NCBI GenBank assembly: GCA_016183325.1
Contig: JACPEV010000008.1
Coordinates: 472 to 64,471, forward strand
Origin: Candidatus Curtissbacteria bacterium
GTDB lineage: Bacteria > Patescibacteriota > Microgenomatia > Curtissbacterales > GWA2-41-24
DNA: 64,000 nucleotides
Direction of reading: 5' to 3'
Below the pieces are notes generated by a model. The model was not told the origin of the DNA. It saw only the letters and a list, made by a program, of their open reading frames with translations, and did no database searches. Shown here piece by piece: positions 1 to 64,000 of this stretch. The translations under genes were made by a program, and so were the position numbers. How positions within the stretch are numbered: position 1 is the first letter of the stretch; every line of letters begins with the position of its first letter.

Positions 1-1
1 A

Positions 2-199
2 AAGACTATTTGGGGAAGATGGCAGGGCCTACAGATTCCCGACAAAATTACAATTTACAAAGGACCGATCGAGTTTTTGGCAAGAGGAGATAGGAAGAAA
101 ATTCGAAAACTGATTATTGACACAGTAGTGCATGAAATCGCCCATCACTTCGGAATTTCCGACAGAAGAATCGGAGAAATTGAAAGAAAGACTAAATAG
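2..199 (+). CDS. zincin-like metallopeptidase (small 'possible Zn-metallopeptidase'/DUF1025-type), C-terminal part; 5' end lies outside the window
   Basis: Frame 2 reads KTIWGRWQGLQIPDKITIYKGPIEFLARGDRKKIRKLIIDTVVHEIAHHFGISDRRIGEIERKTK*. The HExxH motif (HEIAHHFG) sits in the context typical of this family. Stop TAG at 197-199. Absent from the ORF track because no start codon lies inside the window. Confidence 0.55.
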   Translation, partial: KTIWGRWQGLQIPDKITIYKGPIEFLARGDRKKIRKLIIDTVVHEIAHHFGISDRRIGEIERKTK

Positions 200-205
200 C
201 AGTCT

Positions 206-311
206 ATAATTGTTCAAGAGTACCACGGGTTTTTACCCGTGGGTGAATTGAATAATTACGTACTCGCCGAAGGCGTAGCCTGAGGATACCACGACTGTAA
301 AGTCGTGGTAG
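206..311 (+). repeat. structured three-hairpin element, copy A; near-identical inverted copy at 13441-13549
   Basis: Three hairpins: ccacgggt-tttt-acccgtgg, cgcc-gaa-ggcg and ccacgact-gtaa-agtcgtgg (GNRA loop). An outer pairing joins taattgttc and gaataatta. The reverse complement matches 13441-13549 at about 95%. The element lies between the metallopeptidase gene and cutA. Confidence 0.5.
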
Positions 312-312
312 T

Positions 313-618
313 TCATTTTGTTTCAGAGATCAGCCAGTTAAGATAAGTCTCGCTGACTTTTGAGGATTTGATCGCAACAACTTCTGGAACTTCATAACCT
401 GAATGTTCTTGGATTATTTCTTTGATTTTTTCGAAATTAGAATCTTTCGTTTTCAAAATTATTAAAACTTCGTTGCTTTTTTCAATTTTCCCTTTCCACA
501 AGTAAGCTGATTTAACGGGGAACAAATTGTAACAGGCAATAAGACGTTCTTTTAACAACAGATCGCCGATTTTTCTAGCTGTTACCAATTTGTGGAAGGT
601 GGTAAAAATCAAAATCAT
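313..618 (-). CDS. cutA: divalent-cation tolerance protein CutA
   Basis: The 101-aa translation (…LIACYNLFPVKSAYLWKGKIEKSNEVLIILKTK…HSGYEVPEVVAIK…NWL) shows the CutA1 fold signature. Confidence 0.7.
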   Translation of the reverse strand: MILIFTTFHKLVTARKIGDLLLKERLIACYNLFPVKSAYLWKGKIEKSNEVLIILKTKDSNFEKIKEIIQEHSGYEVPEVVAIKSSKVSETYLNWLISETK

Positions 619-662
619 TTCATTTATTTCCTATTCTTTCAATTTTATGTACATTTTAAATC

Positions 663-696
663 ATCACATTTTACGACATGTCGAATTTTGTGATGG
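663..696. promoter_or_regulatory. 34-nt palindromic operator-like site, copy 2 (ATCACATTTTAYGACATGTCRAA-TTGTGATGG)
   Basis: Perfect inverted arms TCACAATT/AATTGTGA (TCACATTTT/AAAATGTGA in copy 1) around a GACATGTC core. It sits about 45 nt upstream of the cutA start, immediately after the regulator gene's stop. The twin copy is at 1307-1340. Confidence 0.45.
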
Positions 697-698
697 TA

Positions 699-1295
699 TT
701 AAATTCCAAAATATTTTCTGTAAGCAGTTTCGTTCTCTAAACTCCCAACTGTTAATATTTGAACTTCATTTCCAATAGCAAACAATTGTCTTAGATATTC
801 TATTTCATCTTCACATTTAAATGGTGTTAAATAAACGCTCTTTTGAAGCTTTAGCAAATTTAATTTTTTAATTGATATCCTAAATAATTCACTATTTGCC
901 TTTTTTGACTTTACAATATCGTATATTACAAGTCTCCATTTGCCGTCCCATTTTGATTCGTCCAGTTCCATTTCTTCGATCTTGTATCTGAGCAATTTCC
1001 TCTTGCCTTTTTCGGTGATTTTGATAAGCGGATTTCCATTTTCCTCTTTGATCTCAACTAGTTTTGCCTGTTGCATTCTCTTGATGACTTGCCGCAGCCT
1101 CCACAAGTTAAACTTTTCCCATTCCTTTTGTCTCTTTTGCAGCTCTGATTCTCTTTTGGCATCAATAAGGGGTTTGGCAGCCAAAGGCAAACCAGGAAAA
1201 ATAATGCTTCCAACAAGAAAGGTTCCGGCACCGAGAAGTATTAGAACTTCTTTAACCTTCGGATCAATTTTTGGTATTTCTACTATTTTAGGCAC
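699..1295 (-). CDS. membrane-anchored PaaX-like / Cas2-fold domain protein, putative transcriptional regulator
   Basis: N-terminal TM segment (ILLGAGTFLVGSIIFPGLPLA). The C-terminal block WRLVIYDIVKSKKANSELFRISIKKLNLLKLQKSVYLTPF resembles the Cas2/PaaX C-terminal fold (YDI…R…Q-SV). The gene is flanked on both sides by the 34-nt palindrome. Confidence 0.4.
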   Translation of the reverse strand: MPKIVEIPKIDPKVKEVLILLGAGTFLVGSIIFPGLPLAAKPLIDAKRESELQKRQKEWEKFNLWRLRQVIKRMQQAKLVEIKEENGNPLIKITEKGKRKLLRYKIEEMELDESKWDGKWRLVIYDIVKSKKANSELFRISIKKLNLLKLQKSVYLTPFKCEDEIEYLRQLFAIGNEVQILTVGSLENETAYRKYFGI

Positions 1296-1306
1296 GGTTT
1301 TATATT

Positions 1307-1340
1307 ATCACATTTTATGACATGTCAAAAAATGTGATGG
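1307..1340. promoter_or_regulatory. 34-nt palindromic operator-like site, copy 1
   Basis: atcacattttatgacatgtcaaaaaatgtgatgg lies 12 nt upstream of the start of the 699-1295 gene, which suggests autoregulation. It has the same architecture as 663-696. Confidence 0.45.
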
Positions 1341-1387
1341 TTATGCTATAGGGTGCCATTAAGAAACTGTTCTGTTTTAGCTGACAG

Positions 1388-2251
1388 TCATGAGCTGAAG
1401 ACGGAAAGAAGAACGATACCGATTAAAGTAACAATAATGCCTACGATTTGTTGTTTGGTGATCTTGTCTTTGAAAACAAAGAATGCTAATACAACAAATA
1501 AAGTAGGGTATGAGCCGGCAATAGGAGCAATTATCGAAACTAGGCCTTTTTCAATAGCTACATTATAGGTAAAATCCCCCACTCCAACAAGTATAGCAGC
1601 ACCTAATGTTGGAATAAGAGATTGTTTGAGTAGTTTCTTTGAGATTTGAAATTCTCTAAATTTCCAAAATAGCAAGATTAACGGGGTCAGCATTAGGGGA
1701 ATGTACGAAGGCCAAAACCAGCCGATTTCTCGGACGGGAATTTTTACAAATGTGATATATATTGCCCAACACAGCATAGCAATAATTGCAAAAGTAATTC
1801 CACGATCGATGGTTACTCTTCTATTTATGATTTCTTTAAGATTTAAAAGTGAAAAAGTTAAACCAGTAAAAATAATTAAAATTGCCAGAATTTGATTAGA
1901 AGTAATCTTTTCTTTTAGAAAAATTATTGAAAGGAGTACCACTAAAGCTGGAAAAGAGCCAGCAATACTACCAACTAAGGGTGCGTTACCGACTCTTAAC
2001 CCTTCAAAAAAGGCGAGAAAACCTATGATGAGAATAAAACCAATTACTATGTTTAAGATTAAAAGCCCTAAAGTGATATTTTGAAGTTCGTTCAACTGGG
2101 TGAATCCATAAAAGCTGAATAGTACTAAACGGATTATCCGTGTCCAAAAAGTAGTCTGGACACCACCTATTTTTCTAGTAGAAATCGCTCCGAATATATC
2201 ACCTATCCCCAATCCAAAATAAGAAATAAAAGCAAAAAAGATCGCTGGCAT
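1388..2251 (-). CDS. DMT/EamA-family permease
   Basis: 287 aa, about ten hydrophobic helices, EamA-like duplicated topology. Confidence 0.6.
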   Translation of the reverse strand: MPAIFFAFISYFGLGIGDIFGAISTRKIGGVQTTFWTRIIRLVLFSFYGFTQLNELQNITLGLLILNIVIGFILIIGFLAFFEGLRVGNAPLVGSIAGSFPALVVLLSIIFLKEKITSNQILAILIIFTGLTFSLLNLKEIINRRVTIDRGITFAIIAMLCWAIYITFVKIPVREIGWFWPSYIPLMLTPLILLFWKFREFQISKKLLKQSLIPTLGAAILVGVGDFTYNVAIEKGLVSIIAPIAGSYPTLFVVLAFFVFKDKITKQQIVGIIVTLIGIVLLSVFSS

Positions 2252-2276
2252 TTTTTGATTTTATCAGAATTTCAAT

Positions 2277-3572
2277 TTAAGTTTTGGAAAGGTTTGTAAA
2301 AATTCCTTTGAAGTAAAAGGTTGCTCCGACTAAAAGCGAAACTGCAGCACCAAGGCCAATAGAAAAAAGGGCAGAAGTGTAGTGCGCTACTGTTCCGGCG
2401 AGAGCATTGCCTAAAGGCATCATGCCGATGAACATCGTTAAGTAAACCGCCATGATTCTGGCGCGCATTTGATCAGGGGATGCAAGCTGGACGAGGGTAT
2501 TAACAGTTGAAACCTGGGTTAACATTCCAAACCCGGAAAAAAATAACAGGACGTGGGCAAGCGCAAAATTTCTGTTAACGGAAAAGAGGATAAGACTGAT
2601 TGTTGAAATCAGGATGCCTACCATAACAAACGATATTTTATTTTCCTTTCTTGAATTTGCGGAAACAAAGACTGCTCCCATAAGACTGCCGGCACCGGTT
2701 GCGGCCAATAATGATCCAAGACCCGAAGGTCCTGAAGAAAATACTTTCTCGGCGACAGGCGGCATTAATGTTTGGTAAGGCCAGACGAAAACAGCGGAAA
2801 CAAATCCTAGAATTATGAAATATAGAATTTTAGGGTGAGTAAATGCATATTTTATTCCTTCTTTTAAGGAATCCATTGGGCTGTTAGCGTGGTCGGGTGA
2901 AAAACTATAAATCGGCCTAATTTTTATGATAGCCCAGATGCCCGCAATGAAACTCAGGCCGTTTAGAATAAACGGCCAGCCGACACCAAAAGATACGATC
3001 AGTGCTCCGGCAATAGCAGGGCCAATGAAGCGAGCGGCATTAAAAAGACCGTTATTGATTGGAATTGCGGAGGCAAGATCGCGTTTGCCGACCATTTCGA
3101 CTATGAACGTTAATCTTGCCGGTAAGTCGATCGCGGCAATCGTGCCGCTTATGAAAAATAAGAGCAAAACAAGCTCAAGGTTTGCTTTTTCAAATAGGAC
3201 TAAGACGCCTAAGGTGATGGCCACTACAGCTTCCGCAACTTGTGTCCAAATCAATAGCTTTCGCTTGTCAACTTTGTCGACAAATACTCCAACGAAAGTC
3301 GTAAAAAACAAAAATGGAAGTCCGCCTACTGCCGCCGCGGCCCCGACCCAAAAGACGGAGTTGGTCAGCAAAAAAACAAGCCAGCCGATAGCAACTTGCT
3401 GGAGCCAAAAACCGATTAAGGAAATGGCTTGGCCAAATACATAGAGCTGAAAATTCCTGTGGGCAAGCGCAGGGAATATAGAGATAATTTTTCCAGGGAG
3501 CTGTACTGGCGCCGTACCTGAAGTAAGAGCTATTTCTATATCTTCTTCAATTAGTTGATTTTCTTTTTCCAT
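2277..3572 (-). CDS. MFS transporter
   Basis: 431 aa, 12 predicted TM helices, MFS-like loop motifs (GxxxDKxDKRK). Confidence 0.7.
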   Translation of the reverse strand: MEKENQLIEEDIEIALTSGTAPVQLPGKIISIFPALAHRNFQLYVFGQAISLIGFWLQQVAIGWLVFLLTNSVFWVGAAAAVGGLPFLFFTTFVGVFVDKVDKRKLLIWTQVAEAVVAITLGVLVLFEKANLELVLLLFFISGTIAAIDLPARLTFIVEMVGKRDLASAIPINNGLFNAARFIGPAIAGALIVSFGVGWPFILNGLSFIAGIWAIIKIRPIYSFSPDHANSPMDSLKEGIKYAFTHPKILYFIILGFVSAVFVWPYQTLMPPVAEKVFSSGPSGLGSLLAATGAGSLMGAVFVSANSRKENKISFVMVGILISTISLILFSVNRNFALAHVLLFFSGFGMLTQVSTVNTLVQLASPDQMRARIMAVYLTMFIGMMPLGNALAGTVAHYTSALFSIGLGAAVSLLVGATFYFKGIFTNLSKT

Positions 3573-3696
3573 TCTTTATTAGTCTTTCATTTTAACCTAT
3601 TTTATATCTGACTTTTGAATGGTATATTCTAAAATGGCACGAAAGTCCTCCTTCTCCGGCTTCGCCGGATTCGGAGGGTAAAGGAGGCGAATTTTA

Positions 3697-4116
3697 ATGC
3701 TACCATTTGAATCAAATTTTGTAGCCATTATAGTTGCTGCTGTTGCGAATATGGGTTTGGGCGCTTTTTGGTATTCGATGAGCGGACTGGGCAAAACTTG
3801 GATGAAACTTTCCGGCATTTCCAAAGAAGATATTGAAAAAGCTAAAAAAGCCGGTATGACCCAATCATATGTAATAGCCTCAGTAGGTTCACTGGTTATG
3901 GCTTATGTTTTGGGCGTCTTAACCTATTACCTTGGAGCCATGACTTTAATGGGCGGAATGAAAGTTGGAATTTTAGCCTGGCTTGGTTTTATTGCGCCGG
4001 CGATGCTGGGATCAGTTCTCTGGGAAAATAAGTCGTGGAATCTTTACGCAATTAACGCCGGGTATTATCTTGTGTCGCTATCAATTATGGGCGCGATTTT
4101 GGCTCTTTGGAAATAA
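3697..4116 (+). CDS. DUF1761-like small membrane protein
   Basis: 139 aa, four TM segments, conserved W/Y pattern. SD-like ggagg sits 12 nt upstream of the ATG. Confidence 0.45.
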   Translation: MLPFESNFVAIIVAAVANMGLGAFWYSMSGLGKTWMKLSGISKEDIEKAKKAGMTQSYVIASVGSLVMAYVLGVLTYYLGAMTLMGGMKVGILAWLGFIAPAMLGSVLWENKSWNLYAINAGYYLVSLSIMGAILALWK

Positions 4117-4128
4117 TTTTAATTTCTT

Positions 4129-4320
4129 TCACCAACCGAGAGCTTTTACGACCTCATCAGCAGAGTTGTAAGATCCTGCCGGCAAATTCTCTGAGAATTC
4201 TTTTTTATCTTCTTCTGAAAAATCAGAAAGGCCGTCGCACTCTTTAACTAAATCAGCTTTTGAAGCCGGATAGCTTTGATGATTTTTAAGATGGTCAATG
4301 GCACCTGATTTGTTTTGCAT
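4129..4320 (-). CDS. DUF2795-like small protein
   Basis: 63 aa (…YPASKADLVKECDGLSDFSEEDKKEFSENLPAGSYNSADEVVKALG). A strong SD (AAGGAGGTG) lies 8 nt upstream of the ATG. Confidence 0.5.
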   Translation of the reverse strand: MQNKSGAIDHLKNHQSYPASKADLVKECDGLSDFSEEDKKEFSENLPAGSYNSADEVVKALGW

Positions 4321-4430
4321 GTTTATTCACCTCCTTTACTTTAAGGGCAAACCTGACGGTTTTCCCTTAATATTCCCTTTCCCTACATGGAGTAAATTTT
4401 ACTGGCACAGCCAGATAAAATTTACATATT

Positions 4431-4826
4431 TTAGTTTGCGCGGACCTGGACTAGTTGGAAATAGTTGCCGTCTATATCCTCAAAGGTTGAAATCCAGCCA
4501 TAACCCTCTACGTGATAAGTATCCTGAATTTGTTTTACTTTTGCTTTCTTAAGTCTGGCCGCTTCCTTTTTAATATTATCCACTTCTAAATTGAAGATTA
4601 TTCTATCCGGGTTTTTATTTTTGCCTTTGACTTTTGAATGATCAATAACATAAATGCTGGGTCCTTTACCGAGTTTCAACTCGTAAAGTTCCTCGCCTTT
4701 TTCACCCATTACTCCCTCAAAATTAATTTCCAAACCGACTTTTTCCATATAAAAGGTTGCGAGTTTTTTGGCACTTTCGCTGAAGAGATTGATGCTTTCT
4801 AGGCTTGTGATCATAAAATTTATCAC
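4431..4826 (-). CDS. VOC-family (glyoxalase/bleomycin-resistance fold) protein
   Basis: 131 aa with a βαβββ-type pattern and conserved His/Glu positions. SD GAAGGAGGTG lies upstream. Confidence 0.5.
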   Translation of the reverse strand: MINFMITSLESINLFSESAKKLATFYMEKVGLEINFEGVMGEKGEELYELKLGKGPSIYVIDHSKVKGKNKNPDRIIFNLEVDNIKKEAARLKKAKVKQIQDTYHVEGYGWISTFEDIDGNYFQLVQVRAN

Positions 4827-4911
4827 CTCCTTCTATACTTACCGTGGATTCACAGTTTAACTCTAAGGTCGCCAAAATTCAATTGGGATTTTTTTAAGCA
4901 TTCCCTTAAAG

Positions 4912-4958
4912 GTCCGACCTTTTGCAGCTTCAGCTTTTTTTCAAGGTCGGACCTTTTA
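4912..4958. promoter_or_regulatory. 14-bp perfect inverted repeat (AAAGGTCCGACCTTT … AAGGTCGGACCTTT) in a divergent promoter region
   Basis: The two arms are exact reverse complements separated by 17 nt. The site lies between the divergently oriented 4431-4826 and 5054-5467 genes. TTGACA at 4974 and taataat follow it. Confidence 0.3.
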
Positions 4959-5010
4959 AAAATAAGACATTCATTGACAAATTAATAATATAGAGAATAA
5001 TGTATGTGAG

Positions 5011-5052
5011 AAGAAAAGTTTTATTTCATAAAAGAAAAGTTTTATTTCATAA
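5011..5052. repeat. perfect 21-nt tandem duplication (aagaaaagttttatttcataa x2)
   Basis: Read directly. It ends 1 nt before the ATG at 5054. Confidence 0.6.
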
Positions 5053-5053
5053 A

Positions 5054-5467
5054 ATGGAAAAAATTGTTCAGCTTTTGGCAGACCCGAAAATTAAGATTAT
5101 TTTGATAGCCGGCCTTATTATTATTTCCTCAATCATTTATTTTGGAGTCAAAAATCCCCAAATTGAAAATGCGACGGTTGTTAGTCAAACTTCTTCCCCG
5201 TCACCACAGACACCGGCCCCTGAAATTGATGCGGAAATTTTGAAAAACGCCCTGAATCTTTATATTGACAAAAGAGCGGAGAGTATAGACTTGAAAGATG
5301 GTCCATGTCTGGGCAAAATCGCAGAAGATTGGGTTTTGGACATTGCACACAGACCCCGAACTGCCGTTGATGATCTTCCGGAAAATCAGTGCGCGGACTT
5401 TCGCGAAGGCCGCGCTCATCACTTTATAGAACTTGACCCTGACGGACAATTAATCAGAAGCTTTTAA
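5054..5467 (+). CDS. hypothetical membrane-anchored protein
   Basis: Start MEKIVQ chosen after the tandem duplication. N-terminal TM segment, then a Pro/Ser linker and a C-terminal domain containing Cys residues. Confidence 0.35.
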   Translation: MEKIVQLLADPKIKIILIAGLIIISSIIYFGVKNPQIENATVVSQTSSPSPQTPAPEIDAEILKNALNLYIDKRAESIDLKDGPCLGKIAEDWVLDIAHRPRTAVDDLPENQCADFREGRAHHFIELDPDGQLIRSF

Positions 5468-5593
5468 TCCCACAATTTCTTTGTGGCCTTTATTTTGGCG
5501 GGGTTAGTGTTGCCAATGGCAATGATCATAAAAACTTCACCTTTAGTTTATCAACAAAGATAGTAATTGCTCAGTCTCTTTGACAAAGTTTTA

Positions 5594-5672
5594 TTGTTCG
5601 AGCGTAGCCAAGTCTGACTTGGCGTAGTCGAGAACTTCTCGGCTCCCGAGTCTGACTCGGTCGCTCGAAGAA
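5594..5672. repeat. compound palindromic intergenic element (outer stem ttcgagcg/cgctcgaa; inner hairpins gccaag…cttggc, cgagaa…ttctcg, ctcgg…ccgag)
   Basis: Read directly. A related element occurs at 33371-33420, and a ttattgttcgaac start at 62476. Confidence 0.4.
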
Positions 5673-5708
5673 TATTGTGTCAAGGACTCTGAGTAGTTAC
5701 AGATTTAG

Positions 5709-5745
5709 TGCGTCGCACAATCAATGCAGTGCGACATGATATAAT
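5709..5745 (+). promoter_or_regulatory. inverted repeat gtcgcac…gtgcgac overlapping a -10 box (gatataat) upstream of hicB
   Basis: GCGTCGCACAAT-N8-GTGCGAC-ATGATATAAT lies 10 nt before the hicB ATG. The same GCGTCGCACAAT 12-mer recurs at 10184. Confidence 0.4.
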
Positions 5746-5754
5746 ACTAGTAAC

Positions 5755-6042
5755 ATGAAATTACCATTGACCATAAAGGTTTTCTATGAAGGGACCTCTA
5801 AAGACGCACCGTGGGTTTCTTTTAATCCCGAATTTAAAGTTGCATCTTGTGGACCTACACCTAAAAAGGCCGAAGCAAATTTAAAAGAGGCCGTTAGAGG
5901 AGTTTTGAAAACTTGTGAAGACATTGGTACCTTGGAGGATGTTTTGAATGACGCGGGATTTTTAATGGAGGATAAGAAAGTTAAACTAACAAAGGCTACG
6001 GCAAAAATTGAAAACGTCGAAGTTGCCATTCCTGTTCTTTAA
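5755..6042 (+). CDS. hicB: HicB-family antitoxin (UPF0150 fold)
   Basis: 95 aa; …YEGTSKDAPWVSFNPEFKVASCGPTPKKAEANLKEAVRGVL… is typical of the HicB N-domain. It lies immediately upstream of hicA. Confidence 0.55.
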   Translation: MKLPLTIKVFYEGTSKDAPWVSFNPEFKVASCGPTPKKAEANLKEAVRGVLKTCEDIGTLEDVLNDAGFLMEDKKVKLTKATAKIENVEVAIPVL

Positions 6043-6057
6043 TTTTGGAATCTTCTT

Positions 6058-6288
6058 GTGTCTCGCATCATACCAATCCACTACCGCAAATTAGTTAAAG
6101 TTTTCGAGAAGGATGGCTGGAAATTCCATAACCAGACAGGTAGTCACATTCATTTCGTAAAGTCGGGGTTCGAAAGACCTGTGACGATCCCAACATACAA
6201 ATTAGTCCCTGTTTTTATAATTAAGAACAATATGGAAACTGCAAAAATGTCAAGACAGCGATACTTGGAACTTTTACAAAAAGTTTAG
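6058..6288 (+). CDS. hicA: HicA-family mRNA interferase toxin
   Basis: YRKLVKVFEKDGWKFHNQTGSHIHFVKSGFERPVTIPTYK matches the HicA/YcfA dsRBD-like motif (GW…GSH). GTG start. Confidence 0.6.
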   Translation: MSRIIPIHYRKLVKVFEKDGWKFHNQTGSHIHFVKSGFERPVTIPTYKLVPVFIIKNNMETAKMSRQRYLELLQKV

Positions 6289-6321
6289 ACTAGCGGATTT
6301 GACGAAAGAAAATGGGAATTA

Positions 6322-6963
6322 CTAAGTAGTCTTCGTCTTTTGTGTTTCAGGCTCTATTTTTTTAATAGTTATAAAGCTTTTAAGTACAGTGTCGTACATG
6401 TCATGAAAGTTCATAAGTGAAATTACTAGAGAATACAGAATGCAAAAAATGAATATCGTGTAATTTATTTTTATATCCGTTGCAGGTAATTCTATTTTAG
6501 TTTGGTTAAAAATTAAATCATTAATTATAAGCGAAATCGATAGAGCGAAGAATATGTTTGACCAGAAAGCAAATCTTGCAGAGAAATACTCAGGTAATCT
6601 TTCTCGACCTACGCTTGCTAAGTAATTGTGCATTAGGTAAAAATTATTTACAGTATCACCTGGTTTCTTTCGATTAATTTTTTTTAACTCTGAAACTGCT
6701 GCATCATATAAATCTAAATCGCTAAACTTTATCCATAAAAATATGATTTTATTGAGGAAAATTTGTCTGAGAAGTTTAGTAAGAGACTGAAATATAAAAC
6801 CCATAAATAATCCAAACGCTATTAATAGAAGAATCTTAAGAGCATTACCAGCGGTAGCGCTTTCTATATTAATTATTTTTAAGTTTCTATCGTTAATGTA
6901 GAAAAAAAGCAGACCGGGAATTATATTATAGAAAAAACCAATCACTGAGTTTAGATTATCCAT
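6322..6963 (-). CDS. hypothetical polytopic membrane protein (very AT-rich)
   Basis: 213 aa with five or more TM helices. Composition is lower-GC than its neighbours. Confidence 0.35.
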   Translation of the reverse strand: MDNLNSVIGFFYNIIPGLLFFYINDRNLKIINIESATAGNALKILLLIAFGLFMGFIFQSLTKLLRQIFLNKIIFLWIKFSDLDLYDAAVSELKKINRKKPGDTVNNFYLMHNYLASVGRERLPEYFSARFAFWSNIFFALSISLIINDLIFNQTKIELPATDIKINYTIFIFCILYSLVISLMNFHDMYDTVLKSFITIKKIEPETQKTKTT

Positions 6964-6983
6964 TTTTTTTCTATAACTATTAC

Positions 6984-7007
6984 GTCCACTCCCGATGTGA
7001 ATTAGGT
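6984..7007. promoter_or_regulatory. conserved 24-nt motif CCACTCCCGATGTGAATTAG, copy 1
   Basis: It lies 20 nt upstream of the 6322-6963 gene start. On the transcribed strand it reads TAATTCACATCGGGAGTGG and contains a -35-like TTCACA. Confidence 0.35.
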
Positions 7008-7070
7008 TGACACATTTCAGCTACTCGTCGGTAGATTAGGTCTTATCCCTCTTCAAGAAATTGCTTTTTC

Positions 7071-7631
7071 TCAAGATGCTATTTCGCACTGCCTTACTTC
7101 AATAACACCTATTGTTTGTGTACCAACGACTCCACGGACCGTAACTGTTTGGCCATTTTTGAGTGGTAAGAGTTGGGTTTTATCTTCAACACGGCAACTG
7201 ATTTGGGTTAGTGAAAAGTCTTTCGTGGCTACATTATGGAATGATATCCCCGATTCTGTGATATTTGAGATTGTGGCCGAAAACTCGACAAACTTATCTT
7301 TCCACTTTACTTCGGCTGCTACCTGATTAGCGTCGAAGTCATCAGCCAGATCCCTTACGGCAATTTTCATCGGTGTTGGTTTAGGTAACTCTTGCTGTAC
7401 TTCACTTTTGGGTTGTTGAGTAGTTGAGGAAGTGGCTGTATCTTTCTTCTGACTGCTACTACCGGTCACAAATAACCCTACTACCGGTGGTATTACTACA
7501 AAAGCTAAAATTAGAGCCAATATCGGGTGTCGTGCTGGCCAGCTTCTAAGATCAGTTTGGCAATGAGGGCATTTTTTGGCCTTCGCATCAATTTCCGACT
7601 GGCAATCCTTACATTTTTTTGTTGCTTCCAT
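7071..7631 (-). CDS. zinc-ribbon / TM / OB-fold (tRNA_anti-like) protein
   Basis: N-terminal CKDCQ…CPHCQ zinc ribbon, one TM segment, a Ser/Thr/Gln linker and a C-terminal β-rich OB-like domain. Confidence 0.4.
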   Translation of the reverse strand: MEATKKCKDCQSEIDAKAKKCPHCQTDLRSWPARHPILALILAFVVIPPVVGLFVTGSSSQKKDTATSSTTQQPKSEVQQELPKPTPMKIAVRDLADDFDANQVAAEVKWKDKFVEFSATISNITESGISFHNVATKDFSLTQISCRVEDKTQLLPLKNGQTVTVRGVVGTQTIGVIEVRQCEIAS

Positions 7632-7740
7632 GTTTCACCTCCTTCGGCAGATTACCTCTTGGACAATATAGTAACTAATTTAGGCCGACATATCAATCAT
7701 TTTAGTACTTTTTATTGTCTTTGCGCTAATAGAATTTTAC

Positions 7741-7766
7741 ATCCACTCCCCGATGTGAATTAGCTT
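7741..7766. promoter_or_regulatory. conserved motif CCACTCCCCGATGTGAATTAG, copy 2
   Basis: 23 of 24 positions match 6984-7007. It lies about 110 nt upstream of the 7071-7631 gene start. Confidence 0.35.
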
Positions 7767-7770
7767 GGAA

Positions 7771-8331
7771 TCAGATCTGAATTTGAATTTGTGTCTGTGA
7801 TTTTAGAAGGCCAGAAGTGGCATTTCTTACTCTTGTAACCAAATCAGGTTCTTCCCCTCGATACTTTATTTCTATTGAAATTTTAGTTATTTCAATTGTT
7901 CCTTGCCTATCTTCTAACACCCACTCAGCTTTTTGAAGTTGGGCAACAACTCCTTCGTTTCCTCGATCAGCTCCCTCTTGGTTTATCTGCTCACGTAACA
8001 AAGGATCTCTTTCTCGATTGTATCTGTCCCGCCAATCTTGAGCCTTTTGCTCTCTTTCCTGCGCGTCTCTTAGGAGCTTTAAAATATCGGCCTTCGTTCC
8101 TCCTTCAAGCTTGAAGCCGCCAAATTGAAGGGGGTCGAAAGTTGCCCTACCTTGAATCCCGATACTTTCAAATACTCTCTCAAACGAGTTTCTGAATAGA
8201 TCAGCTTTGGCTTCACCGAATAAATATATCGTGACTCTTGTTGGCTCAGGAAGTACAGCAAGTACACGTTCAATGTTCTCGTGAGGGATCTCTGGAACAC
8301 TTCTTATGCTTCTAATTGCCTCTCTATCCAT
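7771..8331 (-). CDS. hypothetical protein
   Basis: 186 aa, charged and Arg/Glu-rich, higher GC than its neighbours. Family not recognised. Confidence 0.3.
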   Translation of the reverse strand: MDREAIRSIRSVPEIPHENIERVLAVLPEPTRVTIYLFGEAKADLFRNSFERVFESIGIQGRATFDPLQFGGFKLEGGTKADILKLLRDAQEREQKAQDWRDRYNRERDPLLREQINQEGADRGNEGVVAQLQKAEWVLEDRQGTIEITKISIEIKYRGEEPDLVTRVRNATSGLLKSQTQIQIQI

Positions 8332-8382
8332 TGTGAGGGAAAAATATCATGAATCATGCTTTTTGTCAAAAGAAAAACTGAA

Positions 8383-8530
8383 AGCGCCGCGCAATAGATA
8401 AACGCGACGTAAAATATTTAGCTTCAATTAGCCTCAATAATACAAAGGGGCAAAAATTGTCAATTTTAGAATTTAGCCCTTCCACTTTGCTCAGGATCTA
8501 TGATCTCGACTCCCCTGTCGATACCATTCC
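8383..8530. repeat. ~150-nt intergenic repeat family, copy R1
   Basis: Aligns with 10183-10327 (…ttagcctc-a-aata…ttttagaatttagcccttc…actcccctg-t-g-tacc). It begins with gcgccgcgcaat. Confidence 0.5.
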
Positions 8531-8600
8531 AAAGTTTTATCTCATTCATTTGGACGTATATTGTTTGTGACAATTGAAGACTGGCTGGTATAATTAATCT

Positions 8601-8897
8601 ATGAAAACGAATGTTGAGCAAATTAAAGAGACTTTAGACCAAAACATGAAACTTCTTAGGGACAAATATGGTGTAAAACAACTCGGGGTGTTTGGCTCAG
8701 TCTCTCGCGGAGAAAATATTGAAACAAGTGATATTGATTTACTTGTTGAATTTTCAAAGCCAATCGGTCTTTTTAAATTTATCGAGCTAGAGGAATATCT
8801 TGGTGAACTTTTAGGTAATAAGGTCGATCTAGTCACAAAGGACGCCCTAAAACCAGCAATCAAAGAAGATGTTCTAAGGGAAGTGATTTATGTCTAA
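8601..8897 (+). CDS. mntA: MntA-type nucleotidyltransferase antitoxin
   Basis: GVFGSVSRGENIETSDIDLLVEF matches the GSxxRG…DxD minimal NTase motif. It overlaps hepT by 8 nt. Confidence 0.75.
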   Translation: MKTNVEQIKETLDQNMKLLRDKYGVKQLGVFGSVSRGENIETSDIDLLVEFSKPIGLFKFIELEEYLGELLGNKVDLVTKDALKPAIKEDVLREVIYV

Positions 8898-9228
8898 AAA
8901 GAGATATAGAGTTTATCTAGACGATATATTAACTTCGGTAGAAAGAATAAAAGATTACACAAAGAATTTATCCAAAGAAGATTTTCTCAAAGATCTGAAA
9001 ACTATAGATGCTGTTGTGAGAAACATCGAAATACTAGGCGAAGCGGCAAGAAATATTCCAGAAGATTTTAAAGAAAAATATCCCGAACTTCCATGGTCAA
9101 AAATGATAAGTATGAGAAACAAGGTGATTCACGAATATTCAGGGATTGATCTTGAAATACTTTGGCAAACGGTCCAAGAGGATATACCAAGCCTAGAAGA
9201 TCAGGTTAAAGAATTAGTAGAAAATTGA
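8890..9228 (+). CDS. hepT: HepT-type (DUF86) toxin
   Basis: RNKVIHEY matches the Rx4HxY motif near the C-terminus. 112 aa. Confidence 0.75.
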   Translation: MSKKRYRVYLDDILTSVERIKDYTKNLSKEDFLKDLKTIDAVVRNIEILGEAARNIPEDFKEKYPELPWSKMISMRNKVIHEYSGIDLEILWQTVQEDIPSLEDQVKELVEN

Positions 9229-9245
9229 GGCAACTTATCGAATCT

Positions 9246-9336
9246 GCCTGAGGAATGTGGGAATTCCTAAGTCGTCTACCATTTTTAGGTTCAAAACCAA
9301 TCAATAACTCCAAGAATGTATTAAGCCATTCTTCAG
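9246..9336 (+). repeat. decayed copy of the ftsZ 3' end (att-like direct repeat, copy 1) plus hairpin ccaagaatg…cattcttc
   Basis: ttatcgaatctgcctgaggaatgtgggaattcc matches ttatctaatttgtctgaggaatgtggggatgtc at 13614-13646 in 27 of 33 positions, same orientation. It is about 85% identical to 11042-11142 over roughly 85 nt. Confidence 0.55.
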
Positions 9337-9400
9337 TTCTCAAAAGGTAAGACTAGAATAACCAATAGTAGGGAAAATAGCAACAAGTTTAAAGGCTGCT

Positions 9401-9769
9401 CTAGGGAGTAGGCTGGCTTGCCTGTGGCTTGTTACTTGAAAATTGACCAAAAAGGTCAGAAAGATTTTTGATCTGATCAGAAGATAAGCTAGTTTTGATA
9501 TCATCAAACCATTCACTCAATAAGGCATCGTATTCATTTTGAAAGGCTTGCTCTAGCTGCTCTGCACTAGCCACTTGATCTATTGAGGGATTTGTATCGG
9601 TGGTGGCACTTTCTTCGAAAACTTGTAACTTTTCTTGAGGAATTTCCTGTAACATTTTTGTAGCGGTTCTTTGCTTGATTGTTGTAAAAAAATCCTCTAC
9701 GAATGCTTCTTTATCGTCTTGATACCCAATTATCTCAAGAATTTTTAAAATAAACTCTTTTCTTTGCAT
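9401..9769 (-). CDS. hypothetical acidic protein
   Basis: 122 aa, no recognisable family. Adjacent to 9772-10128. Confidence 0.3.
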   Translation of the reverse strand: MQRKEFILKILEIIGYQDDKEAFVEDFFTTIKQRTATKMLQEIPQEKLQVFEESATTDTNPSIDQVASAEQLEQAFQNEYDALLSEWFDDIKTSLSSDQIKNLSDLFGQFSSNKPQASQPTP

Positions 9770-9771
9770 TA

Positions 9772-10128
9772 TTAGCTTCTTTTTGTAAATCTTCCTTTTT
9801 CATCTCTAGGTTGTTCATATCTGTGAGGAAAAAACCTTCGACTACCTCCAAGAATGAAGTAATTAGCTCCTACCGCTGATGAAATAAGTCCAGCTGCCTT
9901 TACAATATCTCCTTCAGCAATAGCAATGGACCCGAACGTGGCGGCAGCAGAATCCAGCGCAGTCATAAAAACAAGACCAGCTTTTGTCAGTCCAGTTTTA
10001 TTCTCTATAACCTGCAAGGCATTTTTTGCTGATGTCGTTGCTTTTTCTAAAAAAGATTTTGACGAATCTGTAGGAGATTTTTCGGAAAGACCTTGATTTT
10101 CGCTAAATTCACTGTTACCTTCGCTCAT
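9772..10128 (-). CDS. hypothetical protein
   Basis: 118 aa, Ala/Gly-rich central region. No family recognised. Confidence 0.3.
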   Translation of the reverse strand: MSEGNSEFSENQGLSEKSPTDSSKSFLEKATTSAKNALQVIENKTGLTKAGLVFMTALDSAAATFGSIAIAEGDIVKAAGLISSAVGANYFILGGSRRFFPHRYEQPRDEKGRFTKRS

Positions 10129-10182
10129 TACATATATTATAACATTTTCTTACTTAATACGATTTTTAAAAAAGCGTCGCAC

Positions 10183-10327
10183 AATTATGTTTGTGCGCCT
10201 ATGAAAAATTAGTCTCGTTTAGCCTCGAAAATAAATAGTCGCAAAACGGGTGGTTTTTAAATTTTAGCCCTTCGATAAACTCTGGATTTTCAGCCTCAAC
10301 TCCCCTGCTCGGACTACCCTGTAGTTT
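10183..10327. repeat. ~150-nt intergenic repeat family, copy R2
   Basis: See 8383-8530. It begins gcgtcgcacaattatgtttgtgcgcc, a hairpin also found upstream of hicB. Confidence 0.5.
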
Positions 10328-10329
10328 TC

Positions 10330-10710
10330 CTATCGGAGCGGATTTAGGGTTTTTATGTCTTGCATGGGGAAATGCTTGGTATTCAGAGAGACCAGTTCAA
10401 GATCGTTTACATTGGCACAACCAGCAATTAAACAATCATCTAAGGTGAGATTTTTTAGTTGTTTTGAGTATTGCTGGCAGTAGAGACCGCCAATTTTTGC
10501 GGTTTTTTGGTCTAGATTGAAAATTATATGCTGGTTTAAAAAATCCTCCGTAGTTGACAATTCAGATGGAAAAACATTTCTGAAAATTTCTGCGATTGAA
10601 ATAACGGATATTGCCAGTGGTGATTTTTCTTTGAGTTTTGAGACTTTCTCTTTAACATCCTTTTTGCCTCGCAAAATCCAAATTAAGATATCTGTGTCTA
10701 GGAGAAACAT
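10330..10710 (-). CDS. vapC: VapC PIN-domain toxin
   Basis: MFLLDTDILIWILRG… carries the PIN acidic residues (D5, E, D). 126 aa. Confidence 0.75.
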   Translation of the reverse strand: MFLLDTDILIWILRGKKDVKEKVSKLKEKSPLAISVISIAEIFRNVFPSELSTTEDFLNQHIIFNLDQKTAKIGGLYCQQYSKQLKNLTLDDCLIAGCANVNDLELVSLNTKHFPMQDIKTLNPLR

Positions 10711-10713
10711 TAT

Positions 10714-10992
10714 TTAGAATGTTCGTTGGTTTTTGATGCGATTATTCTTGACCCAATCTATTACTTTCTTCTTTGTAGCCCATTCGGGATGATTTTTAGC
10801 AGTAAAAACACCGCTTGCTTTCCTAAGCGCTCTTTCATACGCGTCTTTGTCAAAAGTAAAGGTCTGAGTTATTTGGGCAATAGTCTTATTCTTTTTTTCG
10901 TCACGAATGAGCACACGGTTTCCTTTTATTACTTTATCCAAATAGCCAGATATATTTTTCCTGAGCTCGCTCACAGATACTGTTAGGGTCAT
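10714..10992 (-). CDS. Phd/YefM-like antitoxin partnered with VapC
   Basis: The N-terminus SVSELRKNISGYLDKVIKGNRVLI is Phd/YefM-like. A 4-nt spacer separates it from vapC. Confidence 0.6.
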   Translation of the reverse strand: MTLTVSVSELRKNISGYLDKVIKGNRVLIRDEKKNKTIAQITQTFTFDKDAYERALRKASGVFTAKNHPEWATKKKVIDWVKNNRIKNQRTF

Positions 10993-11041
10993 ATTTTCAT
11001 ATTAGTACAATATGTACAGATAGTCAATTATTGAGGAAGGA

Positions 11042-11142
11042 TTATCGAATTTGACGAAGGAATGTGGGGATTCCTAGGTCGTCTATCCTATTTAGGTTCA
11101 AAGTAGTTAAGACTGCCAAGAATAACGATTGTCATTCTTGGG
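11042..11142 (+). repeat. decayed copy of the ftsZ 3' end (att-like direct repeat, copy 2) plus hairpin ccaagaat…attcttgg
   Basis: gaaggattatcgaatttgacgaaggaatgtgggga matches gaaggtggttatctaatttgtctgaggaatgtgggga at 13605-13641. Confidence 0.55.
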
Positions 11143-11495
11143 TCATAAAAGATAGGTTAATACTAACCAATAGGTCAAGAAATATCAACAAGCTTCAGCA
11201 TTAGCCAGCTGAAGGTAAATATCGTATAATTTAACTGTGAAATACAAGTTTACAGCTTTAACCTTGTTTGTAGTTTTACTGTTGGGTATTGCCCTAGAAT
11301 TTAGCGAAAGTAAAGAGCACTTCAACACAGATAGAATTTCGATAATCCCTCTCAAGTTAGAAATTCCGAAACAACCACATGAACCAGTTCAGCAATATCC
11401 CATAACTCAAATTAGGTTGTCTGGCATGGCAAATATTGGAACTTCATCTATCAACCCAACGAGAATAAATTCTTCTGGAACAAATTTAACCTAAG

Positions 11496-11873
11496 ATGAA
11501 ATCAAAAGTAGAGACACAAAACGCACCAAGTGCCCCTGGTCTTTTGTCACAAGCAGTTGTAAATAATGGAATTATCTATGTAGCAGGCCAAATACATAGC
11601 TCTCCTAATGGAAAGTTAGTCGAAGGAACAACTGAAGCTAAAGTAAAACTGATAATGAAAAATTTACAAGCTATTCTTAAAGCTGCTGGTGCAGATTTTG
11701 ATGATGTACTTAAAGTAAATGTGTATGTCACGGATATTTCAGACTTACCTAAACTAAACGCAATTTATAAAACTTATTTCACGCAGGAACCTTTACCAGT
11801 TCGTGAAGCTGTTTGTGTTAAAGCCTTGCCACTTGGTGCAAGTATTGAAATGAGTTTAATGGCAGCAAAGTAA
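11496..11873 (+). CDS. ridA: RidA/YjgF-family reactive-intermediate deaminase
   Basis: 125 aa with the typical YjgF signature (…VYVTDISDLPKLNAIYKTYF…PVREAVCVKALPLGASIEM). Confidence 0.8.
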   Translation: MKSKVETQNAPSAPGLLSQAVVNNGIIYVAGQIHSSPNGKLVEGTTEAKVKLIMKNLQAILKAAGADFDDVLKVNVYVTDISDLPKLNAIYKTYFTQEPLPVREAVCVKALPLGASIEMSLMAAK

Positions 11874-11972
11874 TAAGTTAGGCTGTTAAGAATCAGTACG
11901 GTACACCCCTACCCACCCAGTTTTTCTGTATCCCAAAACCTATTAGACCTCGAATAAATCTGCGATGTGATT

Positions 11973-12755
11973 TTAGGTTTGACTGAAGAATCTAGCTATC
12001 ATATCCACCACTTCAGATTCATAGGGCTCATCGTGAAATCCGTGCTTTGACCCCTTGATAACGCGAAACTCCTTGCTGGCGTTAGATAACTCATCAAATC
12101 TATGTTGCACATGTCTAATGTCAACTTTTTCATCTCGGCTACCATGAACAGCAAGTAGCGGACCCATATAATTTTCCAACTCTTGGTACGGATAATAACT
12201 TCTCATTTCATCTATTAGGGGTTTACCCATTTTGAATCTCCTTGAGGCTACTTCAATAAAACCAAATCTTTTTAATCTATCGGTTAAATTGATAAATGTT
12301 CTCATTGCCCAAACCGTGGTTGGGTGTAAAAATGCTTTATCGTAATCGAGCACGGGATTTGCCAAGAACAGCATCTGAACTGCATCTGGATTGCGTCCGG
12401 CATATAGGGCAGCAATACTGCCGCCAAAGCTGGCACCTGCCAGACCTAACCAGTCAATTCCCTTTGCTCTCATAAAATCAACAACTGCTCCCAAATCTCT
12501 TACCTCACCAGAAATAGTGAAGTCCCTAATTGAATCTCCAGAACTTTTACCATGTGCCCTGAAATCAAACCTGATAGTAGAAAACCCGAGTCTATTTAGT
12601 TCTGGTTCTGCACGAACAAATATTCCTTCGTCATCTTTATTTACAGTCATTCCATGAGCAAAAATTATCCCTTTCGAGGAATCTTCGACTTGGATAAATA
12701 CTCCATCCAAACTAAACTTATCCGCAGTTTTTATTTTTATATCTTTACGCTCCAT
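11973..12755 (-). CDS. alpha/beta-hydrolase (dienelactone-hydrolase-like)
   Basis: GxSxG nucleophile elbow (LAGASFGGSIA) and a C-terminal His (GSKHGFHD). Confidence 0.65.
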   Translation of the reverse strand: MERKDIKIKTADKFSLDGVFIQVEDSSKGIIFAHGMTVNKDDEGIFVRAEPELNRLGFSTIRFDFRAHGKSSGDSIRDFTISGEVRDLGAVVDFMRAKGIDWLGLAGASFGGSIAALYAGRNPDAVQMLFLANPVLDYDKAFLHPTTVWAMRTFINLTDRLKRFGFIEVASRRFKMGKPLIDEMRSYYPYQELENYMGPLLAVHGSRDEKVDIRHVQHRFDELSNASKEFRVIKGSKHGFHDEPYESEVVDMIARFFSQT

Positions 12756-12816
12756 AATTTATTTAATCCCATTAAAAGGTACAGATTTGCTTTGTCCGAA
12801 ATTTAAAATCTTTGAT

Positions 12817-13245
12817 TTAGATTGAAATAATGATTTCTTCTTCTTTTCTGTTGAATAATACCTTATGGCACTTGTCGAAAAAGCCATTTTGACCCAAAAG
12901 CGGAATTTGCTGTTGGTAGCTAAAATAGGCGTTTGTTTCGATTTTGTGGCCTTCTATAAAAATTCCGATGCCTTCATGAAGGAAGCTGTCAATCTGGATA
13001 TCGCCAATTCCTGCGATTTTGTGTTTTTTGCCCTTTGGAATATTAATTCCTAACTTTTCTCCAAGTGATGCTGGGAATAAATTGACGCTCGCTCCTGAAT
13101 CGACAAGTGCCAGAACATTGAACATCTGTCCTCTTTTGTAATTAATAACAACGTCGATCAACGGAATGGGAACGTAAATTACTTTTTCATTTTGCTGTCG
13201 TGGAGCTTGAAAATATCTAAATTTGTGAGCGGACATCAAGGACAA
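12817..13245 (-). CDS. retropepsin-like (clan AA) aspartic protease, cassette 1
   Basis: LALVDSGASVNLFP matches the D-S/T-G-A catalytic motif. A likely true start is the Met at 13236, whose ATG overlaps the upstream stop (TGATG). Confidence 0.6.
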   Translation of the reverse strand: MSLMSAHKFRYFQAPRQQNEKVIYVPIPLIDVVINYKRGQMFNVLALVDSGASVNLFPASLGEKLGINIPKGKKHKIAGIGDIQIDSFLHEGIGIFIEGHKIETNAYFSYQQQIPLLGQNGFFDKCHKVLFNRKEEEIIISI

Positions 13246-13430
13246 TAGGGCACTAGAGGGGGAACTGCCATAAAAATTACTTTTTCCCTATCAACTTTTT
13301 TTGATACTTCCTCAAGGCTTTTTCCGTGGGCAACTATTTTTGTCTTATTTTTATCCAGAGCTACCCACTGCTTTGCATATTTTTCTAATCCTTTAATTGG
13401 TTTCTGTTTCATAAACCTATTATACTCCAA
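13236..13430 (-). CDS. small partner protein of the retropepsin cassette (KYxxxWVAL…V-A-G motif)
   Basis: 64 aa; KYAKQWVALDKNKTKIVAHGKSLEE aligns with the 61746-61943 product (KYKGKWVALKDDEKTVVASGSTAKE). Translationally coupled to the protease. Confidence 0.5.
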   Translation of the reverse strand: MEYNRFMKQKPIKGLEKYAKQWVALDKNKTKIVAHGKSLEEVSKKVDREKVIFMAVPPLVPYCP

Positions 13431-13440
13431 TTTTCAAATG

Positions 13441-13549
13441 AACTACCACGACTTAACAGTCGTGGTATCCTCAGGCTACGCCTTCGGCGAGTACGTAATT
13501 GTTCAATTCACCCACGGGTAAAAACCCGTGGTACTTGCGAACAATTATA
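13441..13549 (-). repeat. structured three-hairpin element, copy B (inverted relative to copy A at 206-311)
   Basis: About 95% identical to the reverse complement of 206-311. It lies between the ftsZ stop and the cassette 1 start. Confidence 0.5.
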
Positions 13550-13615
13550 AATCCTGAATCCTTAACAGGTCGGAGTCGTTAGACTCCAGACAAGTCCAGG
13601 ATGACAAGAAGGTGG

Positions 13616-14695
13616 TTATCTAATTTGTCTGAGGAATGTGGGGATGTCGAATTCATCCTCGTCGATTGAGGTTGGAGTTTCTTCAGAAGGTTGAGCTGTC
13701 TCCCCATCTTGCTGAGGAGTCACCTGAACGAACTTTCGTCTGGTTTCATCAAAACCTGTGGCAATAACTGTGACTTTAACCTGGTCGATGAGCTTTTCGT
13801 CGATAGTGGCACCAAAGATAATTTGGGCATCGGGATCGGCTTGACTGGTGATGACTTTGGCAGCTTCGTCAACTTCACTCATGGTCATATCGCTACCGCC
13901 AGTGATGTTGAAAAGAATGCCTCTTGCGCCGTCGATTGACGAATCTAAAAGCGGTGAGGCAATAGAAGATCTGGCTGCAGTTGATGCTCGATTTTCACCA
14001 GAGGCGGTACCTACACCCATCAATGTTGTACCGGCACTGGTCATGATAGTCTTAACATCGGCAAAATCAACGTTGATTAAGCCCGGCATGACGATGATAT
14101 CTGAAATTCCCTGAACACCTTGAGAAAGAACAGAGTCGGCAAGTTTAAACGCCTCAAGGAGAGAAACGTTCTTATCGACAACTTCAAGTAATTTTTGATT
14201 GGGAATAACAATCAACGTGTCGACTTTGTCTTTAAGACTTACAATGCCATCATCGGCGACAACCATGCGGCGAGTACCTTCAAATCCAAAAGGTTTGGTG
14301 ACTACGGCAACAGAAAGAATACCAAGTTTTCTCGCCAGCTCGGCAATAACTGGACCAGCACCTGTCCCGGTACCTCCTCCGGCACCGTAAGTTAGAAAAA
14401 CCATGTCGGCACCAGTTATTACTTCTTTGATGCGCTCTAAAGATTCTTCTGCAGCTTTTTTGCCAATCTCAGGGTCGGCACCTGCCCCAAGACCCTTGGT
14501 CAGGCCATCGCCGATTTGAACTTTAGTTTGAGCTTGATTTGCCAAGAGATGTTGTTGATCAGTGTTAACAGCCACAAAATCTACACCTTGGATTTGAGCA
14601 TTGGCGATCATGGAGTTTAAAGCATTGCAGCCACCTCCACCAATGCCAAGAACTTTTATTTTGGCGAATCTATTGACGTCGGGTTTAATTAACAT
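13616..14695 (-). CDS. ftsZ: cell-division GTPase FtsZ
   Basis: GGGTGTG tubulin signature, NTDQQ, acidic C-terminal tail …DEDEFDIPTFLRQIR. Confidence 0.95.
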   Translation of the reverse strand: MLIKPDVNRFAKIKVLGIGGGGCNALNSMIANAQIQGVDFVAVNTDQQHLLANQAQTKVQIGDGLTKGLGAGADPEIGKKAAEESLERIKEVITGADMVFLTYGAGGGTGTGAGPVIAELARKLGILSVAVVTKPFGFEGTRRMVVADDGIVSLKDKVDTLIVIPNQKLLEVVDKNVSLLEAFKLADSVLSQGVQGISDIIVMPGLINVDFADVKTIMTSAGTTLMGVGTASGENRASTAARSSIASPLLDSSIDGARGILFNITGGSDMTMSEVDEAAKVITSQADPDAQIIFGATIDEKLIDQVKVTVIATGFDETRRKFVQVTPQQDGETAQPSEETPTSIDEDEFDIPTFLRQIR

Positions 14696-14758
14696 TGAAG
14701 CGGTGACAATTTAACATAGAGGCAGGTGATTTGCAAGCGTTTTTTGCGTAAGAGAAAT

Positions 14759-16036
14759 TTACGGCAAGAGTGATTTAATCCAGTTAATACCTTTGTTAAC
14801 TACACCTTTTATTTCGATTCTTCCTACCAGAGGAAGTCTGACTTCTTCCTGTTGAAATTGAGTACCGTAGATAACTAGCCCAAGAGCAGCAGCAAAAGCC
14901 GGCGAGGCAATTTCATCAACAAGGCCTGTTGCGCCTTGCGGCAAGCCGAGCCTAACGGGCATCCCGAGTTCTTGCTTGGCGATATCAATCATACCAACTG
15001 TCGATGCTCCCCCGCCAGTTAAAACTACGCCAGAAGGAGTAAGACCAGTTGCGCCTGATTTTTGAAGCTCGAGTTTAACCATGTTGATAATTTCGCGAAT
15101 TCTAGGTTTAATGATTCCATCACTAAGAGTTTTTCTGGAAACTTGCCTTAAATCTTCCTCAATACCAAGGCCTGAAATATCTAAGTTATCTGGTTCTTTT
15201 TTATCTTGAGCCTTCCCGTTTGCACTGGATTCAACGGCGATTTTAGGAGGCTGAGACAGAGCAAGTTTAATTTTTTCAGCGGATTCAAGGGAGATGCGCA
15301 AGCCGATTGCCAAATCGTTGGTTACGTTTCTGGCGCCAATAGGTAGAACAGAGCAATAGGCGGGAGCTCCATCGGTGAAAACACAGATGTCAGTGGTACC
15401 ACCTCCGAAATCTACTAAGATTACTCCGAGTTCCTTTTCAGTATCAGTTAAAACTGAATAGGAGGAAGCAAGACCAGAAAAGACCATCCCTTCGACGTCA
15501 ACACCAACCTGACTAATGCATTTGGCGATATTTCTGAAAGCGGTGGCTGCACCGGTGACAATATGAGTTTCAACCTCCATCCTGACACCGTTCATGCCAA
15601 TTGGATCTTTAATACCGCTTTGGGAATCGACAACAAAATATCTCGGGATGACATGAAGAATTTCTCTAGACGAAGGTAAAGATATTGCCCTGGCAGCTTC
15701 AACTACTCTAGTAACATCTTCTGCTGAAATCTCTCCGTTTCTTTCAGAAACAGCAACGACTCCTTTGCTATTTTGTGAATCAATGTGAATACCGTCAACT
15801 GAAACGAAAGATGCACCAACTGAATACCCAGCCATTCTCTCAGATGATTCCAAAGATTGAGTTATGGAAGTAACGGCTTCATCAATATCGACAACCTGGC
15901 CTTTTCTTAAACCTCTTGAGGGAACCGAGGAAACTCCAATTATATTAACCTGGGACTCATTCTGGATGGTAGCAATAATGGTGGTAATCTTCGACGATCC
16001 AACATCAATACCAACAATAACTTTATCTTTAGACAT
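14759..16036 (-). CDS. ftsA: cell-division protein FtsA
   Basis: Actin-like ATPase motifs (VGIDVGSSKI, DFGGGTTD). 425 aa. Confidence 0.9.
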   Translation of the reverse strand: MSKDKVIVGIDVGSSKITTIIATIQNESQVNIIGVSSVPSRGLRKGQVVDIDEAVTSITQSLESSERMAGYSVGASFVSVDGIHIDSQNSKGVVAVSERNGEISAEDVTRVVEAARAISLPSSREILHVIPRYFVVDSQSGIKDPIGMNGVRMEVETHIVTGAATAFRNIAKCISQVGVDVEGMVFSGLASSYSVLTDTEKELGVILVDFGGGTTDICVFTDGAPAYCSVLPIGARNVTNDLAIGLRISLESAEKIKLALSQPPKIAVESSANGKAQDKKEPDNLDISGLGIEEDLRQVSRKTLSDGIIKPRIREIINMVKLELQKSGATGLTPSGVVLTGGGASTVGMIDIAKQELGMPVRLGLPQGATGLVDEIASPAFAAALGLVIYGTQFQQEEVRLPLVGRIEIKGVVNKGINWIKSLLP

Positions 16037-16158
16037 ATTTCCTTTTTCTAGAAATTTGTTAAGTGGAAATTAGAAATTGGTATTGAAATTCGAAATTTCC
16101 AATAACTAATTTCTTTAAATTTCGGCTTTCATGCTTCGAGTTTGGGATTTATTGTTAA

Positions 16159-16836
16159 TCATTGGAATTCCTTGTACTCCACAACTGGCTTGTCAAAGCG
16201 TAGATCAATTTTTGCGATTTTTGACGAATTTATTTTAGATACTATCAAGACCTGCTGTAAAGAGTCAACCTGCTCATCTGGTGATTTTTTAGAGGAAAAG
16301 ATGGCGATAGTTCCCTGTTGATTGTAAGCGGCCAGATCCTCGTTTGATATGATTCTAATATTCTGGACATTATAATCAGATTTCATAAGGGGCATTGCTA
16401 ATTTTAGCGCAAAGACTATAATTTCGTCAGTGATTTTTTGCCCAAGTTGAAGTTTTAAATTTTGAGGCAAATAAAGAGTAGGCAGATTTTGATTATCATT
16501 TTGGACTATTTGGCCGTCTTCTGTTAGGGAAAGATTACTTGCTTCAATTTTGACGACAGGTTTTTTGACTGTAATATCCAAGACAATTTTTGCCGGGAAT
16601 TCTCTTTTGAGGCTGACTTTGTCGACACAAGAATACTGGTTTTTGATTTGGGCCTCCAAGGTTTTCTGGTCAATTAAAAGAATGTTTTGATTGCCTAAGT
16701 TCAGATCGTTTAAAAGATTCTGATTTGGAATACATTGTTGACTCTGGTTTGTGACAACTTCTTTAATTTTAAGAAGCGGGGAGAAAAAGATAGATACTAA
16801 AATAATAATAACCAAAACGGGCAGCACTTTGGCCAT
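16159..16836 (-). CDS. ftsQ: FtsQ/DivIB-type cell-division protein (TM + POTRA)
   Basis: N-terminal TM segment, POTRA-like β-rich domain, position between ftsA and murG. Confidence 0.55.
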   Translation of the reverse strand: MAKVLPVLVIIILVSIFFSPLLKIKEVVTNQSQQCIPNQNLLNDLNLGNQNILLIDQKTLEAQIKNQYSCVDKVSLKREFPAKIVLDITVKKPVVKIEASNLSLTEDGQIVQNDNQNLPTLYLPQNLKLQLGQKITDEIIVFALKLAMPLMKSDYNVQNIRIISNEDLAAYNQQGTIAIFSSKKSPDEQVDSLQQVLIVSKINSSKIAKIDLRFDKPVVEYKEFQ

Positions 16837-16882
16837 ATATTAAGTATAACTCTACTGGTTAATAGTTAACAGTGAATAGTTA

Positions 16883-17045
16883 ATGGAGCTTGCTGAAAAC
16901 CTGTTAGCCTCGCAACAATGAGAAAAGACTACTTTGACAAACCATTAGTTTGTCATTCTGGCTTGTCCAGAATCCTTACTAGAATCAGATTCTGGAGTCG
17001 CTTCGCTCCCCAGAATGACAGTTTAACTTAGGTTTTCAGCAAGCT
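16883..17045. repeat. MITE/REP-like nested hairpin element in the ftsQ-murG spacer
   Basis: Outer 15-bp inverted repeat gcttgctgaaaacct/aggttttcagcaagc. Inner element 16952-17019 is bounded by GTCATTCTG/CAGAATGAC. A related element lies inside the glycosyltransferase gene at 60736. Confidence 0.45.
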
Positions 17046-17054
17046 CGTTAATGA

Positions 17055-18164
17055 TTAATAGTTAGTATATATAAAACGGGTGAGGATTTTTGCAGCGTCT
17101 TTGGGGAAGAATTTGGCGAGCTGATGAGCGCCTTTTTGATATTTTGAAAGATTTCGAGACATGTTTTGAACGGTTTTGATGAAAATTTCATGGGTTAGCA
17201 CTTCTTGTTTTAAGATAACCGCGCTTCCGGCTTTTTCCAAAATTTTGGCATTTGCCTGCTGTTCACCACTAGCTGACGCAGGCAAAGGGATTAGGATGGC
17301 AGGTTTTGCAACAGTTGCCAGTTCCCAGACAGTATTTGCACCGGAGCGGGAAATGACCAATAACGACTTTGAAAGTATGGACCCAATATCATCTGGATCA
17401 ATATCGGTAACTGGTAAGTAATTTTGTTTTTTTATTTGCTGGGCTTGTAGATGATCTTTTTTGAAGTTGGCAGTACCCAGTTGGTGAAGAACAGAGAACT
17501 GATCTAATTTATCAATTGTTTTGAAAATTAACTGATTGATAAAATGTGAGCCTTGATTGCCACCAGTAACAAAAACGAGACTTTGAGAATTTTGAAGAAA
17601 TTTTTTAATTTTAGTGTTAGAAGAAACAGTTTTGAAGATAGATGTTCTCAATAAATTACCTATAACTTCTGTCTTTGACGGGTCGAAAAATACTTTTGTT
17701 TGAGACCAGGTAAGAAACACTTTCTTAACGAAGAGTGCATTAAATTTATTGGCGAGACCTGGAACAACGGCTTGTTCATGAGTAATGGAGTCAATTCCCA
17801 AAAGCCATCCAGTAAAAACAATCGGTGATGAAACGTAGCTTCCGAAGGAAACAATTAGACTAGGTCTGATTCTAAGAAGAAAATAAAAACTTTGGAGAAA
17901 GCCAAGGGGAATTTTTAAGAGAGATAAAATTGTATATCTTGTGAATTTTCTTTGTAATCTACCTGTTACAATTTCAATAAACTCAATATTATTTTTAGTA
18001 ATTACTTGATATTCAGCAGAATAACTTTTTGAACCTTCTGTAGAATATTTACGTCCGAAAAAGTATATTTTTACTGATTCTTTTAGACGATCTTTTGATC
18101 TTAGCTCTTCTATGAGGGCGAGGGCTGGAGTGAGATGACCTCCGCAAATAACTATTTTTTTCAT
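17055..18164 (-). CDS. murG: MurG UDP-GlcNAc:lipid I GlcNAc transferase
   Basis: N-terminal G-loop ICGGHLTPALAL, GT28 fold. 369 aa. Confidence 0.8.
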   Translation of the reverse strand: MKKIVICGGHLTPALALIEELRSKDRLKESVKIYFFGRKYSTEGSKSYSAEYQVITKNNIEFIEIVTGRLQRKFTRYTILSLLKIPLGFLQSFYFLLRIRPSLIVSFGSYVSSPIVFTGWLLGIDSITHEQAVVPGLANKFNALFVKKVFLTWSQTKVFFDPSKTEVIGNLLRTSIFKTVSSNTKIKKFLQNSQSLVFVTGGNQGSHFINQLIFKTIDKLDQFSVLHQLGTANFKKDHLQAQQIKKQNYLPVTDIDPDDIGSILSKSLLVISRSGANTVWELATVAKPAILIPLPASASGEQQANAKILEKAGSAVILKQEVLTHEIFIKTVQNMSRNLSKYQKGAHQLAKFFPKDAAKILTRFIYTNY

Positions 18165-19270
18165 GACTGTCTTTTAATATTTAGCAAAATGCCGATTGAT
18201 GTCATGGTGACAAAAAGTGAAGAACCTCCGTAAGAAATGAATGGCAAGGGAACGCCAGTCAAAGGAACCAAGGCAACTACTGACGACAAATTAAAAAGGA
18301 TTTGGACGGAAAGTAAACCAATTATACCCATGGCCAAAATTTTACCTTGGTAATCAGGTGCTAATCGGGCAATATGGATGGATCTTTTTATTAAAAACAA
18401 AAAAAGACAAATCAGGAAAACTGCTCCTACAAAGCCCAGTTCTTCGACCACCACTGCGAAAATAGCATCGCTTTGTATTTCAGGAATGAAATCAAATTTA
18501 CTTCTGGAACCACCTAATCCAACCCCTAAAAGTCCTCCAGACGAAAGAGCAATTAAAATTTGATAAATCTGGTAAGAAGCACCTTGAGGATCGTGAGTTG
18601 GGTCAAAAAAAGATTTAACTCTTTCTATTCTGTAAGGGTGAGTAAAAACGGCCATAACAGCGGCCAGTATAATGGGGGGGATTATCAGAATAAAGTGAAC
18701 AATTGGGCCTCTGCCGACGAAATAAAGAATTAATGCGACAGCAATAAAAATTAGTGATGTGCCAAGATCGGGCTCTAATAATACTAAAGCACTGATAACA
18801 GCCGCTGGTAAAAAAATAACAACCAGAGCATCTGTAAATTTAATCTTGTACTTTTCAAATTTAGAAATTATGGCTGTTTCGTATAAAACGAGAGCAAGTT
18901 TGGCAACTTCTGAAGGCTGAAAAGTGAAACCTGCTGCGCTGATCCAACGTCTGGCCCCGTAAATTTTGGTGCCAACTCCTGGAATCAAAACTATCAATAA
19001 TAAAAGTATTGATATAGCCAAGAGAAAAGGCGCTACACGAATAAGTTTACGATAATCAAAAAAGCTAAAAAATCCCAAAGAAAAGAGACCAAGACTTGCC
19101 CAGATGAGCTGATTTTTAAAGTAATAAAGCTTATCGCCAAAATCCCTAAAGGCGGCAACCACTGAGGCTTCATAAATAATCACTAAGCCAAAGATAACAA
19201 GCAAGATTGTCACAACAATTAAAGGGATATCAAAGGCGCTTTTTTGAGAAAATAGATTCACCTGTCTCAT
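18161..19270 (-). CDS. ftsW: SEDS-family lipid II flippase/polymerase FtsW
   Basis: 369 aa, 10 TM helices, SEDS motifs. Positioned between murD and murG. Confidence 0.85.
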   Translation of the reverse strand: MRQVNLFSQKSAFDIPLIVVTILLVIFGLVIIYEASVVAAFRDFGDKLYYFKNQLIWASLGLFSLGFFSFFDYRKLIRVAPFLLAISILLLLIVLIPGVGTKIYGARRWISAAGFTFQPSEVAKLALVLYETAIISKFEKYKIKFTDALVVIFLPAAVISALVLLEPDLGTSLIFIAVALILYFVGRGPIVHFILIIPPIILAAVMAVFTHPYRIERVKSFFDPTHDPQGASYQIYQILIALSSGGLLGVGLGGSRSKFDFIPEIQSDAIFAVVVEELGFVGAVFLICLFLFLIKRSIHIARLAPDYQGKILAMGIIGLLSVQILFNLSSVVALVPLTGVPLPFISYGGSSLFVTMTSIGILLNIKRQS

Positions 19271-20622
19271 CTTTTTATTTTTTTGACTTCCGCCATAAAC
19301 TGCTCTCCTCTGTCTTGGTAATTTTTAAAAAGATTAAAGCTCGATGATGCCGGAGACAGGAGACAAATCTTTCCCTTTTGTGTAACTCTTCCAGCGGTTT
19401 TTACGGCTTCTTTCATATTTTTTACAAAGAAATGTTTTGGCTGATATCCCTTCTGAATTTTTATGCCGTCTAAAATTATTTTACCTGTTTGAGGGAAAAG
19501 TATTACATTTTGAATTTTTTCATCGATTATTTTTTTTGACAGCTGGGAATAATCTACCCCTCTATCATATCCTCCAACGATTAGAGTGACTACATTGGGG
19601 CTGAGAGTTTCAAGCGCAGCAATTGTAGCTTCTGGTATCGTTGCGATTGAATCATTGTAAAAATCGATTCCTTTGAAATTGCCAATATATTGAAGACGAT
19701 GTTTTACCGGTTCAAACTTCTTAACAGAATAAGCGATGGACTGGTTTGAAACTTTTAATATCTTCGCTACAGAAACGGCAGCTAAGATATTGTTTAGGTT
19801 AAATATCCCTTTTAGCTTTGTCTCATTTATTTTTAAAATTTTTTCTCCATTATAAAATACCCATTCTCCGCTTATATAAGCACCTGTTTTCAATTTTCTA
19901 CTAATGCTAAACGGGATTTTAACAGAATTCCCTTTTTCAACAAGTTCGGTTACGAGTTCTGAATCATTATTGTAAATTACAAAATCTTCTTTTTTCTGCC
20001 ATTTGATAACATTCGTTTTTGCTTTTTGGTAATTTTCAAATCCGCCGTGATAATCCAAGTGTTCTTTATAAAGATTCAGAAAAACGGAAATGTGAGGACT
20101 TGTTTTTAAATCTTGCAATTGAAAACTTGAAAGCTCGTAGACGAAGAGGCTCGTACTACTTATTTTATCTATAAAATCAAATGGCGGATTACCTATATTT
20201 CCAACAAGTTCAACGTTTACCTTCGCATCTTTTAAGATTTTATATATTAATGAGCAAGTAGTAGTTTTTCCTTTTGTGCCTGTTACACCAATAATTTTAT
20301 CTTTGTAGTTTTCAATAAATATTTTTGTCTGGGAAGTAACTTTCACTGTTGTAGACTTTGGCAAGCGCATTCCAGGTGACCTAAAAATCACCTCATAAAG
20401 ATTTAAAGATCCCATGTATTTTTTGCCCAAGTGAGGCTTTAATTTCTTATCTCTGGTTATTATTTTCTGTAAATTTGCCTCGAGTTGTTTTGGAGTTTTT
20501 TGATCAGCAATCCCTATTATTTTATAGGGAAATTTTTTTCTAATAAATTTAAGGGTTGAGACTCCTTCTTTTCCTAAACCTAAAATCAGTACTTTTTTAT
20601 CTTTCAACTCATTGAGATTCAT
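19267..20622 (-). CDS. murD: MurD-type UDP-MurNAc-L-Ala:glutamate ligase
   Basis: Mur-ligase P-loop (GVTGTKGKTTT). 451 aa. Start overlaps the upstream gene's stop by 4 nt. Confidence 0.8.
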   Translation of the reverse strand: MNLNELKDKKVLILGLGKEGVSTLKFIRKKFPYKIIGIADQKTPKQLEANLQKIITRDKKLKPHLGKKYMGSLNLYEVIFRSPGMRLPKSTTVKVTSQTKIFIENYKDKIIGVTGTKGKTTTCSLIYKILKDAKVNVELVGNIGNPPFDFIDKISSTSLFVYELSSFQLQDLKTSPHISVFLNLYKEHLDYHGGFENYQKAKTNVIKWQKKEDFVIYNNDSELVTELVEKGNSVKIPFSISRKLKTGAYISGEWVFYNGEKILKINETKLKGIFNLNNILAAVSVAKILKVSNQSIAYSVKKFEPVKHRLQYIGNFKGIDFYNDSIATIPEATIAALETLSPNVVTLIVGGYDRGVDYSQLSKKIIDEKIQNVILFPQTGKIILDGIKIQKGYQPKHFFVKNMKEAVKTAGRVTQKGKICLLSPASSSFNLFKNYQDRGEQFMAEVKKIKR

Positions 20623-22061
20623 TTTTTGATTTTTGTTTTTAAGTTTTCAGCTATCTCTCTAGGCAAAAAGTTGTCATCATCCCAAGCAGTCAATATTTCC
20701 GGTCGATGTGAATTTTTATTCGCAGAAAAGTTCTGCTTATTTAATATATTTTCTTTTGCGTATCCAAGAAGATAAGGGAGAGATTCATTTTCTTCATTTA
20801 ACTTTTTGATACTTAATCTTATACCTTCCAATATCTCTTCATATGTTCCAACACATTCAAATGGCTTTGGCTTTTCTATTCCAGTTATGTACAAGAGCAA
20901 ATTCGATAGGTCTTTTTTTGCATAGAGATCTTCATTGAAAATTCCGCTCAATTCTTTTTTATTAACAAATGGATATAAAGAGATGTAAGTGGAAAGGCAC
21001 TTGGGGCATTTCCCACACCAACTGTCAGTTACCTGGCCCCTGTTGCAGCTTTTGAATACTTTGAAATATTTATTGTATGTTGAAAATAATTTTGAAATCT
21101 GAATTTCATAAAGGGGTCTAAGCAAACTTATGTACTCGATATCATCTGCAAGATTTTCTTTAAGATAGACTCTAAACGATTTTTCAAATTCAAAACTTTT
21201 AGAATACTGATGGTTTATCTTCTCACCCAAAAATTCAATATTCTCTTCGTTTGAGCTCCTTTCGTTTGAAGATATAACGAATTTGTAATCGAAGAGTAAA
21301 GCACAGAGAACTGAAAGGAAAGCAAGGTATGCGGAAAAAGGGGTGTGTCCATTTAGGTATCCGTTTGCGTTAAGTTCTAAAAGCTTTTTATCGATTTCTC
21401 TTGTTACCACTATCTGATCCTTAGCTTGCGATTCATTTTTCACTGCAATCGACGCAACAGTAGGATTGAGCATAAGAACAGACACTTCCTTTTTTAGCTC
21501 TTTAAGTACTTCCAGAGAAACAGTCGAGTCACGGCCGCCGCTATTCAAGACAACATATCTATCTTTATGTGTATTCTTATCTTTTTGATAATTATTTTTT
21601 GCATCATTTATGATATTTACAAAATTACCTTCATTGAAGTTTATATTGTTCCGGTAAAAGAATTCGCCTAGTCCTTCAATCAGTAAATTCTTCCACCATA
21701 CAATTTGATTTCGGTCTAAGCTACCCGTTTTTATCTCGATAGTTGGAGAACATGTTGCCTTCCAATAACTTATCATCTCGATCAGTCCCAAATTAAAGAC
21801 AAAATTTTTAACTATTGCTTCGTCTAAAGTGGAAAAAACTGCCTGATTGATATTTTCTATTGTTACTTTCGGATTAAATTTTATGCTTGGAGGAATTTCG
21901 AACAAAAAAGAAATTACAAGAGAATCACCTTCTTTTTTATAGTCAAAGCTTTCATACAAAAATGTAGGATGTTTATCTCTTAAAGAAGCAACTTTATCCA
22001 TTTGCTTTAAAAAAATGACAGCCAGAGGCCAAAAGTTGCAAATATCATTTGTGCAAGCCAA
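20619..22061 (-). CDS. PP-loop ATP-pyrophosphatase-family protein (QueC-like Zn ribbon) embedded in the division/cell-wall (dcw) operon; candidate MurL-type epimerase
   Basis: VVLNSGGRDSTVSL matches the SGGxDS PP-loop. CNRGQVTDSWCGKCPKC is a QueC-like Cys cluster. 480 aa. It overlaps murD by 4 nt and mraY by 55 nt. Confidence 0.5.
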   Translation of the reverse strand: MACTNDICNFWPLAVIFLKQMDKVASLRDKHPTFLYESFDYKKEGDSLVISFLFEIPPSIKFNPKVTIENINQAVFSTLDEAIVKNFVFNLGLIEMISYWKATCSPTIEIKTGSLDRNQIVWWKNLLIEGLGEFFYRNNINFNEGNFVNIINDAKNNYQKDKNTHKDRYVVLNSGGRDSTVSLEVLKELKKEVSVLMLNPTVASIAVKNESQAKDQIVVTREIDKKLLELNANGYLNGHTPFSAYLAFLSVLCALLFDYKFVISSNERSSNEENIEFLGEKINHQYSKSFEFEKSFRVYLKENLADDIEYISLLRPLYEIQISKLFSTYNKYFKVFKSCNRGQVTDSWCGKCPKCLSTYISLYPFVNKKELSGIFNEDLYAKKDLSNLLLYITGIEKPKPFECVGTYEEILEGIRLSIKKLNEENESLPYLLGYAKENILNKQNFSANKNSHRPEILTAWDDDNFLPREIAENLKTKIKK

Positions 22062-23038
22062 AATCTAAAAACTATTTTAGGTTCTTCCCAGCCTTTATTT
22101 TGGAGCCAAAGATGGATGGGAGCGACTTCAAACAACTTTTTGCCCCTTAGTTTTTTGGAGAGAAGTTGAAGAAGTGATGAGGTGACTTCTATGACAAAAA
22201 CTCCACCAATTACGGCCAGGGCAATAGGCTTACCTAGAAGTAAACCGGACACGGCTAAGGTCGCCCCAAGAGAAAGAGCGCCTACGTCTCCGAGCCAAAT
22301 TCTGGCGGGCCAAATATTAAAATATAAAAAAGCAATGAGTGAACCAATTAATAATCCTATGAATGACGAGAGGGTTGTATCCAGTATTGAGCGAGACATA
22401 ATTAAAAAAGCAATTAAGGAGATGACTAATAAGCCTGCCGCCAGTCCATCCAGTCCATCTGATATGTTTACAGCGTTGGCAAATGAAACAATTACAAAAG
22501 CTGCAAAAGGCACATAGAAAATTCCTAGATCAAAAACATCAAAGAACCTGATATTAACCACATCAATTCCCAGATCTTTATAGAGTATCCAAGAAATTAC
22601 AAGTGCTAAAATCCATTGAATTAAAAATTTATATCTGAATCTTAAGCCCCAAAAATGTGCTCTTTTAAATCCAAAAGTTTTCCTTAGATCATCATATAGG
22701 CCTAAAATCCCGAATGAAAGAAAGGTGAAGAGAATTAATTGGATTTCACTTTTGTATGGATATATAGAAGTTCTTTCTATACCAAAAATTGGGGATAGGC
22801 TTGTTACAAAGAGAAATAAGATTGCAACGACAAAAATAATCAGGGTACCGCCGCCGACAGGAGTTCCAATTTTGTGGGCGTGGAGTTTGTCAAAAATTGG
22901 GGTTCTGGCTTCGAAGATATCTCTGGTTTTTTGCTTTTGGCGCTGAAATTTTATCTTGTAAAGTATATTAATGAATGGGACCAAAAGAACGCTGATGACA
23001 AAAAAAGACAAGAGGACTAATCCTAACAGTTGGACCAT
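22007..23038 (-). CDS. mraY: phospho-MurNAc-pentapeptide translocase MraY
   Basis: 343 aa, 10 TM helices, DDxxD-type motifs (NAVNISDGLDGLA). Confidence 0.85.
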   Translation of the reverse strand: MVQLLGLVLLSFFVISVLLVPFINILYKIKFQRQKQKTRDIFEARTPIFDKLHAHKIGTPVGGGTLIIFVVAILFLFVTSLSPIFGIERTSIYPYKSEIQLILFTFLSFGILGLYDDLRKTFGFKRAHFWGLRFRYKFLIQWILALVISWILYKDLGIDVVNIRFFDVFDLGIFYVPFAAFVIVSFANAVNISDGLDGLAAGLLVISLIAFLIMSRSILDTTLSSFIGLLIGSLIAFLYFNIWPARIWLGDVGALSLGATLAVSGLLLGKPIALAVIGGVFVIEVTSSLLQLLSKKLRGKKLFEVAPIHLWLQNKGWEEPKIVFRFWLAQMIFATFGLWLSFF

Positions 23039-23150
23039 AAATTAAAAATTCGAAATCAGAAGCTCGAAATACGAAACTTTTTGAAATTGGAAAATTTTAA
23101 TTTTGAATTTGTTTCGATATTCGATATTCGGATTTACCCTTCATTATATC

Positions 23151-24377
23151 TTATTCCAGTGTCCCACAGTGGTAGCAATTAATCCTGGTCGATTTGCCAA
23201 GTAAACCTGAGATAATTCTCTCAAGGTGGGCATGACGAGAGCCTTTGACTAAAATTATAGTATTTGCAAGAGGAATTTTTTTTAGCTCCTTGATAACTTC
23301 ATTTGTACTCTTAGTGGCTGATGTTTTGCCTTTAAAACCATTTCTCTTGGTACTTTTGTTAATTTCTTCGGCTACGCTACCAACAGTCATCAGATAGTTG
23401 ACACTGCTTCTGGCGACTTTTTGACCTAGTAATCGATGTTCTTCTTTCGATATCTTGCCTAAATCTTTCATTTCACCAAAGACCGCGATTTTCTTCTTTT
23501 TCTTTCCAAGATCAATTAAAGTGTTGAGTGCTTCTTCTGCCGCTTTCGGTGATGAATTATAAGTATCGTCTAAAATGCAAATTTCTCCTTTTTTAATCGG
23601 GTTGAGCCGGTGCTGTGGAGGTTTAACTTGGAACAAACCTCTGGCAATTTGCTTCAGAGTCAGACCACAGATAATTCCAACTGTGGCAGCAGCATACGCT
23701 GAAAGCAATTGGTGACGACCGATTATTTTCCAGGAAACAGAAGCTTTTTGGCTATTATAGTGCATACGGAATCTGGATCCTTTCAGATTTTGTGCGAAGT
23801 GAGAAATTTTTATTCCATCTTTTGCTTTTTGGCCAAACCACCAAACACGAGCATGAGTCATTGGAGCCACTTTGACTACTTCTGGATCATCTGCATTTAA
23901 AACTGCATAGCCACTTTTAGGAAGACTTTTAACGAGTTTTGCTTTTTCACTGGCAACACCTTCAAGGCCGCCAAAGTATTTTGTGTGGGTTGGGGCTATT
24001 ATTGTGACGACAGCTATTTTAGGAGTGACTATTGATAGATAGTGATCCATATCGCCAACTTGTTCAACACCAAATTCTAGAATCATCTTTTGGTCCCAAG
24101 GTTTGGCAGAAAGTATAGTTTTAGGAATACGAAATGTTGGGTCCAAATTTTCTTCTCCGACGACTGTTTTGAATTTCTGAGAAAGAACGCTCGCAATAGC
24201 GTTTTGAGTTAAGGTCTTACCAACACTGCCAGTTATGGCGATTATTTCAAGATTTGGCAGAAGCTTCAGGTAATGTTTGGCAGCAAGAGTCCTGGAAATA
24301 TGAATCGGTTTTTTCCAGGCTTTGACTTGGCGATAAACATCCAAGTTGAACATATATTGAAAAACTATTATATACAA
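23151..24377 (-). CDS. murF: MurF UDP-MurNAc-tripeptide:D-Ala-D-Ala ligase
   Basis: ITGSVGKTLT P-loop, Mur-ligase central and C-terminal domains. Short N-terminal domain. Confidence 0.75.
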   Translation of the reverse strand: MYIIVFQYMFNLDVYRQVKAWKKPIHISRTLAAKHYLKLLPNLEIIAITGSVGKTLTQNAIASVLSQKFKTVVGEENLDPTFRIPKTILSAKPWDQKMILEFGVEQVGDMDHYLSIVTPKIAVVTIIAPTHTKYFGGLEGVASEKAKLVKSLPKSGYAVLNADDPEVVKVAPMTHARVWWFGQKAKDGIKISHFAQNLKGSRFRMHYNSQKASVSWKIIGRHQLLSAYAAATVGIICGLTLKQIARGLFQVKPPQHRLNPIKKGEICILDDTYNSSPKAAEEALNTLIDLGKKKKKIAVFGEMKDLGKISKEEHRLLGQKVARSSVNYLMTVGSVAEEINKSTKRNGFKGKTSATKSTNEVIKELKKIPLANTIILVKGSRHAHLERIISGLLGKSTRINCYHCGTLE

Positions 24378-24406
24378 TAATCTCCATTAACGCAAACTAT
24401 GGGGCA

Positions 24407-25420
24407 TTACGAACTCTTGAATGCGAAACGAATGATTTTGTCTAAGAGCTGCGGGTAGGAAATACCATCAGCTTGCGCGGCCTTGGGCAGAAGAGACATG
24501 GGGGTTAATCCTGGAATAGTATTAACTTCTAAAACACAGACGTTATTCCCTTTTATAATCATGTCTACCCTACCGAAACCTCTACATCCAAGAGATCTAT
24601 ATGCATCAAGCGCTGCTTTTTGAGCTATCTTGGTTAATTTTTGGCTGAGCCTGGCTGGGACGATTTCTTTAGTTTGATTGTCGAAGTATTTGGCATTGTA
24701 ATCAAAAAATTGGCGAGTTGGCACAATTTCAACTAAGGGCAAAGCCGTTGGATTATCGTTACCAAGGATTGATCCGGTGAGTTCTATGCCTTTTATATAT
24801 TCCTCGACCAGAGCAAAACGACTAAAGCTTAAGGCTATCTCTAGAGCTTGTTTTAACTCTTTTCTTTTATTCACTTTGGAAGATCCAATTGATGATCCCT
24901 GGTTAGACGGTTTAATAAAAAGAGGGAAAGAAAATTGTCTCAAGACTTTTTTAAGACTGTTACCTTTTTCGAAAACGAGATATCGCGGGGTTTCCAAGCC
25001 TGCCTGAGTAAACAATTTCCTTGAGTAAATTTTGTCCATTCCGAGAGCTGAGGCTAAAACCCCGGATCCAGTGTAAGGAATGTCTATCAATTCTAAAAAT
25101 CCTTGAATAGTTCCATCTTCCCCAAAGTGTCCATGCATAGCTATAAAAAACAATTGACAATTGACAATTGACAATTGACCAAAATGATAATTTACTTTAC
25201 CAAGAATAAAAGATTTTCCATCTTTTGAAATTACAATGGGTAAAACTTCGTATTTTTGGAGATCCAAATTCTTGACCACTTCCCTACCCGAAATCAGAGA
25301 GATTTCATGTTCGGGAGATTTGCCGCCCATTAAAACGGCAACTTTGATTTTGCCAGTTTTGTTATTTTGTTTCTTTGATTTTGGCTCCAATGGTTGAGAG
25401 CCTTTCGACGATGTTTTCAT
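24407..25420 (-). CDS. ddl: D-alanine--D-alanine ligase
   Basis: ATP-grasp signature, EHEISLISGREV, C-terminal NTIPG. It contains an in-frame (caattgaca)x4 insertion, see 25151-25180. Confidence 0.85.
   Translation of the reverse strand: MKTSSKGSQPLEPKSKKQNNKTGKIKVAVLMGGKSPEHEISLISGREVVKNLDLQKYEVLPIVISKDGKSFILGKVNYHFGQLSIVNCQLFFIAMHGHFGEDGTIQGFLELIDIPYTGSGVLASALGMDKIYSRKLFTQAGLETPRYLVFEKGNSLKKVLRQFSFPLFIKPSNQGSSIGSSKVNKRKELKQALEIALSFSRFALVEEYIKGIELTGSILGNDNPTALPLVEIVPTRQFFDYNAKYFDNQTKEIVPARLSQKLTKIAQKAALDAYRSLGCRGFGRVDMIIKGNNVCVLEVNTIPGLTPMSLLPKAAQADGISYPQLLDKIIRFAFKSS
25151..25180 (+). repeat. tandem nonamer (CAATTGACA)x3.3 inside the ddl coding sequence
   Basis: Read directly. In frame, it encodes …QLSIVNCQLFF… just before the conserved HG.FGEDG of Ddl. 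Confidence 0.6.
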
Positions 25421-26615
25421 ATCCCCTCTCTATTAATTCCGCTCTTTCTATGCGGCTTTCCCCTTGTGCAGCCAAAGCTGCTATAACAAGTGCAATGCCT
25501 GCCCTGATGTCTGGTGTGTCAAGTCTCTGGCTGTGAAGCTTAGTGGGGCCGTAAACTAAAACACGATGAGGATCAGCAATTTCTACTTTTGCGCCCATAG
25601 ATAGAAGTTTATCAACGAAAAACATACGTGATTCGTACATCCAATCATGAAGTATAGTGACACCTTCCGCTTGAGTTGCCAAAACAATCATTGGTGCCAT
25701 TAAGTCCGTTGGGAATCCGGGCCAAACATCAGTGACAACTTTTTCGATCGCAGTTAATTTGCCATCTCTGACTGTAAGAGTGTCTTGCTCGGTTTTGAAG
25801 TTAACACCAAATCTTGAAAGGGTTAAAAGGATCATATCTAGATCTTCTTCGATTACTGGAGAAATGTTGACTGTACCCTTAGTCACGGCAGCAAGAATCG
25901 CAAAAGTTCCGACTTCGATGTGATCAGGGCGGATAGTATGACGAGTTCCAGAAAGTTCATCAATACCCGTGATGGTAAGGATATTAGAACCAACCCCAGA
26001 TATAAGAGCTCCCATTTTAATTAAAAAATTACATAGATCGACAACATGCGGCTCTGAGGCAGCACGTTTAATAACAGTCTGCCCCTCTGCAAGACAAGCG
26101 GCCATGATGGCATTTTCGGTTGCGGTAACTGACGATTCCTGCAAAAAAATGTTTGCTCCCTTAAGTTTTCGAGCTTCCGCAACATAATAATCATCTTCCT
26201 TTTTAACAACTGCTCCGAGAGCTTCAAGCGCTTGAACATGGGTTTCAAGAGGACGTCTGCCGATTATATCTCCGCCAGGGTATCCCATTTTAACTTCACC
26301 AATCCTTGCTAACATCGGGCCAAGAAGAAGAACGGAGGCTCTTAACTTTTCTGTTAATTGGGAAGGGAATTGAGTCGCCTTGATTTTTTGGCAATCGACA
26401 GTTAAAGTCGATTTATCTTGAGTAATTTTTGCGCCGCAAGCTTCGAGCAGCTGAATCATCACGGAAACGTCGGAAATATTGGGAACGTTTTCTACTATAC
26501 AGGTGTCTTTGGTTAAAAGACAGGCAGTCATAATGGGAAGTACTGAGTTTTTATTACCAGCGATTTTGATGTCTCCTGAAAGCCTGTTTGCACCGATTAC
26601 TTCAAAGGTAGCCAT
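25362..26615 (-). CDS. murA: UDP-GlcNAc 1-carboxyvinyltransferase MurA
   Basis: 417 aa, EPSP-synthase-like fold, catalytic Cys region (…RPLE…). Confidence 0.9.
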   Translation of the reverse strand: MATFEVIGANRLSGDIKIAGNKNSVLPIMTACLLTKDTCIVENVPNISDVSVMIQLLEACGAKITQDKSTLTVDCQKIKATQFPSQLTEKLRASVLLLGPMLARIGEVKMGYPGGDIIGRRPLETHVQALEALGAVVKKEDDYYVAEARKLKGANIFLQESSVTATENAIMAACLAEGQTVIKRAASEPHVVDLCNFLIKMGALISGVGSNILTITGIDELSGTRHTIRPDHIEVGTFAILAAVTKGTVNISPVIEEDLDMILLTLSRFGVNFKTEQDTLTVRDGKLTAIEKVVTDVWPGFPTDLMAPMIVLATQAEGVTILHDWMYESRMFFVDKLLSMGAKVEIADPHRVLVYGPTKLHSQRLDTPDIRAGIALVIAALAAQGESRIERAELIERGYENIVERLSTIGAKIKETK

Positions 26616-26620
26616 TATAA

Positions 26621-26656
26621 AAAATTGAAAATTGAAAATTGAAAATTGAAAATTTC
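26621..26656 (+). repeat. tandem octamer (AAATTGAA)x4 in the murA-murB spacer
   Basis: Read directly. Related to the CAATTGACA repeats. Confidence 0.5.
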
Positions 26657-26662
26657 ATTAAT

Positions 26663-27664
26663 TTAATCAAAGTCTCCGATGTAAAAGATTTCTTCCTTTA
26701 GATCAAGGCCATATGTTTGTTTAGCTTTAACCTTGATTAGATTAATTAATTTTATCACGTCGGCGGCCTTTGCTTCAGCTGTATTGATTATGAAATTGGC
26801 ATGGTGCTCTGAGACTTGGGCGCCTCCAATTTTTGTACCTTTAAGGCCAAGGCTCTCGATAATATAACCAGTAGACGTCGTTAAATTGGGTGTTGACAGC
26901 CTGATCGCATCTTTGTGGTTAATATTCCTAAAGGTACATCCAGAACAGGCAATTCCAATTGGTTGTTCTGCATTTCTTCGCTTGACTCCTTCCATGGCTT
27001 TTTGCCAAAGAACTGCCTTATCTTGAGCGGCGTCTAGCCTGAAGGTAGCATCCAAGACAATTTCGTCAGTATCTTGTATCGTTGAGTGGTCGTATGAAAA
27101 TTTGAAATAATCTTGAGCAACATTTTTTTTCTGGCCATTTTTAGGATCGAAAAGTGTTGCAGATACTAGGCGATTGCCAAGAAATTCTGCTCTTTCCACT
27201 TCAAAGTGTGCATTGATCTTTAAACCGCCGCCAACTGTTCCTGGAACAGAAAGTAAAAATTCCAGGCCTTCCAGGCCTTGGTCGATAGTAAATCTGGCAA
27301 GTTGATTCATGGGGGTACCGGAAGCTGTCCAAACCAGAGCGCTTTTAATACCTTGGCCATTTTTATTAATAGTACCTTTAATACCAACGAGTTTAACTTG
27401 AGCTGCCCTATTTTTGACAACAAGACCATCGAATCCTTTGTCACTGACTAAAACATTGGCTCCTCCGCCCAGAACAACAAATGGGACTTGGTACTCTAAA
27501 ACAGTTTTTAAGGCAAGTTTCAGGTCTTCGATGCTTTTGGCTTCGAATAATAACCTTGCTGGTCCACCAATTTTAAAGTAAGTATGCTTTGAAAGAGACT
27601 CGTTTTCGCGGACTCGCAGTATTCCGAGAATATTCTTTATTTCTTCTGTGATTTGCTGATCCAT
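26663..27664 (-). CDS. murB: UDP-N-acetylenolpyruvoylglucosamine reductase MurB
   Basis: FAD-binding PCMH motifs (KIGGPA…, GGGANVL). Start set at MDQQITEE; the ORF track extends the frame 20 codons further upstream. Confidence 0.8.
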   Translation of the reverse strand: MDQQITEEIKNILGILRVRENESLSKHTYFKIGGPARLLFEAKSIEDLKLALKTVLEYQVPFVVLGGGANVLVSDKGFDGLVVKNRAAQVKLVGIKGTINKNGQGIKSALVWTASGTPMNQLARFTIDQGLEGLEFLLSVPGTVGGGLKINAHFEVERAEFLGNRLVSATLFDPKNGQKKNVAQDYFKFSYDHSTIQDTDEIVLDATFRLDAAQDKAVLWQKAMEGVKRRNAEQPIGIACSGCTFRNINHKDAIRLSTPNLTTSTGYIIESLGLKGTKIGGAQVSEHHANFIINTAEAKAADVIKLINLIKVKAKQTYGLDLKEEIFYIGDFD

Positions 27665-27755
27665 CTCTTTATTATTATCCTTGACTATATGGTATCTTGC
27701 ATAACATCCCCTAGGTGCGTGCATATTTCACCCCGGGGGTGGGTTAGCTTCGCAC

Positions 27756-29843
27756 CTACGGAGTGTGGTTTTTGACTAGATCGAAAAGTTTGTAAACATC
27801 CCCGGCACCCATGGAAAGAATCACTCCAAAACCACTAAGGTGTTTAGATAGGTAACGAGCCGTTGCCTCCAATGATCCCGAGTATTGTGCCTTAGAACCG
27901 ACTGATCTGGCAAGTTTTTGGGCGAGTATGACTTTATCCCCTTTTTCCCTTGCCGGGTAGACATCGGTTATTAAGATTTGATCAACTTTGCTTTCTTTTA
28001 GGCTTTTGACGAAATCCGCAAAGAAAGTTTCGATTCTGGAAAAAGTATGGGGTTCAAAAACGAGAACCACTTTTTTATTTAGAGATTTTTCTTTTAGGGC
28101 ATTTGAGGTTTTGAGAATTGTGTATGGTTGTACAGCGTAATCATCGTAGACTCTAACTTGATTGATTGTCCCCTTATATTCCAATCGGCGACAGAGTCCA
28201 GAGAAAGATTCAACTGATTTTTTTGCAAGTTTTGGATCAATTTTAAGAATTTTAGCAACAGTCAGTGCGGCCTTTGCATTTTCTTTTCTAAAGTCGCCGA
28301 TTATGGAAAGTTTCAGTTCTGTGAAATCTTTGACCTTAACGACTCTTGTTTTTGCAGGGTCCGTCCCTTTTATTGGTGCTCTTGTCGACTCAATAAGCTC
28401 TTTTGTCGTAGGGACGGACCCTAAAATTATGGTCCCGCCTGGTTTAATATTTTCGATAAACTTTTTGTATGAGTTTATTACTGCCTCTCTTGTCTTGAAA
28501 AAATCTGGGTGATCCCAACCGATGTTGAGGATGACGGCGATGTCGGGATGATAATATAAAAAATTATCATTATATTCATCTGCTTCACAAATATAGTATT
28601 TTGACTTCCCTACTCTGAAGTTTGTCTCCCAACCGAGTACTTTGGCTCCTATTTCGCAAGTGGGATCAAGTCCTGCATCGATTAAAATTTGGGCAATCAT
28701 CGCCGTTGTGGTTGATTTACCATAGGCTCCGGCAACAGCGATGACAAATTTATTCTTTTGAAGATATTCGCCTTGGAATTTTTGCCAGCTAATAATAGGT
28801 ATTTTGCCCTTGCTGGCATAGACCAGCTCCAAATTTTGTGAATTAAATTTTTCCACTGCAGGAGAAATAACGAGAAGATCAATACCGATCAAGTGACTTC
28901 GGCTATGACCTTTGGCGATGTCGATTTTTAAATTTTGGGTATAAGGAGAAGCTGGATTTAAATCGCAACCGGTAACTTCATATCCATAACTCTTAGCAAT
29001 TGATAAAATTGCTGAAGCTCCGGCGCCAGCAGCGCCCATGATGTGGATCTTTAGCTTTTGAAGTTCAACCTCTTTGGCGCTTGAATCTCTGATCTGGCTT
29101 GTTGCGATAAGCTTATTGGCAATTTCGAGTTCTTCTGGGGTATTGATTCCATGCCATTCTGACGGATCTTCGAGTTTATAGGTTTGTACCTTATCGCCTT
29201 GATTTAGCGCAATGGAAATAAGGTCTGTTAGATATAATTCGCCAGTCACTGAAGAAGGCTTTATTTTTAGCAAATTATCACCAAGCCAGTTTTTATTAAA
29301 AAAATATAATCCGTCATTGACTTCCTTAATTTTTTTTTGAGTGGGAGAGGCGTCCTTTTCTTCAATGATTCCGAAAAGTCTGTCGTTTTTCCTAAGTATT
29401 CTGCCAAGTCCAAATGGGCTCTCTTTGTCTAAAGTGACAAATGTGATTTTCGACTTTGATCTCCGGTGGAATTCAAAAATTTTTTTAATCGTTTCAGGTT
29501 TGTAAAAGGCAGTATCGTCACCATACATAACGGCAACAATTTGAACATTTTTATCAGTTTTCCTGAGTCCAATCCTTGCGGCGTCGGCTGTTCCAGCAGG
29601 TGATTGTTGATTAGCAAAGGTGTACTGATTTCCGACCGTTTTTTTAATTTGAGATGAGTTATTTTGATTGATCACTATAATTATTTGACGGGGTCTCACT
29701 TTGTCTATAATTTCCAAAGTTCTTTTGAGTAGTGGTTTTTGGTCGACAGGGTGAAGAACCTTAGGCAAGGAAGACCTCATTCTTTTACCCTCTCCGGCTG
29801 CCAGAACTATGGCTGCAAAAGATTTCTGCGAATTATTGTTCAT
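27756..29843 (-). CDS. murC: bifunctional fusion: GlmU-type sugar-1-P uridylyltransferase N-domain + MurC UDP-MurNAc:L-Ala ligase
   Basis: Residues 1-240 read AIVLAAGEGKRMRSSLPKVLHPV…, the GlmU pyrophosphorylase domain without the LbH acetyltransferase. Residues ~260-695 carry the Mur-ligase motifs (GAAGAGASAI, AVAGAYGKSTTTAMI). Confidence 0.75.
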   Translation of the reverse strand: MNNNSQKSFAAIVLAAGEGKRMRSSLPKVLHPVDQKPLLKRTLEIIDKVRPRQIIIVINQNNSSQIKKTVGNQYTFANQQSPAGTADAARIGLRKTDKNVQIVAVMYGDDTAFYKPETIKKIFEFHRRSKSKITFVTLDKESPFGLGRILRKNDRLFGIIEEKDASPTQKKIKEVNDGLYFFNKNWLGDNLLKIKPSSVTGELYLTDLISIALNQGDKVQTYKLEDPSEWHGINTPEELEIANKLIATSQIRDSSAKEVELQKLKIHIMGAAGAGASAILSIAKSYGYEVTGCDLNPASPYTQNLKIDIAKGHSRSHLIGIDLLVISPAVEKFNSQNLELVYASKGKIPIISWQKFQGEYLQKNKFVIAVAGAYGKSTTTAMIAQILIDAGLDPTCEIGAKVLGWETNFRVGKSKYYICEADEYNDNFLYYHPDIAVILNIGWDHPDFFKTREAVINSYKKFIENIKPGGTIILGSVPTTKELIESTRAPIKGTDPAKTRVVKVKDFTELKLSIIGDFRKENAKAALTVAKILKIDPKLAKKSVESFSGLCRRLEYKGTINQVRVYDDYAVQPYTILKTSNALKEKSLNKKVVLVFEPHTFSRIETFFADFVKSLKESKVDQILITDVYPAREKGDKVILAQKLARSVGSKAQYSGSLEATARYLSKHLSGFGVILSMGAGDVYKLFDLVKNHTP

Positions 29844-31039
29844 TATTTTAATCGATTTTTAATGGCTTTTTTGACGACGGCAAATTCATTCCAGGGATAG
29901 TCTTTTTTGCCATAGGTCATTGATTTTTCATGAGATTTGCCAAAAGTTGCCACGACGTCATCTTTTTTGGCCAAGTTAATGGCAAACTGGATAGCATCTT
30001 TTCTGTCGACAATTACAAAATACCCTTGACCTTCCTTTTTACTGGTGATTCCTCTTGTTATTTGTTCACAAATCTCATCAACTTTTTCCGAACGGGGATC
30101 TTCGGCAGTAAGAACAATTATATCCGAAATCTGGTCTGCGACCTTTCCCATCAGTTGCCTCTTCGGCTTATCTCGCTCCCCTGCGGCTCCAAAAACTGCA
30201 ATAAGTTTGGATTTGTTAGATTCCAGTTGTGCTTTTAATGTTGTAAGGGCGTTTTTAAGACCGTTGGGGGTGTGGGCAAAATCAATAATAACCCTAAAAT
30301 CTTGCCCCAAGTCTACTTCATCAAGTCTCCCGATCACACCTTTGAAATTAGAAAGGGAATCTAATATTGTCTCTCTGTTAACTTTAAGCGCTTTACAAAC
30401 GGCCGTCGCCGCCAAGGCATTTGACAAATTAAACGAGCCGGGAATTTGAAGTTTGAGCGGGTATTTTTTTAAGCTGACATCAGCCTCATTGCTTTTTGCG
30501 TATGAAATAATTTGTCCGCCAACTTTATCTTTTAAAAAGAGAAAGGATTTTTTTTCATCCTTATTCAAAATTGAAATTTTGGATTTTGTGAAAAGTTTAC
30601 TCTTTGCAAGGGCATAATTTACCCAAGTTTTATGATAATCAAGATGCTCGTGAGTGATATTGGTAATAGCTCCTATTTTGAAATCCACAAAAGCTAACCT
30701 GTTTTGATCAAGTCCATGCGAAGTTGCCTCAAGAACAAAATATTGACTGTCAGATTCAACTGCCTGTTTTAGGTATTTTTGAATTTGCCATGGATCGGGA
30801 GTAGTAACATGGAAGCCTGTATCATAGATCTTATCTCCAATTTGGGCATTCACTGAGGAAATCATGGATACTTTTTTACCCGCTTGCTTCAAGATGTGGT
30901 AGATCATGTTGACAGTGGTAGTCTTGCCGTCGGTGCCGGTAACACCAATGACAGTCAATTTTTTCGAAGGGAAATTAAAATAGGCGGCAGCGACAAACGC
31001 GGTTAGTAAATGATAAATATTCTTTATCTTTTGCCACAT
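29843..31039 (-). CDS. murE: MurE-type UDP-MurNAc-dipeptide:diamino-acid ligase (short N-terminus)
   Basis: VIGVTGTDGKTTT P-loop, C-terminal GERDKPKR motif. 398 aa. Confidence 0.7.
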   Translation of the reverse strand: MWQKIKNIYHLLTAFVAAAYFNFPSKKLTVIGVTGTDGKTTTVNMIYHILKQAGKKVSMISSVNAQIGDKIYDTGFHVTTPDPWQIQKYLKQAVESDSQYFVLEATSHGLDQNRLAFVDFKIGAITNITHEHLDYHKTWVNYALAKSKLFTKSKISILNKDEKKSFLFLKDKVGGQIISYAKSNEADVSLKKYPLKLQIPGSFNLSNALAATAVCKALKVNRETILDSLSNFKGVIGRLDEVDLGQDFRVIIDFAHTPNGLKNALTTLKAQLESNKSKLIAVFGAAGERDKPKRQLMGKVADQISDIIVLTAEDPRSEKVDEICEQITRGITSKKEGQGYFVIVDRKDAIQFAINLAKKDDVVATFGKSHEKSMTYGKKDYPWNEFAVVKKAIKNRLK

Positions 31040-31101
31040 CTAATGTAATTGTACACAGTTAAGCAACATGCGTAGCTTATGATGATGTTTTTTCAGTAGG
31101 C

Positions 31102-31926
31102 TTATGGCCGTTTAACAGAAGATTGATAACTCAACCAGCTTGCCAAAAGATAAGGATCTTGGCCGCGATATTGATAGAAAGATCCGTAACTTAACCAAAC
31201 TTCGCTCCAAACAATATCTACCCCTTGAGATGTTTTCCATTGATTGGCTGACACATAGTCTTGCACTTCTAGAAAAGGATGGATTTTTTGATAATGACGA
31301 ATCCCATGGTAGAGATAAAGAATAAAGTCACGCTCGGATAAGTTTCCGTTAGCCAGATTATTTAAGTCTCCTTCTGAGATTAAAATGCGATCGTTTGATT
31401 CAGATTTACCCATCAAATTACCCACCATAACAGGTCGTTCAAGATATTGAGATGGAGCAATTTGCCAGATTTTAGCTGGTCCATGTTCTTGCTGATTGAA
31501 ATAATCCGCCGCTTCTCTGATTTGGGGTGCCGTCGACTTTTCCATATCTGAAAGAATACCTTGGAATACTTCTAGTTGCCTTTGAGAAGGAGCAAGATCC
31601 AGCTCGTTTGGCCCTATCCCTAGGTTGATTTGCGGACTAAAATCTCCAGGATTTGAAATCACTAGTTGGGAATTTGGCGAATCTTGCGTGAGTGAACTAA
31701 CGTGATTATCTGTCAACCGATTGTCGTTTTGTGGCTGGTTGAGGTTGACACGATCTCGATTCAAAGATGCCATTAGAAACATTACGGAACCAACAGCACC
31801 AGCAACTCCAACAACTACCCTCCTTTTAATTTCTCTCAAGGTCGAAAGAGCATGCTTACTAGGCCTTATGACTCGATAGGTGTCTGGGGCAATTTTTTGC
31901 AAAGGCAATGGTCTTTCTTCGCTCAC
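31102..31926 (-). CDS. hypothetical membrane-anchored protein inserted in the dcw cluster
   Basis: 274 aa, one N-terminal TM segment. No family recognised. Confidence 0.35.
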   Translation of the reverse strand: MSEERPLPLQKIAPDTYRVIRPSKHALSTLREIKRRVVVGVAGAVGSVMFLMASLNRDRVNLNQPQNDNRLTDNHVSSLTQDSPNSQLVISNPGDFSPQINLGIGPNELDLAPSQRQLEVFQGILSDMEKSTAPQIREAADYFNQQEHGPAKIWQIAPSQYLERPVMVGNLMGKSESNDRILISEGDLNNLANGNLSERDFILYLYHGIRHYQKIHPFLEVQDYVSANQWKTSQGVDIVWSEVWLSYGSFYQYRGQDPYLLASWLSYQSSVKRP

Positions 31927-32017
31927 AATAAAAACCGCCTTAAAGCTTGGACGGCCCTCCGTAATTTATGCGCCCATTTTAAACCAGGCCGAGTCTAAAA
32001 GTCAAGCGGACTATGGG

Positions 32018-33121
32018 CTAGACAATCTTCTCCCAGGGAAAGCCGGGGCGGCCGAAGTGGCCATAGGCCGCGGTTTGGCGATAGATAGGTCTTCTTAAGT
32101 TGAGACCATCTAAAATGCCTTTGACGGAAAGTTCAAGTAGACTCCAGGCGAATTTTTCAATCTCGCCAATTGCAACTCTATTGGTACCGAATGTTTCGAC
32201 TGATTTGGAAACTGGCCTTGGTTTACCGATGACATAAGAAAGCTGGACTTCACACCTTCTGGCCAATTTTTTAGCCACAATATTTTTGGCAATAAATCTG
32301 GCAGCGTACGCTCCCGAGCGGTCGACCTTCGTTGGGTCTTTTCCGGAAAAACAGCCTCCGCCGATTCTGGCCATGGCCCCATAAGTATCAACTATGATTT
32401 TGCGGCCCGTAACGCCCGTATCAGAGGCCGGTCCACCGATTTCCCACTTACCGGTGCCGTTGCAGACAAAGTCATCAAAAGCTACATTGAAACCATATTT
32501 TCTAAGAACGGGAGTTACTACAGCTTCATAAATATCCCTGGCGACTTTTGCGCTCTTAACTTTGGGATCGTGAGGAACGGCAGTTATAACCTTGACCACT
32601 TTTTTGGGATGACTATCTTTATATTCAACTGTTACTTGGGATTTACCATCGGGCCTGAGATATTTAAGGTTTGACTGGCGGGCTTCGTCTATTGCTTTTG
32701 CAATTTCGTGGGCAAGAGTTATTGGGAGAGGCATCAACTGGGGAGTTTCTTGGCAAGCGTAACCATACATCATACCTTGATCTCCAGCGCCAAAGTTTTC
32801 AACCCCAAGCGCAATGTCCAGCGACTGTTCGTGAATGTAGACTTCTACGCTAGAATTTTTGTAATCGAAGTTATAGATCTCTTCTGTATAACCCAAATCT
32901 TTGACTACGTCTCTGGCAACTTTTTCAAAGTCTACTTTGGCTTTGGTAGTAACCTCCCCAGCTAAAACAACTTTATTAGTCGTTACTAACGTTTCTACAG
33001 CTACTCGACTGAAAGGATCTTGATTGAGACAAGCGTCCAAGATAGTATCTGATATTTGATCACAGATTTTATCGGGATGGCCAGCGCAAACCGATTCAGA
33101 GGTAAAAAGTTTATAATTCAT
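32018..33121 (-). CDS. metK: S-adenosylmethionine synthetase
   Basis: Signatures GAGDQGMMYGYA and GGGCFSGKD. 367 aa. Confidence 0.9.
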   Translation of the reverse strand: MNYKLFTSESVCAGHPDKICDQISDTILDACLNQDPFSRVAVETLVTTNKVVLAGEVTTKAKVDFEKVARDVVKDLGYTEEIYNFDYKNSSVEVYIHEQSLDIALGVENFGAGDQGMMYGYACQETPQLMPLPITLAHEIAKAIDEARQSNLKYLRPDGKSQVTVEYKDSHPKKVVKVITAVPHDPKVKSAKVARDIYEAVVTPVLRKYGFNVAFDDFVCNGTGKWEIGGPASDTGVTGRKIIVDTYGAMARIGGGCFSGKDPTKVDRSGAYAARFIAKNIVAKKLARRCEVQLSYVIGKPRPVSKSVETFGTNRVAIGEIEKFAWSLLELSVKGILDGLNLRRPIYRQTAAYGHFGRPGFPWEKIV

Positions 33122-33130
33122 AAATTAAAA

Positions 33131-33152
33131 AAACTCTCCCGAAGGAGAGTTA
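33131..33152 (-). terminator. intrinsic terminator / attenuator hairpin of the metK leader
   Basis: On the minus strand: AACUCUCC-UUCG-GGAGAGUU followed by UUUUUUAAUUU. It sits 9 nt before the metK ATG. Confidence 0.65.
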
Positions 33153-33157
33153 AAGTT

Positions 33158-33268
33158 TGTATCTTCCCCTTACGGGCTTGGATGTGGCACCTTCTTTGAC
33201 TTTTTGAGACAAAGGGTTGCCAGACGGATCATTGGGCCAAGTCCCATACCGTCATTCTCGATACTTTG
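33158..33268 (-). ncRNA. SAM-I (S-box) riboswitch aptamer controlling metK
   Basis: The minus strand reads UAUCGAGAAUGACGG…GGGACUUGGCCCAAUGAUCCGUCUGGCAACC…AAGGUGCCACAUCCAAGC…GGGGAAGAUA. This matches the S-box core elements (GGGA-CUGGCCC-AUGA-CCC-GCAACC, AAGGUGC-AA-UCC, closing P1 UAUC/GAUA). The terminator follows. Confidence 0.7.
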
Positions 33269-34956
33269 CAAATATTAAAGTTCTAACTATTAATTATCCT
33301 ACAACAGTACCTCAATTTGTTGCAAGTATCTAAAAAAGGTAACTGTTCACCGTTACTGACACAACGCATATTGTTCGAGGCTGGAAGCCGAGAACTAAAC
33401 TTCTCGCTCACGCTCGAAGAGTAATAACGTGTCAGCGATTGTGAACTCTTACTAAAAAAAGAAAGACGTCTAATCAGCTGAGCGATGAATTTTTATGTTC
33501 AATCGGGATAGAAATTTAGCCGTGGAAATAATGAACATAATATTTATTCATAGATAAATATTATCTTTCTTGTTTCACGGCCTCTAAAAAGCTTGCCGGC
33601 AGTTAAATCTGAGAGATTTTTTGCAAGATTTTTTGCTAATAATGTCTAATGCCACGGCACTTCTTATTAGATCGCAAGGGGTAAGAATGCAAATCGAAAT
33701 AATAGGGGGGTTAATTTTAAAGAAGAGGTTAGAATTAGTAATTCTCTTTGACCTAGTGGCTTGTTTTTCTTAATATTTGCCGTAAAGGTTTACGCTAATG
33801 TGCATACTGGGACATGTTTGGCAGACACACTTGATGCTACTTGGATTTTGGACCCAGACAATTACACTTCAGAAGGAACACATGTAATACGCAATTTACG
33901 ACGGTTTTTATGGTAATGAACCTAACGTTCTTAATGCAGGTGATGCCAGTTTAGGAGCTGGTGAAGTAGCGCTAGGTTCTGGGGCAGGGCAAATAGAACC
34001 TGGGCAGTTCTCGGGACCCCATTTGCCCTTCGGGGATTGAGCAGTATAGGAAGTTTCACGAGAGGTGCAATACCAAATAACTGCGGCTTAGGGCAATAAA
34101 TAGCAAAGTCGACTAAAAAATTATTAATTTTTTGTAATTATCTTGAAGATCAAATAGGAGACGCCATATTTGGCGCTTTATGGTTTTGAGTGCTAAAGGC
34201 ATATTAAAATGAGTTGAGACCGTAATAACAGGCTTAATCATCTATAAATCTAATAAGGAACAAGTCTGGATGTAACAGAGAGTTGTTTTTATAGAAAACA
34301 GCAATTTAAATCTTTTAAAACAAACATCTACGCACAGGGCGGGGCTTAAATCCAATCTAATACTATTTTTTGATAATTTCAAGCCCCCAAAAAGCATCTC
34401 AAAAAGTGTCCAGACTTTGTTAAATTTGTTTAAAGATAAATTATTATAAAATTGGGCACAAGGATTATAAAAAGCAAATTTTTAAGTGCAAAAATCATAG
34501 AATATTTAAACATTAGTTATTGAAAATCTTGAAGATAGATGTTTTTTTGCAAGAAAAGATAACCTTTTGGTAGGAGGTCGTCTAAAGAACATACGGTTTA
34601 TCTTTTGGGATTGTGGGGGGGACAAAGTCGCAGGGAAATAGTCAACGTTCTTAAAGGCAAATTTGATCTGAGCTGTTAAGGGGCATGAGTCATTTGTGAC
34701 AACTAGTATTCTGCCTGTTTTTTTAATCTTGTTCTTATAGGTATGATTTCATCGTAGGTTTTGGTAAATTTTGCTCTTTTGTGAATTTTATCGAATTTAT
34801 GGAAGATTTTCTCGAATTCTAGCAATTATAGTTAAATATTTTTTATTAACAGTATTTAAGCAATTTTTGAACTTGATTCGCCATTTTCGTGAAAATTTAT
34901 GTATTTTCACTCGTTGCTTGTCAATAAGCACATCTTTGGTATGGAACAATTTTGAA

Positions 34957-35202
34957 TTAATGGCGTTTTAGCAGAGTTTTAAGGTTTAACCTTGGTGTAG
35001 CAAAAACAAATAGGTAGAGAATTTCTAGAATACCGAGAGAGTTGACTACAAGCAAGGCTACAAACCAATATTTTTGTCTGGCGGTTGCGGCATACCACAT
35101 GGCAATACCTTTTATTGAAAGCGCCCAAATAGTTAAAAGAATTATTAAAAGGGCATTAGCGGGATCTTTTGGAAGATTGAAATAGTTTGAGAAGAAGCTC
35201 AT
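34957..35202 (-). CDS. small two-TM membrane protein downstream of ftsI
   Basis: 81 aa with the conserved-looking motif WALSIKGIAMWYAA…KYWF. Family not recognised. Confidence 0.4.
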   Translation of the reverse strand: MSFFSNYFNLPKDPANALLIILLTIWALSIKGIAMWYAATARQKYWFVALLVVNSLGILEILYLFVFATPRLNLKTLLKRH

Positions 35203-35244
35203 TGATGACCATAATAGATCTTATAACTAGGATTTTGCAACAGA

Positions 35245-36990
35245 CTAATTCTTGGAGGGAAGAATGCCGAAATAATTAAAGAGTTCTTTGGCAACTTCAA
35301 AGAAAGTGGGAGCCGCAGTTTCTGAGCCGAAGGGAGATGAAGTTGGTTCTGTGAAACGAACTAACATAACAAATCTAGGGTCATCGGCAGGAACGAATCC
35401 AACGAAGCTAGTAATTGTTTTATTGGGGTCATAATGTCCAGCCACAGGGATTTGAGCAGTTCCTGTTTTACCGGCGATTCTGAAACCTTTCGGGGCAAAA
35501 GCTTTTGCTTCACCATTTTGGACCGCATTGACCATCATTTCAGTCATTAGAGTAGCGGCTTGTGGCGAAATTACTTGTCTTATTTGATTAGGTTTGACTT
35601 CTTCAGTTTTTTTGCCGTCTTCGATTCTTGCGACGACTTTAGGAGTGATAAGTTTGCCGTGATTAGCAATAGTGGCGACTGCCTGAACCATTTGGATTGG
35701 AGTAACTGCTATGCCCTGGCCAAAAGAAGCTGTAGCAAGATCAATCGGTTTCCAATCTTTTTTGGCACGGACAAAACCTGTTGATTCTCCCTGAAGATCG
35801 ATTCCTGTTTCCTTGCCAAAACCAAACTTGGAGATATAATCGTAAAATTTGTCTACTTGAAGTTTAGCCGCAACATAGGTCATACCAACATTATCTGAAT
35901 GCTGGATGATTTCTGTCATAGTAGAATTTGGGTAGTATTTTTTATTCCAAGTGGAAATTTCAAAACCTCCAATCTGTCTTGCACCTGAACAATCCTCACA
36001 TCTGGTTTGAGGATCTACCAGTCCAAGATCAAGTGCAGCGGACATGGCTATTAACTTAAATGTAGATCCAGGTTCATATGTTTCTGCAACCGCTGGGTTT
36101 TTATAAAGGTTTTCATTATATTCAGAGTACAAAGCTGGCTGATAGGTCGGGCTGTTTGCCATTGCCAAAATGTGCCCATTTTTGGGGTCTGAGATGATAA
36201 TTGTGCCGCCTTTGGCATCATATTTTTCAATCGCAAGTCTTAATTTTTCCTCAACCATAAACTGAATTGATCTGTCAATCGTAAGGTGAAGCGAAGTTCC
36301 TTTTTGAGGCTGGTGGGGCCGAAATTTTCCAATCAGGATCGGGAACCCGAAAGGGTCGATAATTTTACCTGATTTACCAGGTTTACCTCTGAGTCTGTGA
36401 TCATAGTAACCTTCAAGGCCAAAATAGCCAGTATCTTCTCCAAATTTGTCCGAGCCTACAAACCCTATGACGTGGGCGGCTAGTGACGCCTCTGGGTAGA
36501 ATCGTTTATCATCTCGTTCAAATCCCAAACCGTTAATTTTAGTATCTTCGATTTTATATCTTGTTTGACGAGGTACTTTTCTGGCGAGTTGGATCCAGAA
36601 AAAGTTTTTGTTTGCTAGTTTAGCCGTTAAAGATTCTTCTTTGGTTTTGATCTCTTCTTCTTTTTGTTGCTTTTCATCAGCTGAGAGCCGGGCTTCCCTC
36701 GTTGAATATTTTTCTGATATTAGAAAGGGAGCAAGTATTCTCGCAAGATCTTTTGGGTCTTTATCAATTTCCCGGGGGTGTGCATAAAGGAGTGATGCAT
36801 TTTGATTGGTAACAATTGGAAAATTGTCAGCCGTATAAATTTCCCCACGAGTGGCTGGAAGAGTATCTGATGAAACATCTGCTCCAAAATTCCCCTCTAT
36901 TTTGGCAACAAATTGCCAGTAAAATAGTCTTAGAATTATAATAGCCGCTAATAAAAAAACACAGAGTTGGAATATGCGAAATCGGTCCAT
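35245..36990 (-). CDS. ftsI: class B penicillin-binding protein / FtsI transpeptidase
   Basis: Motifs STFK (PGSTFKL), SDN (HSDN) and KTGT (GKTGTAQ). N-terminal TM segment. 581 aa. Confidence 0.9.
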   Translation of the reverse strand: MDRFRIFQLCVFLLAAIIILRLFYWQFVAKIEGNFGADVSSDTLPATRGEIYTADNFPIVTNQNASLLYAHPREIDKDPKDLARILAPFLISEKYSTREARLSADEKQQKEEEIKTKEESLTAKLANKNFFWIQLARKVPRQTRYKIEDTKINGLGFERDDKRFYPEASLAAHVIGFVGSDKFGEDTGYFGLEGYYDHRLRGKPGKSGKIIDPFGFPILIGKFRPHQPQKGTSLHLTIDRSIQFMVEEKLRLAIEKYDAKGGTIIISDPKNGHILAMANSPTYQPALYSEYNENLYKNPAVAETYEPGSTFKLIAMSAALDLGLVDPQTRCEDCSGARQIGGFEISTWNKKYYPNSTMTEIIQHSDNVGMTYVAAKLQVDKFYDYISKFGFGKETGIDLQGESTGFVRAKKDWKPIDLATASFGQGIAVTPIQMVQAVATIANHGKLITPKVVARIEDGKKTEEVKPNQIRQVISPQAATLMTEMMVNAVQNGEAKAFAPKGFRIAGKTGTAQIPVAGHYDPNKTITSFVGFVPADDPRFVMLVRFTEPTSSPFGSETAAPTFFEVAKELFNYFGILPSKN

Positions 36991-37062
36991 TAGAAATTTT
37001 CCCCAAACAGTTTAGATGCGACTATGTTTAGTTTACCAAATTACTAGGGGGTATTTATTTTT

Positions 37063-37374
37063 TCAGTTTTTTTCAAAACCTAGAGTTTTTGCCTTCTCTT
37101 TTAGAGTTTTGAACGATGATTGTTGGGTTATCTGCACTTTCAGATTAATGTTTTCTATTTCGAGTTTTTCAATTTCCTGATCAATTTGTGATATTTTTTG
37201 GCCATCTGTGGCAAGACTTGCGGCAAAAACCATTTGGGTAGCTAAAACTACCAAGATAATAATTGCAGTAACAACTAAAACTTTGACCTTAACTCTTCCG
37301 ATAAGGTTAATATTTTGATTATTATTCTTAATTTTAAAAGCAAAGTTTTTATCGAAAACTGATATGGGCAGCAT
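37063..37374 (-). CDS. ftsL: FtsL-type septum-formation initiator
   Basis: 103 aa with a TM segment and a coiled coil (EIEKLEIENINLKVQITQ). Positioned between rsmH and ftsI. Confidence 0.6.
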   Translation of the reverse strand: MLPISVFDKNFAFKIKNNNQNINLIGRVKVKVLVVTAIIILVVLATQMVFAASLATDGQKISQIDQEIEKLEIENINLKVQITQQSSFKTLKEKAKTLGFEKN

Positions 37375-37417
37375 ATTGTCAAATTTTCAACAGGCGAAGC
37401 CTGATTGAAATTTGTAT

Positions 37418-38365
37418 TTATAATTTTTCGGCGGCCCGGAGCTTTGCGCTTCGGGAACGCGGATTATTTTCTATTTCCCAAAAGGTGGGGCCGACTGGTT
37501 TTTTAGTCAATACCTTGAGCCTTCTTTCTTTTTTGAAGAACCGTTTGACTAAACCGTCTTCAAGTGAATGAAAACTGACAATTACCAATCGGCCTCCTTT
37601 TTTTAAAAGATCTACAGTCTGCGGTAATCCTTCTTCTAAATTTAAAAGTTCGCTGTTAACCACTATCCTCAGAGCTTGAAAAATTCTAGTTTTTATCCCG
37701 ATTCCATGGCTTGCAAATTTCAACCCCCATTGACTTGGCCTTATATATTTTCCTTTTGTATCTCCTGTCGCTTCGTCTATTATTTGGGCTAATTCTTTTG
37801 TTGTTGTTATTGGTTTCACTTCACGGGCGCGACAAATAGCTTCACTAATTGTCCGACTAAACTTTTCTTGACCATACGTTTTAAAAATTTCATATAACCT
37901 CCTTTTGTCAAAATTGTTGACAATATCGTATGCTTTTACGCTTAAGCCTGGATCCATGCGCATATCTAGTGGTCCTTCGCTTGCGTAGCTAAATCCCCTT
38001 TCGGCTTTTTCGATCTGATGACTCGAAATACCAAGGTCAAATAGGATCCCAGAAACGTCGTTGAATCTGTGATCGTTGGCAATTTGACCAACGTTGGCGA
38101 AATTTCCCTGGACAAGGAATAGATTTTGACCAATTTGACAATTGACAAGAGAAGTTTCGCTCTGCGAAATTGACAATTGACATTGATTTTTAAGGTATTC
38201 GATAGCTTCGGGATCACGGTCAATTGCTAAGACTTTCGCTCCTCGTTTTAACAGCTCAAACGTGTGTCCCCCACCGCCTGCAGTCGCATCTATAATGAAA
38301 TCGCCTGGTTTAGGATTCAGGAAGCTAACAATTTCTTGTAAAAGTACGGGTGTGTGATATTTCAC
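37418..38365 (-). CDS. rsmH: 16S rRNA m4C1402 methyltransferase RsmH
   Basis: SAM motif DATAGGGGH, DLGISS, C-terminal PSRRSAKLR. It contains an in-frame CAATTGACA-repeat insertion, see 38131-38185. Confidence 0.9.
   Translation of the reverse strand: MKYHTPVLLQEIVSFLNPKPGDFIIDATAGGGGHTFELLKRGAKVLAIDRDPEAIEYLKNQCQLSISQSETSLVNCQIGQNLFLVQGNFANVGQIANDHRFNDVSGILFDLGISSHQIEKAERGFSYASEGPLDMRMDPGLSVKAYDIVNNFDKRRLYEIFKTYGQEKFSRTISEAICRAREVKPITTTKELAQIIDEATGDTKGKYIRPSQWGLKFASHGIGIKTRIFQALRIVVNSELLNLEEGLPQTVDLLKKGGRLVIVSFHSLEDGLVKRFFKKERRLKVLTKKPVGPTFWEIENNPRSRSAKLRAAEKL
38131..38185 (+). repeat. CAATTGACA-family repeats (two doublets flanking a gaagtttcgctctgcgaaa hairpin) inside the rsmH coding sequence
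   Basis: Read directly. It encodes the extra segment …NQCQLSISQSETSLVNCQIGQN… in RsmH. Confidence 0.55.
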
Positions 38366-38763
38366 TTCGTTATTTTAGACAAATTGCTTTGATACTTTTG
38401 CCAACTAGCCTCTTGCCAAATTTCGAAGTGATCACCAGCACCGATAATTACCGGCTTTGAGATCTTTGCGTATGCCAGTAAATTGCCAGGTATAACAAAC
38501 CGGCCCTGATCATCAAGATTGGTACGCTCGGCTGAGGAGAAAAAGAAGCGGCGTATAGAACGGGAACGCCTCTCGGTGAGTGCGCCAGCCAATTGCTTCG
38601 CCGACTCATTCTCCCAAGTCTTTGTGTCGAAGCCGAAAATACATTTTTCAAAACCCAAAGACAGAATAATTTCGCTTGTTGTAAGCTCATCGCGGATTTT
38701 TTTTGGTAAAGCAATTCTTCGAGATTTTAAATCAAATGAAGGTCTGTAGCTGCCCAGAAACAC
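38362..38763 (-). CDS. mraZ: transcriptional regulator MraZ
   Basis: 133 aa with a duplicated MraZ fold. 4-nt overlap with rsmH. Confidence 0.85.
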   Translation of the reverse strand: MFLGSYRPSFDLKSRRIALPKKIRDELTTSEIILSLGFEKCIFGFDTKTWENESAKQLAGALTERRSRSIRRFFFSSAERTNLDDQGRFVIPGNLLAYAKISKPVIIGAGDHFEIWQEASWQKYQSNLSKITK

Positions 38764-38889
38764 TTTTTACCCTTACTCTCTACTCCCAGGCAGCTATGTG
38801 CAATTAGGAGTACCGATAATGATTCACCAAAAATCACCATCTATTTCCATTTTTCACCATGATTTGGTTGTTGTCAAGGGGGGAAAGTA

Positions 38890-38921
38890 AACAATTAACA
38901 ATTGACAGTTAACAATTGACT
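38890..38921. promoter_or_regulatory. three direct AACAATTRAC repeats at ~10-11-nt phasing upstream of mraZ (candidate MraZ operator)
   Basis: acaattaacaattgacagttaacaattgac lies about 130 nt upstream of the mraZ start. It is the same motif as the intragenic CAATTGACA repeats. Confidence 0.4.
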
Positions 38922-39025
38922 ATGAGCTAGCGGTTAGAGAGTAATTTGGAAGATCAAAAGTGAAATTAGGACAATAAGTGTTACTAGGATTCCAATTATT
39001 GTTAAAATTTGCTTAGTTAAATCAG

Positions 39026-40621
39026 TCATACTAATTGAGCCGTCAATTTAGGCTGTATAACTTCTGGTAAATTTACTTTTTGAAATTTGGCGTAGGGGGT
39101 TTTTGGGTATTCAGGGTCGTAAGGACGCATATCAAAAGGGTTGTTATAGTCAAGACAGCCTGTACAGTGTGATGAATGCATTTCTTCCTGGGTCATGTTA
39201 AGCGACCTGGCCATACCACCAAGAGTAAGATAGTGCAGTGAAGATACATTCAGTTTACGCTTGATTTGATCTTCTGACAGAGTTTTATAATTACCATGCT
39301 TATCCTTTGTAACTGCTCCAAGCTCATCTCTTGAACCAATATTGACACCCAAAAAACAAGGATTGACAAACCGCGGGGCTAAAAATCGACAATGGATAGT
39401 TTTTACTCCAATTTTCAGAAGATGGGCGACCAGAATACTGAAGGTAGTCAGACGAACTGCCGTATCGTCGATTAAGTATATGGATTTGCCGATGAGGCTG
39501 GGCGATATAAAAAACTTTTTTTCGACATCTTTTTTCCTAAGATACGGATCGTCTTCAATGAAAGAACGTTTGGCGTGATCATATCTCTCTTTAACCAGAC
39601 CTCTTTTGTATCTAAATTTGAGTTTGGGGGACAGTTTATTTGCCAGCGATTCGTAAAAAGCGTAAGCTCCGGGATTGGCGGTATCTGGTACGGCAACCAC
39701 ATAATCGATGGCTTCGATAGTCTCTCTTCTAATCTTTTGTGATTTGATCCTGGCGTATTCTTCATTTGCTAGTTGACTGCCCAAACTTTCCCGATTTTGG
39801 CCAATGACTCCATCCCAAATAGAAGTCTCATGGGAAAAATACAGTTTTTCAAAAACACAAAAACTTCTTTTTTGAGGCATCAAATACTGGGCGATTGTAA
39901 CGCCGGTGCTATCTGCAATTAACATCTGTCCGGCTTCGATTTTTTGGCTGTGAGGAATGTTAATCCTGTCAAGTGCACAAGTTTCAGAAGCAACGAAGGC
40001 ATGGCCGTTGTCTTGGCTCCAAACCAGCGGTCTGACTCCCCAAGGATCTCGAAGTGCAATTAACTTGTCGTCACCGGTGACCATAACAAGCGAGAAAGCT
40101 CCTTTGACGTCGCAGAGGCTCTGGGCGATTTTTTGCCGCCAGGTAAAGCCGGGAGCCGTGACAATTAGCCAGGCAAGAATTTCTGAATCGGAATCAGATT
40201 CGAGTCTTATTCCAAATTTAGCCAATTTTCTGCGATGTTTTTTCAAATCGACAACATTACCATTGTGACCAAGTGCCACCTCCCAACCTTGATGTGAAGC
40301 GTGAAATGGTTGAGCGTCACAATCGCGACGCCGGCTGCCTTCTGTAGGATACCTTAGGTGGGCAATAGTAATTTCGCCTTTTAGAGAATTCTGATCCACA
40401 ATTTCTGTAGAACTAAAGATTTCGTTGAAAGCTCTGGCTTCTTTGTAAACTCTTAAGATTTGCCCTTGGGGCTTGACAGCGATTCCTCCACCGTTTTGGC
40501 CACGATGTTGAAGGGCCTTGCCCATTTCGATTGCTACAGCCGAGGCGTTAACGCCCTGAGGCGCTAAGCAACCGGCTACTCCGCAGCGATCGTAGGGTTT
40601 GTCAGGAAGATCCAGATTCAT
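39026..40621 (-). CDS. amidophosphoribosyltransferase-like protein (class II GATase + PRTase domains)
   Basis: N-terminal propeptide then CGVAG nucleophile. PRTase motif IYLIDDTAVRLTT. C-terminal Cys cluster. 531 aa. Confidence 0.55.
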   Translation of the reverse strand: MNLDLPDKPYDRCGVAGCLAPQGVNASAVAIEMGKALQHRGQNGGGIAVKPQGQILRVYKEARAFNEIFSSTEIVDQNSLKGEITIAHLRYPTEGSRRRDCDAQPFHASHQGWEVALGHNGNVVDLKKHRRKLAKFGIRLESDSDSEILAWLIVTAPGFTWRQKIAQSLCDVKGAFSLVMVTGDDKLIALRDPWGVRPLVWSQDNGHAFVASETCALDRINIPHSQKIEAGQMLIADSTGVTIAQYLMPQKRSFCVFEKLYFSHETSIWDGVIGQNRESLGSQLANEEYARIKSQKIRRETIEAIDYVVAVPDTANPGAYAFYESLANKLSPKLKFRYKRGLVKERYDHAKRSFIEDDPYLRKKDVEKKFFISPSLIGKSIYLIDDTAVRLTTFSILVAHLLKIGVKTIHCRFLAPRFVNPCFLGVNIGSRDELGAVTKDKHGNYKTLSEDQIKRKLNVSSLHYLTLGGMARSLNMTQEEMHSSHCTGCLDYNNPFDMRPYDPEYPKTPYAKFQKVNLPEVIQPKLTAQLV

Positions 40622-40723
40622 ATTTGTGGCCTTTTCCAGTTCTTAGTATCTGCTGCAAAATACTTTTTGTCAATTTCCAACACCTAGTTTTGTTTCTAAT
40701 TTTTTCGCCAGTCCCCCTGTCTT

Positions 40724-40795
40724 GACTCTCTCCTGCCTTGCACTGTCACGCTCCCGTATCGTGGCAGTATCGTCCTCGAGGGTCTGGAAATCAAC
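40724..40795 (-). repeat. decayed copy of the glyS 3' end (left island boundary)
   Basis: gactctctcctgccttgcactgtcacgctcccgtatcgtggcagtatcgtcctcgagggtc is about 70% identical to glyS 3'-end sequence at 51913-51975 and 51024-51085. The cacg-tcccg-atcgtg palindromic core is retained. Confidence 0.45.
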
Positions 40796-40878
40796 TTATT
40801 AAGGAAACGTTCCGCGAGTCAAGAGAGGAAAATTAGGGCAGGAAAACTGAAAGAAAAATTGCTTGAACTTTATTAATC

Positions 40879-41487
40879 TTACAGCCTTTCCATTTCTCTA
40901 TTTGCTTGTTCCGGACTAATGCTAGCAATCTGTTGGCTTTCTTTTGTCACGTAAAGGGTATCAGAATCATCGAGAAATTTGAGTTGAGATCTTTCGTATT
41001 TTCCCAGGCCAAGGTATTTGGCAATATCTCCTTCTCGTTGTTTAAATTCTTGGTCTTCAATTCTCAATTCCGGAACGTATGAATTGTTTGTAGGATCAAA
41101 ATATTCTACTTTTAATAATCTGACACAAGCCCCAACGCCGGTTTCATCCTGGGATACGATTAGCGACTGGCAAATCTGCCGCATCGGAGGATTCCAAAAA
41201 TCGCCAGGCTTCATATCGTTCATTGCTCTATACCTGAAACCTACCCTATTTTTTTCAAAAGCTTCAGCTTCGGAAATCCTCACCCGCCTATTGATTCCAA
41301 TAAGAGAGATTACTATTCTGCCATCTTTTGAAAGCTCTTCAGTTAATTTTATGACATTATTTTGGAATAATTGTGACGTTCTTGATTCAGGTGATTTGTC
41401 TTCTGGTCTTTCAGCCATTTTTTCATCCTCTTCCATTCCCGCTGATAAGTTGTCGTCTTGCTTCTCTAATGATATAAGAAAATGCAT
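40879..41487 (-). CDS. hypothetical protein ending in the shared C-terminal tail (ISPEQANREMERL); island gene 6
   Basis: The annotated start overlaps the helicase by 64 nt. Likelier starts are MEEDEK at 41436 or MAERPE at 41418, the latter 5 nt after the helicase stop and preceded by GGAAGAGGA. Confidence 0.5.
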   Translation of the reverse strand: MHFLISLEKQDDNLSAGMEEDEKMAERPEDKSPESRTSQLFQNNVIKLTEELSKDGRIVISLIGINRRVRISEAEAFEKNRVGFRYRAMNDMKPGDFWNPPMRQICQSLIVSQDETGVGACVRLLKVEYFDPTNNSYVPELRIEDQEFKQREGDIAKYLGLGKYERSQLKFLDDSDTLYVTKESQQIASISPEQANREMERL

Positions 41488-44400
41488 TCAACCTATCTTT
41501 GGGCATTCTATCGGTAACTGATAAATCTTGCAAAATCCGAATGCAGAATTCTTCTGCTTGAGGCCAATCCCATCCTGTGATTCTCGAAATTGGTCGGATT
41601 AAGTTTGTCCTGTAATCTCTGAAGTCTTGTATGGAAACTCCTCGTAAGAAATCTAAAATTGAGTTTTCCCTTTTAATAAGGGGTTCACCAGTCAAGATAA
41701 GTTCAACATCTTTATCAGTATCCACACTACGAATCTCTATTTCCGGCTTCTGTGTAGTTGTGACGTTTGGATTATATATTTCAAAGTGATCAAGCTCTAA
41801 ACGGAGCTGTGGCGACGGATAATCTGTTCCAGGACTCTTCCTCACTCTGCGGTTTGCCTTGGGACCTATGCTTAACCAGGCGCGTGAATCAGTAAGTAAT
41901 TCCAAGTCAGACAGGGTTAGACCTTTTAAGTCTACTTCTCCAACTTTTTGCGCCAAAATCGACCATCCAAGGCTTTTCTTGGTGCCGAGCTTACTAATTC
42001 CAATTGCACGCCCGCTATATTCTTGGTCAACCTTAAAACCAAAATGTTCTTCAAGAGCTGCTGTAAATTTTCTGAACTTGTCATCGTCTAAAACTCTTTC
42101 CGGTAAAGTTAGGGAGAAATAACCACTATTTTTAAGGACTCGGTTGCTTTCCCTTAGTATCTTCGTTCTTTCGGAATCTTCTGCCTTCACAGAACCTTTA
42201 TTTGAAAGTGAGGAATAATGTAGAACAAAAGCATTATCCAAAAAGTCATACGTATCATCCCGAGACTCTAGCTCATCGGCTCTTCCGAATTTTGCAGTAC
42301 CACCAAATATTCTTGCTTTTTCCCATCCTACTTGCAAAATATATGGATTAATGTCGACGTTATCAATACCCCTTTTTAGCTTTCTTTGCAGAAGAAGGGT
42401 CCCTGCGCCAACGCTCAAAATTTGACTTTCCTCTTCTGATTTAGTTTTAATCAGATGGCTTACGAAGTCAGCATTATATCCTGTTATATGATACTCATCT
42501 CTTCCTTCATCATAAAATTTAACCGCGATTCTTTGCGGATCTATCTCGTTTGTATGAAACATTTCAAGCGTCCTCTCTGCCCCCGCACCTGTCATGTTAT
42601 GGAAAGCTGTTGAGAGATATAATGAATCTTTGCTTCTAATTTCAATCCTATTCCCAAGTCTTTTAGAATCAAAAAATTCTTGTTGATCTGGATGTAAAAC
42701 AATTCCGGAAAGTGCCATTCTTGAAAGTAGATATGAGTAAACAACTGCTTCACCTTTACCTTGATCAACCATATCTTTAACTTCCAAAACCAGATTTTCG
42801 ACAGGGACAAGTTGTCCTTGTCTTTGCGATCTTCCTACCATCTGTTTTAACTGTTGAAAATGCCAGGGGGGTCCTAAGAAAATTTTTCTTACACCTACAA
42901 TCTCCCTGTCTTGTTCGTCCTTCAGGGCGTTTAATGTGTAATCCCTACTTTGATAGGTGGCTTCAAGCGTGACCAACATAAGCGCAGAACTTGGATTATT
43001 GACCCATCGAGAAATGACAGCTTCCCGCGGCCTTCCCACCCCGATTGTTCCATCTATCATTAATATGTCTTCAGGTGAACATAGACCGCTTACCCAAGAT
43101 TTTAGGAGAGTCATCAACTTAAAATCATTTATCGTATCCAATTCGTAACTTGTATATAAATTTGTTACTGACCCATCCTCTTGATTTATTGCTCGCTGCA
43201 AGACATCACCAGTTCGCCCTTGTCTACGTGAAGGAGAAATAATAAATACTTTGTCTCTAACTATTCTTCCATCTTCTGACTGCCTCCATGTCAACGAATC
43301 CGTGACGAGTCGTTTTAACGTTTTATATTTGGTTGATAACTTCCGACTCATCCAAAATTTTCTTAATTCAGCCAGGTCGGCATCAGAAGAATCTTTGGTA
43401 AGTTCTTCTACTAATGTATCCACTCCATTTTCTAAAAGCTCACTAAAGAAACAGGATAGTACTAAATCTCCCATTCCAATTTCGACTAGTCGATCTGCGC
43501 TTAAAAAATCTTCAGATTTTTGTGGAGAATCTACTCCCTTGAACTCTTTCCATTTGGGAACTATGAGTTTTAATATATTCAAAGTTTCGTCAATATCCAT
43601 TTCCTGAATTTTATCTTTTGCCATTCTTCGAATCTCCACTTTAGTGAGAAGTGGGTTCAGCAATGCATCTTCCAATAACCTAATCTTATTAAGAGGATTT
43701 GTTTGTATGTTGTCTTCAATGAATTGATGCAAATATTCTTCAAAGGGAGATGCTTGAATACTAAAAGGTGTGTATCTGAATTCTTGTACTCCGGTGGCCT
43801 GTTCCCACCTAAACATTCTTTTTTCTCCAATTAATGACATGTATACCAGGTCAGGGCGATTTAAATGGGCATCGCTAAAGGTTTTTCTTCTTGCAGTCGA
43901 AAATTCATGAACAGGAACATATTCAGATGGATATAGAATTGACATAGGCACATTTAAGTTGGCAAGTTTACTTCTGATTGGAGTGGCAGTAAGTCCCAGG
44001 ATCGGCGCATCTTCGTTTCCGGTTCTTTCTTGATAATTTTGACGTATTTTGCCGATTAAATGGAGTAATGCCTTAGAAGAAATTGCATCGTAATTATTGA
44101 AGTTATCAATCTCGTCAATTATTGAAGCGTCTACTTTTGCTGATTTAATTAGGGTTTCCTCAAGCAAAGGAAGCAAATTTGAATCACTTTGCGTGTCTTC
44201 CAGTAATTCTTGGCTAATAACTATATATTTCTTGCCTGAGTTTGCCGCATTTTTCAGCTCACCAGATCCTTTGACAATGTAAACTTGATCCGGATTGGTA
44301 AACGCAACATTTGATTCAATTTCCCATGTTTCTTTCCCTGCTGCTGTTGCAAAAACCAACACTCTTGCAGCATCCGAGTTTTCCATAGCTAGGTAAGCAG

Positions 44401-45394
44401 CGCTAGTTTTTCCAAGTCCCGTATCAGCTGCCAAAAGCCTTGTATTATGCCTTACAAAGTCGTAACAAAATGTTCTCTGTTCAAATGAGGGGAATGGCCT
44501 GGTTTGGTCTTTGACTTGAATTTGGGATTTAAATTCTCCTTTCAGCGGGAAAGTGGCTATATCATAAAATCGTTCGTGAATTTTTTCCAAAAATTGTTTT
44601 TTATCGGGATCTGTGCATTGCTTGATCACCTCTTCAAATTGTTTCATTCCCTCTTGAAGCCCGGCGTCCGTAATACTTCTTGAAAGGCTTTGTTCCAAAT
44701 AATTTTGAACTAAGTTGTATTTAATTGCATATATATTTCTAAAAATTTTCTTGGGGACTCTGTCTATCATGTCAACGATATCCATGTCTCTTTGAGGCAT
44801 AGTTCCAGTAAGAAGTCCAATATAAGGTCTGATAAGAGCAGTGGTTACCCAGGCACGGAGTTCTTCAATTTTTTTGGCATCCGTGACATTCTCGAATAAT
44901 TCCAATGTCATGATTTGACCTACTACCTCTAGAGGCCAACCGGCATCGACAAGCTCTTTGACATTAATATTCTCTGCCAACTTTGTTTCTACGACCTTTT
45001 GCGCTTCTTCATCCTCATGAGTCCCTCGCTTTATATGTCCTTTTTCTACTAGTAAAAGCTGCAAGTCTTCATACAATTCTTTGCCATGTGCTTTAATTTC
45101 TGCTTCTGCTTGCAGGCGTTCCTCATCAGATTTGAGTTGAATTACCATATCATCTCGAGGGATAAAATTCCTGAGAAGGAAAAGGGGGTCTTTTTGTTGC
45201 GCGTATATTCCACCTTCAATAAGCTTTTTCGCATAGTAAAATTTATGTCTAAGACGTGTTGAAGATGCGTAATTAGCTTCAAAAGTGCTACTTCCTTGCC
45301 AGTTTAGAACCCGATCTTCAAAATCGGGTGGTAGGATTATTTCTCCTTGTGGAGCCTCGTTCAGTCTCTCAATCATTAGGACTGATTTTATCAA
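41423..45394 (-). CDS. large SF2 helicase fused to a class I SAM-dependent methyltransferase-like domain (N-terminal ~320-aa unknown domain, C-terminal ~250-aa unknown domain)
   Basis: Helicase motifs I ADTGLGKTS, III LTATP and VI QMVGRSQRQGQ. MTase motifs I ILSVGAGTLLL, II DDTYDFLDNAFVLH and the RVLKNSGYFSL block. The annotated start is TTG; the ATG at 45376 (MIERLNEAPQG) is likelier. Confidence 0.7.
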   Translation of the reverse strand: MIKSVLMIERLNEAPQGEIILPPDFEDRVLNWQGSSTFEANYASSTRLRHKFYYAKKLIEGGIYAQQKDPLFLLRNFIPRDDMVIQLKSDEERLQAEAEIKAHGKELYEDLQLLLVEKGHIKRGTHEDEEAQKVVETKLAENINVKELVDAGWPLEVVGQIMTLELFENVTDAKKIEELRAWVTTALIRPYIGLLTGTMPQRDMDIVDMIDRVPKKIFRNIYAIKYNLVQNYLEQSLSRSITDAGLQEGMKQFEEVIKQCTDPDKKQFLEKIHERFYDIATFPLKGEFKSQIQVKDQTRPFPSFEQRTFCYDFVRHNTRLLAADTGLGKTSAAYLAMENSDAARVLVFATAAGKETWEIESNVAFTNPDQVYIVKGSGELKNAANSGKKYIVISQELLEDTQSDSNLLPLLEETLIKSAKVDASIIDEIDNFNNYDAISSKALLHLIGKIRQNYQERTGNEDAPILGLTATPIRSKLANLNVPMSILYPSEYVPVHEFSTARRKTFSDAHLNRPDLVYMSLIGEKRMFRWEQATGVQEFRYTPFSIQASPFEEYLHQFIEDNIQTNPLNKIRLLEDALLNPLLTKVEIRRMAKDKIQEMDIDETLNILKLIVPKWKEFKGVDSPQKSEDFLSADRLVEIGMGDLVLSCFFSELLENGVDTLVEELTKDSSDADLAELRKFWMSRKLSTKYKTLKRLVTDSLTWRQSEDGRIVRDKVFIISPSRRQGRTGDVLQRAINQEDGSVTNLYTSYELDTINDFKLMTLLKSWVSGLCSPEDILMIDGTIGVGRPREAVISRWVNNPSSALMLVTLEATYQSRDYTLNALKDEQDREIVGVRKIFLGPPWHFQQLKQMVGRSQRQGQLVPVENLVLEVKDMVDQGKGEAVVYSYLLSRMALSGIVLHPDQQEFFDSKRLGNRIEIRSKDSLYLSTAFHNMTGAGAERTLEMFHTNEIDPQRIAVKFYDEGRDEYHITGYNADFVSHLIKTKSEEESQILSVGAGTLLLQRKLKRGIDNVDINPYILQVGWEKARIFGGTAKFGRADELESRDDTYDFLDNAFVLHYSSLSNKGSVKAEDSERTKILRESNRVLKNSGYFSLTLPERVLDDDKFRKFTAALEEHFGFKVDQEYSGRAIGISKLGTKKSLGWSILAQKVGEVDLKGLTLSDLELLTDSRAWLSIGPKANRRVRKSPGTDYPSPQLRLELDHFEIYNPNVTTTQKPEIEIRSVDTDKDVELILTGEPLIKRENSILDFLRGVSIQDFRDYRTNLIRPISRITGWDWPQAEEFCIRILQDLSVTDRMPKDRLNAFSYIIREARRQLISGNGRG

Positions 45395-45413
45395 ATTTAG
45401 CCTATAGTTTCAA
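45385..45413 (-). promoter_or_regulatory. promoter P2 for the helicase gene: TTGAAA-N17-TAAAAT, 8 nt before the ATG (near-leaderless)
   Basis: Minus strand reads TTGAAActataggctaaatttgaTAAAATcagtcctaATG. It is almost identical to P1 at 50852-50880. The shared upstream motif CTAACAAGTGCCTTA is at 45498-45512. Confidence 0.5.
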
Positions 45414-45529
45414 ATCTGAAAAGTGATGTCTGCTCTTCTGTTTGCAAAATCTCAAATTAATTTTACGGTCCATGCTGATCCTTTGCATGATATTTACCTA
45501 ACAAGTGCCTTAGAGAGCATTATTGATTT

Positions 45530-47524
45530 TCATGCCTCTAAAAGCTTTACTAGTTGTTCGTTTGCCTCATCAGGAGAAATTGGTTGTGCTTTATCTCGAT
45601 TATTTTGTTTTTCTATTATTTCAACTATTAGTTGAATCAGCTCAGGAGCGTAGTGCTCAATAGGATGTCCTCCCTGATCGAGGTAAATCTCAAACCATTC
45701 TTGATGATCTTTCCTAAATTCTTTCGCTATCTGATCAATTACTCTTGAATTTTTTTTACGTAAATGATCCATTATGCCTCCTCTTGTCATCCAACCTTCC
45801 GGTGCTCGGCCATATCGTGTGAGCTCTTTGATAATTAACTCTTTCAATTCTGGTGAGTAATGCTCACGAATTCTGCCGTTTGAATCTACATAAAACTGAT
45901 GCCACTCGGGATGATTTTCTTTAAATTTATCGGCTCTATTACCCACAATTAAAGTGCTTCTCTTAATTTCTTTTGCTAAAGCTTCTTTTGTTATCCAGCC
46001 ATCTGGTTGATTTTTAAAGTTTGCGACATGCTCGATAATTAATGCAACGAATTCTGGTGAGTAATAATTATTGGGATGACCAGTCCGACTCAGAAATGTT
46101 TTGAACCAATCCAGATGCTCTTTTTTATATTTTTCTGCTAACCTTTCAACAAATTTCGGCGATTTTTCAACCAGTTCTGCTAAGCGCGCATTTGGGACCC
46201 ATCCTTCAGGAACAATATCGTATTTTGTAAGTTCATTTGTTAAGAAGGATACGAATTCGGGTGAATAATGATCCCGAAGAAACCCATTTCTAGCAACATA
46301 ATTTTTGGCCGATTCCGGATGTTGATCTCCAATTTGTTTAATTAATCTTTCAATAGGCCTCCTGGTTTTTCCTAATCGTTTTGCCAATTCTGTAATCGTT
46401 ATCCACCCTTCAGGTGCTTCGGTACCACCCTTTAATTCTTCTTCGGAAAATTCTATACCCAAAGGACTAAATGCAGATTTGAGGATCTCAAGCCGTAAGT
46501 TTTCGAATGATGGGTGCTCGCGACGAGGATTTCCAAACATTCTGCTGAAGTTCTTTTTTGATCTAACTTTTTCCCTAACGAATTGCTTTGCTTCTTCAAT
46601 TCTTCCTGTAATGACTGTCCCGTCTTTATCTAAGAAGGTTTCTATAAAATCTGGAAATTCTTGCAAAAATATCTCTCTTACGGCTTCAAAAATTTCTTCT
46701 CTATCTCTAGTATGCCAAATCCTCGGGTGAGCAAAATCGCTGTTATTAAATTGTACTCCCCAGGGTTTAAATGCTTTTTTAATAGCAGTTATGTAGCTTC
46801 CCTGGAAATAAGGTACTGCACCTTTTTGAACGGGTGTTCCACCAATAATTTGCGCAAATTTAATCTGATTTCCAATTTTCTCTTTAATAAATTCTTTCGC
46901 CGTTTCTTGGAAATTACTTTTTATTTGTCCATCATCATCTCTTGGAAATAAATCATTAAATTCAGGAAAGTTTTCAAGAAATAATCCTTGAATGTTGCCA
47001 ATGCCTATTTGTTCATTCTCTTCGGTGGTTTTGTCTGGAAATTTCCAGCGAACTTGTCCTATTGCATCTTTTAAAATTATTGGCCTATTTTTATCGCCAT
47101 TTGGTGAAGTATCTTTTGCAATTTCATTTCCTGGTAGCTCAATTCCCCAAGGAGCGAAGGATTTTTTAAAAACAACTAGGTAAGAGCCTTCAAAATATGG
47201 GCAAGATCTCTTATCACAAGCAACTCCAAAAGACATATAAAATTGTCTATTTTTGAAGACGTGGCTAAGTATAAATTCTCTTGCTTGTTCTACCCTGTTA
47301 CCATCAACTTTACCATCCTGATCTCTAAGAAATTGTAAATTAAAATCTGGAAACTTTTCTAGAAAAAGCGCTTGCACATTTCTAATGCCCAGCCGCTCAT
47401 TTTCCTCCAAGGTGTTGCCAGGTAGATGCCAACGTATTCGGCCTCCTCTATCCCTAAGAACTGTTGGCTTAGATATAGGAGAATATTCTGATAGTGACTG
47501 AGGATTTTCTTCTTCTTTTATCAT
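45530..47524 (-). CDS. repeat-rich protein with shared C-terminal tail (…PISPDEANEQLVKLLEA); island gene 4
   Basis: 664 aa. Two N-terminal copies of a ~110-aa 'RDRGGRIRWxLPGN…FLExFPxFN' domain plus a degenerate third. Then four tandem ~68-aa 'PEGW-T…LA…R…HxEW…HYSPE' repeats that look HTH-like. Confidence 0.55.
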   Translation of the reverse strand: MIKEEENPQSLSEYSPISKPTVLRDRGGRIRWHLPGNTLEENERLGIRNVQALFLEKFPDFNLQFLRDQDGKVDGNRVEQAREFILSHVFKNRQFYMSFGVACDKRSCPYFEGSYLVVFKKSFAPWGIELPGNEIAKDTSPNGDKNRPIILKDAIGQVRWKFPDKTTEENEQIGIGNIQGLFLENFPEFNDLFPRDDDGQIKSNFQETAKEFIKEKIGNQIKFAQIIGGTPVQKGAVPYFQGSYITAIKKAFKPWGVQFNNSDFAHPRIWHTRDREEIFEAVREIFLQEFPDFIETFLDKDGTVITGRIEEAKQFVREKVRSKKNFSRMFGNPRREHPSFENLRLEILKSAFSPLGIEFSEEELKGGTEAPEGWITITELAKRLGKTRRPIERLIKQIGDQHPESAKNYVARNGFLRDHYSPEFVSFLTNELTKYDIVPEGWVPNARLAELVEKSPKFVERLAEKYKKEHLDWFKTFLSRTGHPNNYYSPEFVALIIEHVANFKNQPDGWITKEALAKEIKRSTLIVGNRADKFKENHPEWHQFYVDSNGRIREHYSPELKELIIKELTRYGRAPEGWMTRGGIMDHLRKKNSRVIDQIAKEFRKDHQEWFEIYLDQGGHPIEHYAPELIQLIVEIIEKQNNRDKAQPISPDEANEQLVKLLEA

Positions 47525-48871
47525 TCATTCCTCTAAAAACCTTCTTAATTGTTCGTTGGCTTCGTCGGGGGAGATTGAATCCTTTTCTATCTTTTCTTTT
47601 GGTGAATAGTTGCCCCCTTTGAGCGCGTCCATTATATCTTCTTGATTGTAAAGCTCAACAACTTTACCAGAAATGTCGCGACCGGTAATAACATTAATAT
47701 TTCTTCCACGAAGGTGGCGACGCATAGTTGCTGTTTGAAGCCCAAATGATTTTCGAAAATAAAATTGGGGCACCCATGTTTGATTGTTTTCATCGGTGTA
47801 GAGTCCCGTCACCTTATCCACTCGGGGTAAGTTTAAAAATTCGCTGATCTTTTCTGAAGCTTTCGATTCGTCGAAAAGGACTACTTCCGCACCAACCCTA
47901 CTTCTACCTTGTATCTGGGGGACATCAACAAGTAATGATGATAACGAAGTTCCACTAACCTGGAATCTGCTTCGAAGCACTCTTCTAGATACCCAACTGG
48001 AAGTACTGTTTTCTGTATACGAGCCTGTTTCGTTATTTACCCTAGGTAGCAGCAAAAAATTATTTATTTGACTTGTCACTTCGGGCACATTGTAGAGAAT
48101 GGTTTCGTGGCCAACCCCATCTCTGCCAGCTATAGATCGAACTCCTTGCATGAACTTTGATAGTTTTTCAGCACTAAGACCGTGATTAACTTTAAAGTAA
48201 TTAGCAGGGGCCCAACATTCTCCGTCTTCGTTTTGATATTGACCGATTGAACTATCAACTTGCGGGAGCGCAAAAAATTCGTTAATTCTTCTTGAAACTT
48301 CAGCTTCATTGTAGAGTCTAATTTCATGACCTTTAAGACCTACTCCTGCTCTTGATGGAACGCCGATCAAACGTTTAGACAAAGTTGGTCCGTTGATTTT
48401 AAAATTCTTTCTAAAAAAATAGGAGGAGGCCCAATTATTACCGTTTGCGTCCGTCCAGCGAGTTTCCTTATCAACCTTCGGTAAAGAAAGGTCGAGTCCC
48501 CAAGGATTGAAAGATTTTTCTAAAACGAAGTGATATGATCCTTGAAAATACGGGACTGTATTTTTCGAAAAAGGGGATTCTCCTGTTAGAGCAACAAACT
48601 CTTGTCTTTTACCTATTCTATCTAATATAAATTCTTCTGCTTGACCTCTTTTATCCTCTATAATTTTTTCATCTTCGCCCTTGGGGAAAAGTTCATTAAA
48701 CTCTGGATATCTTTCTAAGAAGATTGCTCGAATGTTTTTTATTCCAAGCATTAAGTTCTCTTCTTCAGAGTTGCCTGGAAGCGACCAGCGAATTCTGCCT
48801 CCTTTATCACGAAGAATTGACGGTACTTGGATTTCTTGATTTTGTGTTAGTAATGTTTCTTTTGCCATCAA
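47525..48871 (-). CDS. repeat-rich protein with shared C-terminal tail (…SISPDEANEQLRRFLEE); island gene 3
   Basis: 448 aa. One RDKGGRIRWSLPGN domain, then four ~70-aa 'W…YF-K-F…LS-L…GR-GVG-E…LYNE-EV…I-EFL-LPRV…TG-YT' repeats. The true start ATG overlaps the upstream stop (TGATG). Confidence 0.55.
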   Translation of the reverse strand: MMAKETLLTQNQEIQVPSILRDKGGRIRWSLPGNSEEENLMLGIKNIRAIFLERYPEFNELFPKGEDEKIIEDKRGQAEEFILDRIGKRQEFVALTGESPFSKNTVPYFQGSYHFVLEKSFNPWGLDLSLPKVDKETRWTDANGNNWASSYFFRKNFKINGPTLSKRLIGVPSRAGVGLKGHEIRLYNEAEVSRRINEFFALPQVDSSIGQYQNEDGECWAPANYFKVNHGLSAEKLSKFMQGVRSIAGRDGVGHETILYNVPEVTSQINNFLLLPRVNNETGSYTENSTSSWVSRRVLRSRFQVSGTSLSSLLVDVPQIQGRSRVGAEVVLFDESKASEKISEFLNLPRVDKVTGLYTDENNQTWVPQFYFRKSFGLQTATMRRHLRGRNINVITGRDISGKVVELYNQEDIMDALKGGNYSPKEKIEKDSISPDEANEQLRRFLEE

Positions 48872-49728
48872 TTCTCCAAAAGTCTTTTTAGCTGTTCGTT
48901 AGCTTCGTCGGGGGAAATAGTTGATTCTGCAGGTCTGTAAAGTCTTGTGTCTCCTTTGTGAAATATCCTGCGATCGATTAATTTTTGTTCTCCTTCTTGA
49001 TTAACTAAGAAAATTTCTAAAAATGTATTGCTTTTTTCATCGACTTTTGGTTGAAAAGCTAGCTCTTTTCCGTAAGACGTTCGTATTTCTTTATTATTTA
49101 ATACGACGGCTTTACCTCTAACCATTCCTATATGAAAGCTGTCTGTTCGAGTGAAATTCCACGTCCAAAATTCTTTCAGCATGTGTGGTTCTATCTCTTT
49201 TCTTCCACCGAGGTAATCTAAAAAAATCTGTCTTTCAAAACCATGCCAACTTTCTACTTTTAGGTTTTGAGCGTCAATCCTAAACGATTGAATTAGTTCA
49301 TTAAAATCTACTACATCCCTTAATCCTAATTCGTGGAAATCAATCCATTGATATAATTTATTTTCGTCTTCTCTAGGAAAAGCTAAGATTATTCCGCTGT
49401 TGCGGATAATTTTTTGCGATAATGGATTGAGGCTAAAGATTACTGTCCTTCCTTGAATTCTGCCACCTATGTAAAATCTTGTTCCGACTTTATTATCACC
49501 TCTGGCTTCTTCTATCAAAAACGGTGGAATTTCTTCAAAAGGAAATCTTCCTCTGAGAAAAGCGTGCAGAAAAGCTACGCCCTCCTCCTGGTCTACTGCG
49601 TATATGGGTGAAGGTTTCCATGGATCTGGCTCTACTTGCGAAGGATCAGACCTGTCTCCCAATTCCAAATCTATTATTTTAATGAATCGTTTACTATTGG
49701 GACTTTTTGGTTGCATCTCTGGATTCAT
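48868..49728 (-). CDS. hypothetical protein with shared C-terminal tail (…TISPDEANEQLKRLLEN); island gene 2
   Basis: 286 aa. The upstream gene's final GAGGAA (Glu-Glu) codons form the SD, and its TAA stop overlaps this ATG (TAATG). Confidence 0.5.
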   Translation of the reverse strand: MNPEMQPKSPNSKRFIKIIDLELGDRSDPSQVEPDPWKPSPIYAVDQEEGVAFLHAFLRGRFPFEEIPPFLIEEARGDNKVGTRFYIGGRIQGRTVIFSLNPLSQKIIRNSGIILAFPREDENKLYQWIDFHELGLRDVVDFNELIQSFRIDAQNLKVESWHGFERQIFLDYLGGRKEIEPHMLKEFWTWNFTRTDSFHIGMVRGKAVVLNNKEIRTSYGKELAFQPKVDEKSNTFLEIFLVNQEGEQKLIDRRIFHKGDTRLYRPAESTISPDEANEQLKRLLEN

Positions 49729-50843
49729 TATTCCTCCAAAAGTCTTCTTAACTGTTCATTGGCTTCGTCAGGGGAAATGATTACATCTACCGAATTTTTA
49801 TTTGTGTCACTAAGACCTAGCTTTGCTCTCAAAGCTCTAATACGACCTGGATAAGCTCGAATTGCACCCCATAGGTCATACCTGTTTTTTGCTTGCAATG
49901 CATTTCTTGTAAGTAATCCTTCCTGCTGGAAGAATTCCCAAGCCTCTTTTTCTATTACTTCTGAAGTCCAATATCCTTTCTTCCTTATTAGTCTAATATC
50001 AAGCCCTAGATCTCTTTTTAAGCCTGTCATTTTCCCAGGATAAAATTTACCAATAGCTGTTCTAAGATCGCCCCTTCCTTGCCTAGCTAATAAATTTGTT
50101 GTTAAATGTTCCTCTTCTCCTAAAAAAGCTAAAGCTGCTTTTCGGATTTCTTCTGGGGTCCAGTAATGATATGGCTTTGCAGATGGTCCTAAACCTAAAT
50201 CTTGTTTTAACTGCCTTATTCCACCTGGATAATGTCGTAGGATAGCATTAAGTAAGTCATTTCTATGGCCCTCGAAAAGCAATCGGGCGCTAATTTTTCC
50301 TTCTTGATCTAGAAACCCTTTGGACTCCTCGAAGATCATTTCCTTTGTCCAATAATTTCCAGGTTTTTTAATTATCTTAAGACCAAGATTTCTTCTGAGC
50401 CCCACCATTCCATCTGGATAATATTTAGCTACTGCAGCGACAAAGCTTGATAAGCCAGCTTTTACCAATGTTCGTTGTTTTAAGTCTGAGCCTTCTGTAT
50501 CCAATCTACGACCCTCGTGTTCTATATTGGTTAGCTCCCGCCAGAATCCGGATGGTCTTGATGATGAAGGTACGCCAAGATTCACTTTTAAACCTGAAAA
50601 ACCTCCAGGATAGTAATGAACAATACCATAAAGCAGATCAAACTTTCCTGCACGGCTCAAGTTAACTCTTGTAAGATCATTTCCTTGTTGAATAAATCCA
50701 GTTGCTTCTGCAAGAACAACCGCGCCTAATAATCCTTGATCTTCTAATAACCTCCAACGGATCCTACCTCTATCATCTCGCGGTATGTCAATAGATTGGA
50801 AATCTTCCTCGGTCTTAGTAGCAAAAACAGTTCTTTCAGCCAT
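49728..50843 (-). CDS. repeat-rich protein with shared C-terminal tail (…IISPDEANEQLRRLLEE); island gene 1
   Basis: 371 aa. N-terminal RDDRGRIRW motif, then about five ~68-aa 'L…AI…YPGG…L…LGL…YWT-EEI…F…EG-L' repeats. Confidence 0.55.
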   Translation of the reverse strand: MAERTVFATKTEEDFQSIDIPRDDRGRIRWRLLEDQGLLGAVVLAEATGFIQQGNDLTRVNLSRAGKFDLLYGIVHYYPGGFSGLKVNLGVPSSSRPSGFWRELTNIEHEGRRLDTEGSDLKQRTLVKAGLSSFVAAVAKYYPDGMVGLRRNLGLKIIKKPGNYWTKEMIFEESKGFLDQEGKISARLLFEGHRNDLLNAILRHYPGGIRQLKQDLGLGPSAKPYHYWTPEEIRKAALAFLGEEEHLTTNLLARQGRGDLRTAIGKFYPGKMTGLKRDLGLDIRLIRKKGYWTSEVIEKEAWEFFQQEGLLTRNALQAKNRYDLWGAIRAYPGRIRALRAKLGLSDTNKNSVDVIISPDEANEQLRRLLEE

Positions 50844-50851
50844 GATGAGGA

Positions 50852-50880
50852 ATTTTACAATATTTGGCCTATAGTTTCAA
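50852..50880 (-). promoter_or_regulatory. promoter P1 for the island operon: TTGAAA-N17-TAAAAT, 8 nt before the ATG
   Basis: Minus strand reads TTGAAActataggccaaatattgTAAAATtcctcatcATG. The shared upstream motif CTAACAAGTGGCTTA is at 50947-50961. Confidence 0.5.
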
Positions 50881-50973
50881 GTGGGCCCATGATATTATTA
50901 CTGCCTGTAGTTTATTAAACGAGTATATTACTCGCTTGATAGTTATCTAACAAGTGGCTTACTGAGTAGGCGG

Positions 50974-51140
50974 TTAATGATATATGGATAATTTTTGCGC
51001 AAGTTCTTTTTGGAGATTTTCGACCTTCACTCTTTCTTGTTTAGCCGTATCACGATCCCGAATCGTGACGGTGTCGTCTTCGAGTGTCGCAAAGTCTATG
51101 GTTATGCAGTAGGGTGTTCCGATTTCGTCCTGGGTGGAGC
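50974..51140 (-). pseudogene. displaced 3'-terminal fragment of glycine--tRNA ligase (att-like duplicate; right island boundary)
   Basis: The minus strand encodes …[52 protein letters not shown]. The intact glyS ends …[49 protein letters not shown]. Nucleotide identity is about 85% over ~110 nt. The fragment has no start codon. Confidence 0.65.
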
Positions 51141-51180
51141 CTTGAATAGGCTTAAGGAATGTTATATTATTATCTATATC

Positions 51181-51372
51181 ATGGGAATCATTGATCTAAG
51201 AAGAGTCTTGAAAAATCGTCGTTCCGGGTGGATCTCTATTTCGAAAGACTACAAAAGGGTTATTGCCAAAGACCAAACCTTAGGGGGTCTTGTCAAAAAA
51301 CTGCAAAGGCTTGGCAATCCCGAAGGATATCTTGTCAAGGCAGCGAACGATTATTCCAGATATGTGGGCTGA
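51181..51372 (+). CDS. small partner protein of the retropepsin cassette, copy 2 (divergent)
   Basis: 63 aa (…[19 protein letters not shown]…). It occupies the 3' part of the ORF-track frame 50995-51372. Its stop overlaps the next ATG (TGATG). Confidence 0.4.
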
Positions 51373-51899
51373 TGAAACCTGTTATTTTGCAGCCACCAAT
51401 AAAGATCTGGTATAAAACGCTTCCCGGATTTTCAAAAATCATTTGGCCAATACTTGATATCAAATTGTCTATAAATAGTTTCGTTCTTCCTCAACCTATC
51501 TTTTCGCTTGTAGATTCCGGTGCGAGTATTTCTATAATCCATCCACAGATAGCCGAGATATTAGGATTTGACCGAGAAAGATTAGGCAAATCGCGATCGT
51601 CAGGAAAATCAGCCAGCGGTGATTATAAATCTTGGATTTTACCGAATCTTGTTGAAGTAAATATTTATGGCCATTTGTTTAATTTTAGGTTCGAAGTATT
51701 AGATAATCCAAATCTTATGTGGCCATGTATTTTGGGAGAAGATTCAATCTTTCAAGTTGCCAAGGTTGATTTTTCAAAATTCAGAGGTTATTTTGAATTG
51801 AGGATTAGACTAAAAGAAGATAAATCTAGGAGTTTGGCCGAACTTGCTAAAAACACGTACGGTGCATGGAAAGAACCGGTTAGGAAAATTTCTTCATAA
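51372..51899 (+). CDS. retropepsin-like (clan AA) aspartic protease, cassette 2
   Basis: FSLVDSGASISIIHPQIAEILGFD. Start MKPVIL is coupled to the upstream stop. The ORF-track N-terminus (51228-) is probably not translated. Confidence 0.55.
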   Translation: MKPVILQPPIKIWYKTLPGFSKIIWPILDIKLSINSFVLPQPIFSLVDSGASISIIHPQIAEILGFDRERLGKSRSSGKSASGDYKSWILPNLVEVNIYGHLFNFRFEVLDNPNLMWPCILGEDSIFQVAKVDFSKFRGYFELRIRLKEDKSRSLAELAKNTYGAWKEPVRKISS

Positions 51900-53409
51900 G
51901 AATATTTGCAAGTGTGTCCACTTTTACTCTTTCCTGTTTGGCCGTGTCACGATCCCGGATCGTGACAGTGTCGTTTTCCAAAGTTTCGAAGTCGATGGTG
52001 ATGCAATAGGGTGTGCCGATTTCGTCTTGGGCGAAGTAGCGTTTGCCGATGTTGCCGCGATCGTCCCAAGCAACAGGTTGCAGTAAATGGTGAATGGATA
52101 ATTGTGAATAGAGCAAGCGGGCTTTTTTGACGAGATCGGGTTTATTGGCAAGAAGCGGGAAAACGGCGGCTTTAAAGGGGGCGAGTTTGGGGTGGAGTTT
52201 AAGAATTACTCTCTTTGCTATATCCCCCGAACCCGGTTTGGAGGATTTTTGCAAACCGGGTTCGTCTTTTGCTGGTTCCTCTGTATAAGCATCGATTAAG
52301 AAAAAAAGCGCGGCGCGATCGACTCCTCCCGAAGTTTCGATGATATATGGAAGGTATTTTTTATTTTTCGCAGGCTCAAAATAGGTCATATCGACGCCGG
52401 AATGTTTTTGATGCTGAGACAGATCCCAGTCTCCCCTATTGTGAATTCCTTCAAATTCTTTCCAGCCTCCGCCAGAGGCGGATAGATCGTATTCAATATC
52501 CCAGGCGTCTTTGGCGTAGTGAGCACGCTCGCCTTCTTCGTGCTGACGAAACCTAAGTTTGTCTTTTTTCATTCCGAGCTCCAAGTACCATTTCATGCGC
52601 TCGTTTTTCCAGTATTCGTACCATTTTTCGGATTCTTCCTTTTCTGGTTTGACATAATATTGAAGTTCCATTTGTTCAAATTCACGGGAGCGAAATGTAA
52701 AGTTACCGGGAGTAATTTCGTTTCGGAAGGCCTTGCCGATTTGGGCAATTCCGAAAGGAATTTGGACTCGAGTGGAATCGAGGATGTTTTTGAAATTGAC
52801 ATGGACACCTTGAGTGATTTCACCGCGAAGATAAACTTTTTGTTTGGCGTCTTCAACAACGCCGAGTTTGGCTTCAACAAGGAGATTGAATTTTTTAGGT
52901 TCTGTAAAATTGTGCTCTTTATCTTTGGTGGGATTTTCTACGATTTCTTTAAAATCATGCTTATTTTTACCATCCATGCAGTAAATGAACGGTAAAATTT
53001 CGCTTTGCTCTTGAGATAATGACCAAGAAGTTACATTTGTTGAGATCGAACTTGTCTTTGTAAAAACCATGTGCTTCAATTTCTCTTTTGCTTCTGTAAC
53101 ATTATCAGCCCTGAACCTCTTATGACAAATTTTGCATTCTACAAGTGGATCAGTAAACGCTTTGACATGACCGGAGGCTTCCCAGACTTTGGGATTCATG
53201 AGAATTGCAGTGTCGATGCCCACTACATCGTCCCTACCGTAAACCATCGACTGCCAAAAAGCCTTTTTGATGTTGTTTTTGAGCTCGACTCCGAGAGGAC
53301 CATAATCCCAAGTTCCCCCAAGTCCGCCGTAGATTTCAGAACCGGGATAAATAAAGCCACGACGCTTTGCGAGAGAAACAATTTTTTCTAAATTCGTAAT
53401 TTTATCCAC
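51880..53409 (-). CDS. glyQS: glycine--tRNA ligase (dimeric class II GlyQS type)
   Basis: 509 aa with class II motifs and an anticodon-binding C-terminus. Confidence 0.9.
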   Translation of the reverse strand: MDKITNLEKIVSLAKRRGFIYPGSEIYGGLGGTWDYGPLGVELKNNIKKAFWQSMVYGRDDVVGIDTAILMNPKVWEASGHVKAFTDPLVECKICHKRFRADNVTEAKEKLKHMVFTKTSSISTNVTSWSLSQEQSEILPFIYCMDGKNKHDFKEIVENPTKDKEHNFTEPKKFNLLVEAKLGVVEDAKQKVYLRGEITQGVHVNFKNILDSTRVQIPFGIAQIGKAFRNEITPGNFTFRSREFEQMELQYYVKPEKEESEKWYEYWKNERMKWYLELGMKKDKLRFRQHEEGERAHYAKDAWDIEYDLSASGGGWKEFEGIHNRGDWDLSQHQKHSGVDMTYFEPAKNKKYLPYIIETSGGVDRAALFFLIDAYTEEPAKDEPGLQKSSKPGSGDIAKRVILKLHPKLAPFKAAVFPLLANKPDLVKKARLLYSQLSIHHLLQPVAWDDRGNIGKRYFAQDEIGTPYCITIDFETLENDTVTIRDRDTAKQERVKVDTLANILMKKFS

Positions 53410-53507
53410 GATAATTTGTCAGCTTGCTGAATTATGAAGATAGAATTATGAATCAAGGGTAAAACTTTCAAGGAACATAATTCATACTTCTTAATTCACT
53501 ATTCAAT

Positions 53508-54341
53508 TTATTGTGACGATACTACTACAAATGTGGCGAAGTTGGAAATGACGGCGCTTATGGTCTTGTTTTTCTCGTTGAAGGTTGACTCTAACTCTTC
53601 TATCTGCCCGTCATTATGATTATATGCATATATCTTTGCGTCCTCGTCTGATTTTATTTCGAGCTTGGCATTTTGTAAGAACTTAGGAGGAATTGAAAAG
53701 ATTCCGTAAACCGGAAGCTTGGCTGATTTAAATTTATCGTCTTTGGGAATTCCTACTGTGTCTGCTGTAATAACCCAATAATCTTTATCGAGACTTAAGC
53801 TAGAAACCGTGATATTTCCGAGTGAATCATGGATTGAGTTTGTTTGACCTGTGACACGCATTATGTCCCACTTTGTTTCAGAAAGATATTCGGTTTCACC
53901 CTTGAACATGTGCATCGTAAGTTTGCCGTCTGTAATGCCTTGATCAGGGCTTCTGACTTTCTTAGAAGCAGTGCCTAAAAGAATCGATTTTTTGAATTTC
54001 GCGTCTTTAGTATTAACATCTGTACCTGTTGCGCCCCTTTCTAATTTTTGTCCAGGAACCTGAGGGTTATCTGCAAGATAAATCAGTTCATATTCGATTT
54101 TGTCAAAACTGGCCATATTTTCAACAGAAATGACAATTTCTACACCGTCTGATGTCGGGGTTAAAGTTACATATGGTCTTTCTTCTGTTTTAAGGTTTGC
54201 GACTTCTTTTACCTCGTTTGAGGCAACATCTGTTTCGATTTCTTTTGGTTTTTTTTGGAAGATAAAGAGAAAATAAATGGCAGTTATTATGACCAGTAAA
54301 CTTATAGCGGCAATAATATAGGTGCTGCGCTTAGATTCCAT
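53508..54341 (-). CDS. hypothetical membrane-anchored extracytoplasmic protein
   Basis: 277 aa, N-terminal TM segment, β-rich. Confidence 0.35.
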   Translation of the reverse strand: MESKRSTYIIAAISLLVIITAIYFLFIFQKKPKEIETDVASNEVKEVANLKTEERPYVTLTPTSDGVEIVISVENMASFDKIEYELIYLADNPQVPGQKLERGATGTDVNTKDAKFKKSILLGTASKKVRSPDQGITDGKLTMHMFKGETEYLSETKWDIMRVTGQTNSIHDSLGNITVSSLSLDKDYWVITADTVGIPKDDKFKSAKLPVYGIFSIPPKFLQNAKLEIKSDEDAKIYAYNHNDGQIEELESTFNEKNKTISAVISNFATFVVVSSQ

Positions 54342-54963
54342 TTAAAAATCGTGAGGTGGTTAGCTTTGATTGTGTCAGGCCCTCAATTAATCTATCAAGA
54401 AATAATAAAATGTTGGAGTAAGAATTTTGAGTCAATTTAATTTTTCCCTTGATGGTTTCAAAATTGTCTTTCTCAAATGTGGCAAGGATGTACTTTACTT
54501 TTGGATTTTTAAGATAATGACTAGTAAAAAAGCCAAGGCTTGAAAGAAGTTTAATTTTGAATACACACGAAAGCAGAGAAAATTGTTCGTCTTTTTCTAT
54601 TCTTTTTAAGAACTGCACAAGAAGAATGAAAACTTCTAGATTCTTTTGATGGGATGCTGTCAAATTTTCAACGATTTCCAAAAGATGATAGATGCGATTG
54701 GCGCGCTCTTCGGTGAAATTGGCGATGCCAAAAGCGCGTTTGGTTTCGGCTTCTGTCACGAGATCAATGTTTTTACCGCGGGCAACAAAAAGTTTGCACC
54801 AATTGCCAAGTTCAATGTGGCCGGCCTTTTTAGATCGTGGACGACGGGCACCTTTGGCGATTGCCGTGATTTTGCCGTGGTCGCGGGTGAAGATTGTCAA
54901 AAGCCTGTCCGCTTCCCCAAAGTTGCGCTTTTTGAGAATTACTCCCTCGGTCGCAAAGTACAT
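54331..54963 (-). CDS. recO: DNA repair protein RecO
   Basis: The N-terminal OB fold (GVILKKRNFGEADRLLTIFTRDHGKITAIAKGARR) is typical of RecO. Confidence 0.8.
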   Translation of the reverse strand: MYFATEGVILKKRNFGEADRLLTIFTRDHGKITAIAKGARRPRSKKAGHIELGNWCKLFVARGKNIDLVTEAETKRAFGIANFTEERANRIYHLLEIVENLTASHQKNLEVFILLVQFLKRIEKDEQFSLLSCVFKIKLLSSLGFFTSHYLKNPKVKYILATFEKDNFETIKGKIKLTQNSYSNILLFLDRLIEGLTQSKLTTSRFLNGI

Positions 54964-55092
54964 ACCACTATTGTATCAAGTATCATGGATCAAGTTTCAA
55001 GTTTTGATAAAATCAGCATTACCTACTTATCAAGGTATTCTAAATCCGGTTTGGAATAGCTTTACAAATCAGGATTTCGACGGTATCTAATT

Positions 55093-55146
55093 CCCTACTC
55101 GCCAAGCTAATCCGAACCCGGTTTGGTCTACGTTGGCGAGCAAGGG
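55093..55146. repeat. REP-like hairpin flanking the RAYT gene (left)
   Basis: ccctactcgccaagctaatccgaacccggtttggtctacgttggcgagcaaggg is the near reverse complement of 55844-55896. ctcgccaa/ttggcgag forms an internal stem. Confidence 0.55.
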
Positions 55147-55821
55147 TTATTCTAGGGTGAGATGTTTGATTATGTTAAGTTTTTGCTGATAGCCGGCTTG
55201 ATCATAAACGAATTTTCTGTAATCTTGAATGGATTTAAAGTAATTTAAAATTACCTGCGTGTTTACAAAGCTTTGAACATTTCCTTCATTTAAATAACTT
55301 CTAAATGACGACCACGGATAGTTATCTAAATCCCCTATTCTGATAATAAAAGCAGACACGGGATTCAAGTGAATATATCTTGAGACATGTAATAATTGTT
55401 CATCATTTTCAATTCTCACTGCTTTGAACATAGATTGAAATAGTGAGCCAGTTCTTTCATTTTTAGTATTAAAGTATTTCGAGCAACTATGCTGAAAGTT
55501 TGTCATAAAATTGGAAATTGATTTTTCCTCTAAAGCTTTTAACAAGAAATGTACATGGTTTGGCATAATACAAAAAGCAATAATTTCTAAGAAAGGTTTA
55601 TAACTTCGTGCTAAATTTTCTAAAAAAACAGCCCTTTGAGCTGCTGGTAATTGTTTATACTTGGAAAACTTTAATGGCGGTTTTGGGTATCGATAAAAAC
55701 TGATAACCTCAAGAGCTCGCTGATAATCCTTTTGGCTTAGAAAAATTGGCTGTTTGGCAATACTTCTGTTAAAAACATGATAAACTTCTCCAGGAACTAA
55801 AGGTATTTTGCGATAAGGCAT
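55147..55821 (-). CDS. IS200/IS605-like Y1 (HUH) transposase of the REP-associated tyrosine transposase (RAYT) type
   Basis: YHVFNRS N-terminus, HUH motif MPNHVHFLL, C-terminal SRYIHLNPV with a candidate catalytic Tyr. 224 aa. Flanked by REP-like inverted repeats. Confidence 0.7.
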   Translation of the reverse strand: MPYRKIPLVPGEVYHVFNRSIAKQPIFLSQKDYQRALEVISFYRYPKPPLKFSKYKQLPAAQRAVFLENLARSYKPFLEIIAFCIMPNHVHFLLKALEEKSISNFMTNFQHSCSKYFNTKNERTGSLFQSMFKAVRIENDEQLLHVSRYIHLNPVSAFIIRIGDLDNYPWSSFRSYLNEGNVQSFVNTQVILNYFKSIQDYRKFVYDQAGYQQKLNIIKHLTLE

Positions 55822-55843
55822 ATCTTGATCTTAATCGAGTATT

Positions 55844-55896
55844 CCTTACTTGTCAACGTATTCCGAACCGGGTTCGGACTAGCTTGGCGAGTAAGG
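55844..55896. repeat. REP-like hairpin flanking the RAYT gene (right)
   Basis: ccttacttgtcaacgtattccgaaccgggttcggactagcttggcgagtaagg contains the perfect palindrome ccgaaccgggttcgg. Confidence 0.55.
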
Positions 55897-55972
55897 ATAA
55901 GGCAGTTTGCAAGTTTTGCGGGCTTTGATTTGTTCAAGACCTCTGTATCAAGTATCATATATCAAACGGCAT

Positions 55973-56512
55973 ATGAAAACTGGGGAAATATATGATGTAG
56001 TGGACAAACGAGGCAGGAAAATCGGGTCTGCTACTTGGGTTGAATGTCATACAAAGGGCTTATTGCATCAAGCTGTTCATGGAATTTTATTTAAAGATAA
56101 GTCAAGAAAAGAGGTTTTAATCAAGAGAAGAAGTCTCGGAATGGTTCAGGGACCAGGTCAATGGGAAATTGCCGTGGCAGGACATATGATTTCCGGTGAT
56201 ACACCAAAACAAGCAATATTAAAAGAAATTGAAGAAGAACTCTTCTGTGAGAATAAAGTACCAAGTGACATAATCGTAAAAAGGATTTGTTCTTATTTTA
56301 ATAACGATATTTTGGATAATCATGAAATTGCTTACCTATTTGAAATAATATACCCTGGGCCATTTTATATTGATCAAGAAGAGTCAAGCGGAGAGCCGAA
56401 GTGGGTAAACTTGATGGATTTAGTAAATGATACGAAATTTAATCCAAAAAAATATGCTCAGTTTTCAATTAATGCAATTAATACTTATCTTTCAAGGAGT
56501 CCACAAACTTAG
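55973..56512 (+). CDS. NUDIX hydrolase
   Basis: GHMISGDTPKQAILKEIEEELF matches the Nudix box. Start set at MKTGEIYDV; the ORF track starts 22 codons earlier. Confidence 0.7.
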   Translation: MKTGEIYDVVDKRGRKIGSATWVECHTKGLLHQAVHGILFKDKSRKEVLIKRRSLGMVQGPGQWEIAVAGHMISGDTPKQAILKEIEEELFCENKVPSDIIVKRICSYFNNDILDNHEIAYLFEIIYPGPFYIDQEESSGEPKWVNLMDLVNDTKFNPKKYAQFSINAINTYLSRSPQT

Positions 56513-58323
56513 AGTTTGACAATCAATTCTTTGTCGGTTGTTAGCGGGAAGGGTTTTTGTTTTTTGCCGAAGGCGTCGATTTCGTAAGTTGGACCCGCTG
56601 TTCCGGGCTGTTTTTGCATTAGGAGTTTATAAACTTTGTCCGCTTTAATGGGAACTGTGTATTCAATCTCAATTTTGCCGGTGCCTTCCGGACGCAGGGT
56701 GAAAAAACCTTCAAAAACGATTTTACCAAGATCTTCAGTTGCCGTAATTGGTACTTCAGTCCCTGATGCTTTTATAAGGCTCGAACCTTTCGGCACGTAG
56801 ATTCTGATCCAATCCCTATAAATTCCTGCTAAACAAAGACCACCTTTTCTCTCGAGTGAACAATTGTCCATGCGTCTGGGGTATTTATATTCGATGGTTA
56901 GAGTTTTGTGGATATTGCCGTCTTTATCTTTTTTGGCCACCTGCCTAACCTTTTGTTGTATATAAAGATTGCTTTTGGCACCGCCAAGATTAGCCTCGTT
57001 GATGTTTAAATAATCGCCATCATATTCGTAAAGCCGACCGGCAAAATTGATGCGCTCGACAGCTTCTTGAGACTGGGAATCGTGGAAGTATAAAAGCAGA
57101 TGTTTTTGTCTGAGAGAATCAATGGCAGTCCCCAAGAGATTTGGCCAGGTCGATTTGGGAGCATTAAAAGCTTGATCCATCATTTGTTGCATCAAAACCC
57201 CAATGATGCCTTTTCTGGAACCTTTTTCGTAGGCCACCGGCTCGTCGGCAAACTTTTCCAGCTCGTAAATGATTTGCGGACAATCACAAACGTCGACTTT
57301 ATCGGTGGTAAATTTGGTGCCATAGGCTTCGATAGGACCTAAGACTTCCATCATACTTAAAACAAACTGCGTATCGAGTGCGATGATACCGTCAATAACT
57401 TTTTTATCGCCAGCGGCCTCATAGAGCTTTTCAAATTGTTTCATGGAAGCAAAAAAGTCGGGAGACCAATTGGAATCGCGTAAATTAAGATTGGAAACGT
57501 TAAGATATGTGGCAATTGGCCCGGGGGGAGGAACTCTTTTTAATAAAGTGTTGTCTAAATTGTAAATGTCATTTGATCCCTCTGAAGCAATAGTGCCCTT
57601 GTTGATTCTGAAAACGGCATAAGCGGTGATAAAACCACCGGTGGGGCGCAGTTCTTTGTCGTTCTGAAAAAGGATGAGGTATTTCTTTTCTTTTTGCTGA
57701 CCCATAATTTCCGGTAGAACTAAAAGGAGAGGCTTGGTATCAACCACCAGAGACTCAAGTTGATCGACAGTTTGTTTTGCCTGCGCAAGCAAAGTACCAG
57801 GTTTACCTGGCAAGAAATTGGGGTAACGCCAAGATTCAATTCTATCGATTTGATCTCTGGCTTTTTGAAGACTTTTGCCTACTTCGTCAATTTGGGGAGT
57901 AACAAGAGAGAGCGTCTCGATAGCTTTTGCCAGTCTTTCGGCAGCAGTCCCTCCCAAAAATGTGCCTTGGCCCACCAGTCCAAGAACATCGGCATAGGGA
58001 GTGATAGCATCGGCAAAAGTAATAGCCGCACCAAGTCCATCAATGGCAGCACCAATACCTCTTTGGACGTCCGCAACGTACCAACCCAAAAGCGGGACGA
58101 TTCTGAGGGGGGTAAAAACTGAAACCCACTTTTTGGTGGTATTAAACTCTTTTTTTGCATCTTTTAAATAAGCCTTAGTGGCATCCAGGTCCTGAAGTTT
58201 GGCGGCTCCGACGGCTTTTTGGGTGGTTGAGATGGCGCGCTTGGCAGAGAAAACGGTGAGGATGGCAAAAATACCGTAGAATACTACTAATATTAAGATA
58301 ATTAAGGTTATTCTTTTTCTCAT
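56509..58323 (-). CDS. DUF4012-like membrane-anchored protein of the glycan-synthesis cluster
   Basis: 604 aa, N-terminal TM segment, large extracytoplasmic domain. It neighbours the sugar-transferase genes. Confidence 0.45.
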   Translation of the reverse strand: MRKRITLIILILVVFYGIFAILTVFSAKRAISTTQKAVGAAKLQDLDATKAYLKDAKKEFNTTKKWVSVFTPLRIVPLLGWYVADVQRGIGAAIDGLGAAITFADAITPYADVLGLVGQGTFLGGTAAERLAKAIETLSLVTPQIDEVGKSLQKARDQIDRIESWRYPNFLPGKPGTLLAQAKQTVDQLESLVVDTKPLLLVLPEIMGQQKEKKYLILFQNDKELRPTGGFITAYAVFRINKGTIASEGSNDIYNLDNTLLKRVPPPGPIATYLNVSNLNLRDSNWSPDFFASMKQFEKLYEAAGDKKVIDGIIALDTQFVLSMMEVLGPIEAYGTKFTTDKVDVCDCPQIIYELEKFADEPVAYEKGSRKGIIGVLMQQMMDQAFNAPKSTWPNLLGTAIDSLRQKHLLLYFHDSQSQEAVERINFAGRLYEYDGDYLNINEANLGGAKSNLYIQQKVRQVAKKDKDGNIHKTLTIEYKYPRRMDNCSLERKGGLCLAGIYRDWIRIYVPKGSSLIKASGTEVPITATEDLGKIVFEGFFTLRPEGTGKIEIEYTVPIKADKVYKLLMQKQPGTAGPTYEIDAFGKKQKPFPLTTDKELIVKL

Positions 58324-58486
58324 AACAATTCTTGGTATTTAGAAAATAGTTACCAGAAATTGGAATTTAGTTATATGAGAGCATATTTTCTTTAAGAAAA
58401 GAGAAATTTGGAACTGGAAATTTGTTTAGGTCCATTTTCTATTATCTAATTTCCAATACTATTTTCTATTTTCCATTTACTATTTT

Positions 58487-59137
58487 CTATATTGCTCCCC
58501 TAGCGGTAATCATGGCAATTGGTGTTTTTAAAATAATCCATAAATCATAAAGGATCGATCGTTTCTTGATATAGGCGGCATCCATGACAACACGTTTGTC
58601 AAAATTGATAAAAGATCTTCCAGAAACTTGCCAAGGACCGGAAGCACCGGGCCGAGCCTGAAGAATTATTCTAACGTATTTTGCTGTTTTAGGGTAAACT
58701 TTCTGCTGATGCGCAAGCTCATCCGCTTGATATGCCCGGGGGCCAACAAGAGACATATGACCCATTAGGACATTGATTAGTTGAGGCAGTTCGTCAAAAG
58801 AAAACTTTCTTAAAAATTTGCCGACAGGGGTAATTCTGGGATCATTTTGCAGCTTGTAACTGTTGAGCTGATATTCTTTCATCAACTTTGGATTACTTTC
58901 TAGATATTTTTCGGCATGAACCAGTTCGCCTTTGATTTCATACATGTACATACTTCTAAACTTAAGCATTTTAAAAAGCTTGCCACCTTTGCCTACTCTT
59001 TGAGGACCATAAAGAACTGGGCCTTTTGAGGTGAGTTTAATAAGAATCGAGACGATGATAAAGATTGGCGAAAAGACGAACAGGGCAACGGTGCTGCCGA
59101 TAATATCGATAGTACGTTTCAGGGAATCGTAAAGCAT
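58487..59137 (-). CDS. PglC/WbaP-type polyprenyl-phosphate sugar-phosphotransferase (small form)
   Basis: Motifs KFRSM…DELPQLINVLMGHMSLVGPRA. 216 aa, N-terminal TM segment. Confidence 0.85.
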   Translation of the reverse strand: MLYDSLKRTIDIIGSTVALFVFSPIFIIVSILIKLTSKGPVLYGPQRVGKGGKLFKMLKFRSMYMYEIKGELVHAEKYLESNPKLMKEYQLNSYKLQNDPRITPVGKFLRKFSFDELPQLINVLMGHMSLVGPRAYQADELAHQQKVYPKTAKYVRIILQARPGASGPWQVSGRSFINFDKRVVMDAAYIKKRSILYDLWIILKTPIAMITARGAI

Positions 59138-59245
59138 ATCTTTGGAATTTCTAATTTCTAATTTATCTAATTAACCTAAATTTGTTTGACTCTTGACTCA
59201 TTGGGAATTGTTTAGAAATTAGAATAATTAGACAAATTAGGTTAA

Positions 59246-60349
59246 TTACAAATACTGCTCTTTTTTCTCTTCTTTTAACTTTTCAATTATTTTTTTGACA
59301 TCATGAGTTCTGTCTTTTGTGCAAACAAGTAGAGCATCCTCTGTATCAACTACAATAAGACCTTCGAGGCCGATAGCTGCTATTATTTTTTTGTCCGTTG
59401 ATGAATAGATTAAACAATCTTTCAGATCAAGATCAACAACATTCCCCTGCAGAATATTTTCCCGGGGCTGTGAGGACATTTCTTCTTTTAATTCGTCCCA
59501 AGTCCCGACGTCTCTCCATCCAAGATCAGCTGAGATTACAACTTGATCTGTTCCTGTAAGATGAGAGTTGATGGCATAATCAATCGAATTTTTGGGAATT
59601 TTTTCGTATTCTTTTTGAATAACCGCCTGCTGCTGATGTGTCCCCCAAGCCTTCTGGATTTTCATCAAAGCCTCCCAACCCTCTTTGAAATGTTTTTCGT
59701 AAAGGTTCAGCATTTTTTGGGCACTCCAGACAGAATATCCAATATGCCAAAGGTATTCCCATGACTGGACAAATTTTTTGGCCGTCTTGTAATCGGGTTT
59801 TTCAATCTGGCTGACGAATTCAAAAATGGCTAGACCATCGTCGCTTTTAAGCATTTTCCCAACCTTCAAATAACCTAAGGCGATGCTGGGGAGAGTTGGG
59901 CGGACTCCGATTTCCACAAATTTGTCCATCTCCTTGACAGCTTTATCGGCAAGCCGTATAGCCTTTAAAAATTCCTGTTCGTTTCTAACTACATGATCGC
60001 TCCAAAGCCCCAGTACATTAGGATTATCAAATTTTTTATCTAGAACTGCGGCTGATAAGCCAACGGCGGCGGCTGTATCGCGCATTTGGGGCTCAATGAT
60101 GATATTCTCAAGGGGAATAGCTGGAGCTAGCTTAACAATCCATTGTACGTTATCACGCGTTGTAACCGGAAAGATATCATGCATTTGAAATTCAGGTTTA
60201 AGACGGTTGATCATCATTTCAAATGTAGATTCGCCTTCTATTAACGGCTGAAACTGCTTGGGTAAATTTCTGCGGCTCATTGGCCACATGCGAGTTCCGC
60301 TGCCGCCACAGAAAAGAGCAATTTTTAAATCTTTATGAGAATTTTGCAT
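59246..60349 (-). CDS. mannose-1-phosphate guanylyltransferase-like NDP-sugar pyrophosphorylase
   Basis: LFCGGSGTRMWPMSRRNLPKQF is the ManC-type signature. 367 aa. Confidence 0.7.
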   Translation of the reverse strand: MQNSHKDLKIALFCGGSGTRMWPMSRRNLPKQFQPLIEGESTFEMMINRLKPEFQMHDIFPVTTRDNVQWIVKLAPAIPLENIIIEPQMRDTAAAVGLSAAVLDKKFDNPNVLGLWSDHVVRNEQEFLKAIRLADKAVKEMDKFVEIGVRPTLPSIALGYLKVGKMLKSDDGLAIFEFVSQIEKPDYKTAKKFVQSWEYLWHIGYSVWSAQKMLNLYEKHFKEGWEALMKIQKAWGTHQQQAVIQKEYEKIPKNSIDYAINSHLTGTDQVVISADLGWRDVGTWDELKEEMSSQPRENILQGNVVDLDLKDCLIYSSTDKKIIAAIGLEGLIVVDTEDALLVCTKDRTHDVKKIIEKLKEEKKEQYL

Positions 60350-61637
60350 ACTTTGTGACTTGAAGTTTAAGTTTGCTGACGAACTCAGCTTGCGAAAATC
60401 TTAGAGTGTTATTTCTACAGGCTGTGCTATTCCATTTTACCTTACTTGCCCTAATAATTGCATCTTGAAGAGATATTGCGCTTTGGTCGCTGAAAAAAAG
60501 ACCTGTTTGCCCTTCAATTATGATTTCTCTAACTCCGCCTTTACTGTAAGCGATAACCGGCAGACCACAAGCTTGGGCCTCAACTGCGGCAATGCCAAAA
60601 TCTTCTTCCTGCGTTACGATTAACGCCTTGGCATTTTGATAAAGGTTGCGAAGTTGTTCCTTAGAAACAGCACCAAGAAACTCGATATCGTTTGTTATTG
60701 TTCGAGCTTGTCGAGAACTTACCTTATTCCCTTCTGTCATTCCGAACTTGTCTGATTTTATCGACCCGAATGGGTTTCGGAATCTTAGCGTAGATCCTGA
60801 AACGAGTTCAGGATGACGTGGCGTGGTATGGTAACTTCTCGACTCCCCTGCACCATACGGTGCAGGGTCGCTCAAAGAATAATTAAGTGAAGATGTATTC
60901 TTGGCTATATTTTGCAGCCTCCTCTCGTCCGGTCCGGTTCCCACAATTTTGAGGTTAACTTTAAGAACTTGGGCCGCTTTTATGGCAATTTCTACTTTTT
61001 TCCACTTCACCAGTCTCGTGACGATTAGAAAAAAATCATTTGACCGTTTACCTTTGGTCGCTTGGAAAAAATCTGTATCGACTGCGGGGTAAACCACTTC
61101 ACTATCTATACCGTAATGTTCTTTGACTAGTTGGGCGACATTTTTGGAATTGGCAATATAGCGATCTACTCTGGTTGAGGCAATTTTATCCCATTTCTCA
61201 AGCCATTTAAGAAGCGGAGAAAAAAGTATTCTTAAAATTTGGGGCAAATATTCCATTTTGGCTTTTTCACTCCAGAGGAATCTGGGAACGCTATTGATAT
61301 AGCAGATATGGAGAGTTTTAGGTTTGGTAATAATACCTTTGGCAAATCTGGTTGTTGATGAGATAACCAGATCAAAATCGTTGAAATTGAAACTCTCAAA
61401 GGCAATTGGGTAAAGCGGCAGGAGAAATTTATACCACTTTCGCGCAATAGCGTATTTTTGGAATATTTGCAGGAATGAGGGTCGGACCCTATTTCGGCTT
61501 ATTGTGGCGGGCAGTTTATTCCAATCAACAAGCGAGGTATAGATAGGAGCCTCGGACCAAATTTGAGCAATTGCGGCAAACAAATTCTCCGCTCCCCCAC
61601 TTTGGATGAAGTCATCGTGGACGAGGGCAATTTTCAT
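60333..61637 (-). CDS. GT4-family glycosyltransferase with an in-frame ~50-aa element-derived insertion
   Basis: N-terminal KIALVHDDF…GGAE and C-terminal EFLGAVSKEQL…EDFGIAAVEAQACGLPVIA are the GT4 cores. The insertion SDPAPYGAGESRSYHTTPRHPELVSGSTLRFRNPFGSIKSDKFGM lies between them. Confidence 0.75.
   Translation of the reverse strand: MKIALVHDDFIQSGGAENLFAAIAQIWSEAPIYTSLVDWNKLPATISRNRVRPSFLQIFQKYAIARKWYKFLLPLYPIAFESFNFNDFDLVISSTTRFAKGIITKPKTLHICYINSVPRFLWSEKAKMEYLPQILRILFSPLLKWLEKWDKIASTRVDRYIANSKNVAQLVKEHYGIDSEVVYPAVDTDFFQATKGKRSNDFFLIVTRLVKWKKVEIAIKAAQVLKVNLKIVGTGPDERRLQNIAKNTSSLNYSLSDPAPYGAGESRSYHTTPRHPELVSGSTLRFRNPFGSIKSDKFGMTEGNKVSSRQARTITNDIEFLGAVSKEQLRNLYQNAKALIVTQEEDFGIAAVEAQACGLPVIAYSKGGVREIIIEGQTGLFFSDQSAISLQDAIIRASKVKWNSTACRNNTLRFSQAEFVSKLKLQVTKYAKFS
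60736..60870. repeat. GC-rich hairpin element inserted in frame in the glycosyltransferase gene
   Basis: gtcattccgaa…ttcggaatc, cctgaaacgagttcagg and ctgcaccatacggtgcag. It is bounded by GTCATTCCG/AGGATGAC, as the 16952-17019 element is bounded by GTCATTCTG/CAGAATGAC. Confidence 0.5.
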
Positions 61638-61745
61638 TTGTAAAGATTATATATCAGCCTTGAACTTCGCTCAATCTGATATATGTCGCTCTGCGAAGCA
61701 GAGGAAGACATATCAGCGATGCTAAATTGGTGTATAATTGTTTTT

Positions 61746-61943
61746 ATGGCAATCGACTGGACCAAAATATTTCAAAAGTATAAAGGTAAGTGGGTGGCAC
61801 TAAAAGACGATGAAAAGACTGTTGTAGCTAGTGGCAGCACTGCAAAAGAAGCTTGGGACAGGGCACAAAGCAAAGGTTTTAAGAAACCAATTCTAAGTCG
61901 TATGCCCACCAAACTCATTCCCTATGTTGGCTTCGGGGTATGA
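61746..61943 (+). CDS. small partner protein of the retropepsin cassette, copy 3
   Basis: MAIDWTKIFQKYKGKWVALKDDEKTVVASGSTAKEAW…; 4-nt overlap (ATGA) with the protease gene. Alternative starts lie upstream at 61683 and 61719. Confidence 0.5.
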   Translation: MAIDWTKIFQKYKGKWVALKDDEKTVVASGSTAKEAWDRAQSKGFKKPILSRMPTKLIPYVGFGV

Positions 61944-62335
61944 AATTTCGCTATAAGAAATACGGCCCTCAAGTTCTGCGTCCAGTTATTCCAATCGAAG
62001 TTATCTATGAAAGTATAGCTGTACCATATGAAGTTCTAGTTGATTCGGGCGCAGATTCTAACATTTTTGATGCTCAAATTGCTCAGATTTTAGGCTTAGA
62101 TTTACTTCTAGGGAAGCATGCTGAAGTTTCTGGAATCACTGGAGTCGAAGAATCTATGTATATTCACAATCTCGATCTATTGGTTGGTGGTCATTTATTT
62201 AAGAATGTGGAGGTTGGTTTTCTTAAACATATGGGGCATCTTGGTTACGGTGTCGTTGGGCAAAAAGGCTTCTTTGATTTATTCGTGGTGAAATTTGACT
62301 TAAAGAAAGAAATTATTGAATTAAAGCCTCGGTAA
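61940..62335 (+). CDS. retropepsin-like (clan AA) aspartic protease, cassette 3
   Basis: EVLVDSGADSNIFDAQIAQILGLD. 131 aa. Confidence 0.6.
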   Translation: MKFRYKKYGPQVLRPVIPIEVIYESIAVPYEVLVDSGADSNIFDAQIAQILGLDLLLGKHAEVSGITGVEESMYIHNLDLLVGGHLFKNVEVGFLKHMGHLGYGVVGQKGFFDLFVVKFDLKKEIIELKPR

Positions 62336-62775
62336 GTGCTTTTCGGATTTCTCTTCTTAATTCTTGCTTCGCTTTTGTATCAGTTTGCTTCCATTTCTTG
62401 TCGGGTTTACAAAGGCCACAAGTAGATTTTCTTTTGACCATAAGAAAATATATTAACACACATTATGATTATTGTTTTATGATTATTGTTCGAACTTAAT
62501 GAGAACTTTCCTGACTTCACTTTAATGATTTAAATCATTAAAGTATTCAGCTTTAAAAACCATCACTGCTTGTGACATATCATAAACAATGATGGTAAGC
62601 CGACGTTGGAATTTTGAGGTCTTCGACTCTGAGGAATGAGCCCTCAGGCTCAGACTCGAGCGAGCTAATTTGAGGCTAAAATTCAAACTTGTCGAAAATT
62701 GTCAATTTGTAATTTTAGGCACGGGGGAATTTTGAAACTATCCTGTAGTTCTCTTTTTACAGGTTACTAAAACGG

Positions 62776-64000
62776 TTATTTTAATATAGAGATTTTTAAA
62801 CTTTCTGTATCAATGCTAACTTTTGGTCTTGCATTTTCATCATTTAATGTTAAGACATTTTGTTGTTTGCGAAGAGTCCACTTGTCTAGTGAGAAGAAAC
62901 TATTGTTTGCTGAATCTGATTTAAATACAGAGTTGAAATCTTTCAAAATTTTTGCATTTTTTAAATCGAGTAACCAGATTTTAGATTCGCCACAGAAGCT
63001 AGAAGGACCACATCCAGAGTCGATAACTACTCCTAATAGGCTCTCGGGGTCTATAAGCAAATTAATTGTTCCTTGGTTAATTGAATGTGGACTTCCTCCT
63101 TCAATATTTTTACCAAGTTTTATATAAAGTTCGGGAATATTTAAAGAGCTGTCTAATAAGTCTACAGTGGCATTGGTTAAAATGTATCTTTTGCCATTTA
63201 TTATGGGGGATAGAACCAGGTTGGCGCGCCCATCTAGTTGGTAGTTGCTTACTTCCCCAGATGGATTTGGCAGCGCTAATTGATTTAAGCCGTCTTGGTC
63301 AGTTTTGGTATAGTAAAAATATTGAGGAAATTGAGGTTTTAATAAATCCTCGCAATTAGTAACATATTTCACTTGCTGAGAAAATACTGTGCTCCATTGT
63401 TTAGCGGTGTAGTCATATTTCCTAATCAAACAATTATCTGTGGCTTGATCTCCTGCGTAAATACCTGCTTCGAACCCACCTTGTACTAGTTTAATACCTC
63501 CACGAAAGTCTAACCTTGTCTCTCCTTGCCCACCGATGGTTTCTTCAGACGTAAACTTTCTCCAAGTCTTGGCAGCTTTATCAAAAAGTGCCAAGCCTGT
63601 ATCCAATGAGTGGCCCCAAACATAGTCCTTATCAGGCAGTATTGAACCGAGCCCGAAACTAACCCCTATTTGAGATTCAGGATAAAATGATACCTCGTTT
63701 GTTTTACTATCAATTCTACCAATTCCTTTGAAAGTTTCTATCCAAACAGTGTCGCCATCTGCAACAAGTTCGTAATTATAACCATTCTGCAATCCATCTT
63801 CTTTTGAAAAAACATGTTCTACTTTATGCGTTAGAGGGTTGATTTTGAAAACTGCGTAATGCCCAGCGTATATTTTACCTTCTAGTTGTTCGGTGTGCCC
63901 AAAAGCATCTTCTATATTGTCTATGTGGCAGGGAACAAAAATGAAATTATTCACTAAGACTAGGTTACGATCACAATTTGCTTTAATAGGGTCACTATAG
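62776..64000 (-). CDS. hypothetical β-rich protein; 5' end runs off the window
   Basis: The open frame continues upstream of the annotated start (a GTG at 63954) to the window edge with no stop. Family not recognised. Confidence 0.4.
   Translation of the reverse strand, partial: YSDPIKANCDRNLVLVNNFIFVPCHIDNIEDAFGHTEQLEGKIYAGHYAVFKINPLTHKVEHVFSKEDGLQNGYNYELVADGDTVWIETFKGIGRIDSKTNEVSFYPESQIGVSFGLGSILPDKDYVWGHSLDTGLALFDKAAKTWRKFTSEETIGGQGETRLDFRGGIKLVQGGFEAGIYAGDQATDNCLIRKYDYTAKQWSTVFSQQVKYVTNCEDLLKPQFPQYFYYTKTDQDGLNQLALPNPSGEVSNYQLDGRANLVLSPIINGKRYILTNATVDLLDSSLNIPELYIKLGKNIEGGSPHSINQGTINLLIDPESLLGVVIDSGCGPSSFCGESKIWLLDLKNAKILKDFNSVFKSDSANNSFFSLDKWTLRKQQNVLTLNDENARPKVSIDTESLKISILK

What the first reader, a model, noticed from the sequence alone, without database searches (positions are those of the whole stretch)
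45530..50843. Internal architecture of the tagged proteins: shared 'RDRGGRIRW-LPGN' domain plus different ~68-70-aa tandem repeats
A ~110-aa unit starts RD(R/K)GGRIRW(H/S)LPGN…EEN…LGI-N(V/I)(Q/R)A-FLE-(F/Y)P(D/E)FN. It occurs twice in the 664-aa protein and once in the 448-aa protein, and in degenerate form (RDDRGRIRWRLLEDQG) in the 371-aa protein. Each protein then carries its own repeat. One is four 'PEGW(I/V)T…LA…R…I-RL…HxEW…Y…G…HYSPE' units with an HTH-like spacing. One is four 'GR-GVG-E…LYNE-EV…FL-LPRV…TG-YT' units. One is five 'YPGG…L…LGL…YWT-EEI…EG-LT' units. Modular repeats of this kind are typical of nucleic-acid-binding arrays. None matches a family I can name.
Basis: seen in the sequence. 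Interest (0 to 1): 0.55.

Follow-up and report, generated by a model that had tools for sequence, protein, structure and literature searches.

The report
Shuffled domain arrays on tagged proteins
Three neighbouring genes of a Candidatus Curtissbacteria (CPR) genome encode proteins built from four kinds of small, freely shuffled repeat modules: two relatives of excisionase-type DNA-binding winged helices and two helical modules with no known relatives; they end in a shared tail and always sit beside, or are fused to, a large SNF2-type ATPase–methyltransferase, an apparently undescribed system.

Summary
HMM scores per unit are 50–170 bits. p371 has a 10-residue head (PRDDRGRIRW) plus five 54-aa "A" units. 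p448 has one 110-aa "N" domain plus four 69-aa "B" units. p664 has three N domains, not two, plus four 65-aa "C" units. All three end in ISPDEANEQLxxLLE.

B and C are homologous (hhalign 94%). AlphaFold (pLDDT 90) gives B a β-β-α-α-β-β-α winged helix-turn-helix. Its only fold matches are phage excisionases, BldC and PadR, and these are weak.

N (five helices) and A (four helices, arranged as beads on a string) match nothing in Pfam, NCBIfam, PHROGs, PADLOC, PDB or BFVD.

An exhaustive HMMER search finds 1,057 representative proteins with about 50 architectures among the 160 inspected.

In ten loci the tagged proteins lie directly upstream of an 1,100–1,320-aa SNF2-like ATPase + class-I methyltransferase. 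Tag variants co-vary within loci.

Fusion proteins link the modules to catalytic domains: A-array–SNF2–MTase, N-array–MTase, and N–LAGLIDADG–A.

Best reading (confidence about 0.5): these are modular nucleic-acid-binding adaptors that dock on the ATPase–MTase through the tail. DNA binding, docking and the methylation substrate are all untested.

The parts
49728..50843 (-). p371 gene: head motif + five A units + C-terminal tag
   Evidence: ORF; identical to NCBI HYU92_02810; units; AF2 model pLDDT 83.9
50754..50783 (-). Head motif PRDDRGRIRW (p371 residues 21-30)
   Evidence: The same motif PRDxRGRIRW opens nearly all relatives.
50574..50756 (-). A unit 1 of p371 (head-type first unit, residues 30-90)
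   Evidence: HMM 55 bits; helices 36-52, 59-64, 68-77, 81-89
50382..50546 (-). A unit 2 of p371 (residues 100-154)
   Evidence: HMM 55 bits; coordinates checked
50193..50354 (-). A unit 3 of p371 (residues 164-217)
   Evidence: HMM 76 bits
50004..50165 (-). A unit 4 of p371 (residues 227-280)
   Evidence: HMM 72 bits
49815..49973 (-). A unit 5 of p371 (residues 291-343)
   Evidence: HMM 72 bits
49731..49778 (-). Tag of p371: ISPDEANEQLRRLLEE
   Evidence: predicted helix at residues 358-370
48868..49728 (-). p286 gene: two copies of a further ~100-aa 'P' module + tag (48871-48918)
   Evidence: Internal duplication score 54 against shuffles 28±4.8. The module recurs in P0113, P0151, P0123 and P0084.
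47525..48871 (-). p448 gene: N domain + four B units + tag
   Evidence: NCBI HYU92_02800; units
48479..48811 (-). N domain of p448 (residues 21-131)
   Evidence: HMM 171 bits. AF2 gives all-alpha: H36-54, 57-61, 72-86, 89-96, 113-124.
48254..48460 (-). B unit 1 of p448 (residues 138-206), winged HTH
   Evidence: HMM 86 bits. AF2 gives E138-140, E146-149, H150-157, H161-167, E173-177, E183-188, H189-200. Foldseek matches excisionase and BldC.
48035..48241 (-). B unit 2 of p448 (residues 211-279)
   Evidence: HMM 87 bits
47816..48022 (-). B unit 3 of p448 (residues 284-352)
   Evidence: HMM 75 bits
47597..47803 (-). B unit 4 of p448 (residues 357-425)
   Evidence: HMM 66 bits
47528..47575 (-). 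Tag of p448: ISPDEANEQLRRFLEE
45530..47524 (-). p664 gene: three N domains + four C units + tag
   Evidence: NCBI HYU92_02795; units
47126..47455 (-). N domain 1 of p664 (residues 24-133)
   Evidence: HMM 163 bits
46739..47071 (-). N domain 2 of p664 (residues 152-262)
   Evidence: HMM 166 bits
46439..46714 (-).
   Evidence: HMM 89 bits; BLAST E 5e-7 to the p448 N domain
46223..46417 (-). C unit 1 of p664 (residues 370-434)
   Evidence: HMM 93 bits; weak hit to excise TIGR01764 at 374-397
46019..46213 (-). C unit 2 of p664 (residues 438-502)
   Evidence: HMM 99 bits; HTH_29 hit at 445-492, 25.3 bits, below the GA threshold
45815..46009 (-). C unit 3 of p664 (residues 506-570)
   Evidence: HMM 102 bits
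45608..45805 (-). C unit 4 of p664 (residues 574-639)
   Evidence: HMM 98 bits
45533..45580 (-). Tag of p664: ISPDEANEQLVKLLEA
41423..45394 (-). p1323: SNF2/DEAD-like ATPase + class-I SAM methyltransferase, the conserved partner of the tagged proteins
   Evidence: Pfam and PHROG hits. Orthologues in L001-L009 and L012 lie directly after tagged genes. SNF2-rel_dom scores above GA in the L001 orthologue and in P0101.
40879..41487 (-). p202: small conserved protein after the ATPase-MTase with a degenerate tag (40882-40926, ASISPEQANREMERL)
   Evidence: Tagged orthologues lie after the helicase-MTase in L002, L003, L005, L007 and L008.

Best explanation
The three proteins belong to a large family, apparently centred on Patescibacteria (CPR), of modular adaptor proteins. 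Each protein is a string of small, independently folding modules joined by short basic linkers.

The four module types are:
- N: about 110 aa, five helices.
- A: 54 aa, four helices.
- B: 69 aa.
- C: 65 aa.
B and C are two sub-types of one excisionase/MerR-like winged helix-turn-helix. Many proteins begin with a PRDxRGRIRW cap, and nearly all end in a 16-residue acidic amphipathic helix, the tag.

The modules most likely bind nucleic acid, probably DNA. The B/C arrays may bind like covalently linked Xis or BldC protomers lined up along a duplex. The tag most likely docks each adaptor on the SNF2-type ATPase-methyltransferase encoded just downstream. Different adaptors would then bring one enzyme to different sites or substrates.

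Shown by computation: the anatomy, the homology between modules, the fold of B, the size of the family, the synteny, and the fusion proteins. Inferred: nucleic-acid binding by A and N, docking through the tag, and what the ATPase-MTase does once recruited.
For: Anatomy and repeat statistics.

B and C are homologous: hhalign 87% and 94%.

AF2 model of N + B1: pLDDT 90.5, with B folding as β-β-α-α-β-β-α. The only fold neighbours are the following, all with E values above 0.05:
- BldC, TMt 0.50, 21-24% identity.
- PadR and the SMARCB1 winged helix.
- A phage excisionase (probability 1.00, TMt 0.65), PrtN and other HTH proteins.

Weak HTH-family hits by sequence: HTH_29 at 1.7e-5, excise at 0.054, HTH_36 and HTH_11.

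AF2 model of p371: each A unit is confident, but pTM is 0.39, indicating beads on a string. The tag is a helix. Array proteins are mostly basic, pI 9-10, and the tag has charge -4.

Family size: 1,057 representatives at E<=1e-3. There are about 50 architectures among 160 proteins.

Synteny: tagged proteins lie directly upstream of the helicase-MTase in the window, L001-L003, L005-L009 and L012.

Tags co-vary within loci: EAL/QAL in L002, ANAELMRFLE in L006, TPTDLERLLEL in L009, and an entirely different SFxxFLRRKQ tag on both adaptors of L012, which carries a shorter SNF2-MTase.

Fusion proteins:
- P0101 is head + 6 A units + SNF2 + Helicase_C + Methyltransf_11, collinear with p1323.
- P0136 is an N array + the same MTase.
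- P0083 and P0102 are N + LAGLIDADG_3 + A units.
Against: - No binding experiment exists.
- No fold or sequence match exists for N or A.
- The Foldseek hits for B have E values of 0.07-1, which are not significant on their own.
- The window's own p448 and p664 are near neutral (pI 7.0 and 6.7).
- The methyltransferase is a generic class-I enzyme (Methyltransf_11) without the (D/N/S)PP(Y/F/W) motif of amino-DNA methyltransferases. DNA methylation is therefore not indicated.
- The tag-docking step rests only on synteny, within-locus co-variation and fusions. No complex was modelled.
- No candidate target repeats were linked to the arrays.
Confidence: 0.5

Rival explanations
1. The arrays are RNA-binding adaptors. 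The partner would then be an RNA helicase fused to an RNA (rRNA or tRNA-type) methyltransferase, and the modules would select RNA substrates.
For: The MTase is of the Methyltransf_11 / UbiE / Methyltransf_25 type, with a weak Methyltransf_8 (Rrp8-like) hit in P0101. It lacks the DNA amino-MTase motif. The window's p1323 itself matches only DEAD and ResIII, both below cut-off. The loci sit among housekeeping and translation genes such as glyS and cysS.
Against: SNF2-rel_dom scores above the gathering threshold in orthologues (26.3 bits in L001, 71.5 bits in P0101), and SNF2 ATPases are duplex-DNA translocases (established knowledge). The B fold neighbours are DNA-binding excisionase, MerR and PadR proteins. 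The same N and A modules are fused to LAGLIDADG DNA endonuclease domains.
Confidence: 0.15
2. The locus is an anti-mobile-element defence or restriction-modification-like system. The variable tagged proteins would be interchangeable specificity subunits, functionally like HsdS, for an ATPase-methyltransferase.
For: The number and composition of adaptors change between related loci, from 1 to 5 per locus, with extensive module shuffling. An ATPase plus MTase pairing is typical of R-M, BREX and DISARM systems (established knowledge). The helicase region matches phrog_62 at 2e-21.
Against: - No nuclease is present.
- No PADLOC model matches above noise.
- The MTase lacks DNA-MTase motifs.
- The locus sits next to glyS both in the window and in L002.
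- tblastn of p371 and p448 against the phage collection finds nothing.
- The fused single-gene version P0101 sits in a glycosylation gene neighbourhood.
Confidence: 0.15
3. The modules are protein-protein interaction or scaffold repeats. Alternatively the tagged proteins are themselves substrates, and the tag is the recognition peptide of a protein methyltransferase.
For: N and A are all-helical with no detectable nucleic-acid-binding relatives. The MTase class includes protein methyltransferases (established knowledge). The tag has an invariant AN..L core containing N and Q residues.
Against: - B/C have a DNA-binding fold.
- The array proteins are basic.
- The modules are fused to an SNF2 ATPase and to LAGLIDADG endonucleases.
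- The A units do not pack into a solenoid surface (pTM 0.39).
- Several unrelated tag classes occur on the same modules.
Confidence: 0.12
4. The repeats are a chance or low-complexity artefact, or the ORFs are not real genes.
For: None found.
Against: - Per-unit HMM scores are 50-170 bits.
- There are 1,057 homologous representative proteins.
- The AF2 models are confident.
- The genes are annotated in NCBI.
- Stop and start codons of successive genes overlap or abut, as in an operon.
Confidence: 0.01

Closest known systems
Excisionase / MerR-type winged HTH proteins (lambda Xis-like RDFs, BldC, PrtN, RdfS; Pfam HTH_17, TIGR01764)
   Same: Units B and C have the HTH + β-hairpin wing + C-terminal helix topology. 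Their only fold neighbours are in this group. BldC and RDFs line up head-to-tail on direct repeats as non-covalent multimers (PMC5859096, PMC11963761). Covalent arrays of 2-9 B/C units could mimic that arrangement.
   Different: - No family model reaches its cut-off.
- B has an extra N-terminal β-hairpin (YTDxxGxxW) and an enlarged wing.
- C has a 6-residue HPEWF insert.
- The units are covalently repeated and combined with other modules, a tag and an ATPase-MTase partner.
- No recombinase is nearby.
Pfam HNH_repeat (PF18780, homing endonuclease associated repeat)
   Same: It is a helical unit of about 54 aa that also forms tandem arrays. Its pattern is similar to unit A by eye: an acidic first helix, a conserved G, and an aromatic-G-(S/G) turn before the last helix. 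A unit scoring 23.6 bits for HNH_repeat lies in series with three A units after a LAGLIDADG domain in P0102.
   Different: None of 25 A units hits PF18780 even at E<=1. The A HMM does not hit the HNH_repeat-like unit of P0102. Homology is therefore unproven. The resemblance was first recalled from memory and is only a lead.
Type I restriction-modification (HsdS specificity subunit + HsdM + HsdR)
   Same: Both pair separate, variable, modular specificity proteins with a methyltransferase and an SF2 ATPase.
   Different: - No Methylase_S, N6_Mtase or nuclease domains are present.
- The MTase lacks the DPPY-type motif.
- The adaptors are tandem small-domain arrays with a docking tail rather than two TRDs joined by coiled coils.
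- PADLOC finds nothing.
Hub-and-tail recruitment (the SSB C-terminal tail, clamp-binding motifs) and tandem DNA-reading arrays (zinc fingers, Myb repeats, TALEs)
   Same: A short conserved terminal peptide is shared by many otherwise different proteins. The proteins are strings of small units joined by short linkers.
   Different: Here the tail sits on the adaptors, is predicted to be helical, and co-varies with a locus-encoded partner. The units are 25-50% identical to each other with no obvious hypervariable 'code' positions. Positional orthology between proteins is weak.

Membership tests
Excisionase / HTH_17 / MerR-type winged HTH (units B and C) | Sequence match to the family model above its curated cut-off | tested here: not met
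   TIGR01764 scores 13.9 bits against a cut-off of 28.8, for p664 residues 374-397 only. No HTH_17 hit appears in whole-protein or per-unit Pfam scans.
Excisionase / HTH_17 / MerR-type winged HTH (units B and C) | Topology: helix-turn-helix followed by a β-hairpin wing and a C-terminal helix | tested here: met
   The AF2 model (pLDDT about 93 in this region) gives H150-157, H161-167, E173-177, E183-188 and H189-200, preceded by a β-hairpin.
Excisionase / HTH_17 / MerR-type winged HTH (units B and C) | Significant structural similarity to solved or predicted members | tested here: inconclusive
Excisionase / HTH_17 / MerR-type winged HTH (units B and C) | Binds DNA | not testable with these tools
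   Needs EMSA, SELEX or ChIP.
HTH_29 (PF13551), unit C | Score at or above the gathering threshold | tested here: not met
   25.3 bits against GA 28.1.
HNH_repeat (PF18780), unit A | Sequence match to the Pfam model | tested here: not met
   0 of 25 A units match at E<=1. p371 as a whole has no Pfam hit at E<=1.
HNH_repeat (PF18780), unit A | Occurs in tandem and next to homing-endonuclease domains | tested here: met
   A units follow LAGLIDADG_3 domains in P0083 and P0102. In P0102 an HNH_repeat-like unit (23.6 bits, GA 26) precedes them. This is context only, not homology.
TPR-like / alpha-solenoid repeats, unit A | Units stack into a continuous superhelix; structural match to solenoid proteins | tested here: not met
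   pTM is 0.39 despite per-unit pLDDT of 85-94. The best Foldseek hits have TM below 0.2 and E above 0.1. The HMMER hit to designed TPR-like proteins is a sum of stretches each with E = 33.
Any curated family for the N domain (RDxGGRIRW-LPGN...) | Match in Pfam, NCBIfam, PHROGs, PADLOC, PDB sequences, PDB folds or BFVD folds | tested here: not met
   Searches give nothing. The best PDB sequence hit is DNA polymerase lambda at E 1.5.
SNF2-family ATPase (the partner protein p1323) | SNF2-rel_dom / Helicase_C match above cut-off | tested here: inconclusive
   The window protein scores DEAD 21.9 bits (GA 26) and ResIII 18.1 bits (GA 22.5), both below cut-off. It matches phrog_62 'DNA helicase' at 2e-21. 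Its 31%-identical orthologue in L001 scores SNF2-rel_dom 26.3 bits (GA 24.9). Fused P0101 scores 71.5 bits plus Helicase_C at 1.4e-10 and aligns collinearly with p1323.
Amino-DNA methyltransferase (R-M type) for the MTase domain | (D/N/S)PP(Y/F/W) catalytic motif; N6_Mtase or MethyltransfD12-type Pfam match | tested here: not met
   The motif is absent from all six helicase-MTase or MTase fusion proteins. Only the generic Methyltransf_11, _25 and _31 and UbiE models hit.
Known anti-phage defence systems (PADLOC-DB) | Match to a component model | tested here: not met
   Only noise-level hits appear: mad1 at 0.01, Csa3 at 0.051, mad2 at 0.0022.

The most novel reading that the evidence does not exclude
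This is a previously unrecognised recruitment system centred on CPR bacteria. It would use a library of plug-in adaptor proteins assembled by shuffling four or more small nucleic-acid-reading modules, two of which (N and A) are new folds or families. Each adaptor would carry a short C-terminal docking helix that co-evolves with a single SNF2-type ATPase-methyltransferase. One motor-modifier enzyme could then be sent to many different genomic (or RNA) addresses. In bacteria with tiny genomes this would be a functional analogue of transcription factors recruiting chromatin remodellers.
Probability: 0.3. Interest if true: 0.85.

Novelty: new variant of a known kind. Interest (0 to 1): 0.65.

Why it matters
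CPR bacteria have very small genomes, yet this lineage keeps up to five paralogous multi-domain proteins plus a 1,300-aa enzyme in one operon. The family has about 1,000 sequence clusters in metagenomes and appears in no annotation library searched here.

If the model is right, four things follow:
1. It defines two new domain families (N and A) and a new subfamily of excisionase-like winged helices that occur as covalent arrays.
2. It gives a clear case of a short docking tail that co-evolves with a partner enzyme. At least three tag classes are seen.
3. It points to an unknown activity of an SNF2-class-I methyltransferase fusion whose substrate is not obvious.
4. It offers small, shuffle-tolerant modules, arranged as beads on a string, that may be useful as designable binders.

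It would also replace several 'hypothetical protein' annotations across Patescibacteria genomes.

Tried and rejected
1. The search for homologous proteins with the 54-aa A-unit alignment returned nothing. This was a wasted search, probably because the query was too short for the word index. The whole-protein p371 query then found 22 proteins.

2. A profile search of A against PDB sequences gave designed TPR-like proteins at 4e-8. Every stretch had E = 33, so the hit is a repeat-summing artefact and was rejected.

3. The idea that A equals HNH_repeat (PF18780), recalled from memory, is not supported by per-unit Pfam scans. It is kept only as a lead after the P0102 result.

4. The idea that the N domain is an expanded A unit rests on visual resemblance of PYFxGSYxxxIxxxFxPWGL to YPGGxxxLxxxLGL. 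hhalign gives 1.4-2.3% probability, so it is not supported.

5. Foldseek of whole p371 against PDB gave only meaningless global alignments to solenoid proteins. A single-unit model would have been a better query.

7. A first composite alignment (A6) was discarded because MAFFT stacked B fragments onto the A unit. A7 (N + A + tag, 202 profile positions) was used instead.

8. A phage origin was tested. tblastn of p371 and p448 against 50,697 phage records found no match.

9. Positional orthology of A units between proteins is not evident, except weakly for the last unit.

10. Literature searches found no description of the system.


Full report
**Observation.** The region holds four co-oriented minus-strand ORFs: p371 (49728-50843), p286 (48868-49728), p448 (47525-48871) and p664 (45530-47524). 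Stops and starts overlap or abut. After a 135-nt gap come a 1,323-aa protein (41423-45394) and a 202-aa protein (40879-41487). The first four end in ISPDEANEQLxxLLE. This motif occurs nowhere else in the six-frame translation of the window. The 202-aa protein ends in a degenerate copy, ASISPEQANREMERL. NCBI annotates these genes as hypothetical proteins of a Candidatus Curtissbacteria MAG. The flanks are ordinary chromosome: glyS, recO, a GATase and the mraZ-mraW-ftsL-PBP cluster.

**Delimiting the repeats.** Window-chopped BLAST and iterated HMMs define four module types.
- Unit A is 54 aa, with consensus YWxxExIExEAxxFxxxxGxLxxxxLxxxGRxDLxxAIxxxYPGGxxxLxxxLG. It occurs five times in p371 with a period of 63-64 aa. 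In the first copy the 'KPxGYW' start is replaced by the head PRDDRGRIRW.
- Unit B is 69 aa, with consensus YTDxxGxxWVxxxxFxxxxGxxxxTLxxxLxxVxxIxGRxxxGxxxxLYNExEVxxxLxxFLxLPxVD. It occurs four times in p448 with a period of 73 aa.
- Unit C is 65 aa, with pattern PEGWxTxxxLAxxxxxxxxxIxRxxxxxxxxHPEWFxxYxxxxGxxxxHYSPELxxLI. It occurs four times in p664 with a period of 68 aa.
- The N domain is about 110 aa. It occurs once in p448 and three times in p664, and the third copy lacks the head.

Per-unit scores are 50-170 bits, and window coordinates were verified by translation. It missed the third N copy. It read p371's head as a degenerate N domain. It gave a uniform 68-70-aa period.

**Relations between modules.** Profile-profile comparison shows that B and C are homologous. 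The probability is 87% with the first alignments and 93.6% (E 2e-7, 53 columns) with larger ones. C carries a 6-residue insertion. A and N are not detectably related to B/C or to each other (probability 3% or less). By eye the second half of N resembles an A unit, but this has no statistical support.

**Known families.** Whole proteins and single units were scanned against Pfam, NCBIfam, PHROGs and PADLOC. Unit profiles were also scanned against PDB sequences. Nothing reaches a curated cut-off.
- p664's C units give sub-threshold HTH hits: HTH_29 at 25.3 bits against 28.1, and excise TIGR01764 at E 0.054.
- B units give scattered weak HTH hits (HTH_36, HTH_11, Mga, MarR_2).
- A and N give nothing.

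**Structure.** AlphaFold2 was run on p448 residues 1-210 (N + B1) with an alignment of module copies. It gave pLDDT 90.5 and pTM 0.76.
- N is all-alpha with five helices. The head forms two β-bridges packed on it.
- B is β-β-α-α-β-β-α, a winged helix-turn-helix.

Foldseek against PDB found no hit at E<=0.001. The recognisable matches cover 55-90 columns and all fall on B: BldC (TMt 0.50, 21-24% identity), PadR, and the SMARCB1 winged helix. Against BFVD the top hits are a phage excisionase (probability 1.00, TMt 0.65), HTH proteins, PrtN, and BRO-N or antirepressor domains. N matched nothing.

**Family and shuffling.** Word-index searches found only 6 relatives of p448 and 22 of p371 among 5.8 billion clusters. 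An exhaustive HMMER search was then run with a composite N + A + tag profile against 1.84 billion representatives. It found 1,057 proteins at E<=1e-3 and 289 at E<=1e-30.

Among the 160 sequences in hand there are about 50 distinct architectures. They include A4 to A11, N-A3, N-B4, N-B5-A, A-B9, B5, N3-C4, N-C2, C-A5, A3-B4, N4 and N-A-B-A4. In total 789 A, 105 B, 22 C and 114 N copies were counted in the sequences collected.

Units within a protein are about as similar to each other as to units of other proteins, at 25-50% identity. p286 is itself a duplication of a further module that recurs in long relatives alongside N, A and B. A 529-aa tagged protein in L001 carries yet another repeat.

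**Genomic association.**
- In the window, in L001-L003 (from homologue look-ups), in L005-L009 (from a scan of GTDB species genomes with the helicase-MTase alignment) and in L012, one to five tagged modular proteins lie directly upstream of an 1,120-1,320-aa protein. That protein has an SNF2/DEAD-like ATPase and a Methyltransf_11 domain. A 160-190-aa protein usually follows, and in most loci it also carries the tag.
- Tags differ between loci but agree within a locus: L002 has EAL/QAL, L006 has ANAELMRFLE, and L009 has TPTDLERLLEL and APTDLEKLLEV. Both adaptors of L012 carry an unrelated SFxxFLRRKQ tail next to a shorter enzyme. A third tail class exists.
- Three kinds of fusion link the modules to catalytic domains.
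  - P0101 carries the head, six A units, SNF2-rel_dom (8e-20), Helicase_C and Methyltransf_11 in one chain. It is collinear with p1323 and stands alone without tagged neighbours.
  - P0136 joins four N-type units to the same MTase.
  - P0083 and P0102 place a LAGLIDADG_3 domain between N and three A units. In P0102 an HNH_repeat-like unit (23.6 bits, GA 26) directly precedes the A units.

**Mechanism.** The best-supported model is that these are modular adaptors.
- The B/C units are excisionase/MerR-like DNA-binding winged helices. Free proteins of this type (Xis-like RDFs, BldC) assemble head-to-tail on direct repeats (PMC5859096, PMC11963761). Covalent arrays of 2-9 units would build that arrangement into a single chain.
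- A and N are probably also nucleic-acid-binding. They substitute for B/C in the same architectures. They are joined by basic K/R-P-G linkers. Most of the proteins they build have pI 9-10. They are fused to an SNF2 ATPase and to LAGLIDADG endonucleases.
- The acidic amphipathic tag most likely docks the adaptors on the ATPase-MTase, because it is replaced by a covalent link in P0101 and co-varies with the locus.

None of these steps has been shown experimentally. The enzyme's substrate is unclear. Its MTase is a generic class-I domain without the (D/N/S)PP(Y/F/W) motif, so an RNA or protein target remains possible. I put 0.5 on the DNA-adaptor model. The RNA-adaptor and defence-specificity variants get 0.15 each, and a protein-scaffold or substrate role gets about 0.12.

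**Comparison with what is known.** The nearest families are listed below. None is a family to which these proteins can be assigned, and the membership tests are given in the table.
- Excisionase/MerR winged HTHs, for B/C. The fold topology matches, but sequence membership is not met.
- Pfam HNH_repeat, for A. This is context only, and sequence membership is not met.
- Type I R-M specificity subunits and hub-and-tail recruitment, as functional analogies.

Literature searches found no description of the system.

**Verdict.** The finding is real and richer than described. It is a sizeable, unannotated family of shuffled small-domain arrays, so far seen in Patescibacteria-type genomes. It has two unassigned modules, a new covalently repeated subtype of excisionase-like winged helix, a co-evolving C-terminal tail, and an obligate SNF2-methyltransferase partner. 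I rate it a new variant of a known kind: tandem nucleic-acid-binding modules that direct an ATPase-MTase. There is about a 0.3 chance that it is a categorically new recruitment system.

Noticed in passing
window 50990-51135 (minus strand), with 51228-51899 (+) and 51880-53409 (-): A remnant of about 150 nt of the glyS 3' end lies just upstream of p371. It is roughly 80% identical in DNA to the true glyS 3' end at 51880-52030 and is interrupted by stop codons in the one frame translated. A gag-aspartyl-protease-like ORF lies between the two copies. This looks like a small insertion into the glyS 3' end that duplicated or replaced the gene end. In L002 the glyS-like gene lies just upstream of the tagged genes, with a small DUF433 gene between.
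   Followed up: partly
window 25150-25179, 26621-26654, 38890-38920: There are 7-bp tandem repeats: (ACAATTG)x4.3, (AAAATTG)x4.9 and (AACAATT)x4. The last lies just upstream of mraZ. The pattern AATTGWMAATTG gives 10 hits against 0.21 expected. These may be regulator boxes in the dcw region. No link to the tagged arrays was tested.
   Followed up: partly
window 48868-49728 (p286): p286 is an internal duplication of a further module of about 100 aa (FLxGRxxxEIxP...FxIGxxxGxxV...LAFxPxxDE). The local alignment score is 54 against shuffles of 28±4.8 with a maximum of 46. The same module appears to recur several times, by eye, in long relatives P0113, P0151, P0123 and P0084 together with N, A and B units.
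   Followed up: partly
window 40879-41487 (p202); L002 9696-10223; L003 9724-10248; L005 13361-13924: A small protein of 160-200 aa follows the ATPase-MTase in most complete loci. It usually carries the tag, which is degenerate in the window and absent in L012. It has no family match.
   Followed up: partly
L012 8387-10526 and relatives P0039, P0090, P0117, P0133, P0153; P0042, P0070, P0089, P0114, P0155: At least two further classes of C-terminal tail sit on the same A, N and B modules. One is ...SG(E/Q)x(I/M)SF(E/D)(E/D)F(L/I)xxK. The other is (I/M)S(I/V/L)(V/M/L)DF(A/I)xxY(L/I)R. In L012 both adaptors carry the first of these, upstream of a shorter 1,121-aa SNF2-MTase.
   Followed up: partly
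L001 8298-9887 (529-aa tagged protein); L001 6756-8227: L001 has a tagged protein with yet another repeat (AYPxLxLxxWEF...YW; only a faint DUF4046 record). It also has two untagged genes inside the cluster: a 212-aa protein and a 260-aa TehB/Methyltransf_11-type methyltransferase.
   Followed up: no
L004, L005, L007 (record titles): Three of the six GTDB-genome loci carrying the ATPase-MTase are titled Lysobacterales or 'uncultured Gammaproteobacteria' MAGs. The other three loci, the window genome and P0020 are named Patescibacteria or CPR. The three titles may reflect mis-binning or mislabelling rather than a true wider distribution. This was not checked.
   Followed up: no
L009 6223-9843: In the Daviesbacteria locus the modules (three B units, three A units and unassigned regions) are merged into a single 1,206-aa protein upstream of the ATPase-MTase. 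Its tail is diverged (TPTDLERLLEL) and is shared with the small downstream protein (APTDLEKLLEV).
   Followed up: partly

Follow-up and report, generated by a model that had tools for sequence, protein, structure and literature searches.

A retropepsin-like gene cassette bracketed by copies of the glyQS 3' end in a Curtissbacteria genome: a nested island possibly built by homology-guided insertion

Introduction

In fungal mitochondria, hybrid genes have been described in which the gene core is continued by a foreign C-terminus and followed by a mobile ORF (mORF) and the native C*-terminus; such hybrids are known for atp6 in Allomyces and for atp6, atp9, cox2 and nad3 in Glomus (PMC3630166). 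In streptococci, elements located at the ends of fda, ftsK, lysS or tRNA genes accrete in tandem, among them the integrase-less, att-flanked CIMEs (PMC5704250). Here we describe a locus of Candidatus Curtissbacteria in which the 3' end of glyQS, the gene for glycine--tRNA ligase (GlyRS), is found in three copies that alternate with two inserts, one of them a two-gene cassette encoding a predicted retropepsin-like aspartic protease. The window, i.e., the whole stretch of DNA analysed, comprises 64,000 nucleotides, and all coordinates refer to it. No prior description of such cassettes was found in the literature on DUF5678, on retropepsins and toxin-antitoxin systems, or on mobile elements of CPR bacteria.

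The glyQS locus and its nested island

The GlyRS encoded in the window (Table 1) is identical to the NCBI Candidatus Curtissbacteria protein P0001, and an exact-sequence look-up found it on no other contig. In the loci L055-L061, the gene order is recO, a 282-aa gene, glyQS, purF and mraZ, and in L055 and L056, the former from another Curtissbacteria genome, the glyQS/purF junction is unoccupied. In the window, this junction holds an island of 11.1 kb which reads, on the minus strand, glyQS body, tail B, retropepsin cassette, tail A, the six-gene unit 2, tail C and purF. A different insert, of 3.5 kb, occupies the junction in L053 and L054, where a tail duplicate is not clear. The empty site sought in the initial, sequence-only reading of this DNA has thus been found in a related genome, but no occupied/unoccupied polymorphism within one species was seen, nor a circular form of the cassette. 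Tail C, and with it the nested three-tail structure, had escaped that reading. The only transposase-like gene, Y1_Tnp at 55147-55821, lies beyond the island; a search against Rfam detected no RNA family in the vicinity of the locus, and the window is devoid of tRNA genes.

Table 1. Features of the glyQS locus (strand left empty where none applies)
Feature	Position	Strand	Evidence or remark
purF-like amidophosphoribosyltransferase	39026..40621	-	GATase_6/7 domains; ancestral neighbour 3' of glyQS
Copy C, third and probably oldest glyQS 3' fragment (41 codons + stop)	40670..40795	-	tblastn E 3e-7; TIGR00389 E 4.6e-8
Unit 2, probably older 10.2-kb insert, six genes (202, 1323, 664, 448, 286, 371 aa)	40796..50973	-	ORFs; absent from L055/L056
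Copy A, glyQS 3' fragment without start codon (54 terminal codons + stop), putative displaced previous tail	50974..51139	-	TIGR00389 E 1e-18
Cassette promoter-like site TTGAAT-17-TATTAT, left cassette end	51142..51170	+	promoter scan
Small partner gene (63 aa)	51181..51372	+	upstream partner kept in >30 loci
Retropepsin-like aspartic protease gene (175 aa; DSGA + ILGEDS motifs)	51372..51899	+	PF13975, homologues, fold
Spacer between ancestral retropepsin end and glyQS stop codon	51829..51879		family ends vs window read-through
Copy B, working glyQS 3' end (QDEIGTP... to stop), putative newest tail	51880..52036	-	alignment to copy A; codon analysis
glyQS, intact glycine--tRNA ligase gene (509 aa)	51880..53409	-	NF003211 E 1e-182, full-length model match (NCBIfam)
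Palindrome GTCACGATCCGGGATCGTGAC in glyQS codons for VTIRDRD	51945..51967	+	terminator scan; inverted repeat I1

Copy C covers positions 529-563 of the 565 of the TIGR00389 model; it is changed at otherwise invariant GlyRS residues and is more decayed than copy A. Its TGA stop codon overlaps the -35 box of purF (TTGACA), and the identical overlap is found in L055 and L056. Judging by this junction, copy C sits exactly where glyQS ancestrally met purF and would be the original tail of the gene. Unit 2, in turn, has no relatives of its proteins in any retrieved locus, and no recombinase was detected in it with Pfam. Its 1323-aa protein has weak, below cut-off matches to helicases and methyltransferases, and 5 of the 6 proteins share a C-terminal tag of the ISPDEANEQL type.

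Two diverged ends of one gene

Copy A matches HGTP_anticodon (E 7e-13) in addition to the GlyRS model, is intact at invariant GlyRS residues and, as initially noted, is start-less, its frame containing no ATG, GTG or TTG. Its duplication with copy B is real: blastn aligns 51020-51134 with 51917-52031 at 82.6% identity (E 5e-22). Counted over the 38 codons that both copies share, the identity is 82.5%, and an ungapped comparison of 154 nt gives 76%; both values are below the first estimate of ~85%. The peptides, at first taken to be identical for 38 residues, match at 35 of them (A/E, D/N and E/D being the differences). The homology sets in abruptly 52 codons ahead of the stop codon, at QDEIGTP, and continues through the stop, with synonymous differences scattered along the whole segment. 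The crossover just inside the stop codon that was originally proposed does not agree with this picture, in which the entire 52-codon segment is duplicated.

The 21 base differences within the 38 shared codons are distributed over codon positions 1/2/3 as 2/1/18, a third-position excess with P ~1e-6; 16 of the differing codons are synonymous and 3 non-synonymous. By a hand calculation, duplication followed by neutral decay would yield such a pattern with P ~3e-4. With 18 of the 21 differences at third positions, the two copies appear to have diverged as working genes in separate lineages rather than through decay of a local duplicate, and the codon pattern supports the conclusion that one of the two ends, either A or B, is foreign. 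The sequence-only proposal of an incoming element with a replacement tail is borne out insofar as the two-gene cassette is an insertion and one end appears foreign, whereas the final 14-17 codons, which differ strongly between A and B, also in length, most simply represent the naturally variable C-terminus of GlyRS.

A comparison with 119 GlyRS orthologues, suggested at the outset as a way to recognise the ancestral tail, showed that both tails are native to GlyRS: they fall within the range of the orthologues and look equally native. As a guide to ancestry the comparison was set aside for this reason, the nearest relative being only ~73% identical, and tail similarity is not paralleled by similarity in the rest of the gene. 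In a comparison of GC and GC3, the values are 0.55 for B, 0.46 for A and 0.42 for the glyQS body, and the GC3 difference is not significant at ~50 codons. A donor was also sought among genomes with B-like tails (P0040, P0041, P0060); these carry an unrelated convergent gene of 158-163 aa after glyQS and no cassette.

The retropepsin cassette

Only two genes lie between copies A and B, as recognised in the initial reading: the 63-aa gene and the retropepsin-like gene. They are joined by the overlap of the stop codon of the former with the start codon of the latter (TGATG), and in most other cassette loci the small gene is preceded by TTGACA-N17-TAxAAT. Also upheld is the view that the 125-aa ORF at 50995-51372 is an antisense shadow of copy A fused to the small gene, given that homologues of the small partner begin at an internal Met of this ORF and that the promoter-like site lies within it. 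The small partner yielded a single homologue in a database search and has no family in Pfam, NCBIfam, PADLOC or PHROGs; PADLOC and PHROGs searches with the cassette likewise returned no family.

The product of the larger gene is predicted to adopt the retropepsin fold and to be a clan AA retropepsin-like aspartic protease. Its matches to PF13975 (E 1.3e-5, 26.1 bits vs 28.2) and TIGR02281 (14.4 vs 57.95) lie below the cut-offs, and a profile of its family matches the protease domain of Ddi1 (E 1.6e-4). In the AlphaFold model, the core has a pLDDT of 80-94, and Foldseek relates this model to HIV-1 protease, ApRick and Ddi1 with probability 1.0 (E ~5e-6). The sequence LVDSGA, with the catalytic D-[ST]-G-A, is invariant in 21 family members. 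The homologues form 89 clusters of ~150 aa and end in RFRxDxN directly before the stop codon; the window copy runs on for 25 codons that are not part of the family and are modelled with low confidence. The gene and glyQS are convergent, with an overlap of 20 nt, and the palindrome within the glyQS codons may serve as a terminator-like element, on the plus strand, for the cassette transcript that runs towards glyQS. Scanning viral contigs for the retropepsin gave no match. Its closest relative, P0124 (L062), is encoded in another context, with the bracketing repeat absent.

The cassette in other Microgenomates

Direct repeats bracket the cassette at no fewer than 10 of 27 distinct loci, compared with 6 of the 93 placements that served as controls (Fisher P 2e-4), and are absent at about half of the cassette loci. 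These repeats are locus-specific copies of the target, most often of the trpS 3' end; the targets also include glyQS and an ftsK-like end, and some are intergenic hairpins or promoters. The gene trpS adjoins the cassette in ~16 retrieved locus records, 7 of which also have a short copy of the trpS end after the cassette, and the differences between such copies and trpS again concentrate at third codon positions (18/13/39 at positions 1/2/3, P 1e-4). The repeats span 27-160 nt and are imperfect, several of those from trpS measuring just 27-48 nt. Arrays with several target copies occur in L021, L010, L041 and L033; in L041 four hairpin repeats of ~50 nt lie between cassettes, while the repeats of the window and of trpS are coding gene ends. 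A transposon or insertion sequence was considered and rejected, as the cassette and the island have no terminal inverted repeats, the bracketing repeats are long and imperfect, and Y1_Tnp is outside the island.

The cassette, consisting of a promoter, the gene for the 63-aa partner and that for the retropepsin-fold protease, is a horizontally mobile module of ~0.7 kb. Its mobility is supported by the identities of retropepsins and of the TrpRS encoded next to them, which are uncorrelated (r 0.28): the pair L026/L027 has 96% in the retropepsin vs 82% in TrpRS, and the pair L008/L027 has 59% vs 86%. In the sister loci L010 and L011, the displaced fragment and cassette of the former are orthologous to the live trpS end and cassette of the latter.

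Origin of the island

We propose that the island arose in two steps, each an insertion into the glyQS 3' end, and that the integration was guided by homology, a reading to which we assign a probability of roughly 0.5. The travelling unit would carry a captured copy of a conserved gene end and would recombine through that homology, either through one Campbell-type crossover with a circular form or through a double crossover from a donor already so arranged. Each insertion would leave the glyQS reading frame complete and shift the tail that it replaced downstream, where this would persist as a fragment truncated at its 5' end. Viable integrants would result only from segments running through the stop codon; this would account for the ends of the duplicated gene segments, all of which lie at the stop. 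Two observations support that the gene-attached tail is the newer one and that gene-distal copies are older, namely that copy C retains the ancestral junction of the glyQS stop with the purF promoter seen in L055, and that the displaced copy of L010 is orthologous to the working trpS end of its sister L011. With a longest identical run of 11 nt and ~82% identity, A and B would be a poor substrate for RecA-type recombination; homology-guided integration using the carried gene end is nonetheless the most likely mechanism.

The best surviving alternative, though an unlikely one, is that a recombinase encoded elsewhere or on a helper has acted here, so that the cassette and the 10-kb unit are integrase-less, att-flanked, CIME-like remnants accreted in tandem at an attB in the glyQS 3' end. 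The layout agrees with the published definition of CIMEs and accretion (PMC5704250), the trpS loci repeat the glyQS picture, and the targets trpS, glyQS and the ftsK-like end are conserved housekeeping gene ends. However, no integrase was found in the cassette or in unit 2, and among the families that recur in the 124 proteins encoded near the cassette, Pfam revealed none of integrases, transposases or homing nucleases. Furthermore, the start of the duplicated segment is not fixed (52 vs 41 codons for glyQS, and between 9 and 16 for trpS), the different targets have no core motif in common, and an identical core of A and B could not exceed 11 nt.

Less likely still is a local duplication of the target upon insertion, by a long staggered cut or template switching, with an initially perfect distal copy that then decayed and no foreign tail involved. 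The variable length of the duplicated segment would fit, as would the loci at which the bracketing repeats are perfect or nearly so (35/35 nt in L008, 56/56 nt in L033, 46/47 nt in L034). Neutral decay, however, predicts ~47% of the differences at third positions, against the 18 of 21 between A and B; copy A retains all invariant GlyRS residues and yet differs strongly from B in the last 14-17 codons; and in L038 the trpS copies differ in six codons, all of them synonymously.

Homing by double-strand-break repair, as in mORF hybrids, we regard as very unlikely. Here a nuclease would cut near the start of the segment and the repair would copy in a foreign, cut-resistant tail together with the mobile genes, and the displaced tail would provide the other homology arm. 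In its architecture the locus equals the atp6, atp9, cox2 and nad3 hybrids (PMC3630166), the upstream boundary is sharp, and the live tail is synonymously recoded over its full length. The proteins at hand, however, are a retropepsin-fold protease and a 63-aa protein in which Pfam and NCBIfam detected no nuclease family, Pfam found no LAGLIDADG, GIY-YIG or HNH match in unit 2, and certain targets of the cassette lie outside genes, in intergenic hairpins or promoters.

The contig itself has independent backing in four Logan assemblies, which contain copy A, the cassette and copy B at 100% identity plus 6-36 further glyQS bases; all four Logan contigs end at 52042-52072, just past the repeat, so that only the NCBI contig connects tail B with the complete body of the gene. 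That sequences of two strains present together were falsely joined at the conserved 3' end of glyQS, which would make the duplication spurious, is hardly credible, even with this connection in a single contig, since the four assemblies agree up to the gene body, the architecture is also encountered in unrelated genomes and assemblies, and the contigs end within the near-invariant WDDRGNIGKRY codons, where k-mers common to several species would presumably break unitigs.

As an extension of the homology-guided reading, we suggest, tentatively and with considerable doubt, that the cassette pair is the cargo of undescribed integrase-less mobile cassettes of CPR bacteria, which would use a captured end of a conserved essential gene such as trpS, glyQS or an ftsK-like gene as an address label, insert by homology, give the host gene a foreign tail in place of its own and stack into arrays, or alternatively would move through some activity of the two cassette proteins that has escaped recognition. 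With the proposed insertions into glyQS and trpS, essential aminoacyl-tRNA synthetase genes of ultra-small CPR bacteria serve as landing pads, with their C-terminal coding ends repeatedly swapped for foreign versions, a route to mosaic housekeeping genes. The bracketed structure around one cassette family in many Microgenomates, with no recombinase found, points to a simple, possibly recombination-only movement of small selfish modules between lineages that are without classical mobile-element machinery. The locus also offers a concrete case for studying what function is served by a bacterial retropepsin that stands alone yet has a small obligate partner.

Comparison with known systems

With the retropepsin-like proteases ApRick/APRc, Ddi1 and SASPase, the cassette protein shares the fold and the DSGA and ILGxD motifs, but it is a stand-alone protein of 150 aa that occurs in a mobile genomic context and has the 63-aa protein encoded upstream as its obligate partner, and it scores below Pfam and NCBIfam cut-offs. 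As regards integron gene cassettes, with their attC site and nearby IntI integrase, hairpin repeats are present in L041, but the repeats of the window and of trpS are coding gene ends, and no integrase was seen.

The organisation of the cassette resembles that of a type II toxin-antitoxin pair: two small, co-directional genes overlap and are served by a promoter of their own, their distribution is patchy and mobile, and the cassettes are located among VapBC, HepT/MNT and ImmA/XRE-type pairs. A retropepsin-like protein, however, is no established toxin, and no mention of it was found in the toxin-antitoxin survey of Makarova (2009).

The likeness to streptococcal CIMEs and to ICE-IME accretion lies in the stacking of successive elements at the gene-attached copy (PMC5704250) and in direct repeats (B, A and C, and likewise those of trpS) that contain the 3' end of the target through the stop codon and restore the reading frame. 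In contrast to these elements, neither a cognate integrase nor a fixed crossover core was found for the cassettes, their repeat boundaries vary, and as tiny units of 0.7 kb they show no conjugation or mobilisation genes.

From the mORF hybrids, the present locus differs in encoding a retropepsin-fold protease and a small partner instead of a LAGLIDADG or GIY-YIG nuclease, in its bacterial chromosomal location, in the orientation of the window cassette, which is convergent with its target rather than fused to it in frame, and in the intergenic targets that the cassette also uses. The two share the layout and the presence of copies that differ in DNA while being conserved as protein (PMC3630166). 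If the tentative proposal of integrase-less cassettes were true, they would be a bacterial, nuclease-free counterpart of the mitochondrial mORF gene hybrids.

Duplicated ends of glyQS

The host of the contig, Candidatus Curtissbacteria (CPR, Microgenomates), encodes a GlyRS that shows 100% identity with a Curtissbacteria protein at NCBI whose contig measures 67 kb. The 3' end of its gene, glyQS (copy B), is duplicated in fragment A, on the other side of a two-gene cassette (Table). The frame of A opens after a stop codon and has no ATG, GTG or TTG ahead of the homology, i.e., the fragment is start-less, as the sequence-only reading had proposed. The duplication itself is well supported (blastn E 5e-22), whereas the identity is below the ~85% originally given (82.5% across 38 conserved codons and 76% across 154 nt ungapped), and the 38 shared residues, said to be identical, differ at 3 positions. 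The homology sets in sharply at QDEIGTP, 52 codons before the stop codon, and continues through it. Thus, the suggestion that an arriving element brought in a new tail holds in outline, but the junction lies far upstream of the postulated crossover "just inside the stop codon".

Across the 38 codons common to A and B, the copies differ at 21 bases, of which 2, 1 and 18 lie at the first, second and third codon positions, respectively; 16 codon changes are synonymous and 3 non-synonymous. In a dead copy decaying in place, changes are expected at all codon positions. The third-position share under neutral decay would be ~47% by hand calculation, compared with the observed 86% (P of excess ~3e-4), showing that A and B diverged as working genes, that one of them came from a different lineage and that A was a working tail until recently. 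Furthermore, A retains all residues that are near-invariant among 119 GlyRS orthologues. The last 14-17 residues of the two copies are strongly diverged and unequal in length; GlyRS orthologues of different lineages show a like divergence at the same end. Given that both tails fit the range of the 119 orthologues equally, that tail similarity among orthologues does not track gene-body similarity and that GC3 is not decisive, this comparison, proposed as a way to find the ancestral tail, cannot name it.

In A as well as in B, the codons for VTIRDRD, a conserved GlyRS peptide, make up a palindrome with a 10-bp stem. In copy B, a T-rich run comes next on the plus strand, and the palindrome is scored as a terminator of the convergent transcript from the cassette; a transcript reaching it would overlap the 3' end of glyQS in antisense.

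Three tails in a nested island

A third GlyRS C-terminal end, fragment C, makes the locus a nested island, with three tails in total, a feature that the sequence-only reading lacked. The homology of C begins 41 codons before its own stop, and an 11-residue stretch, altered at otherwise near-invariant positions, reads TATIRERDSAR. There is an overlap between its TGA stop and the TTGACA -35 box before purF. Another Curtissbacteria genome (L055) and a Logan contig (L056) have the order recO, a 282-aa gene, glyQS, purF, mraZ, rsmH, with the same overlap between the stop of glyQS and the TTGACA of purF. The flanks in the window match this order (recO, a 277-aa gene, glyQS, then purF and mraZ); together with the shared overlap, this indicates that the 11.1 kb in between are inserted DNA. 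Fragment C is the original glyQS tail, still at its original place. The island consists of the cassette, between B and A, and an older 10.2-kb six-gene block, between A and C. The glyQS/purF junction is variable and represents a hot spot across Curtissbacteria, containing a different insert of 3.5 kb in L053 and one unrelated convergent gene in L057 and L060.

Five of the six proteins of the older block (202, 664, 448, 286 and 371 aa) share a ~16-aa C-terminal tag (..ISP[DE][EQ]AN[ER][EQ][LM]..L.E; DNA copies 86-88% identical), which may serve them all for targeting or docking, as well as common N-terminal RDRGGRIRW-type motifs. None of the five has a Pfam match above the cut-off and four have no match at all; the 664-aa protein yields two weak, below-cut-off helix-turn-helix matches.

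Elsewhere in the window, a second bracketed small-gene insert of the same genome is found between copies of a 61-nt direct repeat (85% identity). This 1.8-kb insert contains two unknown genes and a VapBC-like pair and directly follows an MNT/HepT-like pair. A 114-nt inverted repeat (95.6% identity) has arms 13 kb apart. An IS200-like Y1 transposase gene has 54-nt inverted repeats on both sides. L053 and L054 carry a Y1_Tnp gene in the corresponding position upstream of recO; that of the window may therefore be a resident of the REP-associated type and not a newly inserted element.

Table. Features of the window and of comparison loci
Feature	Location	Strand	Remarks
glyQS	51880-53409	minus	full-length glycine--tRNA ligase model match, E 1e-182
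Fragment A	50974-51139	minus	last part of GlyRS only; TIGR00389 E 1e-18, HGTP_anticodon E 7e-13
Fragment C	40670-40795	minus	tblastn of GlyRS vs window E 3e-7; TIGR00389 E 4.6e-8
Inserted DNA	40796-51879		
Genes of older unit with shared tag	40879-50843	minus	
Promoter-like site	51142-51170		ahead of small gene
63-aa gene	51181-51372		
175-aa retropepsin-like gene	51372-51899		
125-aa ORF	50995-51372		
Palindromes, A and B	51048-51070; 51945-51967		
purF	39026-40621		
recO	54331-54963		
MNT/HepT-like pair	8601-9228		
61-nt direct repeat	9235-9295; 11042-11102		
114-nt inverted repeat	205-318; 13436-13549		
Y1 transposase gene	55147-55821		with inverted repeats, 55092-55897
SAM riboswitch	33156-33267	minus	at Rfam gathering score (44.7 bits vs threshold 44.4)
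Four-gene insert (3.5 kb) at glyQS/purF	L053 6378-9932		
Convergent 158-163-aa gene	L057 5193-5669; L060 5308-5799		overlaps glyQS stop
Hairpin-separated cassettes	L041 806-3265; L033 15-3407		
Cassette promoter copies	L008 2584-2618; 4123-4157		perfect, 35 nt
Candidate intein-matching FtsH ORFs	L008 5645-8890; L011 7549-10776; L026 5688-8819		

The retropepsin cassette and its spread

As reported previously, only the small gene and the retropepsin-like gene, overlapping as TGATG, lie between A and B. The longer 125-aa ORF is indeed the antisense shadow of the fragment joined to the small gene, whose homologues begin at the internal Met. The retropepsin-like family (89 homologue clusters, ~150 aa) ends in ...RFRxDxN throughout and has invariant DSGA and ILGEDS motifs. 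The large cassette protein scores below the Pfam cut-off; the family profile matches the Ddi1 protease domain and the structure model matches HIV protease, ApRick and Ddi1, which identifies it as a retropepsin-fold protein. The window protein carries a 25-aa read-through extension into glyQS antisense, where model confidence is low. Given the overlapping genes, the own promoter and the VapBC, HepT/MNT and ImmA/XRE pairs among its neighbours, the cassette looks like a putative selfish two-gene module of the toxin-antitoxin type.

In 48 cassette loci, drawn from genomes as well as metagenomes, the retropepsin gene almost always comes after the small gene and a TTGACA-N17-TAxAAT promoter. A direct repeat within 260 nt brackets the cassette in 10 of 27 distinct loci, compared with 6 of 93 control placements (Fisher P 2e-4). 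These repeats are locus-specific: the last 9-16 codons of trpS (L007, L009, L011, L012, L020, L021, L038), 137 nt of an ftsK-like end (L025), or intergenic hairpins or promoters (L034, L041, L008). Repeats of gene targets invariably extend through the stop codon. In ~16 fetched locus records trpS adjoins the cassette, which usually lies between trpS and ftsH, and in several arrays (L021, L010) trpS-end copies separate successive units. Most differences between the trpS copies are at third positions (18/13/39, P 1e-4), and in L038 all 6 differing codons are synonymous.

Retropepsin identity and TrpRS identity are uncorrelated (r 0.28): 96% and 82%, respectively, for L026/L027, and 59% and 86% for L008/L027. 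This mismatch shows that the cassette moves between lineages, repeatedly reaching the same kind of site. In a sister pair of loci, the "trpS end plus cassette" block of L011 corresponds to a 5'-truncated fragment plus cassette in L010, where the trpS body is now joined to a different tail and two other genes. Hence the gene-distal copy is the older one and new material enters beside the gene body, a polarity consistent with the C, A, B order of the window. The locus is one instance of a recurrent pattern rather than a single-genome curiosity: small cassettes are repeatedly inserted into the ends of essential genes.

Arrays with small cassettes separated by hairpin repeats (~50 nt, four copies, in L041) occur in L041 and L033; these arrays and that of L008 include a second type of retropepsin-like gene (121-135 aa). 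L008 also contains perfect copies of the cassette promoter. Three ~1,000-aa proteins near trpS-linked cassettes match the intein families LAGLIDADG_3 and Intein_splicing; the scan gave family counts only, and we take them, by size, to be the three ORFs in the Table and these to be FtsH genes.

Likely mechanism of insertion

Serial insertion into the glyQS 3' end, with the frame restored each time and the previous tail displaced, is established here, as are the foreign origin of A or B and the common bracketing of a mobile cassette by target copies. We infer that the unit takes along the end of a conserved gene that it has captured, and that this homology guides its integration, either by a single crossover of a circular form or by a double crossover from a donor already so arranged, in which gene body and displaced tail act as the two arms. 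Such integration would yield target-specific repeats of varying length, always including the stop codon because a segment from within an essential gene would disrupt it, and copies that differ as orthologues do. No recombinase would be expected beside the cassette, and Pfam finds none in the 10.2-kb unit and none that recurs among 124 neighbouring proteins of the loci. Against homology-guided integration count the short, imperfect homology (the longest run identical between A and B is 11 nt) and the cassette loci without repeats; its weak point is that the first capture of each target is left out of account.

A recombinase acting in trans, as for CIMEs, is the least unlikely alternative: the published description (PMC5704250) is consistent with the island layout, but an integrase and a fixed core are lacking and the boundaries are variable. 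Long duplication of the target with later decay would suit the perfect repeats in L008 and L033; contradicted by the codon pattern in the window, it seems doubtful. Nuclease-driven homing is still less probable, given that no nuclease is present, even though the architecture is that of fungal mitochondrial mORFs (PMC3630166). Mis-assembly is highly improbable because A, the cassette and B are identical in four independent assemblies, although all four end 6-36 nt past the repeat. These Logan contigs (L001-L004), from four sequencing runs, reproduce the window sequence and end at 52042-52072, in the conserved WDDRGNIGKRY codons, possibly due to strain heterogeneity at the junction or k-mers common with co-occurring species.

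Comparison with known systems

No description of the cassette or of the insertion pattern was found in the searchable literature. The gene-hybrid architecture is already known from fungal mitochondria (PMC3630166) and from elements at gene 3' ends in Firmicutes (PMC5704250). The island differs from both in its cargo, a retropepsin and a small partner, in its host group, the CPR bacteria, and in combining variable boundaries with the lack of any nuclease or integrase.

What the first reader, a model, noticed from the sequence alone, without database searches (positions are those of the whole stretch)
60736..60870. In-frame insertion of a GC-rich hairpin element into a GT4 glycosyltransferase; related element between ftsQ and murG
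A ~135-nt GC-rich segment bounded by GTCATTCCG … AGGATGAC contains three hairpins. It sits between the conserved N- and C-halves of the glycosyltransferase without breaking the frame and adds about 45 residues (SDPAPYGAGESRSYHTTPRHPELVSGSTLRFRNPFGSIKSDKFGM) just before the EFLG motif. A similar element bounded by GTCATTCTG … CAGAATGAC, nested inside a 15-bp outer inverted repeat, lies in the ftsQ-murG spacer (16883-17045). This looks like a miniature palindromic element family able to land inside genes while preserving the ORF.
Basis: seen in the sequence. Interest (0 to 1): 0.65.

Follow-up and report, generated by a model that had tools for sequence, protein, structure and literature searches.

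The report
Palindromic repeat inserted in-frame in glycosyltransferase
A glycosyltransferase gene of a Curtissbacteria (candidate phyla radiation) genome carries, in a floppy surface loop, a nested pair of selfish palindromic DNA repeats of a widespread, already described kind (CGTC-tagged REPs, the class that includes some Rickettsia palindromic elements), and the same loop is hit again and again in related genomes.

Summary
GT4 gene 60333-61637(-) has a 76-aa linker where most of 120 orthologues have 6-15 aa. The extra DNA (about 60696-60883) is a nested composite. An 82-nt head-to-head dimer of hairpin repeats (60736-60817, GTCAT-stem-loop-stem-ATC ... GAT-stem-loop-stem-ATGAC) sits in the central hairpin of a second palindromic element. 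That second element has an intergenic copy at 5592-5675. The dimer meets every sequence feature of the CGTC-tagged REP superfamily (Di Nocera 2013; includes RPE-4 and RPE-6). A model built only from other genomes hits it at E=1.7e-8, and also hits both monomers of the murG/ftsQ-spacer element. The same dimer type occurs in many phyla, mostly between genes, occasionally in-frame (AlaRS, TruB, Dus). Only the used frame is open (chance about 0.006). AlphaFold2 places the insert as a disordered loop between a helix and a strand. In an unbiased set of orthologous loci, four of six repeat-bearing places lie in this ~25-nt linker, so it is a hot spot. Close relatives carry different repeat subtypes. 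The RAYT-like transposase in the window pairs with other, GTAG-type palindromes. Verdict: a real, new member of a known kind. How it moves is unknown.

The parts
60333..61637 (-). GT4 (GT-B fold) glycosyltransferase gene, 434 aa, first gene of a conserved GT4 - ManC-like NTP transferase - Bac_transf cluster
   Evidence: ORF. Pfam Glycos_transf_1 matches in two stretches split by the insert. It is 100% identical to an NCBI Curtissbacteria protein. Synteny is seen, and Pfam hits of the neighbours. The model has a GT-B fold and matches BshA, MshA, PimA and HepE.
60696..60883 (-). Whole composite insertion: a 'family B' palindromic element (ends TATTCTTYGAGCGA ... GCTCGAACAATA) that carries the REP dimer in its central hairpin. 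It is translated as part of a 76-aa linker.
   Evidence: Comparison with the intergenic copy at 5592-5675, with L007 (same element in the orthologous linker but without the dimer), and with L081 and L168.
60736..60817 (.). CGTC-type REP head-to-head heterodimer, 82 nt, with the GTC tags on the outside
60793..60817 (-). REP monomer M1: (C)GTC-ATCCTGAA-CTCGT-TTCAGGAT-C. It encodes RHPELVSGS.
   Evidence: Covariance model R1 scores it 43.7 bits, E=1.7e-8. The loop CTCGT is the third commonest among 216 monomers.
60736..60784 (+). REP monomer M2: (T)GTC-ATTCCGAA-[29-nt loop starting CTTGT]-TTCGGAAT-C. On the coding strand it reads ...SDKFGMT.
   Evidence: The long loop is why model R1 misses it.
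60710..60726 (.). One arm of the central palindrome of family B (pairs with 60827-60843)
   Evidence: Inverted repeat I22, 17 nt, 88% complementary. The same arms, GTCGAGAAGTT / AAGTTCTCGAC, occur in L007.
60827..60843 (.). Other arm of the central palindrome of family B
60846..60867 (.). Perfect 9-bp hairpin CCCTGCACC-ATAC-GGTGCAGGG. This is the variable internal hairpin module of family B. It encodes DPAPYGAGE.
   Evidence: The equivalent position holds GTCCGAAGGAC in L007 and CCGAGTCAGACTCGG at 5.6 kb.
16886..17046 (.). Second composite, between murG (17055-18164, -) and the ftsQ-position ORF (16159-16836, -). A perfect 17-bp outer inverted repeat encloses a REP dimer.
   Evidence: (I12).
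16952..17019 (.). CGTC-type REP head-to-head dimer with stems ATTCTGG/CCAGAAT. Monomers are at 16952-16974(+) and 16988-17019(-).
   Evidence: R1 hits score 26.4 bits (E=3e-4) and 22.6 bits (E=2.5e-3). Alignment.
13548..13605 (-). Single REP monomer with a 36-nt loop, 10 nt downstream of the ftsZ stop codon
5592..5675 (-). Intergenic copy of family B with an uninterrupted central palindrome (CCGAGAAGTTCTCGAC)

Best explanation
The extra DNA in the GT4 gene is selfish or neutral repetitive DNA, not an evolved protein domain.

What it is:
- A palindromic element of a Curtissbacteria-restricted family ('family B') occupies the short linker between helix 238-250 and strand 318-322 of the C-terminal Rossmann domain.
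- A head-to-head dimer of CGTC-tagged REP hairpins lies inside the loop of that element's central hairpin.
- The composite happens to be in frame and free of stops. It is therefore translated as a roughly 66-residue disordered, Ser/Thr/Gly/Pro/Asn-rich loop. The loop lies on the alpha-to-beta side of the Rossmann sheet, away from the catalytic cleft, and the enzyme stays intact.

Shown:
- the repeat identity
- the nesting
- the absence of the segment from most orthologues
- the open frame
- the disordered-loop prediction
- the conserved catalytic residues
- the recurrent occupation of the same linker in other lineages

Inferred:
- That the copies arrived by insertion into single-stranded or hairpin DNA. 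REP dimers are often nested in other palindromes.
- That selection removed out-of-frame or badly placed copies.
- That pre-existing palindromes in the linker attract further repeats, which would produce both the hot spot and the fast turnover.

The enzyme that moves CGTC REPs is unknown. The RAYT-like transposase in the window appears to serve a different, GTAG-type repeat.
For: Insert absent from orthologues:
- Most of 120 orthologues have a 6-15 aa linker. The query has 76 aa.
- At DNA level, linkers are 21-45 nt in 70+ loci.

Repeat identity:
- The same GTCAT...ATC/GAT...ATGAC architecture, with co-varying stems, is seen in L001, L002, L003, L006 and L008.
- Both variable stem positions form Watson-Crick pairs in 213 of 216 monomers, against 116 and 139 expected.
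- The base before GTC is T or C in 87% of cases.
- Model R1 hits the window copies.
- The published family definition and its REP-encoded peptides (VIPAKAGI, DSRFRGND, WIPAFAGMT, WTPDQVRGD) match.

Nesting:
- Family B copies are documented.
- L007 carries family B in the same linker without the dimer.
- 29 of 126 dimers elsewhere lie inside an outer inverted repeat of at least 8 nt, against 4 of 126 in the control.
- The literature describes dimers nested in palindromes.

Selection on the frame:
- The used frame has 0 stops. The other five have 2-7.
- The chance of staying in frame and stop-free is about 0.006.
- All invariant GT4 residues are kept.

Structure:
- pLDDT is below 50 for residues 249-314, inside an otherwise confident GT-B model.

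Mostly extragenic elsewhere:
- Only about 6 of 127 dimers have at least 60 open codons on both sides.
- Genuine in-frame cases are in AlaRS, TruB and Dus.

Hot spot:
- 4 of 6 repeat-bearing places in about 330 kb of unbiased orthologous loci lie in this linker.
- Inserts sit in at least 9 separate clades.
- The close relatives WIN, P0002 and L137 carry different repeat subtypes.
Against: - No empty-versus-filled pair of otherwise near-identical sequences was found, so insertion itself is inferred, not seen.
- No target-site duplication is evident in general. The AAGTT duplication around the nested segment rests on a single base.
- The hairpins in the gene are still perfect (8-9 bp). This could mean a recent arrival or active maintenance.
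- The hot spot exceeds what a pure selection filter predicts. Neutral intergenic DNA in the same loci holds fewer copies. Some targeting or function is therefore not excluded.
- There is no expression or protein evidence.
Confidence: 0.82

Rival explanations
1. The repeat in the linker is functional and retained by selection. It could act as an RNA or DNA structure inside the first gene of the glycan operon (mRNA stability, pausing, recombination or switching site). Alternatively, it could act as a flexible peptide spacer. The hot spot would then reflect long-term retention with compensatory changes, not repeated arrival.
For: - Stems stay perfectly paired while their sequence changes between lineages.
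- Repeat subtypes show some phylogenetic clustering. HPEF/ILN..QND types lie in one part of the tree and VIPAKAGIQ/WIP.QVRDD types in another.
- Linker occupation is far above the density in intergenic DNA.
- The region folds at z = -3.7.
Against: - Most orthologues (about 90%) lack any repeat and keep a 7-15 aa linker.
- The closest relatives carry different subtypes.
- The same covariation is seen in intergenic copies in unrelated phyla, so it belongs to the repeat family and not to this gene.
- The peptide is predicted to be disordered.
- No terminator-like site and no Rfam family match the region.
Confidence: 0.1
2. The hairpins were not transposed. They arose or were renewed in place, by template switching or gene conversion from other REP copies, in a linker that is already prone to repeats.
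For: - The same linker holds monomers, dimers, loop-expanded monomers and heptanucleotide arrays in different lineages.
- There is no target-site duplication.
- No dedicated transposase is known for CGTC REPs.
Against: - Near-identical 25-nt monomers occur in unrelated phyla. This needs a common source or a strong common constraint.
- The nested architecture looks like discrete insertion events.
Confidence: 0.12
3. The GT4 gene is a decaying pseudogene, or the insertion is a metagenome assembly artefact at a repeat.
For: - The window comes from a MAG contig. Repeats can cause chimeric joins.
- In L137 the gene stops right after a REP dimer and an unrelated ORF follows.
Against: - Both flanks of the insert belong to the same gene in the same frame.
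- All invariant residues are kept, and only the used frame is open (P about 0.006).
- Independent assemblies of other lineages show the same kind of in-frame insert.
- The operon context is intact.
Confidence: 0.04

Closest known systems
CGTC-tagged REPs (Di Nocera, De Gregorio & Rocco 2013, BMC Genomics 14:522; families CGTC-1 to -4)
   Same: - Unpaired (C/T)GTC tag.
- 7-8 bp stem that begins with A-T and T-A pairs.
- 5-nt loop and a short C-rich tail.
- Head-to-head dimers with a short spacer, made of unlike partners (heterodimers).
- Mostly just downstream of genes, occasionally inside ORFs.
- Dimers sometimes sit inside longer palindromes.
- No transposase gene next to them.
- Orthologues here encode the same peptides the paper lists (VIPAKAGI, WIP..QVRDD).
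   Different: - Found here in Patescibacteria (CPR), which the 2013 survey did not cover.
- Many monomers have loops expanded to 25-36 nt.
- Here the dimer is nested in a second repeat, inside a coding region.
- Repeated occupation of one orthologous linker across lineages. The paper noted a shared site only for Xanthomonas recB.
Rickettsia palindromic elements (RPE; Ogata et al. 2000; reviewed in PMC10969869)
   Same: Palindromic repeats inserted in frame in unrelated housekeeping genes at positions thought compatible with fold and function. RPE-4 and RPE-6 are themselves CGTC REPs.
   Different: The classic RPE-1 is about 150 bp and encodes a conserved peptide. No similarity to RPE-1 was tested here. 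The host is a free-living or episymbiotic CPR bacterium, not Rickettsia.
REPIN / RAYT systems (GTAG REPs mobilised by REP-associated tyrosine transposases)
   Same: Two inverted REP hairpins form a larger hairpin, and the proposed substrate is single-stranded DNA. A RAYT-like gene lies in the same window (55147-55821).
   Different: The tag is GTC, not GTAG. The RAYT-like gene is flanked by its own different 55-nt palindromes with GTAG/GTAT-like tags, as are its homologues in other Microgenomates. No CGTC REP flanks any of them.
Bacterial MITEs that fuse in frame with host ORFs (Coxiella QMITE1, intragenic ERIC, Correia/NEMIS)
   Same: Small non-autonomous palindromic elements that fold strongly and occasionally make translational fusions.
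   Different: Classical MITEs have terminal inverted repeats matching an IS element and a target-site duplication. Neither was found for the REP dimer. Family B has 12-13 nt inverted ends but no identified parent IS.

Membership tests
CGTC-tagged REP superfamily | Unpaired terminal tag CGTC (often TGTC or CCTC) | tested here: met
   M1 has CGTC. M2, both monomers at 16952-17019 and the singleton at 13605 have TGTC. Among 126 dimers elsewhere, T or C precedes GTC in 87%.
CGTC-tagged REP superfamily | Stem of 8-9 bp whose first two pairs are A-T and T-A | tested here: met
   ATCCTGAA/TTCAGGAT and ATTCCGAA/TTCGGAAT are 8 bp. ATTCTGG/CCAGAAT is 7 bp.
CGTC-tagged REP superfamily | Loop of 4-5 nt of a few recurrent types | tested here: inconclusive
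   M1 (CTCGT) and 16952 (CTTGT) have standard 5-nt loops, which rank third and first among 216 monomers. M2, 17019(-) and 13605(-) have expanded loops of 29, 14 and 36 nt. The paper reports variant loops only for a few taxa.
CGTC-tagged REP superfamily | Short unpaired tail after the stem (consensus CCA) | tested here: met
   Tails are CTA, CTT, CCT and CTG in the window, and CCA in L003 and L006.
CGTC-tagged REP superfamily | Predominantly head-to-head dimers (tags outside) | tested here: met
   Both window dimers have GTC at the outer ends. Definition.
CGTC-tagged REP superfamily | Multi-copy in the genome | tested here: inconclusive
   There are five monomers at three places in the 64 kb available. 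The rest of the genome could not be searched.
CGTC-tagged REP superfamily | Not flanking a tyrosine transposase gene | tested here: met
   The RAYT-like gene 55147-55821 and four homologues are flanked by other palindromes. No Y1 transposase was found in the 120 REP-bearing loci.
Rickettsia palindromic elements (RPE-1 type) | About 100-150 bp element of conserved sequence encoding a conserved peptide | not tested
   No RPE-1 sequence was available for comparison. The link to RPE runs only through RPE-4 and RPE-6 being CGTC REPs, as stated in the paper.
REPIN/RAYT system | REPs of the family flank the RAYT gene in inverted orientation, and carry a GTAG tag | tested here: not met
   The flanks of 55147-55821 are 55-nt palindromes of another sequence with a GTAG/GTAT tag. 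The gene scores 59.6 bits on NF047646, below the cut-off of 80.
Classical MITE | Terminal inverted repeats plus a target-site duplication | tested here: not met
   For the REP dimer there is no excess of flanking direct repeats over the control. For family B, inverted ends of 12-13 nt are present, but a duplication could not be established.
Intein or intron | Splicing motifs or a catalytic RNA fold, with no need for an open frame (intron) | tested here: not met
   No Rfam family matches. The 66 extra residues are low-complexity and disordered. The frame is kept open, which a spliced-out RNA would not require.
GT4 glycosyltransferase (host gene) | GT-B fold with Glycos_transf_1 C-domain and conserved E-x7-E region | tested here: met
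   Pfam hits. EEDFGIAAVEA is conserved. Structure and PDB matches.

The most novel reading that the evidence does not exclude
The alpha-to-beta linker of this GT4 may be a true homing site. On this reading, CGTC REP dimers are still mobile in CPR bacteria and integrate preferentially into hairpin loops of palindromes that are already there. The linker would then be a self-reinforcing landing pad.

The series of states seen in orthologues would be a natural record of the still unknown CGTC REP mobilisation mechanism:
- bare linker
- heptamer array
- monomer
- dimer
- dimer nested in family B
- truncation at the dimer

The turnover might also diversify or switch a surface-glycan enzyme.
Probability: 0.15. 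Interest if true: 0.65.

Novelty: new member of a known kind. Interest (0 to 1): 0.38.

Why it matters
The finding extends in-frame 'selfish DNA in genes', best known from Rickettsia, to the candidate phyla radiation. It also shows that near-identical CGTC REP dimers are shared by very distant phyla.

For annotation, the peptides RHPE.xSGS, ..QV[QR][ND]D, ..FGMT and VIPAKAGIQ in CPR proteins mark repeat DNA, not protein motifs.

For biology, the orthologous GT4 linker is a compact natural test bed. It holds many lineages, many repeat states and one site. It could help answer an open question: how do CGTC REPs, which have no known transposase, spread and choose targets? If the explanation is only tolerance of a floppy loop, the finding is ordinary.

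Tried and rejected
1. Known RNA families. Rfam at gathering threshold over the window found only a SAM riboswitch elsewhere. Permissive scans of both element regions gave only noise.

2. Terminator role. No terminator-like site lies in or near the insert.

3. RAYT as the mobiliser. The window has a RAYT-like Y1 transposase. Its flanks, and those of four homologues, are different GTAG-like palindromes. None of the 120 REP-bearing loci encodes a homologue.

4. Target-site duplications. There is no excess of flanking direct repeats in 126 dimers. The AAGTT duplication around the nested segment depends on one base and is left as tentative.

5. Frame-breaking inserts in orthologues. All 79 metagenome loci gave one in-frame match apart from one duplication. 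Only L137 is cut at the dimer.

6. Literature. Exact repeat strings and REP-derived peptides returned nothing relevant. No paper on REPs in Patescibacteria was found in the searchable library.

7. DNA of the closest full-length orthologue, P0002, could not be fetched.

8. The simple 9-mer count GTCATTCYG alone is not significant: 3 matches against 0.8 expected, and 9 of 100 shuffles reach 3. Significance comes from the model and the architecture.

Full report
**Observation.** The gene at 60333-61637(-) is an unbroken 434-aa ORF. It has GT4 domains whose C-terminal Pfam match is split in two. It is identical to an NCBI protein of a Candidatus Curtissbacteria MAG. The region contains three perfect hairpins and folds better than every shuffle on both strands (z about -3.7). 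The second element in the murG/ftsQ-position spacer is also real. It lies inside a perfect 17-bp inverted repeat. murG, ftsA and ftsZ are confirmed by Pfam; the 'ftsQ' ORF is not.

**Anatomy.** On the coding strand the core reads GTCAT-CCTGAA-CTCGT-TTCAGG-ATC, an 8-nt spacer, then GAT-TCCGAA-[29-nt loop]-TTCGGA-ATGAC. That is two inverted hairpin monomers with the GTC ends outside, 82 nt in all (60736-60817).

This dimer sits in the loop of an outer palindrome, 60710-60726 / 60827-60843. That palindrome, the third hairpin (60846-60867) and the ends TATTCTTTGAGCGA ... GCTCGAACAATA form a second repeat, called family B here.

Family B has other copies:
- An intergenic copy at 5592-5675 with an uninterrupted central palindrome.
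- Copies in L081 and L168.
- A copy in the same GT4 linker of L007, without the dimer.

The insertion is therefore about 60696-60883 and is a nested composite. A third place in the window, 13548-13605(-), holds a single monomer 10 nt after the ftsZ stop.

**Orthologues.** Most of 120 orthologues have 6-15 residues between the helix ending ..RL and the strand IEFLG. The query has 76. Gene order (GT4, ManC-like, Bac_transf, DUF4012, RecO) is conserved, so these are true orthologues.

About ten orthologues also have inserts at this point. Their DNA shows the same architecture with different, co-varying stems: TCCTGAA/TTCAGGA, TTCCCGC/GCGGGAA, TCCCGAA/TTCGGGA and TTCTCGA/TCGAGAA. They are read in different frames (HPEF.SGS... 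or VIPAKAGIQ...). Monomer-only and remnant versions exist (ILNQVQND, WIPKQVRDD, VRDD).

**What the repeat is.** They come from many Patescibacteria lineages, Sphingomonadales, Bacteroidota, Ignavibacteria, Calditrichia, Treponema, Gastranaerophilales, Scalindua, Nitrospirota and others.

In 216 monomers, the two stem positions that the pattern left free form Watson-Crick pairs in 213 cases, against 116 and 139 expected. The loops are few: CTTGT, TTTAT, CTCGT and CTTGA. T or C precedes GTC in 87% of cases.

A covariance model built only from these foreign monomers finds the window copies at E=1.7e-8, 3e-4 and 2.5e-3, and nothing else convincing in the window.

This matches the published CGTC-tagged REP superfamily:
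- a (C/T)GTC tag
- a stem that starts with A-T and T-A pairs
- a loop of 4-5 nt
- a short tail
- head-to-head dimers
- occasional intragenic copies
- dimers inside longer palindromes in some species
- no dedicated transposase
- RPE-4 and RPE-6 of Rickettsia conorii as members

The paper's table of REP-encoded residues lists VIPAKAGI, SFPRKRES, DSRFRGND, WIPAFAGMT and WTPDQVRGD. These are the peptides seen in the orthologues here. No paper on such repeats in CPR bacteria was found in the searchable library.

**Consequence for the protein.** AlphaFold2 gives a confident GT-B fold. Residues 249-314 are the exception: pLDDT is below 50 and there is no secondary structure, between helix 238-250 and strand 318-322. 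The nearest solved folds are GT4 enzymes. An alpha-to-beta connection of a Rossmann domain lies on the side away from the ligand-binding edge. This last point is inferred from fold topology; no distance was measured.

Only the used frame is open across the linker. The other five frames have 2-7 stops. A shuffled insert of this size stays in frame and stop-free about 0.6% of the time. All family-invariant residues are kept. The gene is thus under selection, and the insert is most likely translated.

**Is ORF preservation a property of the element?** Probably not. Of 127 distinct dimers elsewhere, about six have at least 60 open codons on both sides. Real in-frame cases include AlaRS (Gracilibacteria), TruB (Parasphingorhabdus) and Dus, each at a break in the Pfam match. 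At each end of a monomer, one frame in three runs into TGA. This was read directly from the sequence.

In L137, the closest relative of the N-terminal half (71% identity), the gene reads through a VIPA-type dimer into a stop. A serS-like ORF start follows. This is either a rearrangement at the repeat or a chimeric assembly.

**Hot spot.** The 79 metagenome loci were chosen through conserved peptides outside the linker. In them, the model finds repeats in the GT4 linker at four distinct loci (L129, L130, L137, L143) and at only two other places in about 330 kb. The linker is about 0.7% of that DNA. By my calculation the binomial probability is near 4e-8. Shared ancestry weakens this figure.

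Inserts occur in at least nine separate clades of a neighbour-joining tree, each with insert-free sisters. Three close relatives carry three different states.

Elsewhere, 29 of 126 dimers lie inside an outer inverted repeat of at least 8 nt, against 4 of 126 in a control. Both window dimers do too. This fits integration into hairpin loops, which would make a linker that already holds a palindrome a preferred target. That step is inference.

**Mobilisation.** The window encodes a RAYT-like Y1 transposase (55147-55821). It matches Pfam Y1_Tnp and scores 59.6 bits on NF047646, below that model's cut-off. It lies next to recO and is flanked by inverted 55-nt palindromes. Homologues are common in Microgenomates. 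Each has its own flanking hairpin with a GTAG-like tag. That is the classic GTAG REP/RAYT pairing, not CGTC. How the CGTC dimer moves therefore remains unknown, as the literature also states.

**Verdict.** The element is a new, CPR-borne and unusually nested instance of a known kind: CGTC REPs and RPE-like in-frame palindromes. The recurrent use of one orthologous linker is the most interesting part. It is not explained by tolerance alone.

Noticed in passing
window 55093-55897: A RAYT-like Y1 transposase gene (55147-55821, -) lies next to recO (54331-54963). It is flanked by two inverted 53-55 nt palindromes (55093-55145, 55843-55897) carrying GTAG/GTAT-like tags. The arrangement is syntenic in L007. 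Homologues in Levy-, Gottesman- and other Microgenomates each have their own flanking hairpin.
   Followed up: partly
window 207-312 (+) and 13440-13545 (-): Two inverted copies of a roughly 105-nt repeat lie 13 kb apart. Each contains two perfect hairpins (CCACGGGT..ACCCGTGG and TACCACGAC..GTCGTGGTA). This is a further repeat family, unrelated to the REPs. One copy abuts the REP singleton downstream of ftsZ.
   Followed up: no
L183 / L136, L188, L135, L170, L138 (GT4 linker): In several orthologues the linker is exactly 45 nt and consists of about five tandem heptanucleotides. The unit differs by lineage (AACTACC, AGTTGTC, CAGTTAC...), giving period-7 peptides such as LTTNYQLPTTNYK. Their origin and any relation to the REPs are unexplained.
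   Followed up: partly
L137 1255-1406: The closest relative of the window's GT4 N-half ends in a stop codon directly after a VIPA-type REP dimer. An ORF starting MLDIKFIRENPKL (serS-like) follows. This is either a rearrangement at the repeat or a chimeric contig.
   Followed up: no
L185 146-222: A REP monomer with a long loop appears to lie in frame (..SRHPELIGP...YSGS..) in a different glycosyltransferase gene, just before its ..YVGNAYP strand.
   Followed up: no
window 33156-33267 (-): A SAM riboswitch (RF00162) scores 44.7 bits, just above its gathering score of 44.4.
   Followed up: no
window 52227-52290: The sequence CCCCCGAACCCGGTTTGGAGG...CAAACCGGGTTCG partly resembles the core of the palindromes flanking the RAYT-like gene. 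It may be a third copy of that family.
   Followed up: no
window 16886-16902 / 17030-17046: The outer inverted repeat GAGCTTGCTGAAAACCT resembles the 41-bp palindrome (..aaGCTT-GAAAaACC..) reported to enclose all CGTC-1 dimers of Halothiobacillus neapolitanus. The comparison was by eye only.
   Followed up: no
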